A stretch of DNA of 64,000 bases from Promethearchaeia archaeon (lineage in GTDB: Archaea; Asgardarchaeota; Lokiarchaeia; Sigyniarchaeales; SOKP01). The notes beneath the pieces are model-generated. The model had not been told where the DNA came from. It was given only the letters and a program-made list of their open reading frames with translations, and did no database searches. The position numbers and the translations under genes were made by a program. Below are positions 1 through 64,000 of the stretch, piece by piece (position 1 is the first letter of the stretch; each line of letters opens with the position of its first letter). The stretch covers positions 14,653-78,652 of the forward strand of contig JAWOCD010000085.1 of NCBI GenBank assembly GCA_046483985.1, given 5' to 3'.

Positions 1-306
1 CTGGAGAATCCGTGGTATAAAGATGAATCTGTCGCGGTTCCAAATTCCGGCAACGCTTCCACACCTAAAAAAGAGCCAGAACCCCAACCAGAACCTAAAA
101 AAGAGCCAGAACCCCAACCAGAACCAACATCTCCGGAAATACAAAAGCTCCAAGCGAAATTAACTAAAATTAAAAATATGATCACCGAGTTAGATCAGAA
201 ATTTAAAGAAGGAAAAATTGAACAGAAAGCATTTTTAAAGAAAAAAGATTATCTATCCCAGAAAGCTGGGTCTCTAATGGGGCAGATTGAAAAATTAAAA
301 GGATAA
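1..306 (+). CDS. Partial hypothetical protein (3' end): Pro/Glu linker plus C-terminal helical hairpin (SHOCT/steadiness-box-like)
   Basis: Frame 1 is open from base 1 to TAA at 304-306: LENPWYKD...PKKEPEPQPE x2...KFKEGKIEQKAFLKKK...EKLKG*. Confidence 0.8.
   Translation: MENPWYKDESVAVPNSGNASTPKKEPEPQPEPKKEPEPQPEPTSPEIQKLQAKLTKIKNMITELDQKFKEGKIEQKAFLKKKDYLSQKAGSLMGQIEKLKG
64..123 (+). repeat. Perfect 30-bp tandem duplication (PKKEPEPQPE x2)
   Basis: cctaaaaaagagccagaaccccaaccagaa at 64-93 and 94-123. Confidence 0.95.
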
Positions 307-331
307 AATCTAATTTAAAGTGTAGTTAATT

Positions 332-1618
332 ATGGAAAACAATAGAATTCACCCTTCAAAAGATATTAAAAGTTCAAAGGGGAATTTATTATACGGAAAA
401 AACATCTATCTTTGTATAACTGGATCCGTTGCCTCAATTACTTCGCCTATTATAGCACGTGAGTTAATGAGATATGGGGCAGAGGTTTACCCTGTGATGT
501 CTCCAGCAGCGACCAAATTAATTACTCCTCGATTAATGGAGTGGGCAACCGGTAATGAGACTTTAATTAATATAGGGGGAAAGGTAGAGCATGTCGAAAT
601 TAGCGCCGAAAGACCCGGGAATGCCCCCCATGCAGATTTAATCCTTTTATGTCCGGCTACTGCGAATAGTATATCCAAGATTGCATCTGGAATTACTGAT
701 ACTCCTCCAACATTAATAACTTATACTGCTCTCTCTACAAATGTACCGATTCTTGTAGTACCAGCTATGCATATTTCTATGTATAATTCTATTTTAGAAT
801 CAAATATCCAAAAACTAAAAAAGCTCGGGGTTGAGATTATAGGACCTCGTCTTACGGAAGGCAAAGCCAAAGTTCCCCATGTGGATGATATTGTGGATCG
901 CACCATAGATATAATTGCAGCAGAAAAGGACCTCAAAGGCTATAAGTTTCTTATTACGGGGGGACCTACGCGTCAGTACATCGATGAAATCAGATTCATT
1001 AGCAACGATTCTACTGGGAAAATGGGGATTGAATTAGCAAAAGAAGTAAGAGCGAGGGGGGGAGAGGTGTTATTATTGAACGGAAAATCTAGTGCTTCGG
1101 TCCCGGATTACATCGATCAAATTTCTTGTACTTCAACGGAGGATTTTGTTCGCGTAGTTTCAAAAGAACTCTCCGAAAATAAGTGGGACTTTTTTATATC
1201 CGCAGCAGCAATGTCAGATTATACTCCTACCGAAGAATGTGTATCAGATGGAAAAATCTCCAGTGATAAAGTCAAAGAACTAAATATTTCGTTAAGACTC
1301 ACTCCAAAATTAATCAACCGCGCGGCAAAAATTAACCACAATACTTTTATTATCGGCTTTAAGGCGGAAACAAATGTCTCTAAAAGTGTATTGATTGACC
1401 GGGGATATGAAAGATTGAAAACTTCTGGCATTGATCTTATCGTCTGTAACGATGTTTCTCGGGAGGATATCGGATTTGAAAGCAACTATAATGAAGTCTA
1501 CATTGTCAATAAAGATAAACGAATTGTTCATGTTCCCAAGCGAACAAAAAGGTATGTCGCCTCAAGAATTGTTGATGTGGCGCTTGAAAATTACCGCCTC
1601 AAGCAAGAAAAACAATAG
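332..1618 (+). CDS. coaBC: Phosphopantothenoylcysteine decarboxylase / phosphopantothenate-cysteine ligase
   Basis: ITGSVAS, CPATANSISK and PAMH flavoprotein motifs; ITGGPT, RFISNDSTGKMG, AAMSDY, GFKAET and IVCNDV ligase motifs. Confidence 0.95.
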   Translation: MENNRIHPSKDIKSSKGNLLYGKNIYLCITGSVASITSPIIARELMRYGAEVYPVMSPAATKLITPRLMEWATGNETLINIGGKVEHVEISAERPGNAPHADLILLCPATANSISKIASGITDTPPTLITYTALSTNVPILVVPAMHISMYNSILESNIQKLKKLGVEIIGPRLTEGKAKVPHVDDIVDRTIDIIAAEKDLKGYKFLITGGPTRQYIDEIRFISNDSTGKMGIELAKEVRARGGEVLLLNGKSSASVPDYIDQISCTSTEDFVRVVSKELSENKWDFFISAAAMSDYTPTEECVSDGKISSDKVKELNISLRLTPKLINRAAKINHNTFIIGFKAETNVSKSVLIDRGYERLKTSGIDLIVCNDVSREDIGFESNYNEVYIVNKDKRIVHVPKRTKRYVASRIVDVALENYRLKQEKQ

Positions 1619-1843
1619 ATTTTTATATTCATTCTCCTACCTAATTTTTAAAAATTCTCTTATAAATTTTTACCTAAGAAAAACTTTAAATAAGAATTAA
1701 ATTTTAGTCTTTAATGAAGTAGGAATAGTTACTCAAAAATTAGGTATATAAGACGTGAGATATTGATTTTTACTTCATATTATATTAATTATGATATTGC
1801 TATATATGACAGAAGGTATAAATTATAACTTTAAAAAAAGGAC

Positions 1844-4800
1844 ATGACTACAGAAGACGAAGCTAAGATCAAGCAAGGGAGTATAGCCCAGTTCATGCGT
1901 AAGCGTACGCAATTGGTAGGTTTTGATATGGGATACTGGAAGCATGTACAATATGCTGCCGAGTTTCTTGATAATGCGCTCGATGCCATTGAAGCATACC
2001 AATGGAGACAATTAAAAGAGGATTCTAAATACCAATATTCGCTCGATCAAGAAATCTATTTGGAAAATCTTTCCATTATTCAAGAAGAAAAGAAGGATCA
2101 GAATTCTCAAGACCTCGATAAAGAAGCAAAAGATACCTTAATGCAAGAAGTAGGCATTAAACCCGTTGATGAAGAAGAGGCTCAAAAGCAACCAGAAAAA
2201 ACTGAGGAGGGGGAGGGTATGGTCGTGGAAATGCAAGACGAGATAGAGATCGAGCAAGAGGTGGAAAATATCATTAAGGATATGGAAAGCCTTATCCAGC
2301 CCGTTGAAAACGTAAACCTCATAGATAAAGAGCCAATTGTGATTATCAGGATGACTGAGTCGGAAGCTGCTTCCTTCCTTACAGCAGAAATGAGTACGAA
2401 AAACGTGATGTCCTATAAATTTGAGGTGTTTGATAATGGTGCAGGGATGCCCGAGATTGATTTGGAGAAATTTGGAAAATACCTTGCCTCCTCGAAATCG
2501 TTTCAGCTTAAACAAACCAGAGGCTCTCAAGGTTTTGGAGCGCCGAGTGCATTCAGTGATGCTCAAAATACCACAGGAAAACCCGTTGTAACTGTATCAA
2601 AGTCATTGAATCAAATATACGGGATTATCTCGGAGTTTTTTACTACCTCAAAAAATGAGAAAAAATATTTAATCCCTCCCACCGAAATTGATGCACCTTT
2701 TCTTCATGGAACCTATGTGAAGCTTGAGTTTTTGAATATCAAATATGTGAGGGGGTATGTGGATACATATGTTAAGGAAACTGCCTTAATGAACCCGCAT
2801 GTGACTCTTGTCTATATTGACCCCTATGGGGATGAATACATATTTCCCAGAAAGACCGAATCATTTCCGGACAAGCCAAAATATGCTAAGCCACATCCTT
2901 CTTCTACCAACATTGGAGACCTCCAAGATCTTTTAGCAAAATCAGATAATTTAACAATTTCAGCTTTTCTTCAAGATAATTTTGTCAGAATAAGTAATAA
3001 TACTGCAAAGGAAATATTAGATTTAGCAGAGCGGGATTTACAAGATAAATTAAATTTTCTTTTATTAGACGATGGATATATTGTAAAGGCAGAAAAGAAG
3101 GGAGAAGATATTTATTACGCCCGGGTTGAAAAACGAGTTTATGGAAGATCTAAACGAAAAAGAGATAAATTAATCATATATCAAGTTACTTCAGATTCAT
3201 TATTGGAACTGTATTGGGAAACTATAGACCAATATGATAAATTTAATAAAGAGATTGATAAGATTAAAGAACAGATTAAAAAGAAAAACACAAAAATTGA
3301 AGAGGCCGATACCAAAAAGGCAGCCAGAAAGATTAGAAAAAAGAAGAAAAAATTATTAAAAGAGATAGATGGTATTCGGGACAAGAAAGACAAATTACGC
3401 GCAGATATGAATGAGATTTTTAAGGGCTTGGATGAGGGGATAAAAGAGATCAAAAACAAATCTGAAGTGAATGAAATTTCCGATTTAGTATCGGAAGTAG
3501 AGATAACAGAAACAAGACCCCAAGAATTAAGCAGTGACCAATTTAATTCCTTATTTAGAGCATTTAAATCAGTGAAATACATGTCACCGCCAACGGACAC
3601 CGTAGTCCCTGTAGGTGCCACGATTTTGGAAAATACGATGATTAAGGAATTAGGACTTAAAGTATCTGACAATACTGAAGATTTTGGTCGACCTGTCGAG
3701 GAGGTCCATCCAATTGAAGAAAATATTTTAAAATTCAAAAAAAAGAAATTAAAACGAGAAGATCCGAATTTAACTGAAGATGAATTGGGGGAACTCTCTG
3801 TCGACCATGGAGAAATAGAGAGTTTAAGTACCCAAATTTTGGACTCCTTTTATGAGTTAGAGAATGGGGCTGAAAATGGAGGAAAGGATTTTGGTTCTTC
3901 ATTAACATATTTAATGGATTCCGCAGAAATTGAGGAAAGAGAAAATTATAAGGAAGTTTTTCAATTCTTTACGGAAACTTATACTATGGATGACGATTTT
4001 GTAGGTGGAGAAACGAGAAAACCCACCAGCGGAAAAGGACTTGCTTTTGTTGTGGAAGGGGTTTTAGCTTATTCAAAAAAGAATATTGAGACTCCAAATC
4101 GCTCTCGTGATGTACTTTCAAGATTTGTAAACCGGACACCAAAACTCCGGGATAGTGCTGATTGTGCAATAACTAAGGCTGTGCAGAGCGTGAATTGGAA
4201 AAATTATAACTTGGATTCCTTTGATAATGGATTACCTAAAGGTCCAATCAAACTCCTGGTAAATGTGTCTGGTCCGTTTGTTCACCTGATGTTTAAATCT
4301 CAATCAAAAAATTCTTTGGCAGAAGACGAAAACTTGATGAGTGAAATCAAGTATTGTCTGGAAGCGATTGGAAGGAGATTAAGAGTCTATCTTAACAGAA
4401 GAGCGGAAATTAAGAAAAAGGAAAAACGCGCGAATTTAATTGAAAAATATATTCCCAAATTCGTAGAAAGCATTTATAACATAGCGGAAACAGGCAACAG
4501 TAAATTCACTGAAAAGTTTTCTGAAGAAGATCTCAAAGCCTTGATGAGAAAGGGAATCGGAGGGAAATCCAAACCGGAGAAAGAAGAAGGATTGAAAAAG
4601 AAAACCAAAGAAAAAGTTAAAAGACCCAAAAAGAAAGGTAAGGTTGATTTAGATAATTTAGAGGATCTCACCGTGAAGGAGCTTCGAGCATTGGGGGATA
4701 AACATGATATAAGGCTGAAATCACGACTTCGGAAGGACGAAATTATAGAAAAGATTCAAAAAGAACTCGGTAAACCAGCTAAGGAGGAGAAAGAAAAGAA

Positions 4801-5395
4801 GGAGGCGGAGAGGAAACCTAAGAAAGAGGCGAGGAAAGCCAAGGAGGCCGAAGAGAAGGAAGTTAAAGTTGATTTAGATAATTTAGAGGATCTCACCGTG
4901 AAGGAGCTTCGAACATTGGGGGATAAACATGATATAAGGCTGAAATCACGACTTCGGAAGGACGAAATTATAGAAAAGATTCAAAAAGAACTCGGTAAAC
5001 CAGCTAAGGAGGAGAAAGAAAAGAAAAAGAAAAGGAAACGGGAACCCGTAGAAGTGGTACCCGAAGAAATTAAGAAGGCAAAAGATCGTCTCAAAAGAAT
5101 GAAAGGAAAAGCACCAAAAGAGAAACCAAAAAAGAAACCAAAAAAGAAAGAACCAATTAAACCTCCAAAACCTTCCAAGACCAAACAGACCAAATTGCCG
5201 GCGATAACAGATGAAAAGATACTCTCTGTTCTGAATAACGAGGAGTGGCAAACAATAAAGCATTTAATCTTTAAATTGAAAATCCGGGACATGATGGATG
5301 CCCGTTATCTGCAAATTAAACTAAGAGAGTTAACTCGTAAAGGAAAAGCTTTAGTGGATATTAAGAAAGGAAAAAAACATTGGAAACTAAAATAG
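1844..5395 (+). CDS. top6B: DNA topoisomerase VI subunit B, unusually long (1183 aa) with insertions and C-terminal extension
   Basis: SIAQF...EFLDNALDA N-box, DNGAGM, QTRGSQGFG, HGT, MNPH, KPHP, RFVNRTP and AVQSVNWKNY transducer motifs; adjacent to top6A. Confidence 0.93.
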   Translation: MTTEDEAKIKQGSIAQFMRKRTQLVGFDMGYWKHVQYAAEFLDNALDAIEAYQWRQLKEDSKYQYSLDQEIYLENLSIIQEEKKDQNSQDLDKEAKDTLMQEVGIKPVDEEEAQKQPEKTEEGEGMVVEMQDEIEIEQEVENIIKDMESLIQPVENVNLIDKEPIVIIRMTESEAASFLTAEMSTKNVMSYKFEVFDNGAGMPEIDLEKFGKYLASSKSFQLKQTRGSQGFGAPSAFSDAQNTTGKPVVTVSKSLNQIYGIISEFFTTSKNEKKYLIPPTEIDAPFLHGTYVKLEFLNIKYVRGYVDTYVKETALMNPHVTLVYIDPYGDEYIFPRKTESFPDKPKYAKPHPSSTNIGDLQDLLAKSDNLTISAFLQDNFVRISNNTAKEILDLAERDLQDKLNFLLLDDGYIVKAEKKGEDIYYARVEKRVYGRSKRKRDKLIIYQVTSDSLLELYWETIDQYDKFNKEIDKIKEQIKKKNTKIEEADTKKAARKIRKKKKKLLKEIDGIRDKKDKLRADMNEIFKGLDEGIKEIKNKSEVNEISDLVSEVEITETRPQELSSDQFNSLFRAFKSVKYMSPPTDTVVPVGATILENTMIKELGLKVSDNTEDFGRPVEEVHPIEENILKFKKKKLKREDPNLTEDELGELSVDHGEIESLSTQILDSFYELENGAENGGKDFGSSLTYLMDSAEIEERENYKEVFQFFTETYTMDDDFVGGETRKPTSGKGLAFVVEGVLAYSKKNIETPNRSRDVLSRFVNRTPKLRDSADCAITKAVQSVNWKNYNLDSFDNGLPKGPIKLLVNVSGPFVHLMFKSQSKNSLAEDENLMSEIKYCLEAIGRRLRVYLNRRAEIKKKEKRANLIEKYIPKFVESIYNIAETGNSKFTEKFSEEDLKALMRKGIGGKSKPEKEEGLKKKTKEKVKRPKKKGKVDLDNLEDLTVKELRALGDKHDIRLKSRLRKDEIIEKIQKELGKPAKEEKEKKEAERKPKKEARKAKEAEEKEVKVDLDNLEDLTVKELRTLGDKHDIRLKSRLRKDEIIEKIQKELGKPAKEEKEKKKKRKREPVEVVPEEIKKAKDRLKRMKGKAPKEKPKKKPKKKEPIKPPKPSKTKQTKLPAITDEKILSVLNNEEWQTIKHLIFKLKIRDMMDARYLQIKLRELTRKGKALVDIKKGKKHWKLK
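4643..5025 (+). repeat. 158-bp direct repeat (4643-4800 and 4868-5025, one mismatch) encoding two Rho-N/HeH-like modules in Top6B
   Basis: VDLDNLEDLTVKELR(A/T)LGDKHDIRLKSRLRKDEIIEKIQKELGKPAKEEKEKK occurs twice and the DNA copies are nearly identical. Confidence 0.95.
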
Positions 5396-5413
5396 TTAAA
5401 TTATTGAGGTGTA

Positions 5414-6604
5414 ATGATTATGGCTAAAAAGAAGAATATGGAAAAGTGGGACTTAGAGGCAACTAAAGAACTATTAAAGGAAAAACTGGAGGGAGATGAA
5501 GAAAAAGATGTAAATCTTCCCGAAAATACCGTAAAAATAGATGATCTTAACAGAGAACAAGCGTTAGAGCGTTTATATTCCATCGTAGATGAATTAATAA
5601 AACAAATATATAAACACGGCAGACCAACCGTAAAATTACCATCAAGATCAAGTTCTAATATTATTTGGGATGAAGAGAATGACTTGTTATTACTTGGACA
5701 ACAGATGAAGAAAAAGCATTTTCATTCTCTTACCAGTGTAGAAGATATTACGAGATTGATACGTGTACTAGAAATTATTGATGAATTGTTAGAAAAAGAT
5801 ATGCACGCGACAAAGCGTGAAATTTATTATTCAGACGTAAAATTATTCAAAGATCAAAAGAACAGCGATAGAAGTATAGAGGATGTAGCAACTATGCTCT
5901 ATACTACCAGAAATTCTACCCATGTAGTTGCATCAGCTCGTGGTTCATGTGTGGGACGATTACGGATTCGGGATAAAAATGATATTATCGATTTAGAGCG
6001 TCTAGGTAGTGGAGGGTGGAGTATAAGCCCGATGTTAGATAATATTGAAATCATTGAATCGGATGCGGAATTCATACTTGTTGTGGAGAAAGATGCGGCT
6101 ATGATGCGATTAGCTGAAGCTCGCTTTTGGCGGGATTATCCTTGTATTATCCTCACCGCTCAAGGGGTGGGAAATGTGGCAGTTCGTATGTTTCTAAAAA
6201 GATTAAGTAAAGAACTTAAGCTTCCCGTATTCAGCTTGGTTGATAGTGATCCATATGGGCATTACATCCATAGTGTATATATGAGAGGATCAAAACGGTT
6301 AAGTTATGAAACTCCTTTTTTAGCAACCCCTGATATCAAATTGCTGGGCGTTTTAACCAGAGACTTAGATAAATATAACATTCCAGATAATTGTAGATTA
6401 AAAATGAATAAAAAAGACCTCAAAAGGACCAGAGAAATGCTTGAAGAAGACTTTGTGAAGAATAATGAGAAATGGCAAAAAGATTTAAAATTGGCTTTAG
6501 ACCTAAAAGTAAAAGCTGAGATTCAAGCACTCTCAAATCATGGATTTGAATTTTTAACGGAAGAATATCTCCCCGAAAAACTAACAACGGGTGATTGGAT
6601 ATGA
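5414..6604 (+). CDS. top6A: DNA topoisomerase VI subunit A (Spo11 family)
   Basis: TKREIYY catalytic Tyr, VVEKDA, DSDPYG Toprim, KAEIQAL; GAGGTG SD-like site upstream. Confidence 0.96.
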   Translation: MIMAKKKNMEKWDLEATKELLKEKLEGDEEKDVNLPENTVKIDDLNREQALERLYSIVDELIKQIYKHGRPTVKLPSRSSSNIIWDEENDLLLLGQQMKKKHFHSLTSVEDITRLIRVLEIIDELLEKDMHATKREIYYSDVKLFKDQKNSDRSIEDVATMLYTTRNSTHVVASARGSCVGRLRIRDKNDIIDLERLGSGGWSISPMLDNIEIIESDAEFILVVEKDAAMMRLAEARFWRDYPCIILTAQGVGNVAVRMFLKRLSKELKLPVFSLVDSDPYGHYIHSVYMRGSKRLSYETPFLATPDIKLLGVLTRDLDKYNIPDNCRLKMNKKDLKRTREMLEEDFVKNNEKWQKDLKLALDLKVKAEIQALSNHGFEFLTEEYLPEKLTTGDWI

Positions 6605-7119
6605 GAACATTCCATAAGAAAGACGGAGGCATAGTTCAACTTATTGGAAAAGAAAAAATGGAATCTTGGTCCGTTGAATTACCGCTGATATTTATTGAAT
6701 ATATTCGAAGCAATAAGCTTGAATCATATGATGATGTTAAAAAAGATGTAGAGGCATACCTAGATGAGATTTTGGAAGATGTGGCAATACCGAGATTGAT
6801 TGAAATATTAGAAGGAGATGATAATGAAGAAATTATTGCCGCTCTGGAGAGAATTAAGAATATTGCTGATGAAAACTTGGATATGACAAAACCGATTAAA
6901 CCTTATCTTGAAGATCTTAAGAATAACCAAAACAAAGAAATTAAGGGTATTACTAATGATATCTTAAAGCTATTTGAAAGGGAAAAGCGGCGTAAAGAAC
7001 TAAATAAGCGAAGAAAAGTTATGAAGAAAAAGGAACAACAATTTATGGACGGTAAAATTAGTGCTGAGGAATATGCAAAAGCACGGAAGGATTATATCGA
7101 ATTTAGAGATAATCGATAG
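6601..7119 (+). CDS. Hypothetical protein (HEAT-like helices, coiled coil, SHOCT-like C-terminus), translationally coupled to top6A
   Basis: ATGA overlap with the top6A stop at 6601-6604; IPRLIEIL...IIAALERI helices; GKISAEEY. Confidence 0.8.
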   Translation: MRTFHKKDGGIVQLIGKEKMESWSVELPLIFIEYIRSNKLESYDDVKKDVEAYLDEILEDVAIPRLIEILEGDDNEEIIAALERIKNIADENLDMTKPIKPYLEDLKNNQNKEIKGITNDILKLFEREKRRKELNKRRKVMKKKEQQFMDGKISAEEYAKARKDYIEFRDNR

Positions 7120-7126
7120 GTAATTA

Positions 7127-7807
7127 ATGAAAATGGAATGGAACCAAGACAGATTTGACCAATTTATCATCGAACACCAGGTTATTGGGTTTTTTTCAGA
7201 ATCGATTACCTTAAAATCTGGGAGAGAATCGCATTGGTATGTCAATTGGCGAGATATTGCTGAAGATGTTTATCTGTTAGACAAATTATCTGATTTTGTC
7301 ATATCCTATATTCAGCACAAGGATTTTGATCCCGATTGTTTTTTTGGAGTTCCCGAAGGCGCAACCAAGTTAGGAATTCTCTGTCAGTATAAATGGGCAA
7401 CCTCGAAAGCAGATTACCAAGAAGGGAGGTATGTATTAGCCATGGGAAGAGGTAAGCCAAAGGCACATGGAGAATTAAAGGATCAAAATTACTTGGGGAT
7501 TCCCAGAGGGAAAATCGTAGTTATAGAAGATGTAACCACGACAGGAGGATCTATGTTTTCTACAGTTCAAAATTTATTGGAATTTGACATAAATATTATT
7601 GCTGCAGTCGGACTCACCAATCGAAATGAAATAAGAAGGGATGGAAAATCGGTCAAAGAATTATTCGATGATATTGGCATAGATTATTACGCAATGAGCA
7701 ATGCTATTGACTTGTTACCCAAATTAAATCCCCAACAATCAATAGCTAAAAAGGTTCAAGCTTATTTTGAACAATACGGGACAGAGGGAATTGATTTTCA
7801 TCTCTAA
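7127..7807 (+). CDS. pyrE: Orotate phosphoribosyltransferase
   Basis: TLKSGRESHWYVN, KPKAHG, PRPP-binding VVIEDVTTTGGS. Confidence 0.85.
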   Translation: MKMEWNQDRFDQFIIEHQVIGFFSESITLKSGRESHWYVNWRDIAEDVYLLDKLSDFVISYIQHKDFDPDCFFGVPEGATKLGILCQYKWATSKADYQEGRYVLAMGRGKPKAHGELKDQNYLGIPRGKIVVIEDVTTTGGSMFSTVQNLLEFDINIIAAVGLTNRNEIRRDGKSVKELFDDIGIDYYAMSNAIDLLPKLNPQQSIAKKVQAYFEQYGTEGIDFHL

Positions 7808-7842
7808 CAAAGTTTTATTAATTTCCTAATTAAAATGTTATT

Positions 7843-10467
7843 ATGTTTCTTGCCCTCACTAATTTAAATAAAACCACATTTGAAGATTTTAACGTTAAAC
7901 TCGTTCCATCACCTCTACATATTGCTGAGGTTCATTCTTATTCTTTACAGATCTCCGAAAACTCTCAGTTCATTTCTTCTCTTTCCGAGAATTATCCTTA
8001 TTTTATTGAGATCCTTAATAGTTATCTTGAACGAAGTTCGTTACAAGCCCACCTTTCTCTTAAAAAAGTGACATATGAAAGGGATTTTTCTCAATATGAA
8101 TCACTTATCGAAACGTGTGAGAACAGTTTTCCAGAGGTAAATCTTGATAAAATATCTAGAAGGGATAATTTCAAAGAACAAGGATATCTTCTCGTAGCTC
8201 ATGAAGATTCTATCCTTGTGCAAGCTTTTGAAGCACAAGGACTATTTTATGGTATTCAAACTCTAATTCAAATTCTGCGTTCTTCTCCGGGCGGTATAAC
8301 TATAAATCCTATTCGAATTATAGATTATCCTTTATTGAAAATAAGGGGGGTGTCTGATGATATTTCTCGAGGACAAGCCGCCACTAAGGAGAACTTGAAA
8401 AAATTCATCAAAACCTTGAGCCATTTTAAGATTAACCAATATTATCTCGTTTATATGCAAGACATGTTCCAGTATTCCAATCATCCGCAAATCGGGAAGA
8501 GACGAGGAGCCTACGCTAAAGAAGATATAGAGGAGTTAGTTAAGTATGCCAAAAAGCATTTTGTGGAATTAATTCCCATTTTTAATGCGAACGGACATTG
8601 GGATAATATTCTTTTTTTTCCGGAATATTGGAAATACGGTGAGTTCCCCGCATCTAATAGTTTAAATATCGCGAACGATCAAATCTATAAGTTATTGGAT
8701 GAAATGATTGGCGAACTGAGTCAAGTGTTTACTTCCCCCTATTTTCATATGGGCTCTGACGAAAGTTGGGACGTCGGACAAGGCAGCTCAAAAGATTATG
8801 TTGATCAGTTAGGAATTGCCCAAGCCTATTTAAAACATTACAAGCGCATTTATCAGATCATCAAAAAACACGGATATGACAAGATAATTATCTATCACGA
8901 CATTCTTCATAAATATAAAGATGTGTTAGAGAATTTACCGGAGGATATGATTATCATGTATTGGAGATATACCACTTCCAGGAAACATAAAACCATTGAT
9001 CATATAAAATCTTATGAGTTTCCCGTTATTGTGAGCCCTTCGATAATGGACTATAATCGTCCCTTTCCTGCTTTAACAAAGTCAATGCATAATATTCGAA
9101 ACTTAATTAACTACGGATGGCAAAAAGGAATAATCGGAGAAATTACCTCTGGCTGGGGCGATTATCATAATAAGGAACTACGAGAAAATAGAATTTATGG
9201 TTTTCTCTTTTCCTCAGAATTTGGGTGGAAACCGGATTCAAATAAAAATTTTTCGACATTATGGAATTATATTTTCCTGCATTTTTTTGGCATAGATGAT
9301 AATAGAATTCTACAGATTTTTGACGCTTTTCGAGAGATTCAAGATAAAAAACGGTTAAATGTAACTCCCTCCTTGTTCTATAATCATTTCTTTAGCCATC
9401 CATACGCAAAAAATACATTAATGTATAAAATAACCCGGAAAACTAAGGGATTTGATAAGTTAATAGCAGACCTTAGGAATATTATAAACACTTGTGATAA
9501 ACTTGAACAAAAAGTAAAGAAAAATAAAATAAATCTTAGATATCTTGCATTTGTTGCGGAACAAATGAAATTATATTGTAAAAAGAGGATGAATTCTAAA
9601 AATCTTACCAGAATTAAGCCAGAAAAATTATCAGAAAAAGAGATACGGGATAAAATAAAGGAGATTAGACGGTTAAAAGCAGATTTACTTGATTTAACTC
9701 AGAATTATGAAGACTTATGGAAATTATGTGCTCGAAAACAGGGATTAGACCCAATTTTACGAAAATTTTTCCGGTTATCCCGATTTTATCAGCAAAAAAT
9801 AATCGCCTTAAGAAAAAAAGATCCGTGGAAAAAGCCGTATATTCCCAGCGAAACTATTTATTTAAATGCTAGAAAGATAGATCGAATCCATACTACCTAT
9901 TACTGTAAAGTTATTAACATCCCTCATGATGTAAAAAGTGCGTATATTCAAGTAATGGGGGGTATATTCGCAGAAATTTATGTAAATAAAGAGAAAATTG
10001 GGCATGTGATTACCCGTAATACTTTAAATTACGTCATTTTAGAGCATAACTTGAAACTCTTTTCCATTAAAGAAAATCTTTCAGGGGGTTCGAACATTAT
10101 ATTGATTAAAAATACTGATTTTATTGGGGGTGTCGCCCCCATCAATTTGTATGGAGAAATAATTTTTAATAATGGAAAGAGAGAGATAATTAAAACAGAT
10201 TTAACATGGAAAGCAACCCGAAATCTTCAATCCCTTGAAAATCTTACTTCTTTATCTTTGAATTCTTGGAATAGGGTCCATTCATTCGGTAAACCACCTA
10301 AAGCTACTGGTGGATTAACTTATCCACATTTTGAAAAAAAGATCCGTTCCCATCATAGCGATCTAATGCCCCTCTTAAATTCTGTGATTGCCTCACTTCC
10401 TCGGTTCTTATTTCCTTTCCTTAAACTCGGTGTGAAGATTGTCAATTTTTTCGACATTATTGAGTGA
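7843..10467 (+). CDS. Glycoside hydrolase family 20 (beta-N-acetylhexosaminidase-like) with C-terminal beta-sandwich
   Basis: [38 protein letters not shown] catalytic DE pair; no obvious signal peptide. Confidence 0.9.
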
Positions 10468-10569
10468 AAGGAAATAAGATATAATATCTCATTATTTATA
10501 TCAGATTACGCAAAAATTTAAAATTATTTAGATTAATATTATGATAAGAGTAAATTTTGAAATTTTTAG

Positions 10570-11256
10570 GTGATTTTGATTTTTAAGAAAAAGAAGGATG
10601 ATTTCGAAAAAGAGAAGGAAAAAGCAAGAGCGAAGCTCCGGAAAAAAGCAGAAAAAATTCAAGCAAAAAAGGAAAAAAAACGCAAAGAAGCGGAAAAGAT
10701 CTTAGATGAGGAATATGTAGATCGGAGATTAGAGTTTGAGCGTAAGCGAGATAAACAGTTTCAAACAAAAAGAGATTCTAAAATAAAAGAAATTCGTGAA
10801 GAAGTGTTAGCCGATGAAAAAGATACCTTTGAATGTAAAGTATGCGGTCGTGAAATTGGATTAGGAAATATGCAATGTCCCAATTGCGGTCAAATGTATT
10901 GCCCCTTTTGTGGAGCTTTTCTAGATGACGAAGACTTTAGTGGAAAATGTCCTCGCTGTGGAGGATTTGTTGCAGGCGGAGTGACTCCCGCCGAATTAGT
11001 ACAGACCCGTGTTGAGGATATTCCAGAAGGGGACCGATTTTGGGAAGGATTACAGAATTGCCCCAAATGTGGAGCTTCTACTCAACCCGATTGGGATGAA
11101 TGTCCCATCTGTGGAGCGAAATTAGAGAAAAAAGTTAAAAAGAAAGAAGAAGAACCAAAAGAAGAAAAATCAATCAAATCAATAAAGGAAAAGCGAAAAG
11201 AAGAATTAAAGAAAAGGAGAAGAAGGAAAAAATCGGGACCTAAACGAGGTATATAA
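10570..11256 (+). CDS. Multi zinc-ribbon (DZR-like) protein with charged helical termini
   Basis: Six CxxCG knuckles (CKVC, CPNC, CPFC, CPRC, CPKC, CPIC); Lys/Glu-rich ends. Confidence 0.8.
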   Translation: MILIFKKKKDDFEKEKEKARAKLRKKAEKIQAKKEKKRKEAEKILDEEYVDRRLEFERKRDKQFQTKRDSKIKEIREEVLADEKDTFECKVCGREIGLGNMQCPNCGQMYCPFCGAFLDDEDFSGKCPRCGGFVAGGVTPAELVQTRVEDIPEGDRFWEGLQNCPKCGASTQPDWDECPICGAKLEKKVKKKEEEPKEEKSIKSIKEKRKEELKKRRRRKKSGPKRGI

Positions 11257-11345
11257 TTTTTCTCTTTGGTTTGATCATTTTTTCTTAGCAAGAGGTTTGA
11301 TACAATTAACCCGTCCGTGGTATTTTTATTTCTTAGGAAATCTCC

Positions 11346-11909
11346 TTATAGATCTAAAAAAAATTTACGCCAAGAATTTATTAATTTAAATATATTTTTA
11401 TTCAAAAGTTTCTCTGCATCAGTTAGATTTTTCTCATCTGCGGGAGATAACTCTGAACGTGAGAGTTTTAATAATTTTAACAGACGGGAATCGACGAGGT
11501 TTGACAAATAGGAATTGTATCGATTTAAATTTGTTTGAGGAATGACGTTTTCATTTACCTTCTTTACTAAAAATTGTCTAAATTCTCTTATCTTATTGAG
11601 CAAAAATTTGTCCTTCTGATTAACAATCCGCTGATCGTCCCTTTCCTTGATGGCAAGTCTCTGAACGTCCATGTTATCACATTTTTCTTCCGGAATTACC
11701 TCTAAAATCCCCCTTTTAATAAAGGGAGTTGCGATGAATTGTTTCATTTTATATCTCTTTCCTTTCTTAAACGGTCCTATCCGATGACCTAATAAAGAAA
11801 ATCCATCAAAACCCTTAATACATTTTGTTACAATTGGATTATTCTTATAAATGAAATTAATTCTCTTTAAATCATTCCCAAAATCGGTTTCAAGTTTTAA
11901 ATCCATCAA
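11346..11909 (-). CDS. GINS complex subunit, Gins23 (Psf2/Psf3-type, B-domain first)
   Basis: N-terminal beta B-domain (IGPFKKGKRYKMKQFIATPFIKRGILEV), then a helical A-domain (RLLKLLKL...NLTDAEK...INSWR); near mcm. Confidence 0.75.
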   Translation of the reverse strand: MMDLKLETDFGNDLKRINFIYKNNPIVTKCIKGFDGFSLLGHRIGPFKKGKRYKMKQFIATPFIKRGILEVIPEEKCDNMDVQRLAIKERDDQRIVNQKDKFLLNKIREFRQFLVKKVNENVIPQTNLNRYNSYLSNLVDSRLLKLLKLSRSELSPADEKNLTDAEKLLNKNIFKLINSWRKFFLDL

Positions 11910-12000
11910 TTCTTAAGTACACTTGGATAGTTTTAATAAATTAGATTAATTCTATAATATTAACTTTTATTATTAATCTGGAAATTAAAGCTTATAATTT

Positions 12001-15000
12001 TTGGAGATTATCTTGATTTTTGAAAGAGCCTATTTCCCACAAGATCTCAATATGTTTAATAATACTACGTCCATTGTCCTATTTATTATCTTTTTAGCGG
12101 CGTTTGCATCTGGGTTCTTTTTAATTTATCGCCAAGTAGCCCTAGTGAAGAAGGGAGAATTTGAAATCCTAGATACATTGCAGTGTGTATTATACGGATT
12201 TATTTTCAGTATGGCTATAATGGTTGTGATGGGCATGGCTTTTATTTTTGCCGTTAATACTCAAAGCTTTTGGGAACCTACTCCTTTGAATCCCAACCCT
12301 CCTACCCCTCCCGAGATTAACCCCCTATGGTTAATCTTTCCAGTCTTCTTTTGCTTAGCTTATCTTACTTTTTATCCCCTAATTGATTTTCTTTTTATTG
12401 CCTTAAGTAAGGAATCCGACAAAGGATTAACAATATTTCATAGATATATTGGAAATTATATAATCAATACAACGGATAGTAAAATTTTTTCTGTAATTTC
12501 TGCAATATGCTTCTATTTGGGGGTATTTATTTTGCCGCCATATCTTCTTTATTTATTTCTTGATTTACCCTTACTTGTAATCTTTATTACATGGATATTA
12601 GGATATCCCTTGATGGTTTTAACGTTTTATGGAGCAAAAGGCTGGGTTGCGGGATTTTCCAATACAATATTTCATATTGAACAGCGTTCATTTTTTCTAG
12701 GGTTTGAAGATCCTGAGAGAGTGATGGAAGAGGCAAAAGATTTTCCGAACGTTACGGGCCCCCGGATTTTAATGGGAATGATGCTTTTTGTTTTTGTCTG
12801 GATTTGGATTTCAATGTTCCAAACTTTATCATTTTATTTTTCGGGAGATATGCCAATTTCTCCCTACTCCTTTGCTGGACTTGTGTTTGTAACGTTAATA
12901 TTTGGAGTTATTGGATATTTTACTCGTTATTGGAGTAGACAGATAAAATATCGTAGTATAGACATTTCATTTGCGGGGTATTTGATGGCATGTATTGGAA
13001 TTAATGTATTAGCAAATTTTCTTATAGTTAATGCCAATAAATTGGAAAGCTCTTTTAATTATACTATTATTGGACTATATGAGTTAGTCCCTAATTATCT
13101 CTCACTTGCTTTTGCTGCAGTAATTGAAGAAGTTTTTCTGGTCACTTTTATTTGTTATTTTCTCTTTGCCAAGACAGATTTTACCCAAAATTTGAAATAT
13201 TCCAAGATAAATGAATGTGGGCAGATCTTTGATCCCATCCCATTGTTTAATTTTCTTAGAAGTAATGATCCAAAAATTAGAAAGCAAGCTGAAGAAACCG
13301 TATTGTTAATGTTCGAACGAATTCCTTTAAAAGAAGATGTTGATCTGAATAAAAACATTTTTAAAAATACTCTTATTGACGGCTTATGTGATCTGAACCC
13401 ATACGCTCAGAAAGTAAGTTACCAAATTTTAACCCAATTGGAGAGAGATGTACCTGATCTTGTTTTACCGTGGATAATTGAGAATTTAGAATCTCCAAAT
13501 TATGACAAAAGTATTCCCTTTGCACGTTCTTTAACAACTGCAGATATCGATCTTGTTAAAAAAGTACCGCCAGAGATCATATTCAATCTTATCCAAGATT
13601 TAGAATGGAGGCTTAAATTGATTGGGCTGGATATTTTATCCCGTTTAGCAAAAGTAGAAGATGAAATTGTTTTAACGCTTTTGATGAAAAAGCATTTATT
13701 AAACGATCTTGTAAATGATCCCGATGGAGAGGTTCAAGTTAAGATATTAAATATTCTTGCTGACACAGAGGTGGTGCTTCCTCTTACTTCCATAATTGAT
13801 AGATTGGATGACTCTAATTCCCAGATAAAAGCCGCCGCCATCAGAAATATTAAAAATATTAAAGAGGAAAATCTTGACTCACAAGTGGTCTCTAAACTGA
13901 TCCCACTCATGAGAGATCCTTCAAGTGAAGTAAGAGCTTCTGTATTTGAAGTTCTTGCTAAAATTGGTCATTTTCAGAAATATTTTATACCAAATCTTCC
14001 TTTCTTGGAAGGCTTAACAGATCTCAATAAAGAGGTAAGGAAGGCCTCTATCATCGCACTTGAACGATATTTTGATGAACAACCCGAATCCCTTGATTTA
14101 GATATGATAATTAATAGAATTGATCCCAATAATGAAGAAATCGTAAATAGTGCGTTAACTCTCCTTGGGAGATTATGGGATAAAAACCCAGAAAAGATTC
14201 TCACCACCTTACTTGGATTTATAAAATTGGAGAATCAATCGCTCAAAGAAAATATTTCTAATATATTGGTTGAGAGATATGAGTCAAATCCAGATTTAAT
14301 TATAGATAATCTCATAGAAATACCAGATGTATCGAAATTTATCACAAAAGGAATAATTACAAAGACTCTTATTAAAATTGGCGAGTTAGACCCTCACAAT
14401 GTAATTCCAAAATTGGTTTCCTTTTTAAATTCGAAAAATAAGGATACTAAATTAAATGCGATAAGAGCTTTAGAGGAATTAGTCAGTAATTTTCCCGATA
14501 AGGTTAAATTAAAACCATTTTTAGTCATTCTGCGGCAAGAAAAAAATAAAAAAATAAAAAAAGAGGCAGCCAAAGTAATATCTAAAGTCGCCCAAGTGGA
14601 ACCAAATGCTTTAAAACCGCTTGTTTCCGTGATTTTGCAAGCAATGCATGAACAAGAAAATTCAGTTAAACTAGTTTTGGGAAAATCATTATTACAGATC
14701 TCTCAAGAATCCCCTGAAATCCTTCCCGTCCGTCCCATTATAAATTTATACAATGATGAAGATTCATTTATTCGGGAAACGGCTGCAAAAACTCTCGGAA
14801 ATATAGGATACAAAGCACCTCGAGAATGTATTAGAGCCTTATTAGACAAAGGATTAAAAGATGAGGAATGGAATGTAAGAGAAGCTTCTGTTACTAGTTT
14901 AGGGGATCTAATAGAATATGTAGATAATAAAGAGATGCTCATATCGAGTTTAGTGAAACTTCTTTCTGATGAACAAATGTGGGTGCGACGCTCTGCCTTA

Positions 15001-15447
15001 AATATTTTAGCCGATCTTAAAAATTTGGGTCCAAAAGATTTGCCATTTACTACACTAAAAGAGATAATTAAAACTTCAGATGATAAGGTCAAAGCTGCGG
15101 GGACAAAATTGTTGAAAATCTATAGAGACAAAATTGATCAAGTTTTTATGCTAGCTATTGAATTATTAGATCATGAGAATGAAATTGTAAGAGATAGCAT
15201 GATGAATTCGTTGACCGAAATAATTCAAGATATGGGATTGGACCTCCTAATTCCAAAACTTCTCAAGAATCTTAGTGATGAGCACTCACTTACTTTACAA
15301 CGCTCCATTGCTCGAATCTTGGGAAGGACTGTAAAATATGAAAATGAGAAACTCAAAAAACGAGTCATTTCGCTCTTGAAAATTCGCTGCGAAATGAGTC
15401 AAGATCCGGTCATTTGTAAAATTTTAAATGAATTAAGGGAAAGCTAA
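12001..15447 (+). CDS. Polytopic membrane protein fused to a long HEAT-repeat solenoid
   Basis: About 9 hydrophobic segments in the first ~390 aa, then many HEAT-like units (LMRDPSSEVRAS, LKDEEWNVREAS, LSDEQMWVRRSA); start may be ATG 12052. Confidence 0.85.
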   Translation: MEIILIFERAYFPQDLNMFNNTTSIVLFIIFLAAFASGFFLIYRQVALVKKGEFEILDTLQCVLYGFIFSMAIMVVMGMAFIFAVNTQSFWEPTPLNPNPPTPPEINPLWLIFPVFFCLAYLTFYPLIDFLFIALSKESDKGLTIFHRYIGNYIINTTDSKIFSVISAICFYLGVFILPPYLLYLFLDLPLLVIFITWILGYPLMVLTFYGAKGWVAGFSNTIFHIEQRSFFLGFEDPERVMEEAKDFPNVTGPRILMGMMLFVFVWIWISMFQTLSFYFSGDMPISPYSFAGLVFVTLIFGVIGYFTRYWSRQIKYRSIDISFAGYLMACIGINVLANFLIVNANKLESSFNYTIIGLYELVPNYLSLAFAAVIEEVFLVTFICYFLFAKTDFTQNLKYSKINECGQIFDPIPLFNFLRSNDPKIRKQAEETVLLMFERIPLKEDVDLNKNIFKNTLIDGLCDLNPYAQKVSYQILTQLERDVPDLVLPWIIENLESPNYDKSIPFARSLTTADIDLVKKVPPEIIFNLIQDLEWRLKLIGLDILSRLAKVEDEIVLTLLMKKHLLNDLVNDPDGEVQVKILNILADTEVVLPLTSIIDRLDDSNSQIKAAAIRNIKNIKEENLDSQVVSKLIPLMRDPSSEVRASVFEVLAKIGHFQKYFIPNLPFLEGLTDLNKEVRKASIIALERYFDEQPESLDLDMIINRIDPNNEEIVNSALTLLGRLWDKNPEKILTTLLGFIKLENQSLKENISNILVERYESNPDLIIDNLIEIPDVSKFITKGIITKTLIKIGELDPHNVIPKLVSFLNSKNKDTKLNAIRALEELVSNFPDKVKLKPFLVILRQEKNKKIKKEAAKVISKVAQVEPNALKPLVSVILQAMHEQENSVKLVLGKSLLQISQESPEILPVRPIINLYNDEDSFIRETAAKTLGNIGYKAPRECIRALLDKGLKDEEWNVREASVTSLGDLIEYVDNKEMLISSLVKLLSDEQMWVRRSALNILADLKNLGPKDLPFTTLKEIIKTSDDKVKAAGTKLLKIYRDKIDQVFMLAIELLDHENEIVRDSMMNSLTEIIQDMGLDLLIPKLLKNLSDEHSLTLQRSIARILGRTVKYENEKLKKRVISLLKIRCEMSQDPVICKILNELRES

Positions 15448-15602
15448 GATTGGATTATTACTAAATTCTTACCCCTTCTCTCGTTATATATTCTCTTTTA
15501 TCTATCATTTAATAAAATTCTTAATTATTTTTAGTCTAATATCAGAATTTTAAAACCATCCGACAATAATTTTTGTTATAATCTATCTTAAAGTGATAAA
15601 AT

Positions 15603-18600
15603 ATGACGACTCCAAGTTCTAAACCCACGAAGCCTATGAATCCCACCCAAGAATTTGAGGACTTTTTCCGGTATTATTTAGAGAAGCCTGGGGTTTATAA
15701 GTATCATGAACAGATCAAACGGATTGATTCTAAAGGTGAAAATACCCTTGTGATCTTATATGAAGATCTCTTGAATCATAAATATAAACTTGCAAAAATG
15801 TTGGAAGAAGATCCGGAAAATATGCTGGAACACGCAGTTAAAGCTTTCAAAAATCTTCTTAAGTTTGAATCCGGGGGAAAGTTAAACCATGAACGATATT
15901 TTGTCAGGGTGGCCACCAAAGACGATAAAAGTCCGTTAACGGTTCCAATCCGACAAATGCGCGCCGAAAACATAGATAACTTGGTTTGGTTTAAAGGAAT
16001 ACTGATTCGCAGCTCAAAAATTCGTCCAAAATTGACAAAAGCCTCTTTTGAATGCCTCTTATGCGGGACGCAATTCGAAGTGGTGCAGTTAACTTCAAAA
16101 ATTAAATGGCCAAAATTCTGTATCAATAAACAATGTAAAGCGAAGGCGCAAAATGATTTTAAATTAATTACAAGAGATTCCGAGTTTATAGATTGGCAGA
16201 GTATTACCATCCAAGAGATTCCAGAAGACTTACCCGCTGGCCGCATCCCACGCTCGGTCCAAGCAATCCTTACTCATGATCTAGTGGATTATGTCAAACC
16301 GGGTGATCGAGTATCGATAATGGGAATCTATAAATCCGTTATTGCGGGCTCCATTCGAAGCAACAATTCTAATCTGTTTAAAACGTATATCAAGGTTAAT
16401 TACGTTGATCCAGAAGATAAAAGCGATTTAGATATTGACATTTCCAAAGACGACAAAAAAGCCATTCAACAACTTTCACAGGAACCGATGGTTCAAAGAA
16501 AGATCTCACGCTCAATCGCACCTCAAATATTTGGAAGAGAGCAACTTAAAATGGCTTGCGCATTAAGTTTGTTTGGAGGTACCAAGAAAAAAAAACCAGG
16601 AGGGGGGTGGAAACGGGGGGATATTCATGTATTATTCGTTGGTGACCCAGGAACCGGAAAGAGTGAAATCATTAAATCGGCAGTCGAAGTTTCACCACGG
16701 GGGTTATATACCTCTGGAAAAGGAGCTTCCGCAGTAGGTCTGACCGCTGCAGTTATCAAAGATGCGGATACGGGACAGATGAATTTGGAGGCCGGCGCCA
16801 TTGTATTAGCTAACGGAGGAGTTGCAGCTATTGACGAGTTTGATAAAATGGATAAAGCAGACAGGTCCGCGCTCCATGAGGCGATGGAACAACAGTCCTA
16901 TCATTACGACACGGAAATATTAGATGTGAACGGGAAAAAAATCAAAATCGGGAAATATGTTGATGATTTGTTGGAAAACAATGCTGACGATGTAGTTAAA
17001 GGCGTTAATTGTGAAATCCTCCCTCATGAAGATATAGGCCTTTATACAACAGATTTTCAAAAAATTTATAAAACTAAGATACACCGTGTGAGTCGCCATA
17101 AATCTCCAGATAGATTTTACCAAATCAAATTTTCAAACGGAAGAACTATCAAGGTTACCCCTGAACATCCTATTTTCGTATTTAGAAATGGAAAACTTGC
17201 CACAGTAGATGCTAAGGATTGTAAAGTAAATGATTTTATCCCAATTCCTGAATATCTTCCAAATTCATCTCAGCCGATCATGCTAGGTTCTACTCGTTTT
17301 AAACCGCGCCCTACCGCTGAGGAAATCGTATTTCCCGAGGTATTGACTCCTAATTTAGCCCGTATATTGGGTTATCTTATTGCCGAGGGGCATTCTTATG
17401 TTGGCTCATCAACAGAAATAGGATTTACCACTAGGGATGAGAAATTACTGGATGAGTTTTACAACCTAATGGAACAAGTTTTCCAAATCTTGCCGAACAT
17501 TAATCGACGAGATGATGGTAGATGTACTTTGAGATATACCTCTGTAGAGTTATATAAATGGTTTAAACTCAATTTCCCCGAAATAATGGTTAAATCGATT
17601 CATAAAAGGATTCCTAAAAAAATTATGGGCGCATCGAAGGAAATTGCTGAAGAATTCATAAAGACTTCATTTAAAGGGGATGGAAGTGTTGAATCAACAT
17701 CTATCTGCTATAAAACGGCATGTAAAGGATTTTCCGAGGATTATCAAGACTTATTACTAAAATTAGGAATTCAATCTCGCATTATAGTTGATTCTAATAA
17801 TGATTCATTCAATGTTTATATAAGAGGACAATCTCTAATTGATTTTTTTCATATAATAGTGGAAAAAGACGATAGGCGATACAAACAAATCAAGAACATA
17901 ATTAAACTCAACAAAACAGAAACTAATCACCATGATATCTTTCCCACCTCAATTATTGAGGAAATACTACAAATTAAAAAAGCACTTTCAATGAAGATTA
18001 CAAGACCTTATTGGCGATACTCAAAAAAAGGAGAGGGAATCACTCGTAATAACTTAATTAAACAGATCCGCAAGATAGAATCCCGGATCGGGAAAATCAA
18101 AGATTATATTGGTAAGGAAAAAACCATAAAGGCTATTAAAAAGTCGGGCTTTTCCCAGCAAAAAATATCTGAAATAGCCTCGGTAACCCGTTCTAATATC
18201 GATTACTATGGAAAAGGAGGTTACGATAAATTTAAAGGAAATGAACTGAACCGAAAGGTGGTATTTTCCGTATTAGACCATTTTGAGGATTTAGAAAAGC
18301 GAATTCAGAGAATAAAAAACTTGGTAAGTTCGGAAATATTATGGGATAGGATAAAAAGTATAAAAGTAATAAAAAATAAAGGAGAGAATTATAGACCCTA
18401 CGTTTACGACCTCACTGTAGAGCCCACTCACACATTCATCAGTAACGGATTAGTTCTGCATAATACAGTTAGCATAGCCAAGGCGGGCATTGTAGCCACT
18501 TTAAAAGCGGAAACTGCGGTGGTGGCGGCAGCAAACCCTCATTTTGGGAGATATGACAGTTATAAGACTCCCACGCAAAATATCAGGATGCCACCTTCCT

Positions 18601-19301
18601 TGCTCTCCAGATTTGATTTGATCTTTGTGGTAAAGGATAAACCTGATAAGTCCTACGATGCCCAACTTGCTGAATTTATCTTAAAAAATGCAATGGGAAA
18701 ATTTGGAGAAGATGAAGATGGTAAAGGAAAAAGCGAGTCACCAATCCAACATGAGCTCTTGAAGAAGTATATTAAGCATGCAAGGCGTAATTGCAAACCG
18801 ATTCTGACTCATGATGCAAAGGAACGGATAAAAGAGTATTATTTGGATCTTCGGGGAAAATCTGACAGCGAAGAGGCGATTATTTCGATTTTAGCCAGAA
18901 ATCTTGATGCGCTTATCCGGATGAGCGAAGCATATGCCAAAATGGCGTTGAGAGAAAAAGTTCTTGAGGATGATGTGAAGGAAGTGATTAAACTGTTTGA
19001 TAGGTTTCTCACAGATACAGGATATGACGAGGCGACAGGTAAGATAGATGTAGATAGGATTGTTGCGGGCGAATCGCGAAGTAAATTAAATAAGCTTGAA
19101 AATCTATTAGATCGGATGAAGGAAATGTTTTCGGAGAATAATTGGCAAGAACTTCAAAGGAAAGATATCATTCAAAGCTTAGAATTAGAGGAGGATTTGG
19201 ATAAGAAATTTGTCCAAGATGCACTTGAAAATTTGATAAGAGACGGAGATATTTATGAGCCTAAGCCCGGCTATATCAAGTTTACAAGAAAACAAACGTA
19301 A
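15603..19301 (+). CDS. mcm: Replicative MCM helicase (intein-containing precursor)
   Basis: Zn finger CLLC...CINKQC, Walker A GDPGTGKS, Walker B IDEFDKM, Arg finger LLSRFD, C-terminal winged helix. Confidence 0.97.
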   Translation: MTTPSSKPTKPMNPTQEFEDFFRYYLEKPGVYKYHEQIKRIDSKGENTLVILYEDLLNHKYKLAKMLEEDPENMLEHAVKAFKNLLKFESGGKLNHERYFVRVATKDDKSPLTVPIRQMRAENIDNLVWFKGILIRSSKIRPKLTKASFECLLCGTQFEVVQLTSKIKWPKFCINKQCKAKAQNDFKLITRDSEFIDWQSITIQEIPEDLPAGRIPRSVQAILTHDLVDYVKPGDRVSIMGIYKSVIAGSIRSNNSNLFKTYIKVNYVDPEDKSDLDIDISKDDKKAIQQLSQEPMVQRKISRSIAPQIFGREQLKMACALSLFGGTKKKKPGGGWKRGDIHVLFVGDPGTGKSEIIKSAVEVSPRGLYTSGKGASAVGLTAAVIKDADTGQMNLEAGAIVLANGGVAAIDEFDKMDKADRSALHEAMEQQSYHYDTEILDVNGKKIKIGKYVDDLLENNADDVVKGVNCEILPHEDIGLYTTDFQKIYKTKIHRVSRHKSPDRFYQIKFSNGRTIKVTPEHPIFVFRNGKLATVDAKDCKVNDFIPIPEYLPNSSQPIMLGSTRFKPRPTAEEIVFPEVLTPNLARILGYLIAEGHSYVGSSTEIGFTTRDEKLLDEFYNLMEQVFQILPNINRRDDGRCTLRYTSVELYKWFKLNFPEIMVKSIHKRIPKKIMGASKEIAEEFIKTSFKGDGSVESTSICYKTACKGFSEDYQDLLLKLGIQSRIIVDSNNDSFNVYIRGQSLIDFFHIIVEKDDRRYKQIKNIIKLNKTETNHHDIFPTSIIEEILQIKKALSMKITRPYWRYSKKGEGITRNNLIKQIRKIESRIGKIKDYIGKEKTIKAIKKSGFSQQKISEIASVTRSNIDYYGKGGYDKFKGNELNRKVVFSVLDHFEDLEKRIQRIKNLVSSEILWDRIKSIKVIKNKGENYRPYVYDLTVEPTHTFISNGLVLHNTVSIAKAGIVATLKAETAVVAAANPHFGRYDSYKTPTQNIRMPPSLLSRFDLIFVVKDKPDKSYDAQLAEFILKNAMGKFGEDEDGKGKSESPIQHELLKKYIKHARRNCKPILTHDAKERIKEYYLDLRGKSDSEEAIISILARNLDALIRMSEAYAKMALREKVLEDDVKEVIKLFDRFLTDTGYDEATGKIDVDRIVAGESRSKLNKLENLLDRMKEMFSENNWQELQRKDIIQSLELEEDLDKKFVQDALENLIRDGDIYEPKPGYIKFTRKQT
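16896..18464 (+). mobile_element. 523-aa intein with LAGLIDADG homing endonuclease, inserted at AMEQQ|TVSIAKAG
   Basis: Starts Ser (SYHYDTEI), block B VTPEHP, LAGLIDADG-like LGYLIAEG and FKGDGSV, block F VYDLTVE, ends VLHN followed by +1 Thr; removal restores the conserved MCM sequence. Confidence 0.95.
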
Positions 19302-19374
19302 TCTCTTTCATTTTAAAAGTATATATTTCATAAAAACAAGATTCAAATTCCTTCTTATTTTAGTTTCTGTAGAG

Positions 19375-19944
19375 ATGAATATTTTAATTCAAAATTTAAA
19401 AGATGCTATTGTTGGTGAAACTAAAGCAAATCTGAAATACAATCTATTTGCAGAGCGGGCTCGACAAGAAAACCTTCCCGAAGTTGCAGAATTGTTCAAA
19501 GCAGTCGCATTTGCCGAAACGATTCATATTAAAAACCATACAAGGGCTTTATCAGTGCTGACCGATTCTGAAGTAGAAACTTCGGAGTTTGTACATATTG
19601 ACGATGAGCAAATAAGAGAGCAAGTAAAAAGTACCAAAGAGAATCTTGAAAACGCAATTGACGGAGAAATCTACGAGACAAAAACAATGTATAAAAATTA
19701 TGTAAAAAATGCCGATGATCAGAATGAAATTACCGTGAGATTGTCGTTTTCTCTGGCCAGAGAAGCGGAAAAGATTCATGCAAAATTATACAAGAAATAT
19801 CTAAAAAGGGTAGAAAAAGGAAAACCGATTGAGGGGAGAGATATCTATGTATGTAAAATCTGCGGAAACGTTGAATTTGATGAAGCAACAGAGAATTGTC
19901 CGCTCTGTGATCACAGTCAACAATTTTTTGAAAAGGTCTCTTAG
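19375..19944 (+). CDS. Rubrerythrin
   Basis: GETKA...AETIH and GEIYE...AEKIH di-iron motifs; C-terminal CKIC/CPLC rubredoxin knuckles; ATG 19375 preferred over the 19255 start, which overlaps mcm. Confidence 0.92.
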   Translation: MNILIQNLKDAIVGETKANLKYNLFAERARQENLPEVAELFKAVAFAETIHIKNHTRALSVLTDSEVETSEFVHIDDEQIREQVKSTKENLENAIDGEIYETKTMYKNYVKNADDQNEITVRLSFSLAREAEKIHAKLYKKYLKRVEKGKPIEGRDIYVCKICGNVEFDEATENCPLCDHSQQFFEKVS

Positions 19945-20377
19945 GATTTCTTCCATCTTGAAAGATTCAAATCCATTTGCATTGAGTAATACCGGCATCT
20001 TTTAAAAATCCGATCCTGCTCCAGTGATCTATTAACTGGTTTATAAATCGTTCTGGAGGGATTTTCACCAATTCATAGTCCTGTGTAAGATTTTTTATGG
20101 TTCTAATCAGAGAAGCTACCATACAAAAGAATTTAAGGGGGCCAAGTATTAAACATTTTAGTGAGGAGGCTTTTTATATTTTTGTAAAAAAAATTTGGTT
20201 ATCCGACCTCACGAAAAATTTAGGGATGGGTATAAACATTATTTTAATGAAAAATTGCTGAGTATCTTTACTTCTCGGGCTTATTCTAAACGAGTTTCAA
20301 CGGTTCTTGGTAAACTTGAGAAGGACGGATCGGTTGACATCTTAAAAATATAATAGGAAAAATAAAAACACAGATTT

Positions 20378-21082
20378 TTAAGGTTCTAAATAGACCCCGA
20401 TAAAATAGGACGCTAGAAACGCAATTAATCCAACAATTATCATTTCAATTCCGGATTTGATTGGAGGTTCTCCCGTAATTTTACTTTTCAACGACCCGGC
20501 GATAAAAAGCACGGAAAAAGATATCACAGACGATAAGATTAATGAAATTAAGCCTAAATCCAAAAGATAAGGAAAAATCGAAATAAACGCTCCTAATATA
20601 AACGCGAAGAAAGTTAAAATTGCCCCTCTTGCCGGACTTTCGGGTTCCTCTAACCCTAATTCGCTGCTAATGAGAAAATCTTGCCAAGTTTCTTTGTCCG
20701 AAGTAATTTCCTCAACGGAAGACTCCAGAAGCTCCCCCTCAAACCCCATATCTTTAAAGATTTCCCGAACTTCCATCTTCTCTTCTTCTGGAAGCAATTC
20801 AATTTCTGCTCTCTCTCTTTCCATTTCATTTTGGATATATTTGGCCTCAGATTTACTGGATATGTATTCCCCAAGTCCCATACTAAATGCGCCGGAAACC
20901 ATAGCGGCAAGACCCGTCAAGACCACGTAAAAATTATCTCCAGTGGAAAGATATGTTGCAGTAGCAACTCCGATTAATAATGTAAACACAGAAATTAAGC
21001 CGTCGTTGAGCCCTAATATGATACTCCGTATTTTCCCTCCCCCAGCAATATGTTCCTCGGAAAATTTCTCTTTGAAAGCCAT
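20378..21082 (-). CDS. VIT1/CCC1 family iron/manganese transporter
   Basis: IILGLNDGL, SGAFSMGLGEYIS, Glu-rich cytoplasmic metal-binding loop, ~5 TM segments. Confidence 0.92.
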   Translation of the reverse strand: MAFKEKFSEEHIAGGGKIRSIILGLNDGLISVFTLLIGVATATYLSTGDNFYVVLTGLAAMVSGAFSMGLGEYISSKSEAKYIQNEMERERAEIELLPEEEKMEVREIFKDMGFEGELLESSVEEITSDKETWQDFLISSELGLEEPESPARGAILTFFAFILGAFISIFPYLLDLGLISLILSSVISFSVLFIAGSLKSKITGEPPIKSGIEMIIVGLIAFLASYFIGVYLEP

Positions 21083-21117
21083 AATTATATTAAAATTTCA
21101 TAGCACTAAAAAATTAT

Positions 21118-22986
21118 TTAATGTAAAAAATTATCTAAATCTAATTCTTTAAGTTTTGAATTATTTGGTTTTCCCGTTTCGGGGTTCCAATCTCTTATAT
21201 CGTAATAATAACGTTTTAATTTCCGAAAATTAGGTGATTTTCCTCTCACCACCCCTTCATGTAACTCTTTTAAAAGAATTTCAGGGAGTCGATCATTTGA
21301 CGGCGTTAACCCCATTTTAATATTAAACAAGCGTTTCATGGTAAATATCCGTTCACCTAGTACTTTTATGCCTTCCACATCGATATCAAAACCTAATAAC
21401 GAGTTAATCATTTCAGCCATATAGGAGGGGGGCGGGTTCGAGAAAATACATGCAATTAAGCTGGAATACAATGCTCTATAATCTTGAAGCAAGGTGGTTG
21501 CTTTTGCCATTTCCTTACTGCTGGAATGCATATCTATTTTTTTAATCTTAAGCTCGGAAAAATCAATTTCGTTGGTTTTTCTAGACGCTTTATATACATC
21601 TGCTGTGGTGTGACATGCTCCGCGATGGCTAAATGCATACGTTAAAGCCATTCCAAAGCAAGATCGCGGATCGTGATAAGGCACTTCCAGTTGATTGACC
21701 GTTGCGATTTCTTCTGGACTGATACCGAATTTTTTCCCAACCGCGTTAGATCCTTCAGCTAGTAAATCTCCAATCCCCTCTCGATGGGCGATTTTCTCGA
21801 TCAAAGTTAGCATCGCCTTGTAGTTCCCCCACTCTAACTCTAACCCTTCAACCTCATTTTTATCAATTTTACCTTCATTATAGAGCTTAAACATTAATGC
21901 GATTGTACCACTGGTACTGATTGTATCTAGACCGTACTTATTGCATATATCATTGGCAACAGCGATTGAATCCAAATTATTGTTGAGAATCATTGAACCA
22001 AACCCAGCGATAGTTTCATACTCTGGTCCCTCTACTTCTTTAGCCCTATATTTATCACTCTCGATATTGACGATTCTTCCGCATCCGATGGGACATCCGT
22101 AACAAGCTTTGGCCTTCAAGAATAAATCCTCTTTATATTCTTCTGCTGAAATATCCATGACGTCTTCCCACTTTCCCTTAGACCAATATTTAATCGGCAA
22201 ATCTCCCACCGCATATGCGCCTAAAACTCCAGAGCTTGTCCCATATGAGCGCATAATCTGAGTAGTATCAGTATCCAATATGAATTTCAGTGTTTTTTTA
22301 ACACTCTCATCGAACTTTTCAGGATGGGCAATTTTCGGTTTTGAATCCTTTCCTCGTACTACGATTCCTTTGAGGTTTTTTGATCCTAAAACTGCCCCCA
22401 TTCCCGTCCTTCCAGCAGATCTTCCCTCTGCGTTGATATTTGCATATTTAACTAAATTTTCGCCCGCTTGACCAATGCATAACACTTTAGCGTGATCATC
22501 ATTTACCCTTTCCTTCAAAATCTTGCGGGTCTCTTTAATATTTTTTCCCCAAAGGCTTTTATCTGTTACAATTTTGATATTTGTATCTTCAATCTTTATA
22601 TATACTGGGTCCTCTGCTTTTCCCTTTATCAGTATTCCATCAAAGCCAGCTTTCCTTAATTCTGGACCGAAAGTCCCCCCACAATTAGCTTCCCCCCACA
22701 ATTGAGTATATGGCGATTTGGCACAAATGACAAACCTCCCGAAGCATGGGGCTTTTGTGGCAGAAAATGGTCCGTTCATAATCATCATGATATTATCTCG
22801 CCCTAAGGCATCAGTATCCTTCCCTATATATTCATATAAATATCTACACACAAATCCAGCACCGCCCATAAACTTCTTTGCATATTTCTTATTTAAGGCT
22901 GTTACGGAAGCCTTAAGATCGGTAAGATCGACCTCGATCAGCTTCCCAGAAAAGCCATAGTATTTGTTTTTCACGCTTTCTTTCAT
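21118..22986 (-). CDS. aor: Tungsten-dependent aldehyde:ferredoxin oxidoreductase family protein
   Basis: KSPYT, GRTGMGAVLGSKNLKGI, CYGCPIGC, EGPEYET, GLDTIS, RGACH. Confidence 0.93.
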   Translation of the reverse strand: MKESVKNKYYGFSGKLIEVDLTDLKASVTALNKKYAKKFMGGAGFVCRYLYEYIGKDTDALGRDNIMMIMNGPFSATKAPCFGRFVICAKSPYTQLWGEANCGGTFGPELRKAGFDGILIKGKAEDPVYIKIEDTNIKIVTDKSLWGKNIKETRKILKERVNDDHAKVLCIGQAGENLVKYANINAEGRSAGRTGMGAVLGSKNLKGIVVRGKDSKPKIAHPEKFDESVKKTLKFILDTDTTQIMRSYGTSSGVLGAYAVGDLPIKYWSKGKWEDVMDISAEEYKEDLFLKAKACYGCPIGCGRIVNIESDKYRAKEVEGPEYETIAGFGSMILNNNLDSIAVANDICNKYGLDTISTSGTIALMFKLYNEGKIDKNEVEGLELEWGNYKAMLTLIEKIAHREGIGDLLAEGSNAVGKKFGISPEEIATVNQLEVPYHDPRSCFGMALTYAFSHRGACHTTADVYKASRKTNEIDFSELKIKKIDMHSSSKEMAKATTLLQDYRALYSSLIACIFSNPPPSYMAEMINSLLGFDIDVEGIKVLGERIFTMKRLFNIKMGLTPSNDRLPEILLKELHEGVVRGKSPNFRKLKRYYYDIRDWNPETGKPNNSKLKELDLDNFLH

Positions 22987-23114
22987 CTTTACCCAAAAAT
23001 TATTATCCTAAATTTATCTACAAATCAAATATAGTATGTAGGTAAAAATTATAATAACAATAAATTTTATCATTATTCAACCATAAAAAAGTAAAAATAT
23101 GATTTTAAAAAATA

Positions 23115-24107
23115 GTGAAAAGGATGAGAGCGGCAGTTTTTGAGGATGTTCGAAAAATTTCCTATGAAGAAGATTATCCCAAGCCAGAAATCACTCCCGA
23201 CCAAGTGTTGGTCAAGGTCGCTTATTGTGCTATCTGTGGCACTGATGTGACTAATTATAAAAAGAAATTATATCAAACTCCAGTGGTGATGGGTCATGAA
23301 TTTTCAGGTACCATTGATAAGATAGGAAAAAATGTGCAAGGATTTCAAGTAGGGGATAAAGTCGTGGGTATTAATGTTTTATTGGAGATTGGGCGTTCAG
23401 ATTCTGGAGGGATGGGCATTTTCAAAGATGGAGGGTTTGCAGAATATGTGGCGGTTCATAAAAACGATTTGTTTCATGTTCCCTCGCCCAATTCGCTAAA
23501 AGAGTGTTCCATGATAGAATCATTTGCTGTCTCCGTCCGGGCATTCAAACGATGTAATATGTCTAAACATCAGAAGATTGTAATTATAGGCGGTGGAAAT
23601 ATAGGGCTAGGGGCACTTAATATTCTAAAGAACCAATATGATCCGGAATATGCAGTGGTGGTTGAAATCTATGAACCTTTAAGAAAAAAAGCGAAAGAAT
23701 TGGGTGCAGATGATACTCTTCCTCCCAGCAAGGCGAAATTAAGGAGATATTTCAGAAAAAACGGAGAACCCGATTATATCCTTGATTGTGCGGGAAACGA
23801 CAAGACATTCGATCTGGCTATTAATACGATAAAAAGGGGGGGAACGATTGTGTTAGAAGGAATCTATAAAGGCAATGTCGAATTCCCTCTATTTTTAATG
23901 AATAATAAGGAAATCACGCTTATTGGCACTTTATCTCATGACCGAGAAGACGTACAAGATACAATTGATCTCTTTACTAGTGGAAATGTTCAACCTGCCA
24001 AATTAATCTCTGATGTTATTCCTTTATCCGAAATACAAGAAGAAGGGTTCGAGCGCTATATGACTGATCAAGAAAGAGATTTTATCAAAATATTAGTGGA
24101 AATCTAA
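23115..24107 (+). CDS. Zinc-dependent medium-chain alcohol dehydrogenase
   Basis: ICGTD, GHEFSG, Rossmann GGGNIG; lacks the structural-Zn four-Cys lobe. Confidence 0.9.
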   Translation: MKRMRAAVFEDVRKISYEEDYPKPEITPDQVLVKVAYCAICGTDVTNYKKKLYQTPVVMGHEFSGTIDKIGKNVQGFQVGDKVVGINVLLEIGRSDSGGMGIFKDGGFAEYVAVHKNDLFHVPSPNSLKECSMIESFAVSVRAFKRCNMSKHQKIVIIGGGNIGLGALNILKNQYDPEYAVVVEIYEPLRKKAKELGADDTLPPSKAKLRRYFRKNGEPDYILDCAGNDKTFDLAINTIKRGGTIVLEGIYKGNVEFPLFLMNNKEITLIGTLSHDREDVQDTIDLFTSGNVQPAKLISDVIPLSEIQEEGFERYMTDQERDFIKILVEI

Positions 24108-24694
24108 ATTTTTTCAGATCTTTCAATTACCTTTTTGCTCATCAATCTAAATGCAGTTTCTACATTATTTCCTGTCTTTGCGGAAGTAATTATTGTTTCC
24201 AAAGCGTTGATTTCCTCACCTAAAGAATCCAATTTCTCTTGGTTTACCTTTCTGGGGAGATCTGCCTTATTTCCAACTAAAATGAGGGGAATTTCATCAT
24301 TACAGTGTTCCATCAAATCGGGAAACCAGAATGTTTCTATCTCTTCAAACGTCTTTTCTCGAGTAAGGTCCCCGATAATTAATGCACCTTGAGCCCCACC
24401 ATAGTAAAGATGTCTAGTTTTCTTCCACCGTTCGTGCCCAGCAATATCCCATAATTGAATATCTACATGGTGATCTTTATCCTTTTCAACGGGGATGTCC
24501 ATATTTCCTAATTCTAATTTTTTCACATACATATTGACCCCGATGCTTGCTCTATAATCATTCAGAAAATGTCCCGAAACGAAACGTTCGGCTAAACTGG
24601 TTTTTCCAACGCCCGGTTCACCAGTTATAACAACCTTAAACACCCAATATCGTTCAGAAATTGTTCTATTTTCACTTTTCAAGATTTCATTCAC
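24104..24694 (-). CDS. Rab-like small GTPase (Ras superfamily)
   Basis: G1 GEPGVGKTS, G2 ASIGV, G3 WDIAGHE, YYGGA, G4 NKAD, G5 TSAK. Confidence 0.93.
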   Translation of the reverse strand: MNEILKSENRTISERYWVFKVVITGEPGVGKTSLAERFVSGHFLNDYRASIGVNMYVKKLELGNMDIPVEKDKDHHVDIQLWDIAGHERWKKTRHLYYGGAQGALIIGDLTREKTFEEIETFWFPDLMEHCNDEIPLILVGNKADLPRKVNQEKLDSLGEEINALETIITSAKTGNNVETAFRLMSKKVIERSEKI

Positions 24695-24852
24695 CTAAGG
24701 AGAAAAATACTTCAGATATGATTTACATAAAGAATAGATTCTCATATTTTATCAAGATTTGTTTAAAAAAATAAAGATTAGATTGAAATATTTTTATTAT
24801 TTCTGGATATTATATATTATTAATAAATTAAGTATTAGTGTGATTTTGAAAA

Positions 24853-25944
24853 ATGACAACCGGAATAATTTACGATGATATCTACCTTGAGCACCGCATC
24901 GGAACCCATGTGGAGAGCCACAAACGGCTTATCGGAATTATGGATTTATTACGAAATAGAGGCTTATTAGATAATCCGGATTATCAAGTTATCAAACCGT
25001 ATAAGGCAACCCTGGATCAAATCAAATATGTACACAATGTAGAATTAATCAAAGAAGTAAAAGAAATTAGCAAATTAGCCGAGAAAACTGGGCATATCCA
25101 ACAGCTTGATATGGACACCTCCGTTTCTGCAAAAACTTATGAAGCGTCCCTTTATTCTGTGGGAGGAAACTTGAAAGCTATCGATGAAATCCTCAATGGA
25201 AACATCAAAAACGGATTTGCTTTAGTAAGACCCCCCGGTCATCACACGAATGCGTATAAATGTTCTGGATTCTGTTTTTTTAATAACATAGCAATTGCAA
25301 CGGAGTACTTATTAAGAGATAAAGATATTGATCGGGTCGCAATTATTGATTGGGATTGTCACCACGGCAACGGCACTCAAGATATTTTTTATAAAGGCTC
25401 ACCTTCGGGTGAAGGCGAGGTTGTCTTTTTTAGTTCTCATCAAGATGGGAGGACCCTGTATCCAGGAAGCGGGTTTGAAAATGAGATTGGAGAGGGAAAC
25501 GGAAAGGGCCATATCATTAATTTTCCCATGCCACCTAACTCTGCCGACGATGCGATTATGGAATTCTTTCATGAAATAGTATCACCTCTCTTAAACGAAT
25601 ATGCTCCCCAATTTATCTTGATCTCTGCAGGATTTGATACCCACTACACAGATCGCCTCACAGGGATGGGTTGGACTTACCAAGCTCCGGCCAATTATCT
25701 CAAATTAATTAAAGCCATTGCACATGAATATGCAAACGATAGAATATTAATTACCTTAGAAGGGGGATATGATATAGATAAACAAGCACGGGCGGTATAT
25801 AATTGCCTCAAGGTACTTAATGATGAGGAGGACTTAATCACGGAAAAGCCCAGAACGTCCGACTCCGAACTGTTGACATACTTAGATGGGAAATTGTTTC
25901 CGAAATTAAAGGAAAATCTGGCGCCATTTTGGGAATGCTTTTAA
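24853..25944 (+). CDS. Histone deacetylase family (class II-like) Zn amidohydrolase
   Basis: RPPGHH, GFCFFNN, DWDCHHGNGTQ, SAGFD, LEGGY. Confidence 0.93.
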   Translation: MTTGIIYDDIYLEHRIGTHVESHKRLIGIMDLLRNRGLLDNPDYQVIKPYKATLDQIKYVHNVELIKEVKEISKLAEKTGHIQQLDMDTSVSAKTYEASLYSVGGNLKAIDEILNGNIKNGFALVRPPGHHTNAYKCSGFCFFNNIAIATEYLLRDKDIDRVAIIDWDCHHGNGTQDIFYKGSPSGEGEVVFFSSHQDGRTLYPGSGFENEIGEGNGKGHIINFPMPPNSADDAIMEFFHEIVSPLLNEYAPQFILISAGFDTHYTDRLTGMGWTYQAPANYLKLIKAIAHEYANDRILITLEGGYDIDKQARAVYNCLKVLNDEEDLITEKPRTSDSELLTYLDGKLFPKLKENLAPFWECF

Positions 25945-25952
25945 CAATTTGA

Positions 25953-25993
25953 ATTTTTCTAAATTTTTTTCTTTTCCTTTTCTTTTTCCTTCA
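25953..25993 (+). terminator. Putative archaeal oligo-T terminator after the HDAC gene
   Basis: Long T/C tract (attttttcttttcctttctttttcctt-like) directly after the stop codon. Confidence 0.45.
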
Positions 25994-26156
25994 ATTTATG
26001 AGAAAAGAGTGATCTCCTCTATCGGTTGTTCTAAATTTCTTTCACGAAATAAAAAATAATGAAAAATATTAAAAATCAAAACTATTTTAATCTTAATATT
26101 CAATATATTACTAGGAACTAATTTATTCTTAATAAAAAACACCAAGGTATCTAAAT

Positions 26157-27254
26157 ATGTCGGACGAGAATGAAAAAAAAGAAGATAAAGATGATGATCT
26201 TGATTTAGATTTTGACTTACCGGATTTGGGCTTAGAAGATGAGGAGGAACCATCAATGCCTCCACCGACCGAAGCTCCCCCCTCACCGGCACCGACAGAA
26301 CCATCAGCACCGACAGAACCATCAGCACCGACAGAACCATCAACTATGAAAGCACCAGAACCCACCTCTTCATCCCCTTCCCCTGAATCCACACCCTCGC
26401 CCACACCAACTACCGAATCTATGTCCGCACCACCTTCGCCTACACCCTCAACCGAACCAGAATCAACTGCTCCCTCTCAAAATGAATTGGATAATATGCA
26501 ACAACAAGTAAGCGCGAAGGACCAAAAGATAAATGAACTTCAAAACAAAATAAATGAATTGAACAACCAACTGAGTCAAGCAAGCGGAGAAACATCCAAC
26601 CTTCAATCCCAATTGACCCAAAAGGAGAACCAGATCAACCAACTGAATAATGAATTGCAAAATACAAAAAATTCGATGCAACAGTTACAATCGCAAGTTA
26701 ATCAATTACAATCCGAAAAAGAACAACTCCAAGATCAAATTCCGAACTTGCAACAGCAAATACAACAGCTACAGCAAGAGAAAGCTAATTTGCAAGGTCA
26801 GATCCAACCTCTCCAACAAAAAATACAGCAATTGGAGCAAGATGTTGCGTATAAGGATAAACGTATCAAAGAATTGAAGGAACCAAAGGCAGTTATGGGC
26901 TCGTCTCTCTCTCAAGAACAACCAAGCTCTCCAGGAGCTTCTCAAAGCAGTAGTTCATTTGGAAGCTCCTCTTCCAGCGTAATGGGGGGCGGCGGACAAA
27001 CAGGAACATCTGGCACTACTGGAGGCGGTACGGGAGGCGGTACGGGAGGCGGTACGGGAGGCACTACTGGAGGCGGTACGGAACAGACTCCCTCGGTGGA
27101 CGTAGGAGGCACTCGAACAAAGTGTCCAAATTGTGGAGCAACCGGTCAAGCCATTAAGGAAGTTGAAGATAAAAGTAAAGTCATCAGCTATATCCCCAAA
27201 CCAATTTATGCCAAGAAGTATGTGTGCACTAAGTGTGGATATGAATTCTCATAA
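26157..27254 (+). CDS. Low-complexity / Gln-rich coiled-coil protein with C-terminal zinc ribbon
   Basis: Acidic N-terminus, Pro/Ser/Thr tract, ~135-aa heptad Q/N-rich coil, Gly/Thr linker, CPNCG...CTKCGYEF. Confidence 0.85.
   Translation: MSDENEKKEDKDDDLDLDFDLPDLGLEDEEEPSMPPPTEAPPSPAPTEPSAPTEPSAPTEPSTMKAPEPTSSSPSPESTPSPTPTTESMSAPPSPTPSTEPESTAPSQNELDNMQQQVSAKDQKINELQNKINELNNQLSQASGETSNLQSQLTQKENQINQLNNELQNTKNSMQQLQSQVNQLQSEKEQLQDQIPNLQQQIQQLQQEKANLQGQIQPLQQKIQQLEQDVAYKDKRIKELKEPKAVMGSSLSQEQPSSPGASQSSSSFGSSSSSVMGGGGQTGTSGTTGGGTGGGTGGGTGGTTGGGTEQTPSVDVGGTRTKCPNCGATGQAIKEVEDKSKVISYIPKPIYAKKYVCTKCGYEFS
26289..26342 (+). repeat. 18-bp tandem repeat x3 (APTEPS)
   Basis: gcaccgacagaaccatca three times. 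Confidence 0.95.
27021..27080 (+). repeat. 12-bp tandem repeat x5 (GGGT/GGTT)
   Basis: ggaggcggtacg x3, ggaggcactact, ggaggcggtacg. Confidence 0.92.
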
Positions 27255-27308
27255 AAACCTAGTTGCTCTATTAATTGAGGAAAAATAATATACTCTAATT
27301 TCCCACTA

Positions 27309-27351
27309 AAGTGCGAGAAAGTCCTGTCCTTTAGGCGGGGATGAAGTGCGA
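27309..27351. mobile_element. Solitary IS200/IS605-like end hairpin (remnant)
   Basis: GC-rich gagaaagtcctgtcctttaggcggggatgaa in an AT-rich spacer resembles IS200/IS605 subterminal hairpins; no tnpA or tnpB nearby. Confidence 0.5.
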
Positions 27352-27520
27352 TAGGAAAATTTAATTAAATTTCTCTTTTTTTCTTATTTCACTATATTTG
27401 ATGCTTTTAAGTAAACATAAAAATATTCCTAAAATTATATATATTATAATTTTATTTAATATTCTAAATTGGTTTACCTTAAATATTCCATTATCTTTAT
27501 TTTGGTTTCGTTAGAGTAAA

Positions 27521-30500
27521 ATGTCGTTAGAGAGAGAACTCTTAGAGCCGCAAATTAACAAAAAACGTGCTGCTGCCGTTTTTTTAATTGCTATCCTCTT
27601 AATCGCTTTTTTTTCACTCTCTACTGTATTATTCAACTTTTTATTGGGTTCACAACGTATAAATCCCAATGAAAAGCTTGATGATGCGGATTTTGAGGAT
27701 GTTACCTTAAATATGCCCGACATTCCCTTTGATCTGGAAGATCTTATTGATGCGTTGGATCCGGAAGATTTGGAAGATTTAGACCTAACTGAAGAGGATA
27801 TCGATGAACTCTTCCAAGAAATGTACGATGGCGATATCGATAATATGGACTTAAGCACGATGGGAGCAGCAATGGCAGCTCTCCTCGGGTCCGATGAGGA
27901 GGTATTTCGAATTTTTGATTACGACAATTTTGACAATTTGTCCGATAAGCTCTGGCGCTATGAATGTTTTGAAGAGTATAACGGAACCAGCTGGAAATCT
28001 TCGGCAAGTAAACAAATATTCGATTTTTATTCGTATGGGGATTTAGAGGGAAGCGAAGACATTTTGAGGTTAAAGAGGGCCATGAATCCCTCATCAGATC
28101 AGAACTCATTTGTGGCTCCCGCTCTTTTTCCGAATCCTAATATTATGGAAGGGAGCGTGAGCGGAGATACCTTGGATGAGAGTTCTGCAACACTTTACAA
28201 GGATGATTATAATTGCACCACCATGGATGCAACCTTTACCAGCGATCAAGAAACCAATATGTCGTATGAATTATTTGGAACGCCCCAACCCAGCCCCGAA
28301 GATTTAAATTCGAGCCAAGTTGACGAGTCCTTTACTCCATCCGCAATTAGAGACCTCTATTTACAACTCCCGCCCTCAATCTCCACTTACAGGGCCAATC
28401 ATGATGACTTTGACAGGCATTGCGACAACTTAGAGGTCATCATTAAGGAAGACGATGGGGCATATACAGTCGCAAATAAGATACGGAACTATTTGCAAGC
28501 GAATTTTACCGATCCCTACAGTGGAGGAGCAGAGATTTATACGGATGATGGCCCCGCAGAAGGAGAGGATGAAATAGAATGGTTCTGTGAAAAGGAGGGG
28601 GGGTTATGGTCTCATTTCGCTTCAGCTTTTACTGCATTTACCCGGGTATTCGGTGTTTCTAGCAGATATGTTAACGGATTTAATAGTCGGGCCCTCGATG
28701 AGGTCTCTGACCCTCAAGAAGGAGAAGATGCGGCGGTGGTCCGATATAAAAATTTGTATAATTGGGCAGAAATCTATGTTCCTACAGATACCTCTGGAAA
28801 TGGACGTTGGGTGGAGATGGATATTAATTTCGAGACCTTTGGAAGTGGAGGAATGACCGCGCCAGAAGGGGAATATAATATTACGCTTACTTCTAATGTT
28901 ACTGGACCGATAAATCGTGGAAATATTGCAGAACTGAATGCCTCACTGAGTTCAGATACGGGAGATGTAGAGGATAAGGAAATAAAGTTCTATGATCATA
29001 ATAATCCTGAGACACCATTAGGTTCTGCAATTACTAATGCCAATGGAAATGCCACTCTACTCGTTGATATTAATGATACACAAGTTGTGGGCCCTCATAA
29101 TATTTATGCTACTTATTACACCTCCTATTCAAATCCGATAACTTATTTAATTAACGATGATATTGTCGTTCATTTATCCAGGGTTAATCCGCAAGAAGTT
29201 AATAGATCGGATTCTAATCCCGATGAGACAACTATTAAAGGTAATGTCTATGATCCTGCAAATAATGAAGGGGTGCGGGATGCTGATATTGAATATGTAT
29301 TGTTAGAAAAAGGAACCAATAACAAATATAATAGTGCATTTACTCCAAATTGCTCACAAACAAATAGCACGGGAGATTTTGAAGATACTATTTCTGTTAA
29401 TGCCCCACCAGCAGCACCTTATGGAACATTTGATATAAGAGTTGATTTTAATGGAACGTGGAATGATGGTCTTTATGTATCTGAGCTCATGGAAAATTCC
29501 AGTAATCGCATCGAGTTTAATCATACGAGTACTCATAGTGTTAACTTTTACATAAACAACACTGATTCAACCAATTATGAAAATCCCACGGTAAATAGAA
29601 CCGATTCGTTACATTTAAAAGCGAAAGTCGTTGCTTCCGATGGTTCGACAATTCCAGATAAGGATGTGCAATTTATTAATGCCGATAACAATTCTACACT
29701 TTTCACAAATACTACAAATGCTGATGGACTTGCCACCTATACCTTTGATTTAAATTCCTCTGTTTTGGCGGGTCCAAACTTACTCTGTGCTCAAGTGGGA
29801 TATGTCACCAATTATTCCTATTTTGTTTTGGAAGAGAAACCAACCATTCATATAAATTCTGGACCAACTCCCAGAGAGATAAATAGAACAGGTTCAGGAA
29901 TTAAAGAATTTTCTATTCCTGGCAGCATTAATGATACTAATGGCAATCCAATTCCATATGCCGAAATTGGATTGAGGATATTTAGAAATTCAACAGATTT
30001 CTCCGAGTATTTAAGTCCCCCTGATCCTCCCAAGGTTAATTCTGACGGAAAATTTAATTTTACCTACGGAGTTTCTGAAAATATTCCATACGGAAATTAT
30101 ACATTACGGATGGACTTTAACGGCACAGTGGATCGGTCAGACGATTCAGATTATCCTCATTATTTTGAATTGTCCGAGATGGATAACTCAACCATTCTTA
30201 CAGATGAGTTAAAGGTTGAGGCACCTGATGAGTTCACAATGGATTTTTTCATTGATGGATACAGCAATGATGATTTTTATTCGCCTAATATTACCCGAAA
30301 TGATGAAGTAAACTTATCGGTTGAAATCCAATGGGGTATGGATCTTGCAAAGGACGGAGATATCGTTACCTTCAGGGACCATACTCAAGATCTCGTTATC
30401 GCCGAGAAAGAACTTAGTAACGGTCAAGCGAGTGTTAGTTATGAAATGAATGATACTATTGTGGCAGGACCCCACCTTATTTCCGCAAGCTATGATAGAG

Positions 30501-31990
30501 CTGGAGCTGGAGAAAAAAATCATTCTTATTTCATTTTGGATGCTCCTATTGATATTGACCTGGATTTTGTCCCGCAAACAATTAATAGTACCGGGAACAT
30601 CGGTAGGAATTTTGTTGTTCGCGGTTCTTTGAAAGATCCTTCAAACAGTAAATCTGTTAAATATGGGCAAATTTCAGTCCATATGCTTGATGGTAATGAC
30701 GACGTTTCTTTCTATCTCAATCAAGAAGCGGGGGATTTGGCTCTAAATGAGACAGGGGAGATTTATGCCGAATTTAGCGTTAGCGAGAGTACACCTCCAA
30801 AAAATTATACAATAGAGACTCGTTTTAACGGCACCTTTTTGTACACCAATTCTGAAGAAGATTACCAATATGATTATTTCTTGCCCGAATGGAGCAATTT
30901 CTCGGCGGCGAACGAAAGTGAAAATGAACTAGAAGTAATTAACCCTGAAGAATTATCTATTACATTTAAAATCGGAGGAGAACATACAAGACCAACCTAT
31001 GATAATAGTAATCCACCTGCAACATATCAAAAAGGAGAGAATGCCACCTTTGAGGTCTGGGTCAATCATACGACAACGGATGAAGGAACTGTCCGGCTTA
31101 TGGACAATTACACCGGAACTGAATTGGATTCTGCCGAAGTTAATATAACTGAGGGGGGATATCATGAATTTAGTATAAATACCACCGATTTGCACGCTGG
31201 ATTACATAGAATAATTGTTACTTATGAGGATTTCAACACGATTAATGATACATATATAGTAATAAACGAGAGTGTAGATATCTCCAGTGAACTAAGTGTG
31301 GAAAAAGTAAGGAGAAATCAAAATGGATTTTCGGTAGAGGGAAATGTCACCGATGAGGGTGAACCCTTAAGAGCCTTAAATCTTAGCATTAATTTCTATG
31401 ATTCCTCAATGCAAGATGCTTCGGATTATTTCAATTTAGAAGGATCTTCGTCCATAATAGTTCAAGAAGATGGGACATATTGTTTTAATATCAGCTACGT
31501 GGATCTGGAGGCTCCTCAAGGGCAGTATTATGTGCAGATTAATTTCACGGGCGATATAATTGAATTACCGGATGTTCATCTCACCGATTATATGGTCCAT
31601 AGCAACAGTAGTTGTATGACCTTGAATGTAACGGCGGGTACTACTATTACCGAAGGAGATTCTTATACTTTAAATGAAAAAGAAGAAAAATGGTATAATG
31701 ATGATATTCTATACGTTACCGGTAATTTAACGTGGGATAACGGAAGCGCAATGGAAGGGTATAATGTGAATGTGACCATAGAGGATGAAAACGGAAACGT
31801 TATAGCATTCAATGATACGGTGACCGTCGATTCCAGCGGCTTTTTCAACGGCTCGCTTACTGTTGACTCGAATTGGCCAACCTATCAAGAAGATACAAGT
31901 ATTAAGGTCGAGTTTAATCCCTTTGATGAGCATAATTTTGACATGACAGATGGTTATTATGTTGAAGGTTCTAGTCAAGAATATACTTAA
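27521..31990 (+). CDS. Large membrane-anchored surface protein: inactive transglutaminase-like domain plus tandem Ig-like repeats
   Basis: N-terminal TM, LWRYECFEEYNGTSW, GLWSHFASA..R..G...RYVNGF / YNWAEIY / WVEMD; repeated beta-rich modules (GPH, FNGT); many N-x-S/T sequons. Confidence 0.85.
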   Translation: MSLERELLEPQINKKRAAAVFLIAILLIAFFSLSTVLFNFLLGSQRINPNEKLDDADFEDVTLNMPDIPFDLEDLIDALDPEDLEDLDLTEEDIDELFQEMYDGDIDNMDLSTMGAAMAALLGSDEEVFRIFDYDNFDNLSDKLWRYECFEEYNGTSWKSSASKQIFDFYSYGDLEGSEDILRLKRAMNPSSDQNSFVAPALFPNPNIMEGSVSGDTLDESSATLYKDDYNCTTMDATFTSDQETNMSYELFGTPQPSPEDLNSSQVDESFTPSAIRDLYLQLPPSISTYRANHDDFDRHCDNLEVIIKEDDGAYTVANKIRNYLQANFTDPYSGGAEIYTDDGPAEGEDEIEWFCEKEGGLWSHFASAFTAFTRVFGVSSRYVNGFNSRALDEVSDPQEGEDAAVVRYKNLYNWAEIYVPTDTSGNGRWVEMDINFETFGSGGMTAPEGEYNITLTSNVTGPINRGNIAELNASLSSDTGDVEDKEIKFYDHNNPETPLGSAITNANGNATLLVDINDTQVVGPHNIYATYYTSYSNPITYLINDDIVVHLSRVNPQEVNRSDSNPDETTIKGNVYDPANNEGVRDADIEYVLLEKGTNNKYNSAFTPNCSQTNSTGDFEDTISVNAPPAAPYGTFDIRVDFNGTWNDGLYVSELMENSSNRIEFNHTSTHSVNFYINNTDSTNYENPTVNRTDSLHLKAKVVASDGSTIPDKDVQFINADNNSTLFTNTTNADGLATYTFDLNSSVLAGPNLLCAQVGYVTNYSYFVLEEKPTIHINSGPTPREINRTGSGIKEFSIPGSINDTNGNPIPYAEIGLRIFRNSTDFSEYLSPPDPPKVNSDGKFNFTYGVSENIPYGNYTLRMDFNGTVDRSDDSDYPHYFELSEMDNSTILTDELKVEAPDEFTMDFFIDGYSNDDFYSPNITRNDEVNLSVEIQWGMDLAKDGDIVTFRDHTQDLVIAEKELSNGQASVSYEMNDTIVAGPHLISASYDRAGAGEKNHSYFILDAPIDIDLDFVPQTINSTGNIGRNFVVRGSLKDPSNSKSVKYGQISVHMLDGNDDVSFYLNQEAGDLALNETGEIYAEFSVSESTPPKNYTIETRFNGTFLYTNSEEDYQYDYFLPEWSNFSAANESENELEVINPEELSITFKIGGEHTRPTYDNSNPPATYQKGENATFEVWVNHTTTDEGTVRLMDNYTGTELDSAEVNITEGGYHEFSINTTDLHAGLHRIIVTYEDFNTINDTYIVINESVDISSELSVEKVRRNQNGFSVEGNVTDEGEPLRALNLSINFYDSSMQDASDYFNLEGSSSIIVQEDGTYCFNISYVDLEAPQGQYYVQINFTGDIIELPDVHLTDYMVHSNSSCMTLNVTAGTTITEGDSYTLNEKEEKWYNDDILYVTGNLTWDNGSAMEGYNVNVTIEDENGNVIAFNDTVTVDSSGFFNGSLTVDSNWPTYQEDTSIKVEFNPFDEHNFDMTDGYYVEGSSQEYT

Positions 31991-32014
31991 TATAATCAAG
32001 AAGGTCAAATGTAA

Positions 32015-33646
32015 ATGGTGGGATTGAAAAGAAAAAAGAGCAGAAATAAACCCCGCATAAAAATATTAATTATCCTTTCCCTTTTCATTTTGATAATCTT
32101 TTTAAGGGGAAGGGACAATTTACCAGATATCAGCGATTATTCAAGTATGCAAGATATCAAAGATAGGGACCGTTCTCAAGATTTGAAGCTTTCTTCTATT
32201 GAAGCTAATTTAACTTTAACAAATGCGGAAATGATTAATAATTCAAGGTTTTCTCATTATCAAAACATTCCAATCAATGGAAATCTTATTCATGCTATAT
32301 CTGGTGATCCATATCCGAATTATAGTGTTTCTGTTAAAGTTAATGGTGAATTATTTCCTCGCTATAATGCCACAACAGACGAGGACGGTAATTTTACCAT
32401 CAATTATAATATCTCAGATTCACTTAATATTTATACTTCTCATAAAATCGAGGCCGAAGTTCTTAATGATACGGAAAGTGATATAGATTATCTCAATCAT
32501 TATATTATCTTTTTAAATACGACTTCTGAATTTGATATAGATGAGGGTGATTGGTCAGATACCGATATTCCTTATCTGACCGGAGAGCCTTTTAACACAA
32601 ACGGATATTTAAGATATGTTAATGGGACGGGAATTGCAGGGGGGATAGTAAATTTTTATTGGTATCATGATGGAGAAGTGCTTGATTCTGGAACGACATC
32701 AACTAATAATAATGGGGAGATAAATTCCTTGCCAATCCCAGAAACTGAATTGGAAGAACTATCATTAAAATTAAACTTCTCCGATTTCCCTTATGTGAAT
32801 TATTCGGAATGGATTCTTCCAGAAACAATTGAAGTTTTTTCCAATATTTCGTGTCAGTGGGATGTAGAAAGCACCTCTACGGAATTTGAGGATTTTACCA
32901 TTCAAGGTACCCTTGTATCGTCAGCCAATAGTAGCTTTTTTATTAATGATCGCCAGATTGCACTTTTATATAATGGAGAACTGGTTGGCCAGGTGAGCAC
33001 TAATAGTGATGGTTCGTTTTCCTATACATATAATATCCCTGAAGGAACGGGAGCCAATAATTTACAAATAAGATTGATTAATGATGCGGGAAAAATTGAA
33101 ACGTCTAATAGTTACACTATTGAGGTGTATGAAGGAGAAGAGGAAGCAGTCGTTCCACCCGACGATACAGAAGATGATACGCCAGCCCCGTTTGTAAACT
33201 TTTTTATTTATTTTATTCCGATTGTAGCGGGGATTATTGTAGCCTTAACACTACTGGGGTATAAATACCTACGACAACAAGAGGAGGCTTCAAGAACGGT
33301 CAAAGTACCTTTGGGAGACAAATTACTTAATTTAAAAATGCTGAAAGAGTCAGGAAGATTAGAAGAAGCATTATCTTATCTTTTTAATGCGATATATATG
33401 GATTTAATTAACGCAAAATTTGGTCGCAGCAAAAAAGCGTCTGAGACCATCAGGGATATTGCGATTGTGTCGGTAAAAGATCTAAAACTTCCGCCGGAAA
33501 AAATATATCCCTTCATCACGAAGATCGAAGAAGTTATTTATGCTCGGCCACATAAAATAACCGAAGAGGATTTTAAAAAGGCGCTTGCGCTATTTTCACC
33601 GGTCTACTATGAATTGACGAGTCAAAAATTTAATTTAAAAATTTAA
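32015..33646 (+). CDS. Ig-like repeat surface protein with C-terminal TM and cytoplasmic DUF4129-like domain
   Basis: Basic-hydrophobic N-terminus, three TxxxG-type beta modules (TTDEDGNF, TNNNGEI, TNSDGSF), TM (FFIYFIPIVAGIIVALTLLG), SETIRD...IEEVIYA. Confidence 0.8.
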   Translation: MVGLKRKKSRNKPRIKILIILSLFILIIFLRGRDNLPDISDYSSMQDIKDRDRSQDLKLSSIEANLTLTNAEMINNSRFSHYQNIPINGNLIHAISGDPYPNYSVSVKVNGELFPRYNATTDEDGNFTINYNISDSLNIYTSHKIEAEVLNDTESDIDYLNHYIIFLNTTSEFDIDEGDWSDTDIPYLTGEPFNTNGYLRYVNGTGIAGGIVNFYWYHDGEVLDSGTTSTNNNGEINSLPIPETELEELSLKLNFSDFPYVNYSEWILPETIEVFSNISCQWDVESTSTEFEDFTIQGTLVSSANSSFFINDRQIALLYNGELVGQVSTNSDGSFSYTYNIPEGTGANNLQIRLINDAGKIETSNSYTIEVYEGEEEAVVPPDDTEDDTPAPFVNFFIYFIPIVAGIIVALTLLGYKYLRQQEEASRTVKVPLGDKLLNLKMLKESGRLEEALSYLFNAIYMDLINAKFGRSKKASETIRDIAIVSVKDLKLPPEKIYPFITKIEEVIYARPHKITEEDFKKALALFSPVYYELTSQKFNLKI

Positions 33647-33750
33647 CCGTTTCACCAGACAAGTTATAAAAAAAATGTGTGAATTAAAAAATCAAAATTT
33701 AAATCAAAAAACCATTATAAATTATATATATTGAAAATAAAACATCTTAG

Positions 33751-34131
33751 GTGGGAAAAATAGGATTATTCTCAAAAGAGGAACAAAAAAAGTTTGATAT
33801 CGAGGATAAATTCGAGAATGTTCAAATTTTAGTCGATAGCGACAGATCGAAGGAGGCGATCGCATATATTTATTTAATTTACAATGATCTCATGAAACAT
33901 GAATACGATAAACCACGACTTGCCCATCAAACTATTCGGGAATATGCGATAAAATGTGTTAATGACCTAGATCAAAATCCTGGCTCCGTATATACTTTTA
34001 TTAAAAAGATTGAAGATATTATTTATGGGGGCGTTGAGCCAACCATTCCAGAAATAAATAAGACGATAAATCTCTTTTCGTCCTTATACCAAGAAATCAC
34101 CAATAAGAGTTTCTCTTATAATATTAAATAA
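33751..34131 (+). CDS. Stand-alone DUF4129-like protein (paralog of the preceding gene's C-terminal domain)
   Basis: EAIAYIYLIYNDL / QTIREYAI / FIKKIEDIIYG align with EALSYLFNAIYMDL / ETIRDIAI / FITKIEEVIYA. Confidence 0.8.
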   Translation: MGKIGLFSKEEQKKFDIEDKFENVQILVDSDRSKEAIAYIYLIYNDLMKHEYDKPRLAHQTIREYAIKCVNDLDQNPGSVYTFIKKIEDIIYGGVEPTIPEINKTINLFSSLYQEITNKSFSYNIK

Positions 34132-34194
34132 TCTTTTCATTATAATTAAAAAAGAAATTATAAAATTTAATCAAAACTGACTTTTGAGTGAACG

Positions 34195-35943
34195 ATGGCT
34201 ATATTTAGTGGAAAACCTTCAGAAAAGAGTATTAATATTTCAAAGGGTATATTATATGGGTTCTTTACCTTTTTTCTTGTCTTTTACGGGGTTATTCTTA
34301 CCGTTTTCATTCAAGAGTTTGGAAGACAACATCCGGGAATTTTTCCCTATTTTGTGAACTATTTCCCGCTTGTATGCTATATCGCCGCTATTTTCATGGG
34401 TCTCCGCTTTTTAATTTTTATTCGAAACAAAAGGACCAGGAAGGTCAGAGAAAAGCGTTCTCGAAAAAAACTCAAAAAGGGGTCTGTCTATCGAAAGGCG
34501 TTATTTTTAATTATTTTTATCTTTTCCTTTGTACCTCTCTTATCTCCGGTAATTGATCAAGGCAAGAACGACCATAATTTTTCTGCTTATAACGAGGGTT
34601 GGAACGGCGGTTCAGATTTTAAAGCCTTGGTAGAAGATGAGGGATATGAGACCTATAATGTTCAATCGAGTCTGAGTGCCACTCAACGTCTCAATAAATC
34701 AATGCTGTTAGTCTTATTTGGTCCCAATCAATTTTATAATCCAATCTATGAGATTCCGTTTTTTATAAATTTTTTCGAAAATAATAATTCGCTCTTGCTC
34801 TTACACGATTTCGGGTCCACTAGTGCGCTGTTGTGGGAAATTTTTGCCGCAAACTTGGCAGATCCGAACGTAAAAGATAAAACTCCTGTAACTATCTTTC
34901 CAGATGGGGTTCTACGAGACAATGAATCATGTTTAGTGAACGAGGAAGGAAAAAAAGATCCCCAATTCCCGGTCGTAACGAACTTTCAATCGCATCCTAC
35001 AACTGAGGGGGTGAATAATGTTCTTCTTGCTCGAGCATCCGCTGCCTTGGGGGGACCTTTTCTTGAGTACTTCGGCTGGAATCCGATTGCTTATACCAGC
35101 ATGTATAGTTTTATTGATAAAAATGAAGATGGAGTATATAACATAGAAGACGATAATATTGATCTAAGTTTCATTGATAATGTGATAGGGGAAGACTTTC
35201 CATTAGATCTGAGTAAATTCCCTCTGGGGGGGTATCCGCAAACTCCGTTTATGAGTAAACAAGCGGATAACGTAAGACTTTTTGTCTCGGGGGATGCGAG
35301 TCTTTTCAATAATGATCTTTTGAACCGAGAAGAATTTGACAATGCACGGTTTGCTCGGAATATAATAAATTGGTTAACCTATGAAAATGGAGAGGATTGG
35401 ATAGTTGTATTTGATGAAGCACATATTAGGCCTGAATATTCCCGAGATTTGAGTTCTGCCGGCATTTTTGGGTTTATTATTCAATATGTGGTGCATTTAT
35501 CTACTAATCCGATTACGGCATGGATTTATCCGCTGCTGGCCATTTATCTTTTACGAAAGTATCTTCCTAAAAAAAAGGAGAAGGAAAGGGAAGAAAAGGA
35601 GAAACAAGAAGAAGAGAAGAGAAAATTTAGGACATCCTCCTTTTTTGCACGTAAAATTAAATGGTATCGTTCAAACCAAAAATTCGATAAAGCTCTCTTG
35701 CTTTTATACAGGCGTTTAGAGCGAAAACTTAATGCCCAATTGGGAGGGAAAAATATCACCACTGAAAATGTGATTAACATGGTTTCTGCAAAGGTTCCAA
35801 ATATATCAAAACAGAAGTTGAAACGAATTGGTAAATTTATGAATAAAATATTAGCAATAAAGAAAAACGAACTGGATGTTCAAGACCAGAAGGATTTTGA
35901 GAATTTATTCTTCGAAATGGAATGGGTTATGGAAAACATCTAA
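34195..35943 (+). CDS. DUF4350-like (GldG/GIFT-like) membrane protein
   Basis: 3 N-terminal TMs, FSAYNEGWNGGSDF, SGDASLFNN, DNARFARNIINWL, VVFDEAH, TM, cytoplasmic helical tail. Confidence 0.8.
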   Translation: MAIFSGKPSEKSINISKGILYGFFTFFLVFYGVILTVFIQEFGRQHPGIFPYFVNYFPLVCYIAAIFMGLRFLIFIRNKRTRKVREKRSRKKLKKGSVYRKALFLIIFIFSFVPLLSPVIDQGKNDHNFSAYNEGWNGGSDFKALVEDEGYETYNVQSSLSATQRLNKSMLLVLFGPNQFYNPIYEIPFFINFFENNNSLLLLHDFGSTSALLWEIFAANLADPNVKDKTPVTIFPDGVLRDNESCLVNEEGKKDPQFPVVTNFQSHPTTEGVNNVLLARASAALGGPFLEYFGWNPIAYTSMYSFIDKNEDGVYNIEDDNIDLSFIDNVIGEDFPLDLSKFPLGGYPQTPFMSKQADNVRLFVSGDASLFNNDLLNREEFDNARFARNIINWLTYENGEDWIVVFDEAHIRPEYSRDLSSAGIFGFIIQYVVHLSTNPITAWIYPLLAIYLLRKYLPKKKEKEREEKEKQEEEKRKFRTSSFFARKIKWYRSNQKFDKALLLLYRRLERKLNAQLGGKNITTENVINMVSAKVPNISKQKLKRIGKFMNKILAIKKNELDVQDQKDFENLFFEMEWVMENI

Positions 35944-36102
35944 GGTTTTCTAAAATTTCTTTTTCTTTTTTATTTTTACTTCTAAAAGTATAAACTAATC
36001 TCTCTTTTTTTTTAGCCACATAGATTTATAACGCAAAATTACCAAATAGACCAAGTTGATTGATTATGAACAATATCAAAAATGGGAGGAATAAAAAAAT
36101 AT

Positions 36103-37080
36103 TTAAATCGGAACAGGAATTTCCTCTAAGATACTATTAATTACTCCCTTAACATCTAAACCCTCTAATTCCGCTTCGGGTTTTAGTAAAATACGATGAT
36201 TTAAGGCGGGGATTGTTAAGGCTCGTACATCATCAGGGGTTACATAATTCCTGCCAAGAATCGCTGCGCGCGCTTTTGAACATTTCATTAACACAAGCGA
36301 TGCTCTTGGGCCTGCTCCCATATAAATCTGCGGATGATTTCGAGTCTTTAATGAGATGTCCCGGATATATTTAAGAATTCGTTGGTCAATATAGACTAAA
36401 TTCATAAGATCTTGAGCTGCCAACAGCTCTTCAGCATCAGTTACTGGTTCAATTGAAGGTAAATGACCGCTGAGTTGCCTTGACATGATTTCAACCTCTT
36501 CATCTTGTTCTGGATAGTCTAACCAAAGCTTGAAAAGAAATCGGTCAACTTGTGCTTCGGGGAGGGGGTATGTCCCTTCCATTTCCACGGGGTTCTCAGT
36601 TGCTACCACTAGAAAAGGTTTTTCTAGTTCTAATGTTTTCCCTTCAATGGTTACTTGTCGTTCTGCCATCGCTTCGAGAAGTGCAGCTTGCGTTTTAGGG
36701 GCGCTCCGATTAATTTCATCCGCTAAGACTAAATTAGCAAACACTGGCCCCTTTTGAAGAACAAAACCTCCCTCATTTTGATCAAAGATTTTTGTACCAG
36801 TAATATCGGCCGGTAAGAGATCGGGGGTAAATTGAATTCTGGAAAATGAGATTCCAAGCGTTTTAGCAAAAGTTTTTGCCATCACCGTTTTACCGAGTCC
36901 AGGGACTCCTTCCAGTAACACATGACCATTAACTAAAAGGGCAATAAATAATTGCTGCAAGATTTCCCCATTTCCAACAATAACTCGGCTAACTTCACTT
37001 AAAACTTCTTGAGCAATTTCACGAATCGGTGAAACATCTAATTCCTCTTGTTGTTCATAATATTGGGCTTTTTCAGCCAT
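36103..37080 (-). CDS. moxR: MoxR family AAA+ ATPase
   Basis: GHVLLEGVPGLGKT, RIQFTPDLLPADITG, LADEINR, ATENPVEMEGTYPLPEAQVDRF. Confidence 0.96.
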   Translation of the reverse strand: MAEKAQYYEQQEELDVSPIREIAQEVLSEVSRVIVGNGEILQQLFIALLVNGHVLLEGVPGLGKTVMAKTFAKTLGISFSRIQFTPDLLPADITGTKIFDQNEGGFVLQKGPVFANLVLADEINRSAPKTQAALLEAMAERQVTIEGKTLELEKPFLVVATENPVEMEGTYPLPEAQVDRFLFKLWLDYPEQDEEVEIMSRQLSGHLPSIEPVTDAEELLAAQDLMNLVYIDQRILKYIRDISLKTRNHPQIYMGAGPRASLVLMKCSKARAAILGRNYVTPDDVRALTIPALNHRILLKPEAELEGLDVKGVINSILEEIPVPI

Positions 37081-37345
37081 TGAGAATTCACTTCTTTAAA
37101 TCTTTACTTATCAATAAAAGATATTGATTTAATTTATATAATTATAAGATAAATCAATTTTATATTTTTATTTTTTCGCGTTCGATTTCTTCAACAATCT
37201 ATGCGCAATTCATAAAAAGTAAAAATATATAATTTATAATTATTATTATAATTAAAAATAGAATTTCTCACAGTGAGAATAAAAAATATAAACCCATTTT
37301 TTTTAGGAACGGTGAAGTGATATTTTAGGTGGAAAAGGGCGCTTA

Positions 37346-38650
37346 TTGGTCATGTTTTCCATATTCTTTTTATGTGCGGGATTTGCATTTATCAATTATT
37401 TTTTGATCTTCTTTGCCATTTTATTATTATTCAGTACTATTATCAGTTTGCCCGTGTTTTATTATCAAACAAACATTGAAGAACTCAAAGTCCATCGCGA
37501 GCTTGAAAAGAAAAAGATTTTTAAAGACGATTTCGTCCATATTAAAGTAACCATAGAGAATATAGGAAATAGCAGTTTCGATTTTATAGAAATTCGTGAT
37601 CAATTTAATCCAGAATTGTTTCGCCTTGTTTTGGGAGAAAATTTCATATCAACCCGAATTGGAAGAAAGAGCACGATAAAATTTTCTTATGTGCTTGAAC
37701 CGAAAGTGAGAGGAGAATATCCTTTAGGTCCACTCTCTGTAACGGTAAAAGATCGTTTGGGGTTTAACTCACTTGAGAGAGTTGTACCAGATAGTGTGAC
37801 GGATATTTTGATTTATCCTCCTTATGAAGATATAAAACGGATTGAAATTCTTGGATCAAAACGGTCATTGCAACTGAACTATGGAGCACAACGCTCCAAG
37901 CAGAAAGGTCTCGGAAGCGAGTTTTACGGAATGCGGAAATATGTTTTTGGTGATCAATTTCGCCTAATCGACTGGAAAGCATCTGTACGGACACAAAAAC
38001 TAATTGTCAAAGAATTTGAATCAGAAAGAGATATCACCTGTATGATTTTGGTGGATTCTTCAAACAGTATGGCAGGTGGGGCAATAGATAATACTAAATT
38101 CGAATATGCCATACGTGCATGTATGTTATTAACAAAGGTGGCATTAACAAGAAGAGACCAAGTGGGCGTATTTACCTTTTCAAATAATAAAAATATGAAT
38201 CTTTCTGAGCCGAAGGGAGGAGAAGACCAGTTCTATCAAGTTTTAGATGCAATTGCCAAGGTAAAACCAGAAGGACAGTGTAAATTTAGAGAATCTATGG
38301 ACTATTTCACAAAACGCCACCAAAAACGGAGTTTAATTTTTATTATCTCTGATCTAGAACCAGATGTAAAAGACATCGTGGAGGGAGTCCGAAAACTTAT
38401 TCCCTTTGACCATACCATAATAATGATTAATCCGTTTAGCCCATGGTTTGAGATTCATGAGACGGATTTATCTTCCACGGATAAAGCCCTTGCAGAGGCG
38501 ATCTCCGAGGAGATGATGGAACATGTATTACATATAAAACAAGAGGTACGAAATTTGGGAGTCAGTTTAATTCATGTAGGGCCAGACGATATGATGCAAA
38601 ATACATTAACCAAGTATTTAGAGGCAAAAAAAAAGGGGAGGGCCTTCTGA
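37346..38650 (+). CDS. DUF58 / vWA domain protein with N-terminal TM hairpin
   Basis: RGEYPLGP, GSEFYGMRKYVFGDQFRLIDWKAS, LIVKEFESE, MIDAS DSSNS, IISD. Confidence 0.92.
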   Translation: MVMFSIFFLCAGFAFINYFLIFFAILLLFSTIISLPVFYYQTNIEELKVHRELEKKKIFKDDFVHIKVTIENIGNSSFDFIEIRDQFNPELFRLVLGENFISTRIGRKSTIKFSYVLEPKVRGEYPLGPLSVTVKDRLGFNSLERVVPDSVTDILIYPPYEDIKRIEILGSKRSLQLNYGAQRSKQKGLGSEFYGMRKYVFGDQFRLIDWKASVRTQKLIVKEFESERDITCMILVDSSNSMAGGAIDNTKFEYAIRACMLLTKVALTRRDQVGVFTFSNNKNMNLSEPKGGEDQFYQVLDAIAKVKPEGQCKFRESMDYFTKRHQKRSLIFIISDLEPDVKDIVEGVRKLIPFDHTIIMINPFSPWFEIHETDLSSTDKALAEAISEEMMEHVLHIKQEVRNLGVSLIHVGPDDMMQNTLTKYLEAKKKGRAF

Positions 38651-38652
38651 TT

Positions 38653-40107
38653 ATGGCGAGATATTATTTAACCGTCTTGAATATTATAAACGCCTTAATT
38701 TTTATTTGGATTATTGTTCTTTTTAATTCTATTTTCAATTTCGATCTAGTCATCACCACCGCTGAAAACGAGTTAGTATTTTGGGATGTACTCATCGCCT
38801 TGCGAAATATTCTTACATATGGGGCATATTTATTTCTCTATATTGTGGCATATTTTACTGCGCTAATTGTAAGCGGAGTATTTAGCTCTTTTGCTTATTT
38901 TGAGACCAATTTTATGTTTAATTTTATCGGTTTCTTCTTTAAATTTTATTTAGAATCGTGGTTTAATTTTCCAGGGGGAGAAACTCCCTCATTGATCAGG
39001 ATTCCCGCATTAATGGCACAAGAAGCATCGGTATTTACTAATAATTTATATTTGCTAATCTTCCAGATTTTATTTGTAATATCTGTATTCTATGCGATTC
39101 GCGCCATTTTTAAAAACGACGTGAAATATAATTTTATAGCAATTGGAAGTTTAGTTCTCATGATTGTTATGCCTTTAATGATTTTTGGATTTCGGGATAT
39201 GTTACGCTTATTTACCTTAAAGGTTCCTTTTCTTGAAAATCTGGAAAATCCAGTAGATCCAAGCCTCACTGAATTACCGCTTAATGATTTCTTTGGATTT
39301 ATATTTAGTTCGATTTTCTTATTTGCCATAATCAGCTATATTTATTTGGAAATGGCTTTTCAGATTAGTTATATTGATACAGTCACCAAACCCAGTCTTG
39401 AGAGAGAAGACCGATTAGAGGCTCAAATTGATCTTCTACGCAAAGAATCTGCTCATATTACAGCTAATGTTGATAAAATACGGGAGGAAGCACAACAAAG
39501 AAAAGAAGAGCTTGGCATTGAAAAAAAAGAATCTGTAAGAGAATTTTTTACCCAGAAAGAAGAAAGGTTTTCCTATGTAAAAGAGATGGTACGGCGTAAA
39601 AAATTGGAGGAAGAAGAGAAAAAATTGGTGACCGCAGCTTCCAAAACTCGCAGATTAGGTAGATATATTGATCGATTATTCCGTGAAGATCCGGAAGCTG
39701 AAGATGCCATCACAGCAAAGTCATCAGCGCCCACTCCCAAGAGTCTTGCATCGTCTACTGGTCTCAATTTTGCATTTCGATTAATTCTATTAATCTTTCT
39801 CAGTTATATTATTATTCATCCTCATTGGTTTTTTAAGGAAGTATTTAATTTACCACCCTCTATTATTGAAAGTGTTTCAATGTATTCTCCCGAGGTTATC
39901 ATTACTTTAATGATACCATTTGTTCTTTTATTTCCGGTAATTTCAAAGGTAATTTCCTATATTAAACATCGTAATCTAATCATTCGTTTGAAACAAGAAG
40001 GAAGAATCAAAGAGATTTTGGCTTCAGTCGGAGACTATGTAAAAAAAATGGAGGAAGGAGAAGAAATAGCTCAAGAAGAAGATCTAGAGGAAGAAAGCGA
40101 AGAATAA
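38653..40107 (+). CDS. Hypothetical polytopic membrane protein with large cytoplasmic charged loop
   Basis: About 7 hydrophobic segments, ~140-aa E/K/R-rich helical loop; starts 2 bp after the DUF58 stop. Confidence 0.8.
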   Translation: MARYYLTVLNIINALIFIWIIVLFNSIFNFDLVITTAENELVFWDVLIALRNILTYGAYLFLYIVAYFTALIVSGVFSSFAYFETNFMFNFIGFFFKFYLESWFNFPGGETPSLIRIPALMAQEASVFTNNLYLLIFQILFVISVFYAIRAIFKNDVKYNFIAIGSLVLMIVMPLMIFGFRDMLRLFTLKVPFLENLENPVDPSLTELPLNDFFGFIFSSIFLFAIISYIYLEMAFQISYIDTVTKPSLEREDRLEAQIDLLRKESAHITANVDKIREEAQQRKEELGIEKKESVREFFTQKEERFSYVKEMVRRKKLEEEEKKLVTAASKTRRLGRYIDRLFREDPEAEDAITAKSSAPTPKSLASSTGLNFAFRLILLIFLSYIIIHPHWFFKEVFNLPPSIIESVSMYSPEVIITLMIPFVLLFPVISKVISYIKHRNLIIRLKQEGRIKEILASVGDYVKKMEEGEEIAQEEDLEEESEE

Positions 40108-40140
40108 TCCATAATTTCTTAACGTCTTAATTTGATGTCG

Positions 40141-41079
40141 CTATAAATCTAAAATAAATTGCGCTAATTTTTTCTTTTTTTCCATATTAGTCATTAAGGT
40201 ATCATAGCATGAGACTTTCATTCCTTTCTCTTTGATATTCGATTTTTGTTCGCGATCCTTTTCATCGATTACGAAGTGCCCTACAATATCGGCATAGTAT
40301 TTTGCAACCCCCCCACAAGTTGCATCGTAACCCATCGCTTTCATCAATTTATCGGCGGGTCCCTTTATTGTCCCCCCTTGTATAATCGGACTAACGGCAT
40401 AGACTTTATTTTTAAATTCCCTTAGTTTATACCTTACTTCGCCAACCTGCAGTATGGTTCCTATTGATACAATAGGGTTCGACGGAGAGATTATAATCTT
40501 CGTTGCATTTTCCAAATATCTCATTACTTTCTCTTCTGGTTTAGCGTCGTTCATGCCCTTAAATTCCACATTAAGGATTTCGGGTTTACATTTATATTTA
40601 ATATAATACTCCTCGAAATGCATCTTTCCTTTGGGAGTATCGATAAACGTCTGAACGTTTTCATTACACATAGGGATAAGTTCGGCTGAGATATTTAATT
40701 TCTTACAAATTTTCTTAGTTACCTCTGCCTTGGTAAATCCTTTTTGTAACATATCTGTTCGATATATATGCGTTGCTAAGTCTTTATCGCCGAGATTGAA
40801 CCATCCTAAGTCATAATACTTCTTTAAGATTGAGAGACAATTAAAAGATTCGCCTTGAAACCCCCATCCTTTATCTTTATCTACAAGGTTTGCTAAAGTA
40901 TAAGTAATGATATCCAAATCAGGACATATTTTCAATCCAAATAACTCAATATCATCTCCTGTATTAATAATGATTTTGAGTTTTTTAGGATCACAGACAT
41001 GCCGCAATCCATCAAGAAATTTTGCCGCTCCGACTCCGCCTGCTAAGATTACATAAAATTTATCTTCCATAAAATTCAT
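40141..41079 (-). CDS. cofD: 2-phospho-L-lactate / PEP transferase (F420 biosynthesis)
   Basis: LAGGVGAAKFL, INTGDD, ICPDLD, WFNLGDKDLATHIYRT, PSNPIVSIG, KGPADKLM. Confidence 0.95.
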   Translation of the reverse strand: MNFMEDKFYVILAGGVGAAKFLDGLRHVCDPKKLKIIINTGDDIELFGLKICPDLDIITYTLANLVDKDKGWGFQGESFNCLSILKKYYDLGWFNLGDKDLATHIYRTDMLQKGFTKAEVTKKICKKLNISAELIPMCNENVQTFIDTPKGKMHFEEYYIKYKCKPEILNVEFKGMNDAKPEEKVMRYLENATKIIISPSNPIVSIGTILQVGEVRYKLREFKNKVYAVSPIIQGGTIKGPADKLMKAMGYDATCGGVAKYYADIVGHFVIDEKDREQKSNIKEKGMKVSCYDTLMTNMEKKKKLAQFILDL

Positions 41080-42494
41080 TTCTCGTTATTTAATTTATAA
41101 ATAATTTCATTTAGATCCTTGCGATAAGGGGGTTTAATTTGTTTACGAGGACGTCCCACAGTGATAAAAGCCATGGGCTGAAAACTGGGAGGCAGATCTA
41201 AAAACTTTTTGACAATTTCCTTAGCAAATAAAGGAGCACAATACCAACAAGATGCAAGACCCCTTGATTGGAGAGCAATCAGAAAATAAATTGCTGATGC
41301 GCTAACAGATTGTACTCCTAATAAAAATTCGTTCTCATTTCGTTTCTCATCGGGATATGTTTCGAGGTCTCTTTCATCTAAAGAGAGTAAGATTAAATAA
41401 GGTGCAGCCAAAAAACGTGCCCGGGTTTTTTCAATTTTTTTAGAGATGAACTTCTCCTCCCTTCCGTCTGCTCTAAGATCCTTCCTTAGTTTCTCATTCA
41501 TTCGATTTATTAATTGTTCCCGTAGTTTGCTCTTTTTTTTTAAGATGCTGTATCTCCAGAATTGGCCATTATGAGCGCTGGGAGCCCAACGAGCGATTTC
41601 TATACATTCCTCTATTAGGGCTTTATCCACTTCTTTTTGAGAAAAGGGTAATTTATAGCTCCTTCTTCTTTTTAATACCTTTTCGACTATGTCTTCTTGA
41701 TTTTCTGGTCTAAAAAGATCTGATGATTTATCTCTGAGGATTGAGTTAATAGATACATCTTCATCATACTTATATCTATATCCTCTAACGAGTACAACGG
41801 GATTTCCTTGGTCTCCTTCTCCCATGATTAACTGAGCTGCAGAGGCTAAATTATCCGCTTGCGCCACAATTGTACTCTTCAACTTATTTCCGTATAAATC
41901 TTTCTTTCCCCTCTCATCCTTTAGTGGACTAATCCCAGATATCCCTATTGCGACTCCAACAGAACCAACTCGAAAGGGTCTTCCAAAAGAATCGGTAATA
42001 ATCACGGAAATAGACTTATGAGTTTTTTGTTCTAATTTTTTTCGGATTTTATTTGCAATTTGATCAGAATTTGAGGGTAGGATAGTAACGAAGTCCTTCC
42101 CTTCAATATTTGATGCATCGATTCCTGCATTTGCACAGATAAACCCTTGCTCTGTCTCTGTTATAATTACATGTTCATATTTTAATACGTTTTTGCTTTC
42201 TTGTAAAATAAGTTCAATTAATTGGGGAGATTTAATTGGAAGGTCCCTTTTTTGCGCTTTTTCTTTTACTTTCTTATAGATTTTAAGAGCTTGCTGACTT
42301 GGATCTACTTTACTTAAATCTCGAGTATAATTCTCCGCTTTAGAAATAATAGATTGGGCAATTAATAAAATATCTCCATCTTCTAAATTTCCATTCATTC
42401 CCTCTAAACTTTTTAAAATATGAGATACGATATTATTTCCGGATTTGACCAATGGAAAGTTTTCCAATCCAATTAATTTAATTTTATTCTTCAT
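41076..42494 (-). CDS. cofE: F420:gamma-glutamyl ligase fused to C-terminal nitroreductase (FbiB-type)
   Basis: ICANAGIDASN, ITDSFGRPFRVG, ADNLASAA; C-terminal RRS, WAPSAHNGQFW, GLASCWYCAPLF. Confidence 0.93.
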   Translation of the reverse strand: MKNKIKLIGLENFPLVKSGNNIVSHILKSLEGMNGNLEDGDILLIAQSIISKAENYTRDLSKVDPSQQALKIYKKVKEKAQKRDLPIKSPQLIELILQESKNVLKYEHVIITETEQGFICANAGIDASNIEGKDFVTILPSNSDQIANKIRKKLEQKTHKSISVIITDSFGRPFRVGSVGVAIGISGISPLKDERGKKDLYGNKLKSTIVAQADNLASAAQLIMGEGDQGNPVVLVRGYRYKYDEDVSINSILRDKSSDLFRPENQEDIVEKVLKRRRSYKLPFSQKEVDKALIEECIEIARWAPSAHNGQFWRYSILKKKSKLREQLINRMNEKLRKDLRADGREEKFISKKIEKTRARFLAAPYLILLSLDERDLETYPDEKRNENEFLLGVQSVSASAIYFLIALQSRGLASCWYCAPLFAKEIVKKFLDLPPSFQPMAFITVGRPRKQIKPPYRKDLNEIIYKLNNEK

Positions 42495-42506
42495 TTTGCT
42501 CTAATT

Positions 42507-42764
42507 TTATTTTTCTCCGACTTCTGGGGCGGAGTGGTAATTAATTTTACAATCTAAAGCAACGCTGATATTATTTTGATTGTTCCCTATTACGGAAAAG
42601 GCTGCATCTGCAAGCGAATATATGGCACCACCATAGGGAGTTTTCTGGAAGTTAAGCCTATCCTCTCTTACTTTATCTTTTGTAAAGTTATCAAGTTTTA
42701 TTCCAAATTGCTTAGCGTAGTTATCTTGCTTGAATTTTTCCTTTATTATGTCTAAACTCTCCAT
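42507..42764 (-). pseudogene. Truncated PaaI/hotdog thioesterase
   Basis: LNF...YGGAIYSLADAAF...INY hotdog motif, but only 85 aa; C-terminal strands are absent in all frames before the cofE start. Confidence 0.65.
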
Positions 42765-42789
42765 GGTAATTTTACTCCTTCTTTTTATA

Positions 42790-43848
42790 TTAAAGTCTTA
42801 AATAATTCAAATATTTTGGATTTTTTGTTAATGCAACTTCTTCGTATTTTCCGGGTAATGCACAACAAGCTGTATATACATCAAATTTTATATCATCGTC
42901 ATAGTTTTTAATCCGTTTCAACGTCTTCGGTGAAGGCATTTCAATTCTGGTAATACCGCTTTTGATTGTGTTAAGTTCTATATCAACTCTTTTTCTGGCT
43001 CGAGGCCGCATACACCCTAGGCTAATTTCGGAGTATGGGAAGGAAAGTCTACTCACTGTGGCAATTTTTGCAATATCGTAAGGTTTTGGGGCTTTGAATT
43101 TAGTTCTTTTCCCTTCTGGGGGGATTAATGCAATTAATACAAGTACGGAAGGATTAATATTGACCTTTTTTATAAACTTGAGCCCATCCAGCTCTTTGTG
43201 AACTTCTCCATAATGTAATCCGATGCAAATATGGGGGATCACATTAAGATTATATTTTTTGAGGATTTCTATTGCATTTTTATAATCTTTTACGGCTTTA
43301 TCTAAATGATAGATATTTTTAATAATCTCTTTATCAAGGTTAATATCAAAAGAAACAATATCAACTTTTGCCGATGCTAACTTTCGTGCTGTTTCTTCGT
43401 CTAAAAGTCCGGTATGGACATTAACTATTAAATTGCTTTGAGTTTTAATTTTCTCAACGGTATCGAGAAATCTTTTTAAGGGAACTGCCCCTTCTGGATC
43501 ACATCCTCCCGAAAGTAATACACCTACTCCGCCTTTTTCGATATGCTTTGTTAAAAACCCTTCCAACTCATCAATAGAAAGAATAGATTTCATTCCATTA
43601 AGATATTTCTTATTACAGTGATCACAGTTTAATGCACATTTATTTCCTGTGAGACTTACCGCTGGAAACTTTTTATCGGGAAAATATATCTTTAGATTAT
43701 TCCCAAAATTCTCTTTCTTAACCTTATATGCCTCTGAAAAAACCAGTTGGAGCTCCTTCTTGTCTGTTAAGTCTAAGATTTGTTGGTAATCCCTCCATGA
43801 CGTATTTCGAGCCCTTATACGGTCTATTAATGAACTAAGATCACTCAT
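42790..43848 (-). CDS. lipS1: Radical SAM lipoate synthase subunit LipS1
   Basis: CALNCDHC, GCMR and CC (TACCA) motifs characteristic of archaeal LipS1; adjacent to the ligase and LipS2. Confidence 0.82.
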   Translation of the reverse strand: MSDLSSLIDRIRARNTSWRDYQQILDLTDKKELQLVFSEAYKVKKENFGNNLKIYFPDKKFPAVSLTGNKCALNCDHCNKKYLNGMKSILSIDELEGFLTKHIEKGGVGVLLSGGCDPEGAVPLKRFLDTVEKIKTQSNLIVNVHTGLLDEETARKLASAKVDIVSFDINLDKEIIKNIYHLDKAVKDYKNAIEILKKYNLNVIPHICIGLHYGEVHKELDGLKFIKKVNINPSVLVLIALIPPEGKRTKFKAPKPYDIAKIATVSRLSFPYSEISLGCMRPRARKRVDIELNTIKSGITRIEMPSPKTLKRIKNYDDDIKFDVYTACCALPGKYEEVALTKNPKYLNYLRL

Positions 43849-44620
43849 ATCTTTTTAACCATCTTTCTTGTTTATATTTGTTTGAAGCTAAATCTTGTGC
43901 CAAATTATATTCATATTCTGACAAATCCTTCGTTTCCATGTCAATTTTTAACACTTCAGAGAACCCTTGCTTTAAACACGAGATAAATCTTTTTTCCTCA
44001 TAATTTTCCAGCTTTTCTTTAATTCCAATACATTTTGCATAAACCGATTCCACCATATGGGTGGTGCTTACATTATTGGGCGCTTTCAATACAGAATACA
44101 TTAATTCTGGATTGATATCCAGCAAGATTGTTCCATGTTGGAGGATATAGCCTTGTTTCTTGATTTGTGCATTTCCCGAGAACTTTTTTCCATCTAAAAA
44201 GAGTGCCGGACAGTGGATCACACCTTTGTCCGTATTTAAGCCAAATAGAGATAATGCTTTACTAATGGATGAAGTAATGAGTTCAAATTGCTCTAAAACC
44301 TTGTGTGCACCTAAATTTCGTAAAAATTTATTGGAGCATACAATTGAATATGTAATTTCACCTTCCTTATCATGAAAGACTGCACCGCCCCCTGTAATAC
44401 GCCGTACAACATTAAAACCTTCCTCTCGGGCAACTTTCGTGTCTACTTCGTGCGTTAGACTCTGATTTCGTCCTATACTCACGGTTGAGGGATCCCACTT
44501 ATAAAAGCGTAAGGTAAACTCTGCTTTTTTCTCAATGACTGCTTGGAGAATTGCCTCATCTATGCCCATATTCCAGTATCCATTATTCGTTTCTAATCCT
44601 AAAAAGCGCCATTTATTCAT
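43841..44620 (-). CDS. Lipoate/octanoate-protein ligase catalytic domain (LplA-N/LipM-like)
   Basis: NMGIDEAIL, VVRRITGGGAVFHD, GKKFSGNAQ, LQHGTIL. Confidence 0.92.
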   Translation of the reverse strand: MNKWRFLGLETNNGYWNMGIDEAILQAVIEKKAEFTLRFYKWDPSTVSIGRNQSLTHEVDTKVAREEGFNVVRRITGGGAVFHDKEGEITYSIVCSNKFLRNLGAHKVLEQFELITSSISKALSLFGLNTDKGVIHCPALFLDGKKFSGNAQIKKQGYILQHGTILLDINPELMYSVLKAPNNVSTTHMVESVYAKCIGIKEKLENYEEKRFISCLKQGFSEVLKIDMETKDLSEYEYNLAQDLASNKYKQERWLKRYE

Positions 44621-44641
44621 ACAATCACGCAGTATTTCTTT

Positions 44642-45646
44642 TTACCTCACAAACGGGGTAAGATTTTGATAAATTCTTTTCTTTTCTTTTTCGTGTAAAG
44701 GACGGGGATAATTATATATCGGTCCACTCGGTCTTGACGTATAAAAGGGTCGATTGCAGTCAGGGCATCCAGATGTCATGAATGCTTCCTTTTCCTCATC
44801 AATTACTCTCCATAGTCGATTTTTATTTATATTGAAATTTATTAAATCCTCCTTGGAGTTAAATGTAAAATCTTTTGCATGTTTGTTTTCATGAAGAATG
44901 AGATGCCTCGCCAATTGAATTTTTCGAAATCGTAATTCTGGGGGTTGCTGTAAGTTTGCCAACTTTGTTCCTTTTACTGGCGTAAAGGCAAATAATGCAG
45001 AAGTAATACACATTTTGTGCAACTTATCCAGAAGTGTGATTATTTCCTTGGTGGTCTCTCCCAATCCTACAATTAAATGGGTACTCACATTTCCTTTGCG
45101 AAAGACCTCCAAAGCCTCTTTAAGGGAATCGAAATGCCTACTCCACGAATAAGGTCCGTTTACACCATCTCCTTTTACTCTTTCGAATAATTCTTCTGTC
45201 GCCCCGTCCAAGGCAATACCTACCCGTTGTACTCCAATTAATTTGAGATGTTCCAACTGATCTTTATCCATTGGAGGGATGGCAATTGAAATGGGGATAT
45301 CGCTTACTTCCCTAATCCTTGACACAATTTCTTTTAAATCCTCAAAATTTTGGGGATACTTTAATGTCTGAATACAAATGCGTTTAAACTTTTTTAAGGC
45401 AGATAGATATTTTAATTTCATTAGAAATGTCTTGAAGTCAAATATTGGCCAGTTAATTCTCGATAATTTTTCAGCAGATGTTTTCGATGACCGAGATTGG
45501 GGACAGAAGCCACAGTTAGCACTACAATATCCCTTTTTATACGTCATGATATAACATGTGGTTGGAGCAACATCGGATTTGGTATTCCTTAACCCTAAAG
45601 CTGAAGCACTACCGATAGAAACTCGAATATTTTCTAGTACCATCAA
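44642..45646 (-). CDS. lipS2: Radical SAM lipoate synthase subunit LipS2
   Basis: CSANCGFC, LSRINWP, C-terminal TSGCPDCNRP motif. Confidence 0.85.
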   Translation of the reverse strand: MMVLENIRVSIGSASALGLRNTKSDVAPTTCYIMTYKKGYCSANCGFCPQSRSSKTSAEKLSRINWPIFDFKTFLMKLKYLSALKKFKRICIQTLKYPQNFEDLKEIVSRIREVSDIPISIAIPPMDKDQLEHLKLIGVQRVGIALDGATEELFERVKGDGVNGPYSWSRHFDSLKEALEVFRKGNVSTHLIVGLGETTKEIITLLDKLHKMCITSALFAFTPVKGTKLANLQQPPELRFRKIQLARHLILHENKHAKDFTFNSKEDLINFNINKNRLWRVIDEEKEAFMTSGCPDCNRPFYTSRPSGPIYNYPRPLHEKEKKRIYQNLTPFVR

Positions 45647-45703
45647 TTAATTAAGTTTCTATGATAAGTTAAATTTTTTTCTTACAAACCATAAAAATAC
45701 ATA

Positions 45704-46792
45704 ATGAACATTATTTTCATTGTAATTTTTCAAATTTATAAGAATAAAACCAGTACCAGCACTATCGGTGGGATAGAGACTAATACTAAGGATGTAATTA
45801 ATGGCCTGAGAAACCGGGGACATCGCGTTTGGAATACGGGAAACCGACCTATTGAGCCAGAGTGGGTGAAGGAAGGGAATATTGATATTATCGCCACCTC
45901 TACTTTTGATCCATTAACTTATTTTAAAATTATCAAATTCAAACATAGATTTCCAGACTCCGCGGTAGTTATCCACGGACACACTTCTGTTGAAGATCTC
46001 AAGGGAAATATCGTTCCGGATATTCCCTTTTTTAATTTAATTTTGAAAACGTGGTTAAGAATTATGTACGCGGCTTGTGATTTACTAATTACGCCCAGTA
46101 ATTATTCGAAAAAATGCATTGAAAATATGCAGTCCTCCATGACCTATCCTATTTATGCGGTAAGTAATGGAATCCGCATAGAAAAATTTGCGGAAAAACC
46201 TAGTTTTCGCCCTAATTTTCGAACTTTTTTAAATGAACATTATAGTATCCCTAAAAATGCAAAAATTATTCTAAATGTGGGATTAACTTGGAAAAGAAAA
46301 GGAGTTGATACCTTTGGGAAAATAGCCGCGGCCTTACCTAATTACTGGTTTGTCTGGGTGGGGCCCCTTAATGAGAATCCGGATATTGAGATAGTACGAA
46401 AATTGGAGAATGTGATATTTACGGGGTTTTATGATGATATTAGAGAACCCTACTATGGTGCAGATGTCTTCCTCAGTACCTCATATGCAGAAAATCAAGG
46501 AATCCCGTTGATTGAAGCGGCGGTCTGTCGGGTACCTATTGTTGCCAGCGATTTACCCGCTTATGATTGGATTGAACATGGAACACATTGTTATAAGTCA
46601 GATTGTGTTGATGACTATGTGTCTGGAATTCAGAAAATCATGAATGATAAACAATTCCGGGAGAAGATAGTGAAAGAGGCTCATAAAAAGGCGGTAGAAG
46701 TTCATGATTTCAAAAAGATTGGTGCAAAAATAGAAAAATTATATGCAAAAGCACAAAAAATAAAAAAAATTAAGGACCAAAAGCACGCATAA
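45704..46792 (+). CDS. Glycosyltransferase family 4
   Basis: GGIE, VSNGI, RKGVD, ENQGIPLIEA (EX7E). Confidence 0.9.
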   Translation: MNIIFIVIFQIYKNKTSTSTIGGIETNTKDVINGLRNRGHRVWNTGNRPIEPEWVKEGNIDIIATSTFDPLTYFKIIKFKHRFPDSAVVIHGHTSVEDLKGNIVPDIPFFNLILKTWLRIMYAACDLLITPSNYSKKCIENMQSSMTYPIYAVSNGIRIEKFAEKPSFRPNFRTFLNEHYSIPKNAKIILNVGLTWKRKGVDTFGKIAAALPNYWFVWVGPLNENPDIEIVRKLENVIFTGFYDDIREPYYGADVFLSTSYAENQGIPLIEAAVCRVPIVASDLPAYDWIEHGTHCYKSDCVDDYVSGIQKIMNDKQFREKIVKEAHKKAVEVHDFKKIGAKIEKLYAKAQKIKKIKDQKHA

Positions 46793-46883
46793 TCAAACAA
46801 TCTTCTTTTAAAGATAAAAAAATAAATTCAATTTTACATTTAAGAAAACAAGGAAAGGAAATATCAAAGTACGTGTAAGTTCT

Positions 46884-49682
46884 ATGGATTCTAAATACGA
46901 ACCCGAAAAAATTGAAAAAAAATGGCAAGAGCGATGGGAAAAGGATAAAATATTTGAGAGCAAAAAGGATGAAGAAAACGATAAGTATTATGTCCTCGAA
47001 ATGTATCCTTATCCGTCTGGGAAATTACATATGGGCCATCTTCGGAACTATACCATCGGAGACTCGTTTGCCCGATTCAAGCGAATGCGAGGATATAATG
47101 TCCTGTATCCGATGGGCTACGATTCCTTTGGGCTCCCTGCAGAGAATGCAGCAATTGATCACGGCGTAAACCCCGAAAAATGGACCGACGAAAATATCGA
47201 AGTCATGAAAGAGCAACAAAAACGAATTGGGCTCTCCTATGACTGGACGCGCCAAATTATGAGCCACGATCCGAATTACTTTAAATGGGATCAGTGGTTT
47301 TTCCTAAAGATGTTGGAAAATGACCTCGCTTATCGGGAAAACTCATATGTAAATTGGTGTCCAAAGTGTGTGACTGTGTTAGCAAATGAGCAAGTTCAAG
47401 ATGGAAAATGCTGGCGATGTGATACAGAGGCGGAACAAAAGTTTCTGACACAATGGTTTCTCAAAATTCGCGCCTATGCGGAAGAGCTAATTGAGGGATT
47501 AGAAAAGGTTGATTGGCCTGAAAAGGTCAAAATAATGCAGAGAAACTGGATTGGGCGCTCTGAAGGGACAATCATTAAGTTTCCCGTAGTTAATGAAGAG
47601 AGAACCATTGATATCTTCACCACTCGTCCAGATACAATTTTTGGTGTGACCTTTATGGTTTTTGCGCCCGAACATCCATGGGTAAGAGAATGGGTAGAGG
47701 ATACCGAATATGAAGATGATTTTAATGCACTATACAAGGAAGTTATGCAACAAGATAAATTTGAGCGTACAGATCTTGAAGTAGAGAAAAAAGGAATGTT
47801 TATCGGGAAACATGCTGTTAATCCTATGACTGATGAGGAGATCCCAATTTATGTAGGAAATTTTGTGATCTACGAATATGGTGCTGGCGCTGTTATGGCC
47901 GTACCCGCACATGACCAAAGAGATTTTGAATTCGCTCAAGAATATGGTATACCTGTGAAAGTGGTAATCCAGCCCCATCAATATGAGTTAAATGCTGAAA
48001 AAATGTCTCGTGCCTATGAAGGAGATGGAGTACTCGCTAATTCGGGAGAATTTAACGGCATGGAAAATCAAACCGCACAACGAGCAATTTCCGAAAAATT
48101 AGAAGAGATTGACGCGGGATATGCAACTATCAATTATAAGTTAAGAGATTGGCTTATCTCGAGACAGAGATATTGGGGATGTCCAATTCCGATCATCTAT
48201 TGTGACGATTGCGGCGCCGTGCCCGTTCCTTATGAGGACCTTCCAGTTATGCTCCCAGAAGATGTAGAATTTACGGGTCAAGGAAATCCGATCGAGACCA
48301 GTGAAAGCTTTCATGAGGTAAAGTGCCCTAGGTGTGGGAAAGAAGGAGATGGAGTTAGACGAGAAACCGATACAATGGATACGTTTGTAGACAGCTCTTG
48401 GTATTTTTTTGCATTTTGTAACCCCCCATCCGTTGATGCTGAGCTCCCTTATGATAGAGAAAAGATAGATTATTGGGGTAATGTGGATCAATATATTGGA
48501 GGTATAGAGCATGCAGTTATGCATCTTCTCTATGCACGATTTTGGACGAAAGTAACCCGAGATCTCGGTCTTCATTCCCACGATGAACCTTTTCAAGGAT
48601 TACTGACTCAAGGAATGATTAACAAGGCACATCCCTATTGCTCAGAATGCGAAACATTTGCATTAAAATCCGAAAAAGATAACGAAAGGTGTAAGAGATG
48701 CGGAACGGAGTATGTATCAAAATCAGTAAAGATGAGTAAATCATTGGGAAATACCGTGGATCCCACCAGAATTATGGGGAAATATGGGGCCGATGCTGCA
48801 CGATTCTTTATTCTATTTGGTGCCAGTCCGGAATCCGGTCTTGAATGGTCAGAAGATGGAGTGGGATTTGCAGCAAAATTCATGAATAATACCTATCAAT
48901 TATTGTCAGAACCGCCAGAAAAGATTCGGGCAGAGGAAACGATCAATGATACCCTTATTATTTATAATCTGCATAAAACGATCAAAGAGGTTACGGAATT
49001 TTTTAGCAAGTTGTCGATTAGGAAAGCAGTGAATACGATAATTCAATTTACCACAGAATTCAAGAAATATTTAGTTAGAGGGGTCAATAAAAGTATTTAC
49101 GGGGAATGCCGTGAAACACTTGCGTTGTTACTTCACCCAGTTGCCCCTCATATGACTGAAGAAATTTGGGAACTACTCGGAAAAGATGATTATATTAGTC
49201 TTGCCTCATGGCCACAATACGATGAAGATATCCTATCAGAAGAAAATAGTTACAAATGGCTCTTAATGAATGATATCCTTGAATCTATTAACCATATCCG
49301 GAGCGTAGCAAACATTGATGATATTAATACTATCAAAGTCATTATCGCTGATAAATGGAAACATCAGTTTTATACAGATCTTATGGATGCGCTAAAAACC
49401 ACGAAAAATCAAGGAGAAATCATGTCCCAAATTATGCAACAGGAAGAATTGAAGCCGCATGGAAAGTTTATTTCTCAAACGGTGTCAAAGGTATTAAAGA
49501 ATATTGGGAAATATTCCGCGAGTGTCCTTCCGCCAGAGGAAGAGTATGAATTCTTTGAGGAAATTATTCCAGTGTTCGAAGAAAAATACGACGCAAAAAT
49601 TGACATCCAAAAGGAGGCAAACTCTTCTGAAAAGAAAGCCAATATTGCCCTTCCGGGAAGACCAGCATTGATTATTGAATAA
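46884..49682 (+). CDS. leuS: Leucyl-tRNA synthetase (bacterial-type core, archaeal-type C-terminal domain)
   Basis: PYPSGKLHMGH, NWIGRSEG, FTTRPDT, AVPAHDQRD, DWLISRQRYWG, KMSKS, C-terminal ALPGRPALIIE. Confidence 0.97.
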   Translation: MDSKYEPEKIEKKWQERWEKDKIFESKKDEENDKYYVLEMYPYPSGKLHMGHLRNYTIGDSFARFKRMRGYNVLYPMGYDSFGLPAENAAIDHGVNPEKWTDENIEVMKEQQKRIGLSYDWTRQIMSHDPNYFKWDQWFFLKMLENDLAYRENSYVNWCPKCVTVLANEQVQDGKCWRCDTEAEQKFLTQWFLKIRAYAEELIEGLEKVDWPEKVKIMQRNWIGRSEGTIIKFPVVNEERTIDIFTTRPDTIFGVTFMVFAPEHPWVREWVEDTEYEDDFNALYKEVMQQDKFERTDLEVEKKGMFIGKHAVNPMTDEEIPIYVGNFVIYEYGAGAVMAVPAHDQRDFEFAQEYGIPVKVVIQPHQYELNAEKMSRAYEGDGVLANSGEFNGMENQTAQRAISEKLEEIDAGYATINYKLRDWLISRQRYWGCPIPIIYCDDCGAVPVPYEDLPVMLPEDVEFTGQGNPIETSESFHEVKCPRCGKEGDGVRRETDTMDTFVDSSWYFFAFCNPPSVDAELPYDREKIDYWGNVDQYIGGIEHAVMHLLYARFWTKVTRDLGLHSHDEPFQGLLTQGMINKAHPYCSECETFALKSEKDNERCKRCGTEYVSKSVKMSKSLGNTVDPTRIMGKYGADAARFFILFGASPESGLEWSEDGVGFAAKFMNNTYQLLSEPPEKIRAEETINDTLIIYNLHKTIKEVTEFFSKLSIRKAVNTIIQFTTEFKKYLVRGVNKSIYGECRETLALLLHPVAPHMTEEIWELLGKDDYISLASWPQYDEDILSEENSYKWLLMNDILESINHIRSVANIDDINTIKVIIADKWKHQFYTDLMDALKTTKNQGEIMSQIMQQEELKPHGKFISQTVSKVLKNIGKYSASVLPPEEEYEFFEEIIPVFEEKYDAKIDIQKEANSSEKKANIALPGRPALIIE

Positions 49683-49748
49683 ACTTTAATTTTTTTAAGT
49701 TTAACTCTCTTCTAATACTATCTATTTTATAAATTCGACTTATCTTAT

Positions 49749-50369
49749 TTGATATCATCCATGTCGCCTATGAAGTTATCAGAAAAAATGAAATTCTTTA
49801 ACATTGGCCGTTATAAAGAGGAACGGGATACGTTTTATGAATGGAAAAGCAAAAATTTTAATAAATCCATCTCCTTTATCGTGCACTCCACGCGGAGTGC
49901 TCCAGAAAGAGATATCTTTTATACCATAAACAAAAAAGATTATAAAGCCGTTTATTATATTCCAGAAGATATTGATGCGGTATTTACGATAGGTGCGGAC
50001 CCAGATATTCAATCCGTCATTTTAGAAGCACTCTTAGAATATCTCCATAATAAGTTTTTCGAAATGTATGAAGGTTCTCTCCTTACGGCATGTTATGGAG
50101 AAAGATGCGATATTTTTAACGGGTTTACGGATGTGCTCCTTGACTCGTTTAGGAATTTTAGAGAATTAGATTTGGTAAAAGCGACCAGGGTTAATTGCAA
50201 GGCGTGTAAAAAGAACATGCAAGTGTATATAAAAAAATCCTTAATTGAGAATGCCTCACAATTTCCGGTTCCTATCGTCTTTGTTCATTCCGGACACGCG
50301 CTCTTAATATATATAGATAGGCAGTACAAGACTCGAGGAACGGGGCTGGTTTCTCTTTCTTATAAATAA
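49749..50369 (+). CDS. Hypothetical protein: longin-like N-domain plus CxxC/HxxH C-terminal module
   Basis: Beta-beta-alpha-beta-beta-beta-alpha pattern (VFTIGAD...ILEALLEYL); CKAC...FPVPIVFVHSGHALLIYID...TRG. Confidence 0.7.
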   Translation: MISSMSPMKLSEKMKFFNIGRYKEERDTFYEWKSKNFNKSISFIVHSTRSAPERDIFYTINKKDYKAVYYIPEDIDAVFTIGADPDIQSVILEALLEYLHNKFFEMYEGSLLTACYGERCDIFNGFTDVLLDSFRNFRELDLVKATRVNCKACKKNMQVYIKKSLIENASQFPVPIVFVHSGHALLIYIDRQYKTRGTGLVSLSYK

Positions 50370-50478
50370 GATTAATGATCATCAGGATAAATTCTCCATT
50401 TTCTTGTATTTCTCTTATCCATAAAAACTTTAAAAATATCGGTAGTTAATCTTTAATAAAAGTATTTTATCTATAGCT

Positions 50479-51078
50479 ATGGTTAGTTCCTTAATAGAGA
50501 ATTTGAACTCAAAGGTATATTTTTTCCAAGTCACTAAAGGGGGAAACCAACTTTTTACCTGGAAATCTAGATTTATTAAGAAGGCATTTTTTAATACGGG
50601 ATTCTTTAACAAGACTATTACGAATTATGATTTATTCCATCATCTAAATAAAGGAGATATTAAAATGGTCGGGATCAAGTCACGCCCTAATTTAGTTTTT
50701 ACCTTGGGCGCAGAGAGTTCTATTCAATTTCAAATTTTAGAAGCATTATTAGAATACTTGAAGGAGAAGTTCACTAAAAAATATGCAGATATAATTTCTC
50801 TTGAATTTGGGGCGAGTTCAGCGAAGCCCTTCGCTGAATTTGAAGAGGTGATTCTAAACTCACTGGAGGAATTCGAAGAATTAGACCTTATCAAAGTCAT
50901 TGATGTATACGTGGACTTTTTAAGAAAAAGACTAAAAATTGCAGTAAAGCGTTCTCTAATACAAGATGCCGAAGGAAATGTGCCCTTTGTGTTCTATTAT
51001 AAAGGAATTTCTATTCTTCTTTATCTTGATCATGAATACCATGTGAGAGGATTAGAAAAGGTAAGTTTTTCCAATTAG
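50479..51078 (+). CDS. Tandem paralog of the preceding gene lacking the metal ligands
   Basis: Shares VFTLGA..IQ..ILEALLEYL, ELDL, KRSLI and LLYLD..Y.VRG with 49749-50369. Confidence 0.72.
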   Translation: MVSSLIENLNSKVYFFQVTKGGNQLFTWKSRFIKKAFFNTGFFNKTITNYDLFHHLNKGDIKMVGIKSRPNLVFTLGAESSIQFQILEALLEYLKEKFTKKYADIISLEFGASSAKPFAEFEEVILNSLEEFEELDLIKVIDVYVDFLRKRLKIAVKRSLIQDAEGNVPFVFYYKGISILLYLDHEYHVRGLEKVSFSN

Positions 51079-51174
51079 AAAAGACATAACCTAAATGCTT
51101 TTAAATTTGAAAAATTTACTTTAATATGTTTATTTTTCAAATATCATCATCTATAACAAATAAACTACAAAGAT

Positions 51175-52038
51175 ATGACAATTTATAATATTCAAGTCAT
51201 TTCGAGCACGGGTTATCCTTACTTCAACAAAAATATTAAGGAAGAACCTGAAGACATTAAGTTATTTTTGAGATTTTTCGATTTTACGGAAAAAGCAGAA
51301 AGTTTTCCCCCCAGTTTAGATGATGATTCAAATTTTTCGTTATTGGCAGGACTTGTTTCTGCTTTATTTGAATTCGCAAAAAACATTAATAAAAACATCA
51401 ATACCTTGTCATTTAAGTCCTTACATCGTCCAAAGGGAAGACCAAAAATAGAGAAAAAATATCAAGGTGATTGTCTTATTACTACACAAACAGAAACCTA
51501 TCTTCTCCATAAAAGTATACGCCAGAAAATAAATTACATTTACAAAGCAATCGTTTCTTCTAAGATTCCGTTTGAATCTGCTGACCCGCTTACGGAAAAA
51601 GAACAAAAAACCATCGTCGATATATTAACAGATGAAAAAGCGAGAAATCATTTAAAACAAAATACCGGGAAAATAAAAGATATCGCCGAAAAATTATTGC
51701 GTGAACGGGGAGATTATGGATTAGAATCGATTGCGATAACCTCATTTGATCTTACCCCCCTTCGGGTGTATGGAAGTAAGTATTCTTCTGAAGATATTGA
51801 AAATATTTTAAGGAATATTGGTGAAATTCCGCAAATTGATCCGTTCGAGTGGAAATATCGTCAATCCTTTTTGAACAATTCTCAAGTATGGATCTATCTT
51901 ATTAATTCAGGAATCGGAGTGACGGTTGAGGAAACTCTTTTTGAACCATATTTTTATTTGCTCTTCTGTGATCCCCAATCATACTTAGGAGAATTTCCCA
52001 ATAAATTAACACGAGATTTAAATTCAATTCTCGGATAA
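51175..52038 (+). CDS. Longin-like domain protein (possibly two longin/roadblock-type domains)
   Basis: IQVISSTGYPYF...LLAGLVSALFEFAK is typical of the first longin domain of Asgard/Mon1-Fuz-like proteins; second alpha/beta domain ESIAITSFDL...YFYLLF. Confidence 0.7.
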   Translation: MTIYNIQVISSTGYPYFNKNIKEEPEDIKLFLRFFDFTEKAESFPPSLDDDSNFSLLAGLVSALFEFAKNINKNINTLSFKSLHRPKGRPKIEKKYQGDCLITTQTETYLLHKSIRQKINYIYKAIVSSKIPFESADPLTEKEQKTIVDILTDEKARNHLKQNTGKIKDIAEKLLRERGDYGLESIAITSFDLTPLRVYGSKYSSEDIENILRNIGEIPQIDPFEWKYRQSFLNNSQVWIYLINSGIGVTVEETLFEPYFYLLFCDPQSYLGEFPNKLTRDLNSILG

Positions 52039-52092
52039 GCCGATATCAGTTTTTCTCTTTATTAGGAGAGAATGTGCATTATCTTTATTTAA

Positions 52093-52668
52093 TTGGAATG
52101 CTTATTGAGTAATATGACGGAATTTAAAAAGTTAGCAAGTACGAATCATACTGGATTATTGCATCCCAGACAAACGATTTTATGCACCGTGAAACATAAG
52201 AATAAGACAAACATTATCACACTCGCTTGGACAATGATTATCAGTCGAAAACCGCCGATCATTGCCATCTCCGTTGCACCACAGCGATATTCTCATAATT
52301 TAATCAAGAATTCGAAGCAATTCACCATAAATATTCCCACAAAAGAAATAATCTCCGATATATTCTATTGTGGAAGTCACTCTGGAGACCGTGTGGATAA
52401 ATTTAAGGAAACTAATCTCACGGCGCTCGAAGGGCTCTCGGTGGATTGTCCTCGAATAAAAGAGTGTATTGCCCATCTCGAATGTAAGGTCATTGATGCG
52501 AATGAGTACGGTGATCATACCCTTTTCATAGGTAAAGTCATAACATGTACTGGGCGGAGTGATGTCTTAAAAAATGGGAAAACAGACATCTCAAAACTTG
52601 AGATCCCTTACCACCTGACTGGAAAGAGATTTACATTTAATCAAAAGAATATTTTCAGAGTAGAATAA
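52093..52668 (+). CDS. Flavin reductase / flavoredoxin family protein
   Basis: NIITLAW, PPIIAISV, FTINIP, CGSHSG..VDKF, LECKV, GDHTLFIG; start may be ATG 52114. Confidence 0.92.
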   Translation: MECLLSNMTEFKKLASTNHTGLLHPRQTILCTVKHKNKTNIITLAWTMIISRKPPIIAISVAPQRYSHNLIKNSKQFTINIPTKEIISDIFYCGSHSGDRVDKFKETNLTALEGLSVDCPRIKECIAHLECKVIDANEYGDHTLFIGKVITCTGRSDVLKNGKTDISKLEIPYHLTGKRFTFNQKNIFRVE

Positions 52669-52718
52669 CAATCAGTACGAAATTTAAAAAATAAAATAAA
52701 ATAAAATTTTTTAATTAC

Positions 52719-53519
52719 TTATTTGTAAAATTCCGAAGCCTTTTTGACAATTGGAATAAATGTTTCAGCCGAAATTGACGCTGTTCCGATCAGCCCCCCG
52801 TCTATATCTTCCAAGGGAAGTAAATCGCCGCAATTTGCTGGTTTCATAGATCCTCCATATTGGATCTGGATGTTATTTGCCTCTTCCTGACCAAACTCTT
52901 CTTTAAACCAGTTTCGCACGAGGGCGTGTGCTTCTTTCGCCTCATCGGCTGTTGCTGCTTTAATTTCCACTCCAGGATTAAGATATTCATTGTTAATTGC
53001 CCAGACTGGCTCATAGGCAATAATGATATCATTTAATTGCTCTACTGACACACCCGCTAAACATTCTTTAAGTTGAGAGGTATTAATTTCTTCTAATTTT
53101 CCCTCTTGTCGTTCTCTTGCGGATTCGCCGATACAGAGCACCACTTTTAGCCCTTTTTCCAAAGCTTTCAATACTTTTTTATTAATATATTCATTATCCT
53201 CTCCGAATATTCTTCTCCTTTCGCTGTGTCCTAAGATGACATATTCACATCCCGCTTCAAGAAGAGCATCTGGTGAAATCTCTCCCGTGAAAGCACCTTT
53301 GTCCCGAAAGTACATATTTTGGCCGGCCAGTTTTAATTTAGTATCATCTATTGCTTGTCCTACTGGATATAATGCATTAAAGGAAGGACCAATAAAGACA
53401 TCTACCCCAGATAAATCAATATCCTCTAGCTCTGAAGCAATTGCCTTAGCAATTTCTACAGAATCCTTAACCTTGGGAACTTTTAATTTCCAATTACCAC
53501 CAATAGCAAATTTTCTCAT
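52719..53519 (-). CDS. tpiA: Triosephosphate isomerase (long bacterial/eukaryotic type)
   Basis: GGNWK, GAFTGEIS, GHSERR, AYEPVWAI, YGGS. Confidence 0.95.
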   Translation of the reverse strand: MRKFAIGGNWKLKVPKVKDSVEIAKAIASELEDIDLSGVDVFIGPSFNALYPVGQAIDDTKLKLAGQNMYFRDKGAFTGEISPDALLEAGCEYVILGHSERRRIFGEDNEYINKKVLKALEKGLKVVLCIGESARERQEGKLEEINTSQLKECLAGVSVEQLNDIIIAYEPVWAINNEYLNPGVEIKAATADEAKEAHALVRNWFKEEFGQEEANNIQIQYGGSMKPANCGDLLPLEDIDGGLIGTASISAETFIPIVKKASEFYK

Positions 53520-53661
53520 TTCTAAACACTCGATTTAACCTTATTAATCTATATATTAATTCTGGATATTCTAGATAGTATTACTCTATATTTATTATTG
53601 ATATTTAGATTCAAGGAAGTTATAAGAGATAAAAATGAGAGTAACTAAATAAAGAAAAAAA

Positions 53662-54174
53662 TTATTCTTCCTCGTTCTCTTCAGGCAATTTTTCGGTCAA
53701 ATCTGTGGCTTCTAATAACTTCTGAACCTCCTCTAAATCTGGATCCATCACTTCTGGTAAACTAAATTTCTTTCTCCTCCGTTCGATTGCAGATTGTAAA
53801 GGAATGGCCAAACCAGATTCTAAAATCACTGAGGCTTGCTTCGTATAATGCTCCGGAGCTTCTCCCCGTTGGACACTTTCATTTTTAAGTAATGTAAAGA
53901 TATCTGTTAGATTCACTTTTTGTGGGCAGACCTCATCGCAAGTATCGCAAATGGTGCAGCCCCAAATGTTAAATGACTCTTTCCTTCCGAAAATTTTATC
54001 TTTCAACCCTAATAATGAGTCTAAAATTAACCGTCTTGGATTATAGCGCCCTTCCGTGACTTGCGCAACTGGGCACGCCCCGCTGCACGTGGCGCATTGA
54101 TAACAATAGGATAACGTTGATCCAATGTCTGAACCCACGATAGAATTACGGAATTTGAAATCTATAGTTGCCAT
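53662..54174 (-). CDS. hdrC: Heterodisulfide reductase subunit C-like 2x[4Fe-4S] protein
   Basis: CYQCATCSGACP, YNPRR, WGCTICDTCDEVCP. Confidence 0.88.
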   Translation of the reverse strand: MATIDFKFRNSIVGSDIGSTLSYCYQCATCSGACPVAQVTEGRYNPRRLILDSLLGLKDKIFGRKESFNIWGCTICDTCDEVCPQKVNLTDIFTLLKNESVQRGEAPEHYTKQASVILESGLAIPLQSAIERRRKKFSLPEVMDPDLEEVQKLLEATDLTEKLPEENEEE

Positions 54175-54308
54175 TTATTATATCAATTTATAATGTAAAT
54201 TTTAGTATACTTTAATTAAAAATTTATCATATTAAAAATCTATTTTTTTAAAAAACACTTCCTAAGAAGCTAAAATTTATTTAATATTTGCGAAATTTAT
54301 ATATAAGG

Positions 54309-54506
54309 ATGCTGGATGTGGAGATTTCAAAGTTAAAGAAATTCATAAAATCCCGCCAAGATGAATTACAAATCCCCGGAATCGGTTTAGGCATAATTAA
54401 AAATAAAGAAATCGTGTTCAGCGGAGGATTTGGGTTTCGGAATATGAGATTCCATTTGATCCACACCTCTATTTCCTGTAAAATCCTGAATCATATCTCT
54501 ACTTAA
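54309..54506 (+). pseudogene. N-terminal fragment of a serine hydrolase (class C beta-lactamase-like)
   Basis: LQIPGIGLGIIKNKEIVFSGGFGFRN matches the family N-terminus; ORF ends before the SxxK motif. Confidence 0.6.
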
Positions 54507-54841
54507 TATTCATATTATAAAAACTGAAGGAAAAGAACAATTGATTTTATAAATTGAGAAGCATATAATCAATAATTATAGATTTTTTTCTCGTCACTCA
54601 TTCTTTCTAAAATTTCTAATATAAAAACATTCAATGAATTCCCTTTCAATTCTTTAATTTGAGTCAGAAACAACACCACTACTTTAAAGAATTTCTAATC
54701 CTTATTGTTCTGAAGAGCAGTTCATAACTTTTATAATAAAGCTTTAAACAATATAAAGGATTAAATAATTTTAAATATATAAATCAAGAAAATAATTGTG
54801 AGAGATTTAAAGATCTGAAAAAATTATTATCAAGTAATGAG

Positions 54842-55207
54842 TTGAAATCTAAAATGCATATTAGTGAATTAGAAGAAGTAAACGTTGAAGCCCCCCCTGA
54901 GGCTGAAGAAGGAATCTATGTAGTGGATATATATACCAATTGGTGCGGACCTTGTAAATTCGTTAGTCCACTGTTAATGAAACTCCGCGATGAGGGTCTT
55001 ATCTCCTTGACAAAAGTGGATTTAGACCAAAATAGACCGCTTGGAGAAAAGTTTGGAGTAACTGCTATACCAACTCTTCTGTTCTTCAAAAATGGAGAAC
55101 TCATCGATAAAACGATTTCAGTAGACGGAAGGGACTTTATCCAAAATGGAAAAATGGTGGGTGCGGCACCAGAGGACGTATTAAGAAAGATAATTGATAA
55201 AATTTAA
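54842..55207 (+). CDS. trxA: Thioredoxin
   Basis: WCGPC, KVDLD, AIPTLLFFKNG; start may be ATG 54854. Confidence 0.9.
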   Translation: MKSKMHISELEEVNVEAPPEAEEGIYVVDIYTNWCGPCKFVSPLLMKLRDEGLISLTKVDLDQNRPLGEKFGVTAIPTLLFFKNGELIDKTISVDGRDFIQNGKMVGAAPEDVLRKIIDKI

Positions 55208-55349
55208 ACTTTTATACAGTTCAATATTGTTTTTTGTTTCTTTTTCTTTTTAATAGAAAATATTTTCTATTGTATGTTAGATATTAAAAATTTTAAAATG
55301 AATGCTATTTTTACATTTATAATTTAACTACTCTTAGGTTTAAAGGAAA

Positions 55350-55856
55350 ATGTCAAATTACTCGAGAAAGGACTTACTTGACGCTGATGCTACAATGAAT
55401 CAGCTTAGAAATATGGTGACCCACCTTCAGAGATTTATGAAAAAAAGCGGGGTTGAAAATATAATTGAACGCTATAGAAGGATGGGGAAACAGATGGCTG
55501 ACACCTATATTAACTATTGGAAGCCCATTGATAGCGTAAAACTTGCAAACATTCGAGATGTAATCGCTACGATTTATAAAAAAATTGTAGGCAGCCAGAT
55601 TAATATTTCGATCAATGAAAAAGAGCATTTGATCACTGTAGTTGACTCAAATTGCTCTTTATGTAAATACCAATTTGATGATATAAACGTTGCTGGTTGC
55701 GAGATCATCTTGGCTTTAGTCAGCGAGATGATTAACTTAATTAACAAAAATTCTCCCGATTCTTCAAGACTACGTTTAGAACCTTTCGCGGTAAAAGAAT
55801 CACGAACATTTGGAGATGATTCCTGTGTTCAAATATATAAATATAAAATTGAATAA
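55350..55856 (+). CDS. V4R / Bet3(TRAPPC3)-fold protein
   Basis: RRMGKQMA helix, CSLC...GCEII...ESRTFGDDSC pattern of V4R/Bet3-fold proteins. Confidence 0.7.
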   Translation: MSNYSRKDLLDADATMNQLRNMVTHLQRFMKKSGVENIIERYRRMGKQMADTYINYWKPIDSVKLANIRDVIATIYKKIVGSQINISINEKEHLITVVDSNCSLCKYQFDDINVAGCEIILALVSEMINLINKNSPDSSRLRLEPFAVKESRTFGDDSCVQIYKYKIE

Positions 55857-57317
55857 TTGAGATTAGGTGAATATAATTTGGGACTATTTCAATGGTTATT
55901 AAAAAAAGTGACGAAAGCATTTGGGAGAGATACGGACGCATTATTTTATACCTTACTATATAGAGAGATTCTCAAGGAAATTCAAGAAATCACTCAAGAC
56001 GAAGAGAAATCATTAATTGTAATGCGGGAGTTGGGGAAAAATGCGGCTTATGATTCATGTGATAGGCATTCGAGTATTTTTCGGATCATGCCAGGAAAGC
56101 CGGATAAAGTTTTAGACTACTTTGGTATCCTTTGGAGTGTTGTATTTGGGATGGATTTTGCAGAGCATAATTATGAACGCATCCCCAATGACGGACATGT
56201 CTATGATGATTACGTGCTTAATATTCAGAAAAATCCGATTTGTGCGAGCTATAGTAATGATAAAGAAGACACATTTGATTTTAAGAGGGTCCCCGATGAT
56301 CAAGATGGATGTAGTGCGGGTTTATGCGGAATGCTGGAGACCGTTGCTAATTTTATCTTGAAAGTAAAGAAAGCAGAATACCGGATCGGTATGCAAGAAA
56401 CCAAATGCCTGGCAAAAGGCGATGACGTGTTGCAGCTTTATTGTAAAATTTATAATCTTGAGGAATGGAAGCAATACATCGAAAAAGAAGGACAAAAAGA
56501 TATCTTCTCCGAGGATTTTCTTGAGCAAGGCGAACCAGATTTACTTGATAAAGTTCAAGATCTCTTTTCATTGGATAAAATGGAGCAAATTCTGGAAGAG
56601 CCCTTGGAGAATGTCAAAGATAAGGTGGCAGATCTTATCCGAGAGAAGTTAAATATGGGACCTAGGCACTTCTTTGATTATTTCAGAAACTACGAAGATG
56701 ACATGATTCGCATTGTTGGGTTTTTGTTTGTTCATTTACTGAATGAATACGGGGGATTTGTAGAAAAGTTTCTGAAGAACGATGTCCTGGCGCGATTAGC
56801 TGGATATTTATTCAAGCATATGAAGGAAATGACTCTTCTATTTATTCCGTTAGATGTTGTCCACGATTACCATGAATTATTTGTTAGTTTTCTCAAAGGA
56901 TTGGCTCCAGAAGAGATGATTCAAAGAATTGAGAGCTTTTCCGCACAAGAAGATATTAATCTATTATTTGAAGGCGCACAGATCGCCCTCGAAGATTTGG
57001 GAATAGACTTTTCAGAATTGAAAGATAATATTTGGGAAGAATTGAAGGAGGACCGTGAAGATGAATTGATCTCTTCGGATCAATCTGTTATTGATAAATC
57101 CCGTGAAAGATTTCCGAAAATTGTTAATATTCTTCAAGAAATCGTGATGTTGATTAGTGAAATCTTAACGCTTCCCGTGCGAACTCTAATATCTGGAAGC
57201 CATCATTCAGTTAAATCGGCGGTTAATTCTGTAGTATCCGAAGAGGAGGGATTATACGGACAAATTAGAGATCGAGCGGATAATATCTTTGACGAAGTGG
57301 AAGAACTTCAGGATTAA
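55857..57317 (+). CDS. Bet3(TRAPPC3)/V4R-fold domain fused to an acidic all-helical domain
   Basis: FYTLLY...ELGKNAA, DDYVLNIQKNPI, SAGLCGMLE, ETKCLAKGDD; about 280 aa helical C-terminal half. Confidence 0.72.
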   Translation: MRLGEYNLGLFQWLLKKVTKAFGRDTDALFYTLLYREILKEIQEITQDEEKSLIVMRELGKNAAYDSCDRHSSIFRIMPGKPDKVLDYFGILWSVVFGMDFAEHNYERIPNDGHVYDDYVLNIQKNPICASYSNDKEDTFDFKRVPDDQDGCSAGLCGMLETVANFILKVKKAEYRIGMQETKCLAKGDDVLQLYCKIYNLEEWKQYIEKEGQKDIFSEDFLEQGEPDLLDKVQDLFSLDKMEQILEEPLENVKDKVADLIREKLNMGPRHFFDYFRNYEDDMIRIVGFLFVHLLNEYGGFVEKFLKNDVLARLAGYLFKHMKEMTLLFIPLDVVHDYHELFVSFLKGLAPEEMIQRIESFSAQEDINLLFEGAQIALEDLGIDFSELKDNIWEELKEDREDELISSDQSVIDKSRERFPKIVNILQEIVMLISEILTLPVRTLISGSHHSVKSAVNSVVSEEEGLYGQIRDRADNIFDEVEELQD

Positions 57318-57428
57318 GCTAAGAACTGATACTTAACAGGTACAATTAGTTTTTTGAAGTATGATATTTAAATATAAATATCCTTTTTTCTTAACAATTT
57401 CACTCAGCTCAGTTTTGTTTTTTTTATT

Positions 57429-57875
57429 TTACAAAGCTTTTCGCCAGATTACCATCTGCGCATCGTTAACTTTTGCTTTTCTTGGTCCCTTTTTCTCGTA
57501 TTGACATGTTTCAAATACATTCTCATAGTCCTCTCTTACTTGCGCCAAGATTTTCTCTAATTTTAATCCCCGAGCATACCATTCAATAAAATTAAGTATA
57601 CTGGGACCGATTCTCTTAATTTCTGATTCTTTTTTTATGGCCATATATTCAATTCTTCCTTCAGTTTCATTTAGCTTTTTTAATCTTGCAGCACCTTCGA
57701 TTTCTGAATCTATAAGACCCACAAAAAAATATAAATTATTTTTCTCTTCATCTATTATTTTCCGAACAGTATTTTTATCTTTTCCGTATGGCTTAAAGAG
57801 AATTTTCCATTGGAGGTCAAGCATTTCTTCATATTCATGCTCCTTGACTTGTCTAATAATTAGCGAGTTTTCCAT
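57429..57875 (-). CDS. GNAT family acetyltransferase-like protein
   Basis: IEGAARL...GRIEYMAI...KRIGPSIL; degenerate acetyl-CoA motif A. Confidence 0.75.
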   Translation of the reverse strand: MENSLIIRQVKEHEYEEMLDLQWKILFKPYGKDKNTVRKIIDEEKNNLYFFVGLIDSEIEGAARLKKLNETEGRIEYMAIKKESEIKRIGPSILNFIEWYARGLKLEKILAQVREDYENVFETCQYEKKGPRKAKVNDAQMVIWRKAL

Positions 57876-57878
57876 ATG

Positions 57879-58727
57879 TTAAAGTCCTCCTTGTTGCTTT
57901 AATTGCTCGATTTTATTACTGTACTCTGATACTTTTTTATGGTCTTGTAATTCATATGCTAAATCAACCATTGCATAAAAAAGGTTGATTGCCTCTGTGA
58001 TCTCGTCATTCTTAATTAGCTCATTAACCTCTTGTTCTAATCCTTTTAATTTACTCCTTAGTTTGGTTTGCTGTTTTTTTACTTTTTTCTCAATTGTCTG
58101 GAGATCAGCATTGAATTTATTTATCAGGACAGTTTCCACTTCTTGGACCAATTTATAAATTTCTAAGGGATTATCTTTGTCCCATTTTTCATAATGAGGG
58201 ATTTTCCTGAGAAAATTCTCCTTTGATTCATACATTTGAAGTATCTCTTCTGGTAAAATAAATTCGGGTTTTTCTGGATAATTTTGAAAATCAATCTGGA
58301 TTTCAAAATGCTTATCGAGGGTAACCGAAAGGTAGATGGTTGCTTTTGTTATCGAGTCTTTAAATTCGGTCTGAAAGTGGTACATTAACTCTTTTGCCTC
58401 TTCTGCAATTAGAATCTCCTTATCTATCTCAGAGGGAATCTCGATTTTTTTGTCCTCCAATTCTTGAGTTTCTTCAATCTCTTTTTGAGATTTTTTTTTC
58501 TCGATTTGGACGGTTCGTTGCTCTTTATATTCCGTAATCTTTTTTAAAATCGAACGGAGATTGTTTTCAAGTGAGTTCTTCTTTTGTTTGAATTCCGAAA
58601 GAGGAATCTCACCGCTTGAGAGCTTTTGTTTGAGGTTTTGAAGTTTTTTAACTAATTTTTTCGTTTCGGCTTTTAATTTGCCGATTTCCTCACTAATTGA
58701 TTTTTCTTGGCTCATTTTATTCTTCAA
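57879..58727 (-). CDS. Coiled-coil protein with central UBC-fold (UEV/RWD-like) domain
   Basis: IQIDFQNYPEKPEF and IPHYEKWDKDNPLEIYKLVQEV; no Cys in the protein; N-terminal SGEIPLSEF hairpin; C-terminal TPR/MIT-like helices. Confidence 0.65.
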   Translation of the reverse strand: MKNKMSQEKSISEEIGKLKAETKKLVKKLQNLKQKLSSGEIPLSEFKQKKNSLENNLRSILKKITEYKEQRTVQIEKKKSQKEIEETQELEDKKIEIPSEIDKEILIAEEAKELMYHFQTEFKDSITKATIYLSVTLDKHFEIQIDFQNYPEKPEFILPEEILQMYESKENFLRKIPHYEKWDKDNPLEIYKLVQEVETVLINKFNADLQTIEKKVKKQQTKLRSKLKGLEQEVNELIKNDEITEAINLFYAMVDLAYELQDHKKVSEYSNKIEQLKQQGGL

Positions 58728-58798
58728 AATACTAATTATAAAATATATGATTTCCTATTTTATATTAATAATTAATTCTACAAAAAAATTAATCTAGT

Positions 58799-61594
58799 AT
58801 GAAATTAATTAAAAAAGAAAAAATATTGATTAAGAAATTATCAATAGTCGTTCCTATAACAATATTTTTAATCCTCCTTTTCTCTGTTCCTTTAATTAGC
58901 GTGCTTGCACCCTTGGGCAATATTCTTTTTCCCGGAGGTGGAATATGGCGTAGTCCAGGAGAAGTTCCCGAATCGGAAGTGCTCTATATTGACGGAATGG
59001 ACGCCCAAGTGACTGTTTATCGAGATGAATGGGGCATTCCCCATATTTATGCAGAAACTGAGGCTGACTTAGGGTTTACTTTGGGCTATATTCATGCCCA
59101 AGATCGTTTCTTCCAAATGGATTTAGCCCGGCGACAAGTCCGTGGACTCCTCTCCGAAGTGATAGGAGAAAGTGCATTGGAAATGGATAAATACAATTTA
59201 GCAATGGGTATGGAATATTGGGCAAATGAATCGCTTCAAGCAGCAGAACAAATGCAAGAGGATGGGGAGATTGAGTTCTTAGATTCATGGAAAAGATATA
59301 CTAAAGGGATAAATCATTATCTAAATACCCATCAAGGAGAATGGCCAATGGAATATTCGATTTTGGGCTTCAAACCTACGGATAGACCTTGGACGCTATT
59401 AGATTCAATGTGTTACTCCAAATATATGAGTAAAATGTTAACGTGGGAGTACAGTGACCTTTACCGCTACGCTAATAGGAAAGCATTGGGAAATGACTCC
59501 TATGATGAATTATACGGACCAAATTTACCATATCAAATACCAGTCGTTCCTGGGTATGGCGATTATAATAATTCCGAACTTCTCTCTAATGATCTTGGGG
59601 CTAATCCGCAACCCAGCGATACGGTAGTCGACACCATCTCAACTTTTCTCAAGAATGCAGAAGAAATTGAATCTGAAAAAGCGTTGATGGACCTACAGAA
59701 TAATGGAGCCATAGGATCCAATAATTGGGTAGTAGACGGGAATAAAAGCAGTACTGGGAAGCCCATCCTATGTAATGATATGCATCTTGCCCATAATATG
59801 CCTGGAATATGGTATGAAACTCATTTAGTTTCTGAGGATACAGGGCTCAATACGTATGGATTTACACTAGCCGGTGTCCCCCTCCCGATCGTAGCCCATA
59901 ATGAACATGTGGCTTGGGGCTTGACCAATACCAATTTTGATGTCCTCGATTGGTATTACTATGAAGAAACTGACGATAATCATTATATCTATAATGAAAG
60001 TAAAACGGAATATGAAATGAAAACGTATAACATTCCCGTCAAGGGAGGAAAAAATATCGAATTTGAGGTCAAAAATACAGTGCACGGCCCAGTCCTTAAT
60101 GATTTTCTTGATAACCAATACACAGAAACCTTTGATAATAATATTGTATTAGCTCCTCGATGGACAGCTAATAATGTTACTAATGAATTATTGGCCGTTT
60201 ACGAATTCAATCATGCTAAAACTAGAGCGGATTTCAATGAATCTTCAAGATATTTTCATAATCCGGCTCAGAATTTTGTCTATGCGGATATCGATGGAAA
60301 TATTGCCATGCGTCCCACCGGATTAGTACCATTCAGAGAAGGAAACGGGACATTTCCGTATAATGGTTCTAGTGGAGAAGGCGAATGGACAGGTTATACA
60401 GAATTAGAGGATCTTCCAGAAGCGGTCAATCCAGACCAAAATTATTTAGCCTCCGCTAACCAAATTTCCGTGGGACCGAATTTTACTAAAGAAAACGGAT
60501 ATCTTTTACAGAATAATTATCGGCCTGGCTATAGAGCAAGACGTATCAACGAATTACTCAATAATTCTGCCGATGGAACGGTAGGTGTTGAGAAAATGAA
60601 AGAAATCCAATTAGATCAAAAATCAAGTGTAGCGCAATCCTTCACGGAATACCTCATTGATGCCATAGAAGATCTGGGAGAGTCCGATAGAACCCCTCTT
60701 ATGGACGATGCACTGACCTATTTAAAGAATTGGGATTACGATATGGACAAGGATTTACCAACACCCGCAATTTTTCGCAAATGGAGGGATTTATTCATGG
60801 ATCATACTTTTACCGATGAATTTGAAGAAAAAGGGGCTCTTGGATCTCCAGAATTAACCGTGCTGGAATATTATATGAAGGAACACCCAGATTCTCATTG
60901 GTTTAATGACATTACTACTGATTCAAAAACGGAAACCAGAGACGATATAATAATCAAGGCATTTGAAGATACGTTGGACTTTCTTAAGGATTTCTATGAC
61001 ACGGATGATATTTCTCAATGGAGATGGGGGGAACTTCACAAAGTTAAATTTCCCCACCTAATTGGACAAGATTCCTTAAGTAAAGGTCCCTATGAAGTTG
61101 GGGGTTCTGGATATACCGTAAATCCCGCATGGAGTGATATAAGCGAAGGAGTAGGAATTGCGACGAGCGGTGCTTCAGAACGGATGATTGTCGATTTCAG
61201 CGATTTAGAAAAATCGTGGAGTTGTATTCCGAGCGGACAAAGAGGAATCACCAATTCAAAACATTATTCTGATCAACTGGAGGAATTGTTCCTTGAAGGA
61301 AAATACCATCAACAGTATTTCTATGATAACTCTGAAGATTTTCCGAAACAACACGTGGAAACTTATCTTATTATCCGTCCCAGCTCTGAGTTTAATCTCT
61401 TTTTAGTACTTACCCCAACTTTTATCATTGTTGGATTTATTGCGGGTTTGATAGGCTTGTATAAAGTTTTCACATTGAAAACGAAGGAAACACCTCGTTC
61501 TCGTTCTGAAAAAGGATTTGAATCCCGAGCGACTACGGATATTCCCAAAGACAAAGATTCTGCGAATAAAAGCCCACAAAAGGAGGGAAACTAA
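58799..61594 (+). CDS. Penicillin acylase family (S45 Ntn-hydrolase), membrane anchored
   Basis: RDEWGIPHIYA, AQDRFFQMD, GSNNW nucleophile, NDMHL, PAQNFVYAD, SGQ...HYSDQ; N- and C-terminal TM segments. Confidence 0.95.
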   Translation: MKLIKKEKILIKKLSIVVPITIFLILLFSVPLISVLAPLGNILFPGGGIWRSPGEVPESEVLYIDGMDAQVTVYRDEWGIPHIYAETEADLGFTLGYIHAQDRFFQMDLARRQVRGLLSEVIGESALEMDKYNLAMGMEYWANESLQAAEQMQEDGEIEFLDSWKRYTKGINHYLNTHQGEWPMEYSILGFKPTDRPWTLLDSMCYSKYMSKMLTWEYSDLYRYANRKALGNDSYDELYGPNLPYQIPVVPGYGDYNNSELLSNDLGANPQPSDTVVDTISTFLKNAEEIESEKALMDLQNNGAIGSNNWVVDGNKSSTGKPILCNDMHLAHNMPGIWYETHLVSEDTGLNTYGFTLAGVPLPIVAHNEHVAWGLTNTNFDVLDWYYYEETDDNHYIYNESKTEYEMKTYNIPVKGGKNIEFEVKNTVHGPVLNDFLDNQYTETFDNNIVLAPRWTANNVTNELLAVYEFNHAKTRADFNESSRYFHNPAQNFVYADIDGNIAMRPTGLVPFREGNGTFPYNGSSGEGEWTGYTELEDLPEAVNPDQNYLASANQISVGPNFTKENGYLLQNNYRPGYRARRINELLNNSADGTVGVEKMKEIQLDQKSSVAQSFTEYLIDAIEDLGESDRTPLMDDALTYLKNWDYDMDKDLPTPAIFRKWRDLFMDHTFTDEFEEKGALGSPELTVLEYYMKEHPDSHWFNDITTDSKTETRDDIIIKAFEDTLDFLKDFYDTDDISQWRWGELHKVKFPHLIGQDSLSKGPYEVGGSGYTVNPAWSDISEGVGIATSGASERMIVDFSDLEKSWSCIPSGQRGITNSKHYSDQLEELFLEGKYHQQYFYDNSEDFPKQHVETYLIIRPSSEFNLFLVLTPTFIIVGFIAGLIGLYKVFTLKTKETPRSRSEKGFESRATTDIPKDKDSANKSPQKEGN

Positions 61595-61595
61595 A

Positions 61596-62018
61596 ATGGA
61601 AAAATCCTTTATGAAATCACAAAAGAAAAGGAGAAATTTTGTGCTCAGTGTGGTACTTGCTACTGGCGTTACTATTTTCCTTCTTTTTATTCCCGTTTGG
61701 CAATTGATTCTTATTCCGGGAATCCTTGCTGGGCTCATTAACAAAGAGATTAAAAGATCCGTTTATAGTGCAATCATTAGCGTGTCCGTCGTCTGGAGTA
61801 TCTTTATGGTTATTAATTTTTATACCAAAAATGCTTACAAACTCTTGGATCAATTTGCGGGATTTATATTCGGCGGATTGGGATTTGGTTATGTCATCTT
61901 TATCATTATTTTACTGATGGGAATTATATTTGGCGCTCTGGGAGCTATCATAGGAGGTTACCTGATCCAATTTTATGAGGTCCACCGCACTGGGAAATCC
62001 GAGACAAGGAATGATTAA
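61596..62018 (+). CDS. Small hypothetical membrane protein (about 4 TM)
   Basis: ATG 1 bp after the acylase stop; hydrophobic, Gly-rich helices. Confidence 0.8.
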   Translation: MEKSFMKSQKKRRNFVLSVVLATGVTIFLLFIPVWQLILIPGILAGLINKEIKRSVYSAIISVSVVWSIFMVINFYTKNAYKLLDQFAGFIFGGLGFGYVIFIIILLMGIIFGALGAIIGGYLIQFYEVHRTGKSETRND

Positions 62019-62218
62019 TTACAATAAAAATTTTTACCTCTTTCACCTTTTTTTTTATTTTTAGTTGTTAAAAAAAATTAGAGATCTTACCCTACCTAAA
62101 ATAACCCCTTTAAAACATTATAACTATTAATAGTATTAGAAATTAATATTAATATATCGGTAATTGTATATTTAATATAGAATAGAAGTAAGAGATAACC
62201 TACATTTTTGGGATTTTT

Positions 62219-63259
62219 ATGAAAGCATTGCTAATTTTAGCATGGAGAGATGATGTTGGAGCCTATGTTTTACATAGTTATCCAGAGCGATTTGCTGATG
62301 AGGTCGATGGGCAAGATCTCATGAATATATATAATTCTCACCGTTTCAGAACTACTGACAAGAATTTTAAGATTCTAAAACGGGGAGATTTTAACGCGGC
62401 CTCGTTTTACTCGGGAGGATATCAATCTTCCTATATTGCCAAGCCAAATTACTGTGTTACTTTAGTTTTGGAGGAAAAGGATAATCCAAATGCCTATGAA
62501 AAGGTACTAATTAAAGTCACCAATAATCTGCTTTCAAAATTGGATGCAGATGATTTTGATTATATCCTTGAAGATACCTTCTATAAATTAAAGGAAAGAC
62601 GATTTGATGAAATCGAAGTAATGAGAGGAGGTTTTGAATTTGAGGATGAAGAACCAACTCCAACCAAAAAATTGGCCACCACCTCTTCGGCGAGTTTATC
62701 AGATGAAGAGCAAATTTTTGAGAACCTTATGAGCAGTTCCGAATTTATGCCAGAAGAAGAAAAGGAATCGAAGTTGGCAGATTTTGAGGATTCTGCTCAT
62801 TCTGAACCGTTTTCAACCGAAGAGCCCTCAAACGACCCATTTGGAGGAGGCGGAGGAGGAAAAGCAGAATCACGTGATATTTATGCGGAGAATCCTTTTG
62901 CTCAAGGAGGAGGCTCTACTTCAGCAGACCCATTTTCAGAGGAACAAAAACCCTCAATTGGCTCATCTTTATCTGGGGCAGATGAAACGGTGGGCAAAAA
63001 GATGTTCAAAGAGCGAAAAACTTCTGCAAATAAGATTATTGCTCAATTGGATTCATTAGAGGAAGAAAGACCAGAAAAGCCGAGTGAAACGGATAAAGAA
63101 GCTCAATTTAAATATTTAGAACATTTAGTTAGCTTTTTACAAGAAAAAGTTAACATTCTCGGCAAATTAGTTAATGGTGTAAAAGATTTAGAAAAAAATA
63201 TCGAGGAAAAGGATAAACTCATCGGGAAATTACTATTACTTTTAGAAGAAAAGAAATAA
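62219..63259 (+). CDS. Longin/uDENN-like N-domain, disordered acidic linker with DPF/NPF motifs, C-terminal coiled coil
   Basis: LLILAWRDDVGAYVLHSYP...ASFYSG...CVTLVLEEKDNP; EPF, DPF, NPF, DPF; heptad C-terminus. Confidence 0.7.
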   Translation: MKALLILAWRDDVGAYVLHSYPERFADEVDGQDLMNIYNSHRFRTTDKNFKILKRGDFNAASFYSGGYQSSYIAKPNYCVTLVLEEKDNPNAYEKVLIKVTNNLLSKLDADDFDYILEDTFYKLKERRFDEIEVMRGGFEFEDEEPTPTKKLATTSSASLSDEEQIFENLMSSSEFMPEEEKESKLADFEDSAHSEPFSTEEPSNDPFGGGGGGKAESRDIYAENPFAQGGGSTSADPFSEEQKPSIGSSLSGADETVGKKMFKERKTSANKIIAQLDSLEEERPEKPSETDKEAQFKYLEHLVSFLQEKVNILGKLVNGVKDLEKNIEEKDKLIGKLLLLLEEKK

Positions 63260-63293
63260 GAAAAGTTTTTTAATTTTATTTTGAAGCTATCTA

Positions 63294-64000
63294 TTATAAG
63301 CTTCTGTATAACCTTTTTATCTTTGTATCTATTTTTTGCGTAAGCATTTTTTTCCCTGTTTTCTCTGAGATCCGAAGGATCATCCTATACATCTTGAGCG
63401 TTTTTGCGAAATTTCCTTGAAGTTCGGAAGAAACTGCCTCATTTAGTAACTTTCCTAATTGCGTTTTCCAGTATTTTTGAGGGGATTGGATAGAGGTCGA
63501 AGATGTCGATGGTTTTTGCTGCTTAAATTCAAACCCCTCCTGCTTCATAGGCGCGGGTTGAGGTTGCGCTTTCGGTTTGGTCTCAATCTGTGTCCATTTT
63601 GGTTCCTCTACTTCCACAATATCTTCGGCATCGAACTTGTCTTCGATCTCATCGAGGTCAACTTGGGAAAATAACTTGTCTCGCTTCTTTGTCTGCACAC
63701 TTCGATACACAAAAACACCAGCTACTCCAACAATTGCTCCGATGACAATAACCGCGATGATAATCGGTAGATTATTTGCTGGAATTTCCGCTTCCACCTC
63801 GGTTGATGGCTCTGATTTGTGTCCAACCCGATCGATAATAATAATTCGATAATAATATGTCTTTCCCGGCTCAATATCCTTATCCTCGATTTTTAATCGC
63901 TCGTCTGCATTAATCTCCGCAGTTAAATATTCCTCTGATATCTCAAATCCTTTTTCTTCCGATCGATACACTTTATAGACCGAATAGTCATCGACCCCAT
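63294..64000 (-). CDS. Partial fibronectin type III surface protein with TM and cytoplasmic tail (5' end outside window)
   Basis: Frame open to the window edge; YKVYRS...IEPGKTYYYRIIIIDRVGHKSEPS FN3 motif, TM IIIAVIVIGAIVGVAGVFVY, helical C-terminus. Confidence 0.85.
   Translation of the reverse strand, partial: GVDDYSVYKVYRSEEKGFEISEEYLTAEINADERLKIEDKDIEPGKTYYYRIIIIDRVGHKSEPSTEVEAEIPANNLPIIIAVIVIGAIVGVAGVFVYRSVQTKKRDKLFSQVDLDEIEDKFDAEDIVEVEEPKWTQIETKPKAQPQPAPMKQEGFEFKQQKPSTSSTSIQSPQKYWKTQLGKLLNEAVSSELQGNFAKTLKMYRMILRISEKTGKKMLTQKIDTKIKRLYRSL

Follow-up and report, generated by a model that had tools for sequence, protein, structure and literature searches.

The window analyzed here is a stretch of 64,000 nucleotides from a Lokiarchaeia genome. 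We verified seven ORFs that lie contiguously at positions 27521-40107 (ORF and domain calls; Table 1). The cluster is single-copy in its own genome, and cofD is the next gene after g7. The initial annotation described a contiguous seven-gene block. Its contiguity and coordinates are right, but with moxR encoded on the minus strand there are three transcription units and not one co-directional operon. The promoters of moxR and of the DUF58 gene are presumably both within the intergenic region between them. g7 is translationally coupled to g6: 2 nt separate the g6 stop from the g7 start, and in relatives g6 and g7 overlap. The gene content first assigned to the block holds, with the caveats that the DUF4350 match is borderline, the DUF4129 domains are divergent and four of five MIDAS positions are present.

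Table 1 Features of the seven-gene cluster, with positions in the window
Feature	Position	Strand	Description
g1, 1489 aa	27521..31990	+	TM anchor aa 20-38, acidic linker, dead transglutaminase-like domain, ~1000 aa of Ig-like modules
Transglutaminase-like core of g1, aa 315-434	28463..28822	+	Pfam Transglut_core, E 3.7e-10
g2, 543 aa	32015..33646	+	Signal anchor, sequon-rich Ig-like ectodomain, TM aa 396-414, cytoplasmic DUF4129 tail
Cytoplasmic DUF4129 domain of g2, aa 425-543	33287..33643	+	tblastn against g3; hhalign
g3, 126 aa	33751..34131	+	Free soluble DUF4129 domain, five-helix bundle
g4, 582 aa	34195..35943	+	Three N-terminal TM helices, DUF4350 ectodomain, TM, conserved charged cytoplasmic tail
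g5, MoxR AAA+ ATPase, 325 aa	36103..37080	-	AAA_3 and AAA_lid_2; orientation opposite to neighbors
Divergent intergenic region, 265 bp	37081..37345	.	AT-rich; between moxR (-) and the DUF58 gene (+)
g6, 434 aa	37346..38650	+	~38-aa hydrophobic stretch, Ig-like domain, DUF58/vWA domain with MIDAS
g7, 484 aa	38653..40107	+	Polytopic membrane protein, all-helical, with a long coiled-coil hairpin in the cytoplasm; no Pfam model

Surface proteins and DUF4129 domains

Besides the transglutaminase-like core, Pfam detected Big_3_5 in g1 (E 3.5e-19). In an alignment with 15 Asgard orthologues, the catalytic Cys of g1 is replaced by Trp363 (nt 28607-28609) and the catalytic His by Tyr413 (28757-28759), and Asp434 is retained. 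The domain had been called a dead enzyme, and the loss of both Cys and His agrees with this. The Cys position is occupied by W, F, S, G, P or Y in 14 of the 16 aligned Asgard domains, and all three residues are retained in L027 and in the first domain of L030, both Asgard orthologues. Windowed Smith-Waterman local alignment revealed a period of ~230 aa in the g1 ectodomain (z up to 16 versus shuffles), where blastp of g1 against itself detected no repeats. The ectodomain carries 59 N-x-S/T sequons, versus 22 expected from composition. The N-terminal third of g1 has no relative of solved structure by sequence. No C-terminal TM or DUF4129 domain is present on g1, as these are on g2 and g3.

Neither g2 nor g3 matches Pfam DUF4129 (PF13559) directly, and g3 matches no Pfam family. 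The C-terminus of g2 aligns with g3 at 37% identity over 114 aa (tblastn, E 1e-13). In profile-profile comparison (hhalign), the g2/g3 profile matched the C-terminal tails of fused orthologues (99.7%, E 4.7e-27), all 11 of which match PF13559 (11/11, best 7e-15). Because g2 and g3 match tails that themselves match Pfam DUF4129, they are true but divergent members of this family, and the split and duplicated DUF4129 proposed initially is borne out. The g2 ectodomain holds 13 sequons, versus 6.7 expected, and its tail holds none.

In many other lineages, a single protein with the layout TM-transglutaminase-Ig-TM-DUF4129 stands in the place of g1-g3. Matches to g1 and g2 are contiguous within one ORF in relatives (tblastn), and in 12 loci one protein of 826-2261 aa covers g1, g2 and g3. 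This fusion argues that the three proteins act together.

The AlphaFold2 model of g3 has a pLDDT of 94.1. By sequence, the DUF4129 profile found no relative of solved structure. Many of the fold matches were HEPN proteins, with Z of only 7-9; the R-x4-6-H motif is absent from both g2 and g3, and we do not claim a nuclease role for them.

DUF4350, MoxR and DUF58 proteins

The DUF4350 (PF14258) match of g4 is borderline, at 30.3 bits by hmmscan and 30.8 in the whole-genome search against a cut-off of 30.4. A TM helix follows this domain, and the three N-terminal helices are an addition in this order. Considered as a third DUF4129, the C-terminal tail of g4 showed weak similarity, scoring 69% against the fused-tail profile and giving no match to the g2/g3 profile. 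No match to g4 was found among plasmids.

Matches to AAA_3 over the full profile (E 9.6e-65) and to AAA_lid_2 (E 6.5e-22), a Walker A motif from aa 58, a Walker B motif from aa 120 and a DUF58/vWA partner gene 265 bp away identify g5 as a MoxR AAA+ ATPase. The partner, g6, matches DUF58 (PF01882, E 6.3e-32) and VWA_2 (E 1.5e-10), and no relative of solved structure was found for it by sequence. The initial annotation described its MIDAS as intact. D237-x-S239-x-S241 and D336 are present, each kept in 25-31 of 31 orthologues, but the Thr position is Cys312 and varies in orthologues. The hydrophobic stretch of g6 is probably a TM hairpin.

We used sequon frequency to compare the two sides of the membrane. 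Across orthologues, the observed/expected ratio is 2.48 for g1 and 2.30 for g2, versus 1.06 for DUF58 (34 orthologues), 0.95 for MoxR and 0.70 for g7. The Asn content of DUF58 orthologues is cytoplasm-like, as is that of MoxR, and positively charged residues come after the hydrophobic stretch of g6. These features of the sequences support a position of DUF58 inside the cell with MoxR, where both MoxR and the vWA domain had been placed from the outset. Makarova et al. 2015 (PMC5898192) predicted that the Ig-vWA protein of a related archaeal neighborhood is secreted, which would separate it from MoxR.

g7 is a core Asgard membrane protein

g7 had been regarded as an extra membrane subunit. Instead, it is a core, phylum-wide component, present in 124 of 151 Asgard genomes, in 72 of the 73 high-quality ones and in all 41 genomes of its own order (41/41). 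Its nearest metagenomic relatives are 82-84% identical. We detected no Pfam or NCBIfam match. A search of 1.84 billion proteins returned only 146 clusters, the weakest named ones being Asgard, and a protein atlas search returned only its own Promethearchaeota clusters; the family is Asgard-restricted at HMMER sensitivity. Foldseek comparison of the g7 model with the PDB gave nothing at E <= 0.001, and a wide VIA-align search gave only generic helical matches (Z < 8). Because the model matches no known fold, a scaffold role is a default reading and no more than putative. A divergent SpoIIM was rejected at the sequence level, as hhalign gave 0.35% against the SpoIIM of the plasmid described below and none of 26 g7 relatives matched SpoIIM (PF01944). 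Fused or longer forms of g7, including DUF58-g7, were not found, which is weak evidence.

Conservation across Asgard archaea

Scattering of the genes among relatives had been named at the outset as an observation against a common system. Mapping the locus across Asgard genomes gave the opposite result: the cluster is syntenic in 35 loci from ~20 Asgard families, including a 1.4-Mb genome. The DUF58 gene immediately adjoins g7 in 34 of 35 loci and moxR is present in 33 of 35. Among loci not cut by contig ends, 30 of 33 contain DUF4350, and a gene for a DUF4129-bearing protein lies immediately upstream of it in 28 of the 29 assessable loci. The order TGase/DUF4129-DUF4350-MoxR-DUF58-g7 is retained over ~20 families at 20-40% protein identity. 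The DUF58-g7 pair occurs without the rest of the cluster within 18 kb in two of the 35 loci, and the system is absent from some complete Asgard genomes.

The surface proteins are fast-evolving and the motor is conserved. Within the family, identity is 31-43% for g1 and 32-42% for g2, versus 78-88% for MoxR and 71-82% for DUF58.

The inversion of moxR is shared only with G009 (L037) among the 33 other moxR-holding loci; in most of these relatives, moxR is adjacent to and co-directional with the DUF58 gene. We found no inverted repeats flanking moxR that would explain the inversion, only AT-rich chance matches. In a sister family, a gap of 2-7 kb between moxR and the DUF58 gene holds unrelated genes (TPR, LRR, resolvase and DEAD helicase). 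Since moxR is inverted here and set apart in relatives, strict co-transcription is not required.

Comparison with known systems

The cluster is not new in kind. It is the Asgard, here Loki-type, form of the DUF4129/TgpA-DUF4350-MoxR-DUF58 module. We compared it with four described or sequenced relatives. The arCOG01314 neighborhood was predicted by Makarova et al. 2015 (PMC5898192, section 3.2, Table 2). As in that neighborhood, a COG0714 MoxR ATPase and an Ig-vWA (DUF58) protein are found together with Ig-like proteins that are membrane-bound or secreted, with polytopic membrane proteins and with a DUF4350 protein whose large ectodomain is followed by a C-terminal TM. The arCOG01314 neighborhood has accessory 5-TM membrane proteins (arCOG07126 / arCOG11232); the polytopic g7 belongs to an Asgard-only family at HMMER sensitivity. 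The paper contains no mention of a transglutaminase-like or DUF4129 component, both of which are present in the Asgard locus, and its vWA protein is predicted to be secreted whereas the composition of the Asgard DUF58 is cytoplasmic.

Plasmid CP140870.1 of Rhizobium ruizarguesonis carries DUF4129-DUF4350-MoxR-DUF58-SpoIIM-RDD. Up to and including DUF58, this order is that of the Asgard locus, and a polytopic membrane protein is likewise encoded directly 3' of DUF58, although this SpoIIM is dissimilar to g7. The plasmid DUF4129 protein has 251 aa and, unlike the Asgard proteins, no transglutaminase or Ig ectodomain; the RDD (PF06271) gene is absent from the Asgard locus. We take this bacterial arrangement to be the Rv3689-Rv3695 type of mycobacteria.

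The fused Asgard orthologues, with their TM-TGase-...-TM-DUF4129 layout, resemble TgpA, whose C-terminus we take to be DUF4129 from its Pfam architecture. The Asgard proteins differ in that they have a single TM at the N-terminus, their Ig-repeat stalks are long and their N-glycosylation sequons are dense. In Pseudomonas aeruginosa, TgpA is co-transcribed with the MoxR and DUF58 genes (PA2875 MoxR - PA2874 DUF58 - PA2873 TgpA), and its periplasmic domain is active in vitro (PMC3507681). Both loci combine an extracytoplasmic transglutaminase-like membrane protein with MoxR and DUF58, but the catalytic triad of TgpA is intact whereas g1 has lost Cys and His, and the Pseudomonas operon contains no DUF4350 and no g7. 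The PFNA cluster of bifidobacteria (PMC8430577, PMC6803598) comprises the Pkb2 kinase, an FN3 protein, a MoxR-type AAA ATPase, DUF58 and a transglutaminase. It also groups an Ig/FN3-type surface protein with MoxR, DUF58 and a transglutaminase-like protein, but it is bacterial and genus-specific, includes a Ser/Thr kinase and has no reported DUF4350 or g7.

A candidate surface-remodeling module

The cell surface of cultured Asgard archaea is unusual. Few envelope gene sets are present, as this cluster is, in nearly all Asgard lineages, and even 1.4-Mb genomes have retained it. Because it wires large glycosylated surface proteins to an internal ATPase, it is a concrete candidate for building or maintaining the Asgard surface.

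We propose that the cluster encodes a Loki-type Asgard membrane module in which MoxR and DUF58 remodel a surface complex through the DUF4129 and g4 tails, and we consider this reading evenly balanced between right and wrong. The outer part would consist of the heavily N-glycosylated, fast-evolving g1 (pseudo-transglutaminase and Ig-like repeats) and g2 (Ig-like), together with the DUF4350 ectodomain of g4. The inner part would be the MoxR AAA+ ATPase and DUF58 as a membrane-tethered adaptor (Ig-like plus vWA/MIDAS). Single-pass helices ending in DUF4129 bundles (the g2 tail, with g3 free), the g4 tail and the polytopic g7, the putative membrane scaffold, would link the two sides. DUF58 may dock on the DUF4129 and g4 tails, possibly via the MIDAS metal and a conserved acidic residue, and pass them to the MoxR ring, whose ATP-driven remodeling would assemble, mature or reset the surface complex. 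The pseudo-transglutaminase of g1 would be a binding or structural module and not an enzyme. Gene content, homologies, synteny, the lost catalytic residues and the inside/outside composition are observed, and we infer all protein contacts and the direction of action. A cytoplasmic motor that would pull on the DUF4129 tails and so assemble an adhesin or filament, or move it, as suggested earlier, is a plausible hypothesis. The MoxR-DUF58-DUF4129(-DUF4350) module is widespread in bacteria and archaea, and the Asgard form constrains it: enzyme activity is dispensable, the vWA adaptor looks cytoplasmic and DUF4129 can be either a tethered tail or a free protein.

We weighed four alternatives. The cluster could be a secretion or translocation system for large Ig-repeat proteins, as in the 2015 arCOG01314 model. 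MoxR would be only an assembly chaperone, and the export or surface-deployment apparatus would consist of the GldG-like DUF4350 protein, the membrane subunits and an Ig-vWA protein outside the cell. The component list matches that of PMC5898192, and neighboring genes encode two large exported proteins, g1 and g2. However, DUF58 orthologues lack sequon enrichment and have cytoplasm-like Asn content, with the positive charges after the hydrophobic stretch; the N-terminal anchors of g1 and g2 are ordinary, so the Sec pathway could suffice; the cluster has no channel-like or ABC component; and the g7 fold matches no transporter. We regard a secretion system as improbable.

An outside-in receptor is improbable to the same degree. 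Its variable ectodomains would bind a ligand, a partner cell or a virus and signal via the TM helices to the DUF4129 tails, and MoxR/DUF58 would read or reset the state. The architecture is receptor-like, with one TM connecting a variable ectodomain to a small, conserved bundle in the cytosol; the cytoplasmic parts evolve much more slowly than g1 and g2; and the free DUF4129 copy g3 could be a competitor or an adaptor. Yet the cluster encodes no kinase, cyclase or DNA-binding output domain, and because the module is nearly universal and single-copy, a housekeeping envelope role fits better than a sensor.

Slightly less probable again is a loosely connected set, in which MoxR-DUF58 is a general chaperone pair (e.g. 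for metal insertion or membrane-protein quality control) and the surface proteins are mere conserved neighbors. MoxR-vWA pairs have many unrelated clients according to a review (PMC12067865), moxR is inverted or separated by insertions in some loci, and DUF58-g7 stands alone in two. Against this, the persistence of gene order over ~20 families at such low identity, and of the first four genes on a bacterial plasmid, is not easily explained unless the genes function jointly.

Finally, envelope proteins could be cross-linked or trimmed by a working transglutaminase or protease, as has been proposed for TgpA. This reading could draw on the intact triads of L027 and the first domain of L030 and on the in vitro transglutaminase activity of the TgpA periplasmic domain (PMC3507681), but it is extremely unlikely given the substitution of Cys in most Asgard domains and, judged by Trp for Cys and Tyr for His, is already refuted for g1.

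A possible eukaryotic relative of the DUF4129 bundle

Four of 27 Asgard DUF4129 domains matched PF07406 (NICE-3/C1orf43/Spigot), with a best E of 5.8e-5, under the 22.7-bit cut-off. The top VIA-align row for the g3 model was 9cap_B, with Z 9.8 but an rmsd of 7.8 over 108 residues. We take this chain to be Spigot, from its 181 modeled residues. Spigot is a subunit that crosses the membrane once and, at contact sites between ER and plasma membrane, docks on BLTP1/LPD-3, a bridge-like lipid-transfer protein. Homology between the Asgard DUF4129 bundle and the four-helix bundle of eukaryotic NICE-3/C1orf43/Spigot is a tentative and rather doubtful proposition. If it is true, both would be 'TM, linker, docking bundle' modules, and a eukaryotic contact-site component would have a prokaryotic relative, and possibly its source, in the near-universal Asgard cluster. 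DUF4129 would then be predicted to act as a pad close to the membrane on which a large cytoplasmic partner docks, in this case DUF58/MoxR.

Gene content and boundaries of the cluster

The source genome is 4.06 Mb in 128 contigs, and the window is part of its contig C29. Close homologues of its proteins carry source names that assign it to Promethearchaeota, the Asgard archaea. Seven ORFs (g1 to g7) occupy positions 27521-40107. The first protein, g1, matched the Pfam families Transglut_core (3.7e-10) and Big_3_5, with weaker matches to macroglobulin-type and CarboxypepD_reg Ig-like domains, and g2 gave weak Ig-like matches only. The MoxR ATPase matched AAA_3 (9.6e-65) and AAA_lid_2, and g6 matched DUF58 (6.3e-32) and VWA_2. 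DUF4350 (PF14258) was detected in g4 at the cut-off (30.3 vs 30.4 bits; 30.8 bits in a whole-genome search); in the control set, PF14258 also matched Haloferax volcanii. No Pfam match was found for g3 or g7.

Genes of the cluster, with the ratio of observed to expected N-x-S/T sequons and the median Asn content, both over all orthologues (for g6, the region past the hydrophobic stretch)
Gene	Position	Strand	Length	Sequons obs./exp.	Median Asn
g1 (pseudo-transglutaminase/Ig)	27521-31990	+	1489 aa	2.48	7.1%
g2 (Ig-TM-DUF4129)	32015-33646	+	543 aa	2.30	8.1%
g3 (free DUF4129)	33751-34131	+	126 aa		
g4 (DUF4350)	34195-35943	+	582 aa		
g5 (MoxR)	36103-37080	-	325 aa	0.95	3.2%
g6 (DUF58)	37346-38650	+	434 aa	1.06	2.8%
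g7 (polytopic)	38653-40107	+	484 aa	0.70	2.9%

The neighbours outside the cluster are unrelated: alcohol dehydrogenase, Ras-like GTPase, histone deacetylase and coiled-coil protein genes upstream, and cofD, cofE and lipoate genes downstream. In most genomes of the family, the alcohol dehydrogenase, Ras-family small GTPase (Ras 1.2e-38) and histone-deacetylase-family genes (23115-25944) keep their place upstream of the cluster. A 365-aa protein (26157-27254) has an acidic N-terminus and a C-terminal zinc ribbon, with a Pro/Thr/Ser-rich stretch, a Gln-rich coiled coil and a Gly/Thr linker in between. In five genomes of this family its gene adjoins g1 on the upstream side each time, and the final 45-50 residues of the protein are 72-82% identical; no match was found outside the family. 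On the other side, a tight string of minus-strand genes (40141-44620) converges on g7 across a gap of 33 bp and contains cofD, a cofE-nitroreductase fusion, an 85-aa thioesterase-like fragment, a radical SAM gene and a lipoate-protein ligase.

Conservation across Asgard archaea

The cluster is single-copy in its own genome. The g7 gene occurs once per genome in all 41 genomes of the order, and in 124 of the 151 sampled genomes of the phylum (72 of the 73 high-quality ones). We retrieved the neighbourhood of g7 at 35 loci from ~20 families; profiles made from the first orthologues served to score these loci. The DUF58 gene adjoins g7 in 34 loci, with moxR lying between the two in the remaining one, and moxR itself is present in 33 out of 35. 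Leaving out loci cut by contig ends, DUF4350 was found in 30 of 33, and a protein with DUF4129 is encoded immediately upstream of it in 28 of the 29 assessable loci. A few Asgard lineages are without the system; the query used here found no orthologous DUF58 in three genomes, two of them complete at 2.8 Mb and one of 4.2 Mb that is 100% complete.

DUF4129 domains

Neither g2 nor g3 matched Pfam DUF4129 (PF13559) directly. The C-terminal 114 residues of g2 are 37% identical to g3 (E 1e-13), and a joint profile of the two matched the C-terminal tails found in orthologues of other Asgard lineages with 99.7% probability (E 4.7e-27). Because these tails in turn match PF13559 in 11 out of 11 cases (best 7e-15), the DUF4129 domains of g2 and g3 are real, if divergent. 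The conserved tail of g4 may hold a third copy. Across 27 Asgard DUF4129 sequences only one residue, a Glu (E88 of g3), is invariant.

Among the 35 fetched loci, one protein of 826-2261 aa matches g1, g2 and g3 jointly in 12, and a free DUF4129 protein of 121-172 aa stands ahead of DUF4350, as in the window, in 16 from several families. The initial annotation was therefore right to describe DUF4129 as split and duplicated, and the split state is not peculiar to the source genome.

The g3 model is a five-helix bundle (pLDDT 94.1). Most of its best matches by Foldseek and VIA-align were HEPN-fold proteins, such as 2hsb (Z 8.4) and 3mfn (Z 9.1). VIA-align ranked 9cap_B first (Z 9.8 but rmsd 7.8); this 181-residue chain B of the LPD-3 complex matches Spigot as modelled (residues 7-187). 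Spigot, the orthologue of C1orf43 within the LPD-3/BLTP1 complex, has a TM helix joined by a linker to a four-helix bundle in the cytosol (bioRxiv 10.1101/2024.06.21.600134). Independently of the structure matches, the Pfam family of C1orf43, NICE-3 (PF07406), matches 4 of the 27 Asgard DUF4129 domains, the best at 5.8e-5, under the family cut-off. We regard possible kinship between DUF4129 and Spigot/C1orf43 as a lead and not a result, because helical bundles match by chance at such scores.

Loss of catalysis, MIDAS and sidedness

At the catalytic positions of g1, Cys is replaced by Trp363 and His by Tyr413, and Asp434 is kept. Loss of the nucleophile is the rule among Asgard orthologues: Cys, His and Asp occur together in only 2 of 16 aligned domains (locus L027, and at locus L030 the first domain of a tandem pair), and in the remaining domains the Cys is replaced by W, F, S, G, P or Y. 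In the tandem arrangement (L030:6804-11516, genome G046), the second transglutaminase-like domain has Pro replacing Cys. The g1 ectodomain has a periodicity of ~230 residues (z up to 16 vs shuffles). In the DUF58 protein the MIDAS residues D237, S239, S241 and D336 are present and conserved, and the Thr position is Cys in the window and variable among orthologues.

By hydropathy scan, g1 has one N-terminal TM helix; g2 has an N-terminal anchor plus a TM helix at 396-414; g4 has three N-terminal TM helices and a fourth beyond its ectodomain; g6 begins with a hydrophobic stretch of ~38 residues; and g7 has about seven TM helices. Asgard ectodomains are sequon-rich, and sequon frequency over all orthologues was used to gauge sidedness (see the table). 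This composition, together with the positive residues downstream of the hydrophobic stretch of DUF58, indicates that its Ig-vWA part is cytoplasmic, along with MoxR, in agreement with the placement of both in the initial annotation.

The seventh protein

Among 1.84 billion representatives, a profile built from 26 g7 sequences matched no more than 146 clusters at E <= 0.001. The weakest named full-length matches came from Njord-, Baldr- and Hel-type Asgard archaea and from Korarchaeota-labelled records that cluster with Njordarchaeia. The AlphaFold2 model is all-helical (pLDDT 79), with a predicted order of N-terminal helical membrane bundle, long cytoplasmic coiled-coil hairpin, two further TM helices and C-terminal helix. 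Five polar residues in or near the membrane (E233, Q237, R376, S407 and E414) are invariant or nearly so. Structure searches with the model found no matching solved fold. In the bacterial cluster the position of g7 is taken by SpoIIM (PF01944), to which g7 has no similarity.

Known systems and proposed mechanism

Neighbourhoods of arCOG01314 (DUF4350) with COG0714 ATPase, Ig-vWA, Ig-like membrane and polytopic proteins have been proposed to encode a novel complex for secretion or membrane remodelling (Makarova, Galperin and Koonin 2015; PMC5898192). That model has the vWA protein as "likely secreted", whereas the composition of the Asgard DUF58 is cytoplasm-like. On a Rhizobium plasmid the genes run DUF4129-DUF4350-MoxR-DUF58-SpoIIM-RDD, the first four ordered as in the Asgard cluster. 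In P. aeruginosa, MoxR and DUF58 are co-transcribed with TgpA, an active and essential transglutaminase (PMC3507681), and bifidobacteria have an FN3-MoxR-DUF58-transglutaminase cluster (PMC8430577, PMC6803598). Given these parallels, the locus is a lineage variant of a known, functionally blank module and not a new machine class. It differs from the described forms in its pseudo-transglutaminase on a glycosylated Ig stalk, in having DUF4129 both tethered and free, and in a polytopic partner restricted to Asgard archaea. Our literature search found no publication tying MoxR or this cluster to Asgard archaea, and the cluster is a good target for experiments in cultured representatives.

The initial annotation, whose gene block we confirm with corrections, read the locus as a trans-envelope machine in which a cytoplasmic AAA+/vWA motor acts on DUF4129 tails, a reading that our results support in part. 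The data establish gene content and homology, synteny, the loss of catalysis and the sidedness of the proteins; the mechanism is what we infer. vWA adaptors of the DUF58 kind present clients to MoxR-type rings (reviewed in PMC12067865). The docking sites of DUF58 would be the DUF4129 and g4 tails on the cytoplasmic side. Remodelling powered by ATP would then control assembly or turnover of the surface complex, and g7 may act as a scaffold. That the genes instead encode a secretion apparatus appears unlikely, and we give an outside-in receptor the same low standing. A loose neighbourhood of genes is slightly less likely.

Inversion of moxR

The strand of moxR, which lies opposite to the other cluster genes, had been missed in the initial annotation. 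The inversion leaves an AT-rich divergent spacer of 265 bp ahead of the DUF58 gene (36103-37345 with moxR). Apart from this locus, we saw an inverted moxR only in the nearest genus sampled (locus L037, G009:C55); because that genus has the same inversion, it is inherited and not an assembly artefact. No inverted repeats were found flanking it. By tblastn, the moxR of L037 is split into two pieces that lie in different reading frames; a frameshift or an error of assembly may account for this.

In a sister family, 2-7 kb of unrelated genes separate moxR from the DUF58 gene (L018:3352-10758, L019:12680-17049 and L024); these inserts include genes for a serine recombinase (resolvase), a DEAD-box helicase, a TPR protein and an LRR protein. 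About 11 kb upstream of its main cluster, genome G064 has another MoxR-DUF58 pair, a divergent one (47% and 25% identical, respectively; L028:218-2558), which suggests that some Asgard lineages carry paralogous modules.

Follow-up and report, generated by a model that had tools for sequence, protein, structure and literature searches.

Heterodimers of Bet3-fold subunits are a central feature of the eukaryotic TRAPP core, in which Bet3-Trs33 and Bet3-Trs31 flank a Bet5-Trs23 longin pair (PMC10152722, PMC10933270). Related proteins have been described from Asgard archaea as MKD1-TRAPPC3 and Thor-TRAPPC3 (7YH2 and 7YH3; Tran et al. 2024, PMC10933270). In that paper, Thor-TRAPPC3 crystallises as a homodimer, the AF2 model of MKD1-TRAPPC3 is a homodimer, and the dimer interfaces of Thor-TRAPPC3 and of TRAPPC3/C6 are formed by N-terminal helices. 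The paper also reports a longin-TRAPPC3 fusion in Heimdall, no membrane targeting of the Asgard proteins expressed in HeLa cells, and prokaryotic V4R domains that act as ligand-binding regulators.

In this study, a window of 64,000 nt from a Promethearchaeia archaeon (Sigyniarchaeales; SOKP01; GCA_046483985.1, contig JAWOCD010000085.1, positions 14,653-78,652, forward) was analysed, and all coordinates below refer to this window. The open reading frames listed by an earlier, sequence-only reading were all recovered at the same positions, and the features considered here are collected in Table 1. Pfam scans of the longin-like and Bet3-like proteins of the window gave no significant match, nothing significant was returned by PDB profile searches started from V2, C, D or domain X, and for D and domain X both PDB and Pfam were blank. 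The Pfam models TRAPP, Sybindin, Sedlin_N and NPR2 did not match the genome, but the controls also fell below the cut-off, so this blank is no evidence of absence.

Table 1. Features considered in the 64,000-nt window
Feature	Position	Strand	Description
A	49749..50369	+	longin (VAMP7/Sec22-like shape) and small CxxC/His beta domain
B	50479..51078	+	tandem paralogue of A, without CxxC
C	51175..52038	+	longin and roadblock, two domains
V1	55350..55856	+	168 aa, single-domain Bet3/TRAPPC3/V4R fold; core of the finding
V2	55878..57317	+	479 aa, Bet3/V4R-fold domain and helical domain X; core of the finding
Domain X of V2	56490..57314	+	about 275 aa, helical by sequence pattern
UEV-like gene	57879..58727	-	coiled coil, RWD/UEV-like domain and helical tail; bystander
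D	62219..63259	+	346 aa, DPF/NPF motifs; candidate accessory partner
Rab-like small GTPase	24104..24694	-	Ras family match; bystander

The V1-V2 gene pair

The two adjacent Bet3/V4R-fold genes proposed by the sequence-only reading were upheld as V1 and its homologue V2. The V1 profile matched Thorarchaeota TRAPPC3 (7YH2/7YH3) with E 1.5e-10 and eukaryotic TRAPPC3/C6B weakly (E 0.2-0.7), and some family members weakly match Pfam V4R or TRAPP. The four cysteines of its zinc-type site are C102, C105, C117 and C159, of which the last three are invariant and C102 is nearly invariant. In having both a TRAPPC3/V4R fold and a zinc-type site of cysteines V1 agrees with the Asgard TRAPPC3-like proteins, and its MK-D1 orthologue, WP_147663132.1, is the published MKD1-TRAPPC3.

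Translation of V2 probably starts at a TTG at 55878 that follows a GGTGA motif, the longest reading frame beginning at 55857. A basic amphipathic N-terminal helix is followed by a Bet3/V4R-fold domain (residues ~15-195), in which the Cys site is degenerate and the cysteines vary within the class, and then by domain X; the MK-D1 orthologue is WP_147663133.1. A comparison with hhalign (E 1.6e-4, probability 51%) marks the N-terminal domain as a homologue of V1, and by this homology and the match of V1 to Thor-TRAPPC3 the pair supplies Bet3-fold subunits of the kind found in TRAPP. In the family of the source genome, residues 2-17 of V2 carry a net charge of +4 and a hydrophobic moment of about 0.5; in several sequences of family f2 the amphipathic moment of the same segment is low (0.14-0.25). 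Domain X was confined to the class among the genomes searched. In sister lineages it also occurs as a fusion with a HAD-family hydrolase; in two genomes the fusion gene, whose HAD domain has a DxD motif (Pfam HAD_2, E 4e-33), lies just upstream of V1-V2 at a distance of 0.3-0.8 kb. HAD-X proteins were present in the f5-f7 genomes that were checked. BART was considered as a relative of domain X and dropped, its E of 0.03 being too weak.

In all 58 loci (50 orthologous and 8 paralogous pairs) V1 and V2 were direct neighbours on one strand. The loci represent each of the seven families of the class and come from kin genomes, not from independent ones, and the gap between the two genes was mostly -8 to +16 nt. 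The pair is essentially single copy in families f1-f4 and has been duplicated as a unit at least 8 times in f5-f7. Among the orthologues, the V1 and V2 groups received SH-aLRT values of 99 and 95 respectively in a quick tree search that included no eukaryotic sequences and left the deep branches unsettled. Four further families of the phylum also have tandem pairs of V4R-fold genes, some of them beside Thor-TRAPPC3 orthologues, and a V4R-fold gene follows the Thor-TRAPPC3 orthologue in all four Thor loci showing it. The 184-aa Thor partner falls within the V2 group (support 85) on a long branch, and orthology to V2 is therefore not claimed. The conserved unit is the V1-V2 pair, rather than the 13.5-kb neighbourhood. 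Literature searches, which did not cover most subscription journals, found no paper on this pair, and the available parts of PMC10933270 do not mention partner genes of MKD1-TRAPPC3 or Thor-TRAPPC3. An RNA run of MK-D1 yielded one 61-kb contig over the entire stretch and was hence uninformative on co-transcription.

The complex of V1 with residues 1-200 of V2 was then predicted, and a score of 0.95 was obtained in three runs, the best of 3 controls, none of them a homodimer, reaching 0.00. Among 80 solved complexes, 58 reach the mark applied to this score, against 2 among 110 mismatched pairs, and resemblance to Bet3-fold dimers of solved structure (7YH2, TRAPPC3/C6) may explain why V1-V2 passes it. 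At least 95% of the contacts agreed between runs, with partner pLDDT of at least 91, and the predicted interface is large (~170 contacts, low expected error) and formed mainly by the N-terminal helices, the first, basic amphipathic helix of V2 lying outside. On these models a 1:1 heterodimer of V1 and V2, joined by the N-terminal helices like Bet3 with Trs33 or with Trs31, is quite likely. That the two genes are co-transcribed for co-regulation while their products function as two separate homodimers is very unlikely in our judgement. The Thor-TRAPPC3 crystals and the AF2 homodimer of MK-D1 V1 (PMC10933270) speak for such homodimers, and the heterodimer score may reflect likeness to solved dimers, but the unbroken adjacency in 58 of 58 loci, the paired duplications in f5-f7 and the extent of the predicted V1-V2 interface argue against them.

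Longin genes, gene D and the wider neighbourhood

Three longin-like genes had been called from the sequence, and the models of A and C agree with this call. Residues ~10-140 of A adopt a longin fold (AF2 pLDDT 92) that superimposes on the VAMP7 longin with Z 14.2 (rmsd 3.4, 123 aligned); Z was 13-14 against VAMP7/Sec22 and 9.4-10.7 against TRAPP longins, and an Atlas feature search with A matched unnamed Promethearchaeota clusters alone. B, also a longin, is 34% identical to A and was absent from the V1-V2 locus in the relatives inspected. The 287-aa model of C comprises a longin domain (2-154) and a roadblock domain (156-287), and its top Foldseek matches were longin-roadblock tandems of the Mon1-Ccz1/Fuzzy-Inturned type (E 2e-5 to 6e-4), with a whole-chain TM of ~0.27 against tri-longin-domain Rab GEFs. 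Synbindin, Bet5 and SRX tie as the best match of its longin domain, its second domain is matched just as well by Rag C-terminal roadblocks, and C has two domains where a tri-longin Rab GEF subunit has three longin/roadblock domains. As modelled, A and C are not specifically TRAPP-like longins.

D consists of a possible uDENN-type longin N-terminus, an acidic linker with DPF206, NPF225 and DPF237, and a C-terminal coiled coil. It had been described as a longin-like protein with DPF/NPF motifs; the motifs were substantiated (three against 0.08 expected, and retained in orthologues), but the longin fold was not, the matches being weak both for the N-terminal domain against the longin profile of the genome (hhalign E 0.004) and for one paralogue against Afi1 (E 0.025). 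Full-length D orthologues were encountered in 11 loci, always at a distance of 29 bp to 6.2 kb from V1-V2, and D was missing from the search results in 56 of 61 genomes. D is therefore a linked but often missing neighbour and a candidate accessory partner of V1-V2; it counts as no more than a lead, because its linkage could be plain synteny: 5 of the 11 loci share one common family-level arrangement and tpiA also persists beside the pair outside the family.

Both classes of subunit are indeed encoded close together, longins A-C and the Bet3-fold pair lying within 13.5 kb, but the 'proto-TRAPP' cluster proposed on this basis is mostly not a conserved unit. Among 19 loci of the same family, C was near V1 in 13, tpiA in the same 13, leuS in 13, hdrC in 17 and A in 3, whereas A and C were each found in 0 of 18 loci of the order's other families and tpiA in 7. 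Three complete genomes that retain V1-V2 gave no match to C, and the linkage of A, C, the UEV-like gene and the Rab-like gene to the pair decays like that of tpiA or faster. A and C, linked to the pair in part of the family, were accordingly not counted as members of the unit. For the UEV-like coiled-coil protein the fold assignment is plausible, its middle domain reaching TM 0.3-0.6 against RWD/E2 folds in Atlas models, but its linkage to the pair did not hold up, no homologue being present in any V1-V2 locus of relatives. The GTPase is present as described (Ras family, E 1e-38; 25.05 kb upstream), but its distance is at chance level: a small GTPase lies within 25 kb of 56% of random positions, and a strong Rab-like match within that distance of 38%. 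In five well-assembled genomes, 29-357 kb separate V1 from the best matches of this GTPase. Neither gene keeps its linkage to the pair in relatives, and both were rejected as members.

The genome holds at least 56 longin-like, 35 roadblock and ~67 small-GTPase genes. No other 13.5-kb part of it has as many as four longin-like genes (by permutation, P 0.023 for any cluster of this kind; P 0.38 with the A/B duplicate counted once), and two further three-gene longin clusters exist. Given the V pair, the local density has P 0.001 for at least 3 longins and P 0.016 for at least 2; these values rest on labels seeded with the very genes in question and on borders drawn after the fact. Outside the family, 9 longin genes were near the pair against 6.1 expected (P 0.17). 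Local longin density is thus somewhat above the genome background; a density equal to the background is what the sequence-only reading had named as counting against itself. Pure chance does not fully account for this excess.

The model that grew out of the sequence-only reading, in which A, B, C and D would join V1-V2 in a TRAPP-like core acting as nucleotide exchanger for the upstream Rab, is in our view highly improbable. The confirmed longin folds of A and C, the position in the densest longin cluster of the genome and the constant proximity of D where found are in keeping with it, as are a V-V-longin three-gene run in another Asgard family and the Heimdall longin-TRAPPC3 fusion (PMC10933270). 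Against it stand the lack of linkage of A and C beyond the family, the three complete genomes without a match to C, the closer similarity of A to SNARE longins than to TRAPP longins, and the chance distance of the Rab and its lack of linkage in relatives. Moreover, tpiA and hdrC, in opposite orientation, interrupt the longin/Bet3-like genes, and 4 of the 5 other V4R-like genes of the genome directly adjoin GTPase or roadblock genes, which V1-V2 does not.

The persistent neighbours of the pair are metabolic genes (tpiA, hdrC and thioredoxin). They favour another reading, possible but rather unlikely, in which V1-V2 acts as a small-molecule sensor or regulator of the V4R type in metabolism or phosphatase signalling, with no part in membrane traffic, and a ligand in the dimer controls domain X. 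The regulatory role of prokaryotic V4R domains and the absence from eukaryotic Bet3 of a four-Cys site like that of V1 (both from PMC10933270), as well as the HAD-X fusions, also suit such a sensor. However, V1-V2 carry no DNA-binding or kinase domain, the solved structures nearest to V1 are Thor-TRAPPC3 and, weakly, TRAPPC3/C6B, with no PoxR-type V4R among the matches of its profile, and D, with its adaptor-like motifs, is linked in 11 of 11 loci. A sensor is compatible with a V1-V2 heterodimer.

A proposed role and comparison with known systems

The best overall explanation, to which we give a probability of roughly 0.6, is that V1-V2 is a functional unit, a heterodimeric membrane-proximal ligand-binding scaffold, and that the other genes are mere neighbours. 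By sequence, V1 and V2 are ancient paralogues of the Bet3/TRAPPC3/V4R fold, set back to back on one strand and probably co-translated. The zinc-type site is retained in V1, where it may tie the fold around a hydrophobic cavity, and is partly lost in V2, metal and ligand being suggested by analogy with Thor-TRAPPC3. More tentatively, the first helix of V2 could dock the dimer on a membrane, with domain X and, in some lineages, D as partners there. The most likely job of the pair would then be that of a membrane-proximal ligand-binding scaffold, and the position of A, B, C, the UEV-like gene and the Rab-like gene near it would reflect the usual inertia of gene order, the genome being full of such genes. 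The possible likeness effect on the score, the published homodimers, the low f2 moment, the HeLa result and the longin density above background were counted against this explanation.

The pair bears on the origin of the several Bet3-fold subunits of TRAPP from a single V4R-like ancestor. If the heterodimer is true, a step toward paralogue-based asymmetry was taken in archaea, and the published structures and models of Asgard TRAPPC3 homodimers may miss the native partner; the gene pair is present in the cultured strain MK-D1 (WP_147663132.1 with WP_147663133.1). The wider neighbourhood adds little besides candidate D. A further proposal, which we consider unlikely, is that heterodimers of two Bet3-fold paralogues, until now the mark of eukaryotic TRAPP, were present beforehand in Asgard archaea, encoded by a gene pair found throughout the phylum. 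The Lokiarchaeia dimer would in that case be a scaffold docked on the membrane that recruits D in trans as a longin-like adaptor and controls a small GTPase, and the TRAPP core would have had a functional precursor in it.

Among the systems compared, MKD1-TRAPPC3 and Thor-TRAPPC3 share with V1 the fold family, the Cys zinc-type site and the (predicted) N-terminal-helix interface; they are described or modelled as homodimers in PMC10933270, whereas here V1 always precedes a paralogue with an extra domain. Prokaryotic V4R domains of the PoxR/DmpR type (Podar et al. 2008, PMC2253512) resemble V1-V2 in superfamily fold and cysteine pattern and differ in that V1-V2 is a free-standing pair of paralogues to which neither an ATPase nor an HTH output domain is attached. 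C resembles the tri-longin-domain Rab GEFs (Mon1-Ccz1, Fuzzy-Inturned and BLOC-3) in the order of a longin and a roadblock-type domain, but it has two domains instead of three and no partner subunit was identified. Compared with the eukaryotic TRAPP core, V1-V2 has no conserved longin pair encoded alongside, V1 has its four-Cys site and V2 an extra lineage-specific domain; in common with that core are a host genome rich in longin genes and two distinct Bet3-fold paralogues predicted to pair by their N-terminal helices.

Gene content and longin density of the region

The window belongs to contig C29 of a genome of 4.06 Mb (97% complete), and its proteins matched Promethearchaeota/Lokiarchaeia records. 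Positions 49749-63259 had been read from the sequence alone as a candidate proto-TRAPP neighbourhood; opposite-strand metabolic genes lying between the candidates divide this stretch into three separate candidate blocks. A Pfam scan gave no significant match for A, B, C, V1, V2 or D, so the fold calls were checked by alignments and models.

Features of the window, in order, and loci elsewhere
Feature	Position	Strand	Description
Rab	24104-24694	-	Rab-like GTPase
Coiled-coil protein	26157-27254		acidic Pro/Ser/Thr-rich N-terminus, long Gln-rich coiled coil; 1.5 kb from Rab gene
A	49749-50369	+	longin-type candidate, 206 aa
A, C-terminal ~60 aa	50180-50369	+	CxxC/His beta domain
B	50479-51078	+	longin-type candidate, 199 aa
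C	51175-52038	+	longin-type candidate, 287 aa
Flavin reductase
tpiA	52719-53519	-
HdrC-like 4Fe-4S protein		-
Thioredoxin
V1	55350-55856	+	Bet3/V4R fold, 168 aa
V2	55878-57317	+	Bet3/V4R fold, 479-486 aa
GNAT		-
UEV-like protein	57879-58727	-
Penicillin amidase
Membrane protein
D	62219-63259	+	DPF/NPF-motif protein, 346 aa
V4R runs, window genome	C6:3185-5571; C51:31642-34177; C66:93412-95191; C126:64903-68899
Small GTPase, window genome	C6:4693-5571		N-terminal A-type CxxC/His beta domain
HAD-X fusions, f5-f7	L075:8157-9737; L076:1-1221; L176:4455-5927		two paralogous types
V-V-longin runs, f21	L170:3317-5045; L171:3435-5167
Roadblock and TRAPPC3-like units, Thorarchaeia (example)	L165:2974-7961
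Arf-like GTPase genes	L193:1640-3293; L196:5129-5818		229 aa

The A model (pLDDT 92) contains a longin domain, which scored higher against VAMP7 (Z 14.2, rmsd 3.4, 123 aligned) and Sec22 (Z 13.6) than against the TRAPP longins synbindin (10.7), sedlin (10.3) and Bet5 (9.8), and B is a tandem copy of A (34% identical). The CxxC/His domain of A is a mobile module of many Lokiarchaeia proteins. In the C model, residues 2-154 form a longin domain with tied scores to synbindin (Z 9.7), Bet5 (9.5) and SRX (8.5-9.1), and residues 156-287 form a roadblock domain (Loki Rag C-terminal domain 11.7, Mon1 10.6). The top Foldseek matches were the tri-longin Rab GEFs Mon1-Ccz1 and Fuzzy-Inturned, and C is possibly a two-domain relative of Mon1/Fuzzy-type subunits, judging from its model. 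Similar longin-roadblock proteins form unnamed Promethearchaeota clusters in the Atlas. The longin assignment therefore stood for A and C, and for B as a copy of A, but was unconfirmed for D, whose DPF/NPF motifs did hold (three, against 0.08 expected). The UEV-like protein has a middle domain similar to RWD/E2 models. No UEV homologue was seen beside V1-V2 in the relatives' loci.

Iterated profiles counted at least 56 longin-like and at least 35 roadblock genes in the genome, and a Ras family search gave 72 matches (~67 genes). No other 13.5-kb stretch of the genome carries four longin-like genes, as this region does (P 0.023 under random labelling for such a cluster anywhere); with the A/B duplicate counted once the region has three (P 0.38), and two further three-gene clusters exist. 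Given the V pair, the local P was 0.001-0.016, with profiles seeded from the same genes and borders drawn afterwards. Local density is thus modestly above background. The Rab gene 25 kb upstream is uninformative as a proposed member, since a small GTPase lies at least as near to 56% of randomly chosen positions.

The V1-V2 pair and domain X

The call of two adjacent Bet3/V4R-fold genes was borne out: the V1 family profile matched two Thorarchaeota TRAPPC3 structures (E 1.5e-10) and, weakly, eukaryotic TRAPPC3/C6B, and V2 residues 1 to ~195 are homologous to V1. V1 has three invariant cysteines and one that is almost invariant; the V2 cysteines are poorly conserved. V2 probably starts at TTG 55878, given an upstream GGTGA motif and agreement with orthologue starts. 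Across the class, V2 lay directly downstream of V1 on the same strand in 58/58 loci, eight of them paralogous pairs. Complex prediction for V1 with V2(1-200) scored 0.95 in three runs (best control 0.00; contact agreement at least 95%, partner pLDDT at least 91), with a mark passed by 58/80 solved complexes and 2/110 mismatched pairs, although the score may reflect likeness rather than binding because like dimers have already been solved. The predicted interface involves mainly V2 15-60 and V1 2-57, and the basic amphipathic N-terminal residues of V2 have no assigned place in it. V1-V2 likely works like a Bet3-type paralogue heterodimer, and is not claimed as a TRAPP member.

A rival reading takes V1-V2 as a ligand sensor or phosphatase regulator, and it bears on domain X, the C-terminal helical tail of V2. 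The V2 proteins of families f5-f7 measure only ~190 aa and lack this tail; there, domain X makes up the C-terminal half of DxD-motif hydrolases of the HAD family, encoded 0.3-0.8 kb upstream of V1 in two genomes. This Rosetta-stone pattern suggests domain X as a third partner of V1-V2 and makes the rival reading more likely. Domain X was not found in other classes among 251 genomes, and 1.8 billion representatives yielded only 53 relatives.

Gene order in relatives

Among 19 same-family V1-centred loci, 13 have C within ~10 kb, and these 13 also have tpiA; leuS is likewise nearby in 13 loci, hdrC and A in 17 and 3, respectively. Of 18 loci in the order's remaining families, none has A or C near V1-V2, and 7 have tpiA there. 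Three complete genomes that retain V1-V2 yielded no C, and a fourth has a partial match 435 kb from V1. Loci outside the family (445 kb) contained 9 longin-like genes where 6.1 were expected (P 0.17). Rab matched best at sites 29-357 kb from V1. With A and C away from the pair in those 18 loci, and UEV and Rab unlinked, the neighbourhood is family-level gene order with no conserved module. Conserved proto-TRAPP clustering largely failed, C being no more frequent than tpiA within the family, and the reading of the 13.5-kb cluster as a proto-TRAPP operon was rejected; overall, the sequence-only reading was partly confirmed in its observation and partly supported in its interpretation.

D is the sole listed item supported across families. 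Full-length orthologues were found in 5/61 genomes, and in all five, as in all six further contigs, V1-V2 lies 29 bp to 6.2 kb from D, in several different gene orders (twice with D directly downstream on the same strand). Five D-bearing loci have a single family-level arrangement in common, and tpiA stays nearby too, so the linkage is a lead, not proof.

The tpiA identity comes from its own sequence and TIM matches at related loci. The window copy matches tpiAs of family f2 at E 1e-103 to 1e-118 and same-locus own-family ones at ~1e-62, which suggests replacement in place in one lineage. A stand-alone ~123-aa roadblock gene, absent in the window, is convergent downstream of V2 (0.1-3 genes away) in 17/19 same-family loci (L082-L100). 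Two related genomes have the Arf-like genes at 2-9 kb from V1-V2-D.

Comparison with other V4R genes and published TRAPPC3 proteins

The genome has five other V4R-like genes, and four of them form runs with neighbours of the roadblock, longin-roadblock or small-GTPase type at 0-470 bp (for example, roadblock-V4R-roadblock-GTPase); these runs look like better candidates for a V4R-GTPase signalling module than V1-V2. Families f13, f14 and f21 have tandem V-V pairs as well; the f21 pair is immediately followed by a longin gene, and this run is the closest to a proto-TRAPP operon among the loci examined. A quick tree separated V1 from V2 orthologues; as its deep branches are unsettled and eukaryotic rows were left out, a common origin of the tandem pairs is not claimed.

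The Thor-TRAPPC3 structure solved by Tran et al. (PMC10933270) is a homodimer, and the authors proposed ligand binding as a TRAPPC3 role. In four Thor genomes, the orthologue of Thor-TRAPPC3 (E 2e-92 to 7YH2) has a roadblock-headed gene before it and a V4R-fold gene (182-192 aa) after it. Thorarchaeia loci L164-L167 carry two roadblock-headed genes, probably with a wHTH tail, each followed by a TRAPPC3-like gene, and the two units flank two small membrane genes. For Promethearchaeum syntrophicum MK-D1, Tran et al. describe GTPase genes as generally outside operons with longin or TRAPPC3 genes. There the V1 orthologue is WP_147663132.1 (genome G050), their 'MKD1-TRAPPC3', and the next gene is WP_147663133.1; whereas the published model covers WP_147663132.1 as a homodimer, the V1 type always precedes its paralogue V2 here.
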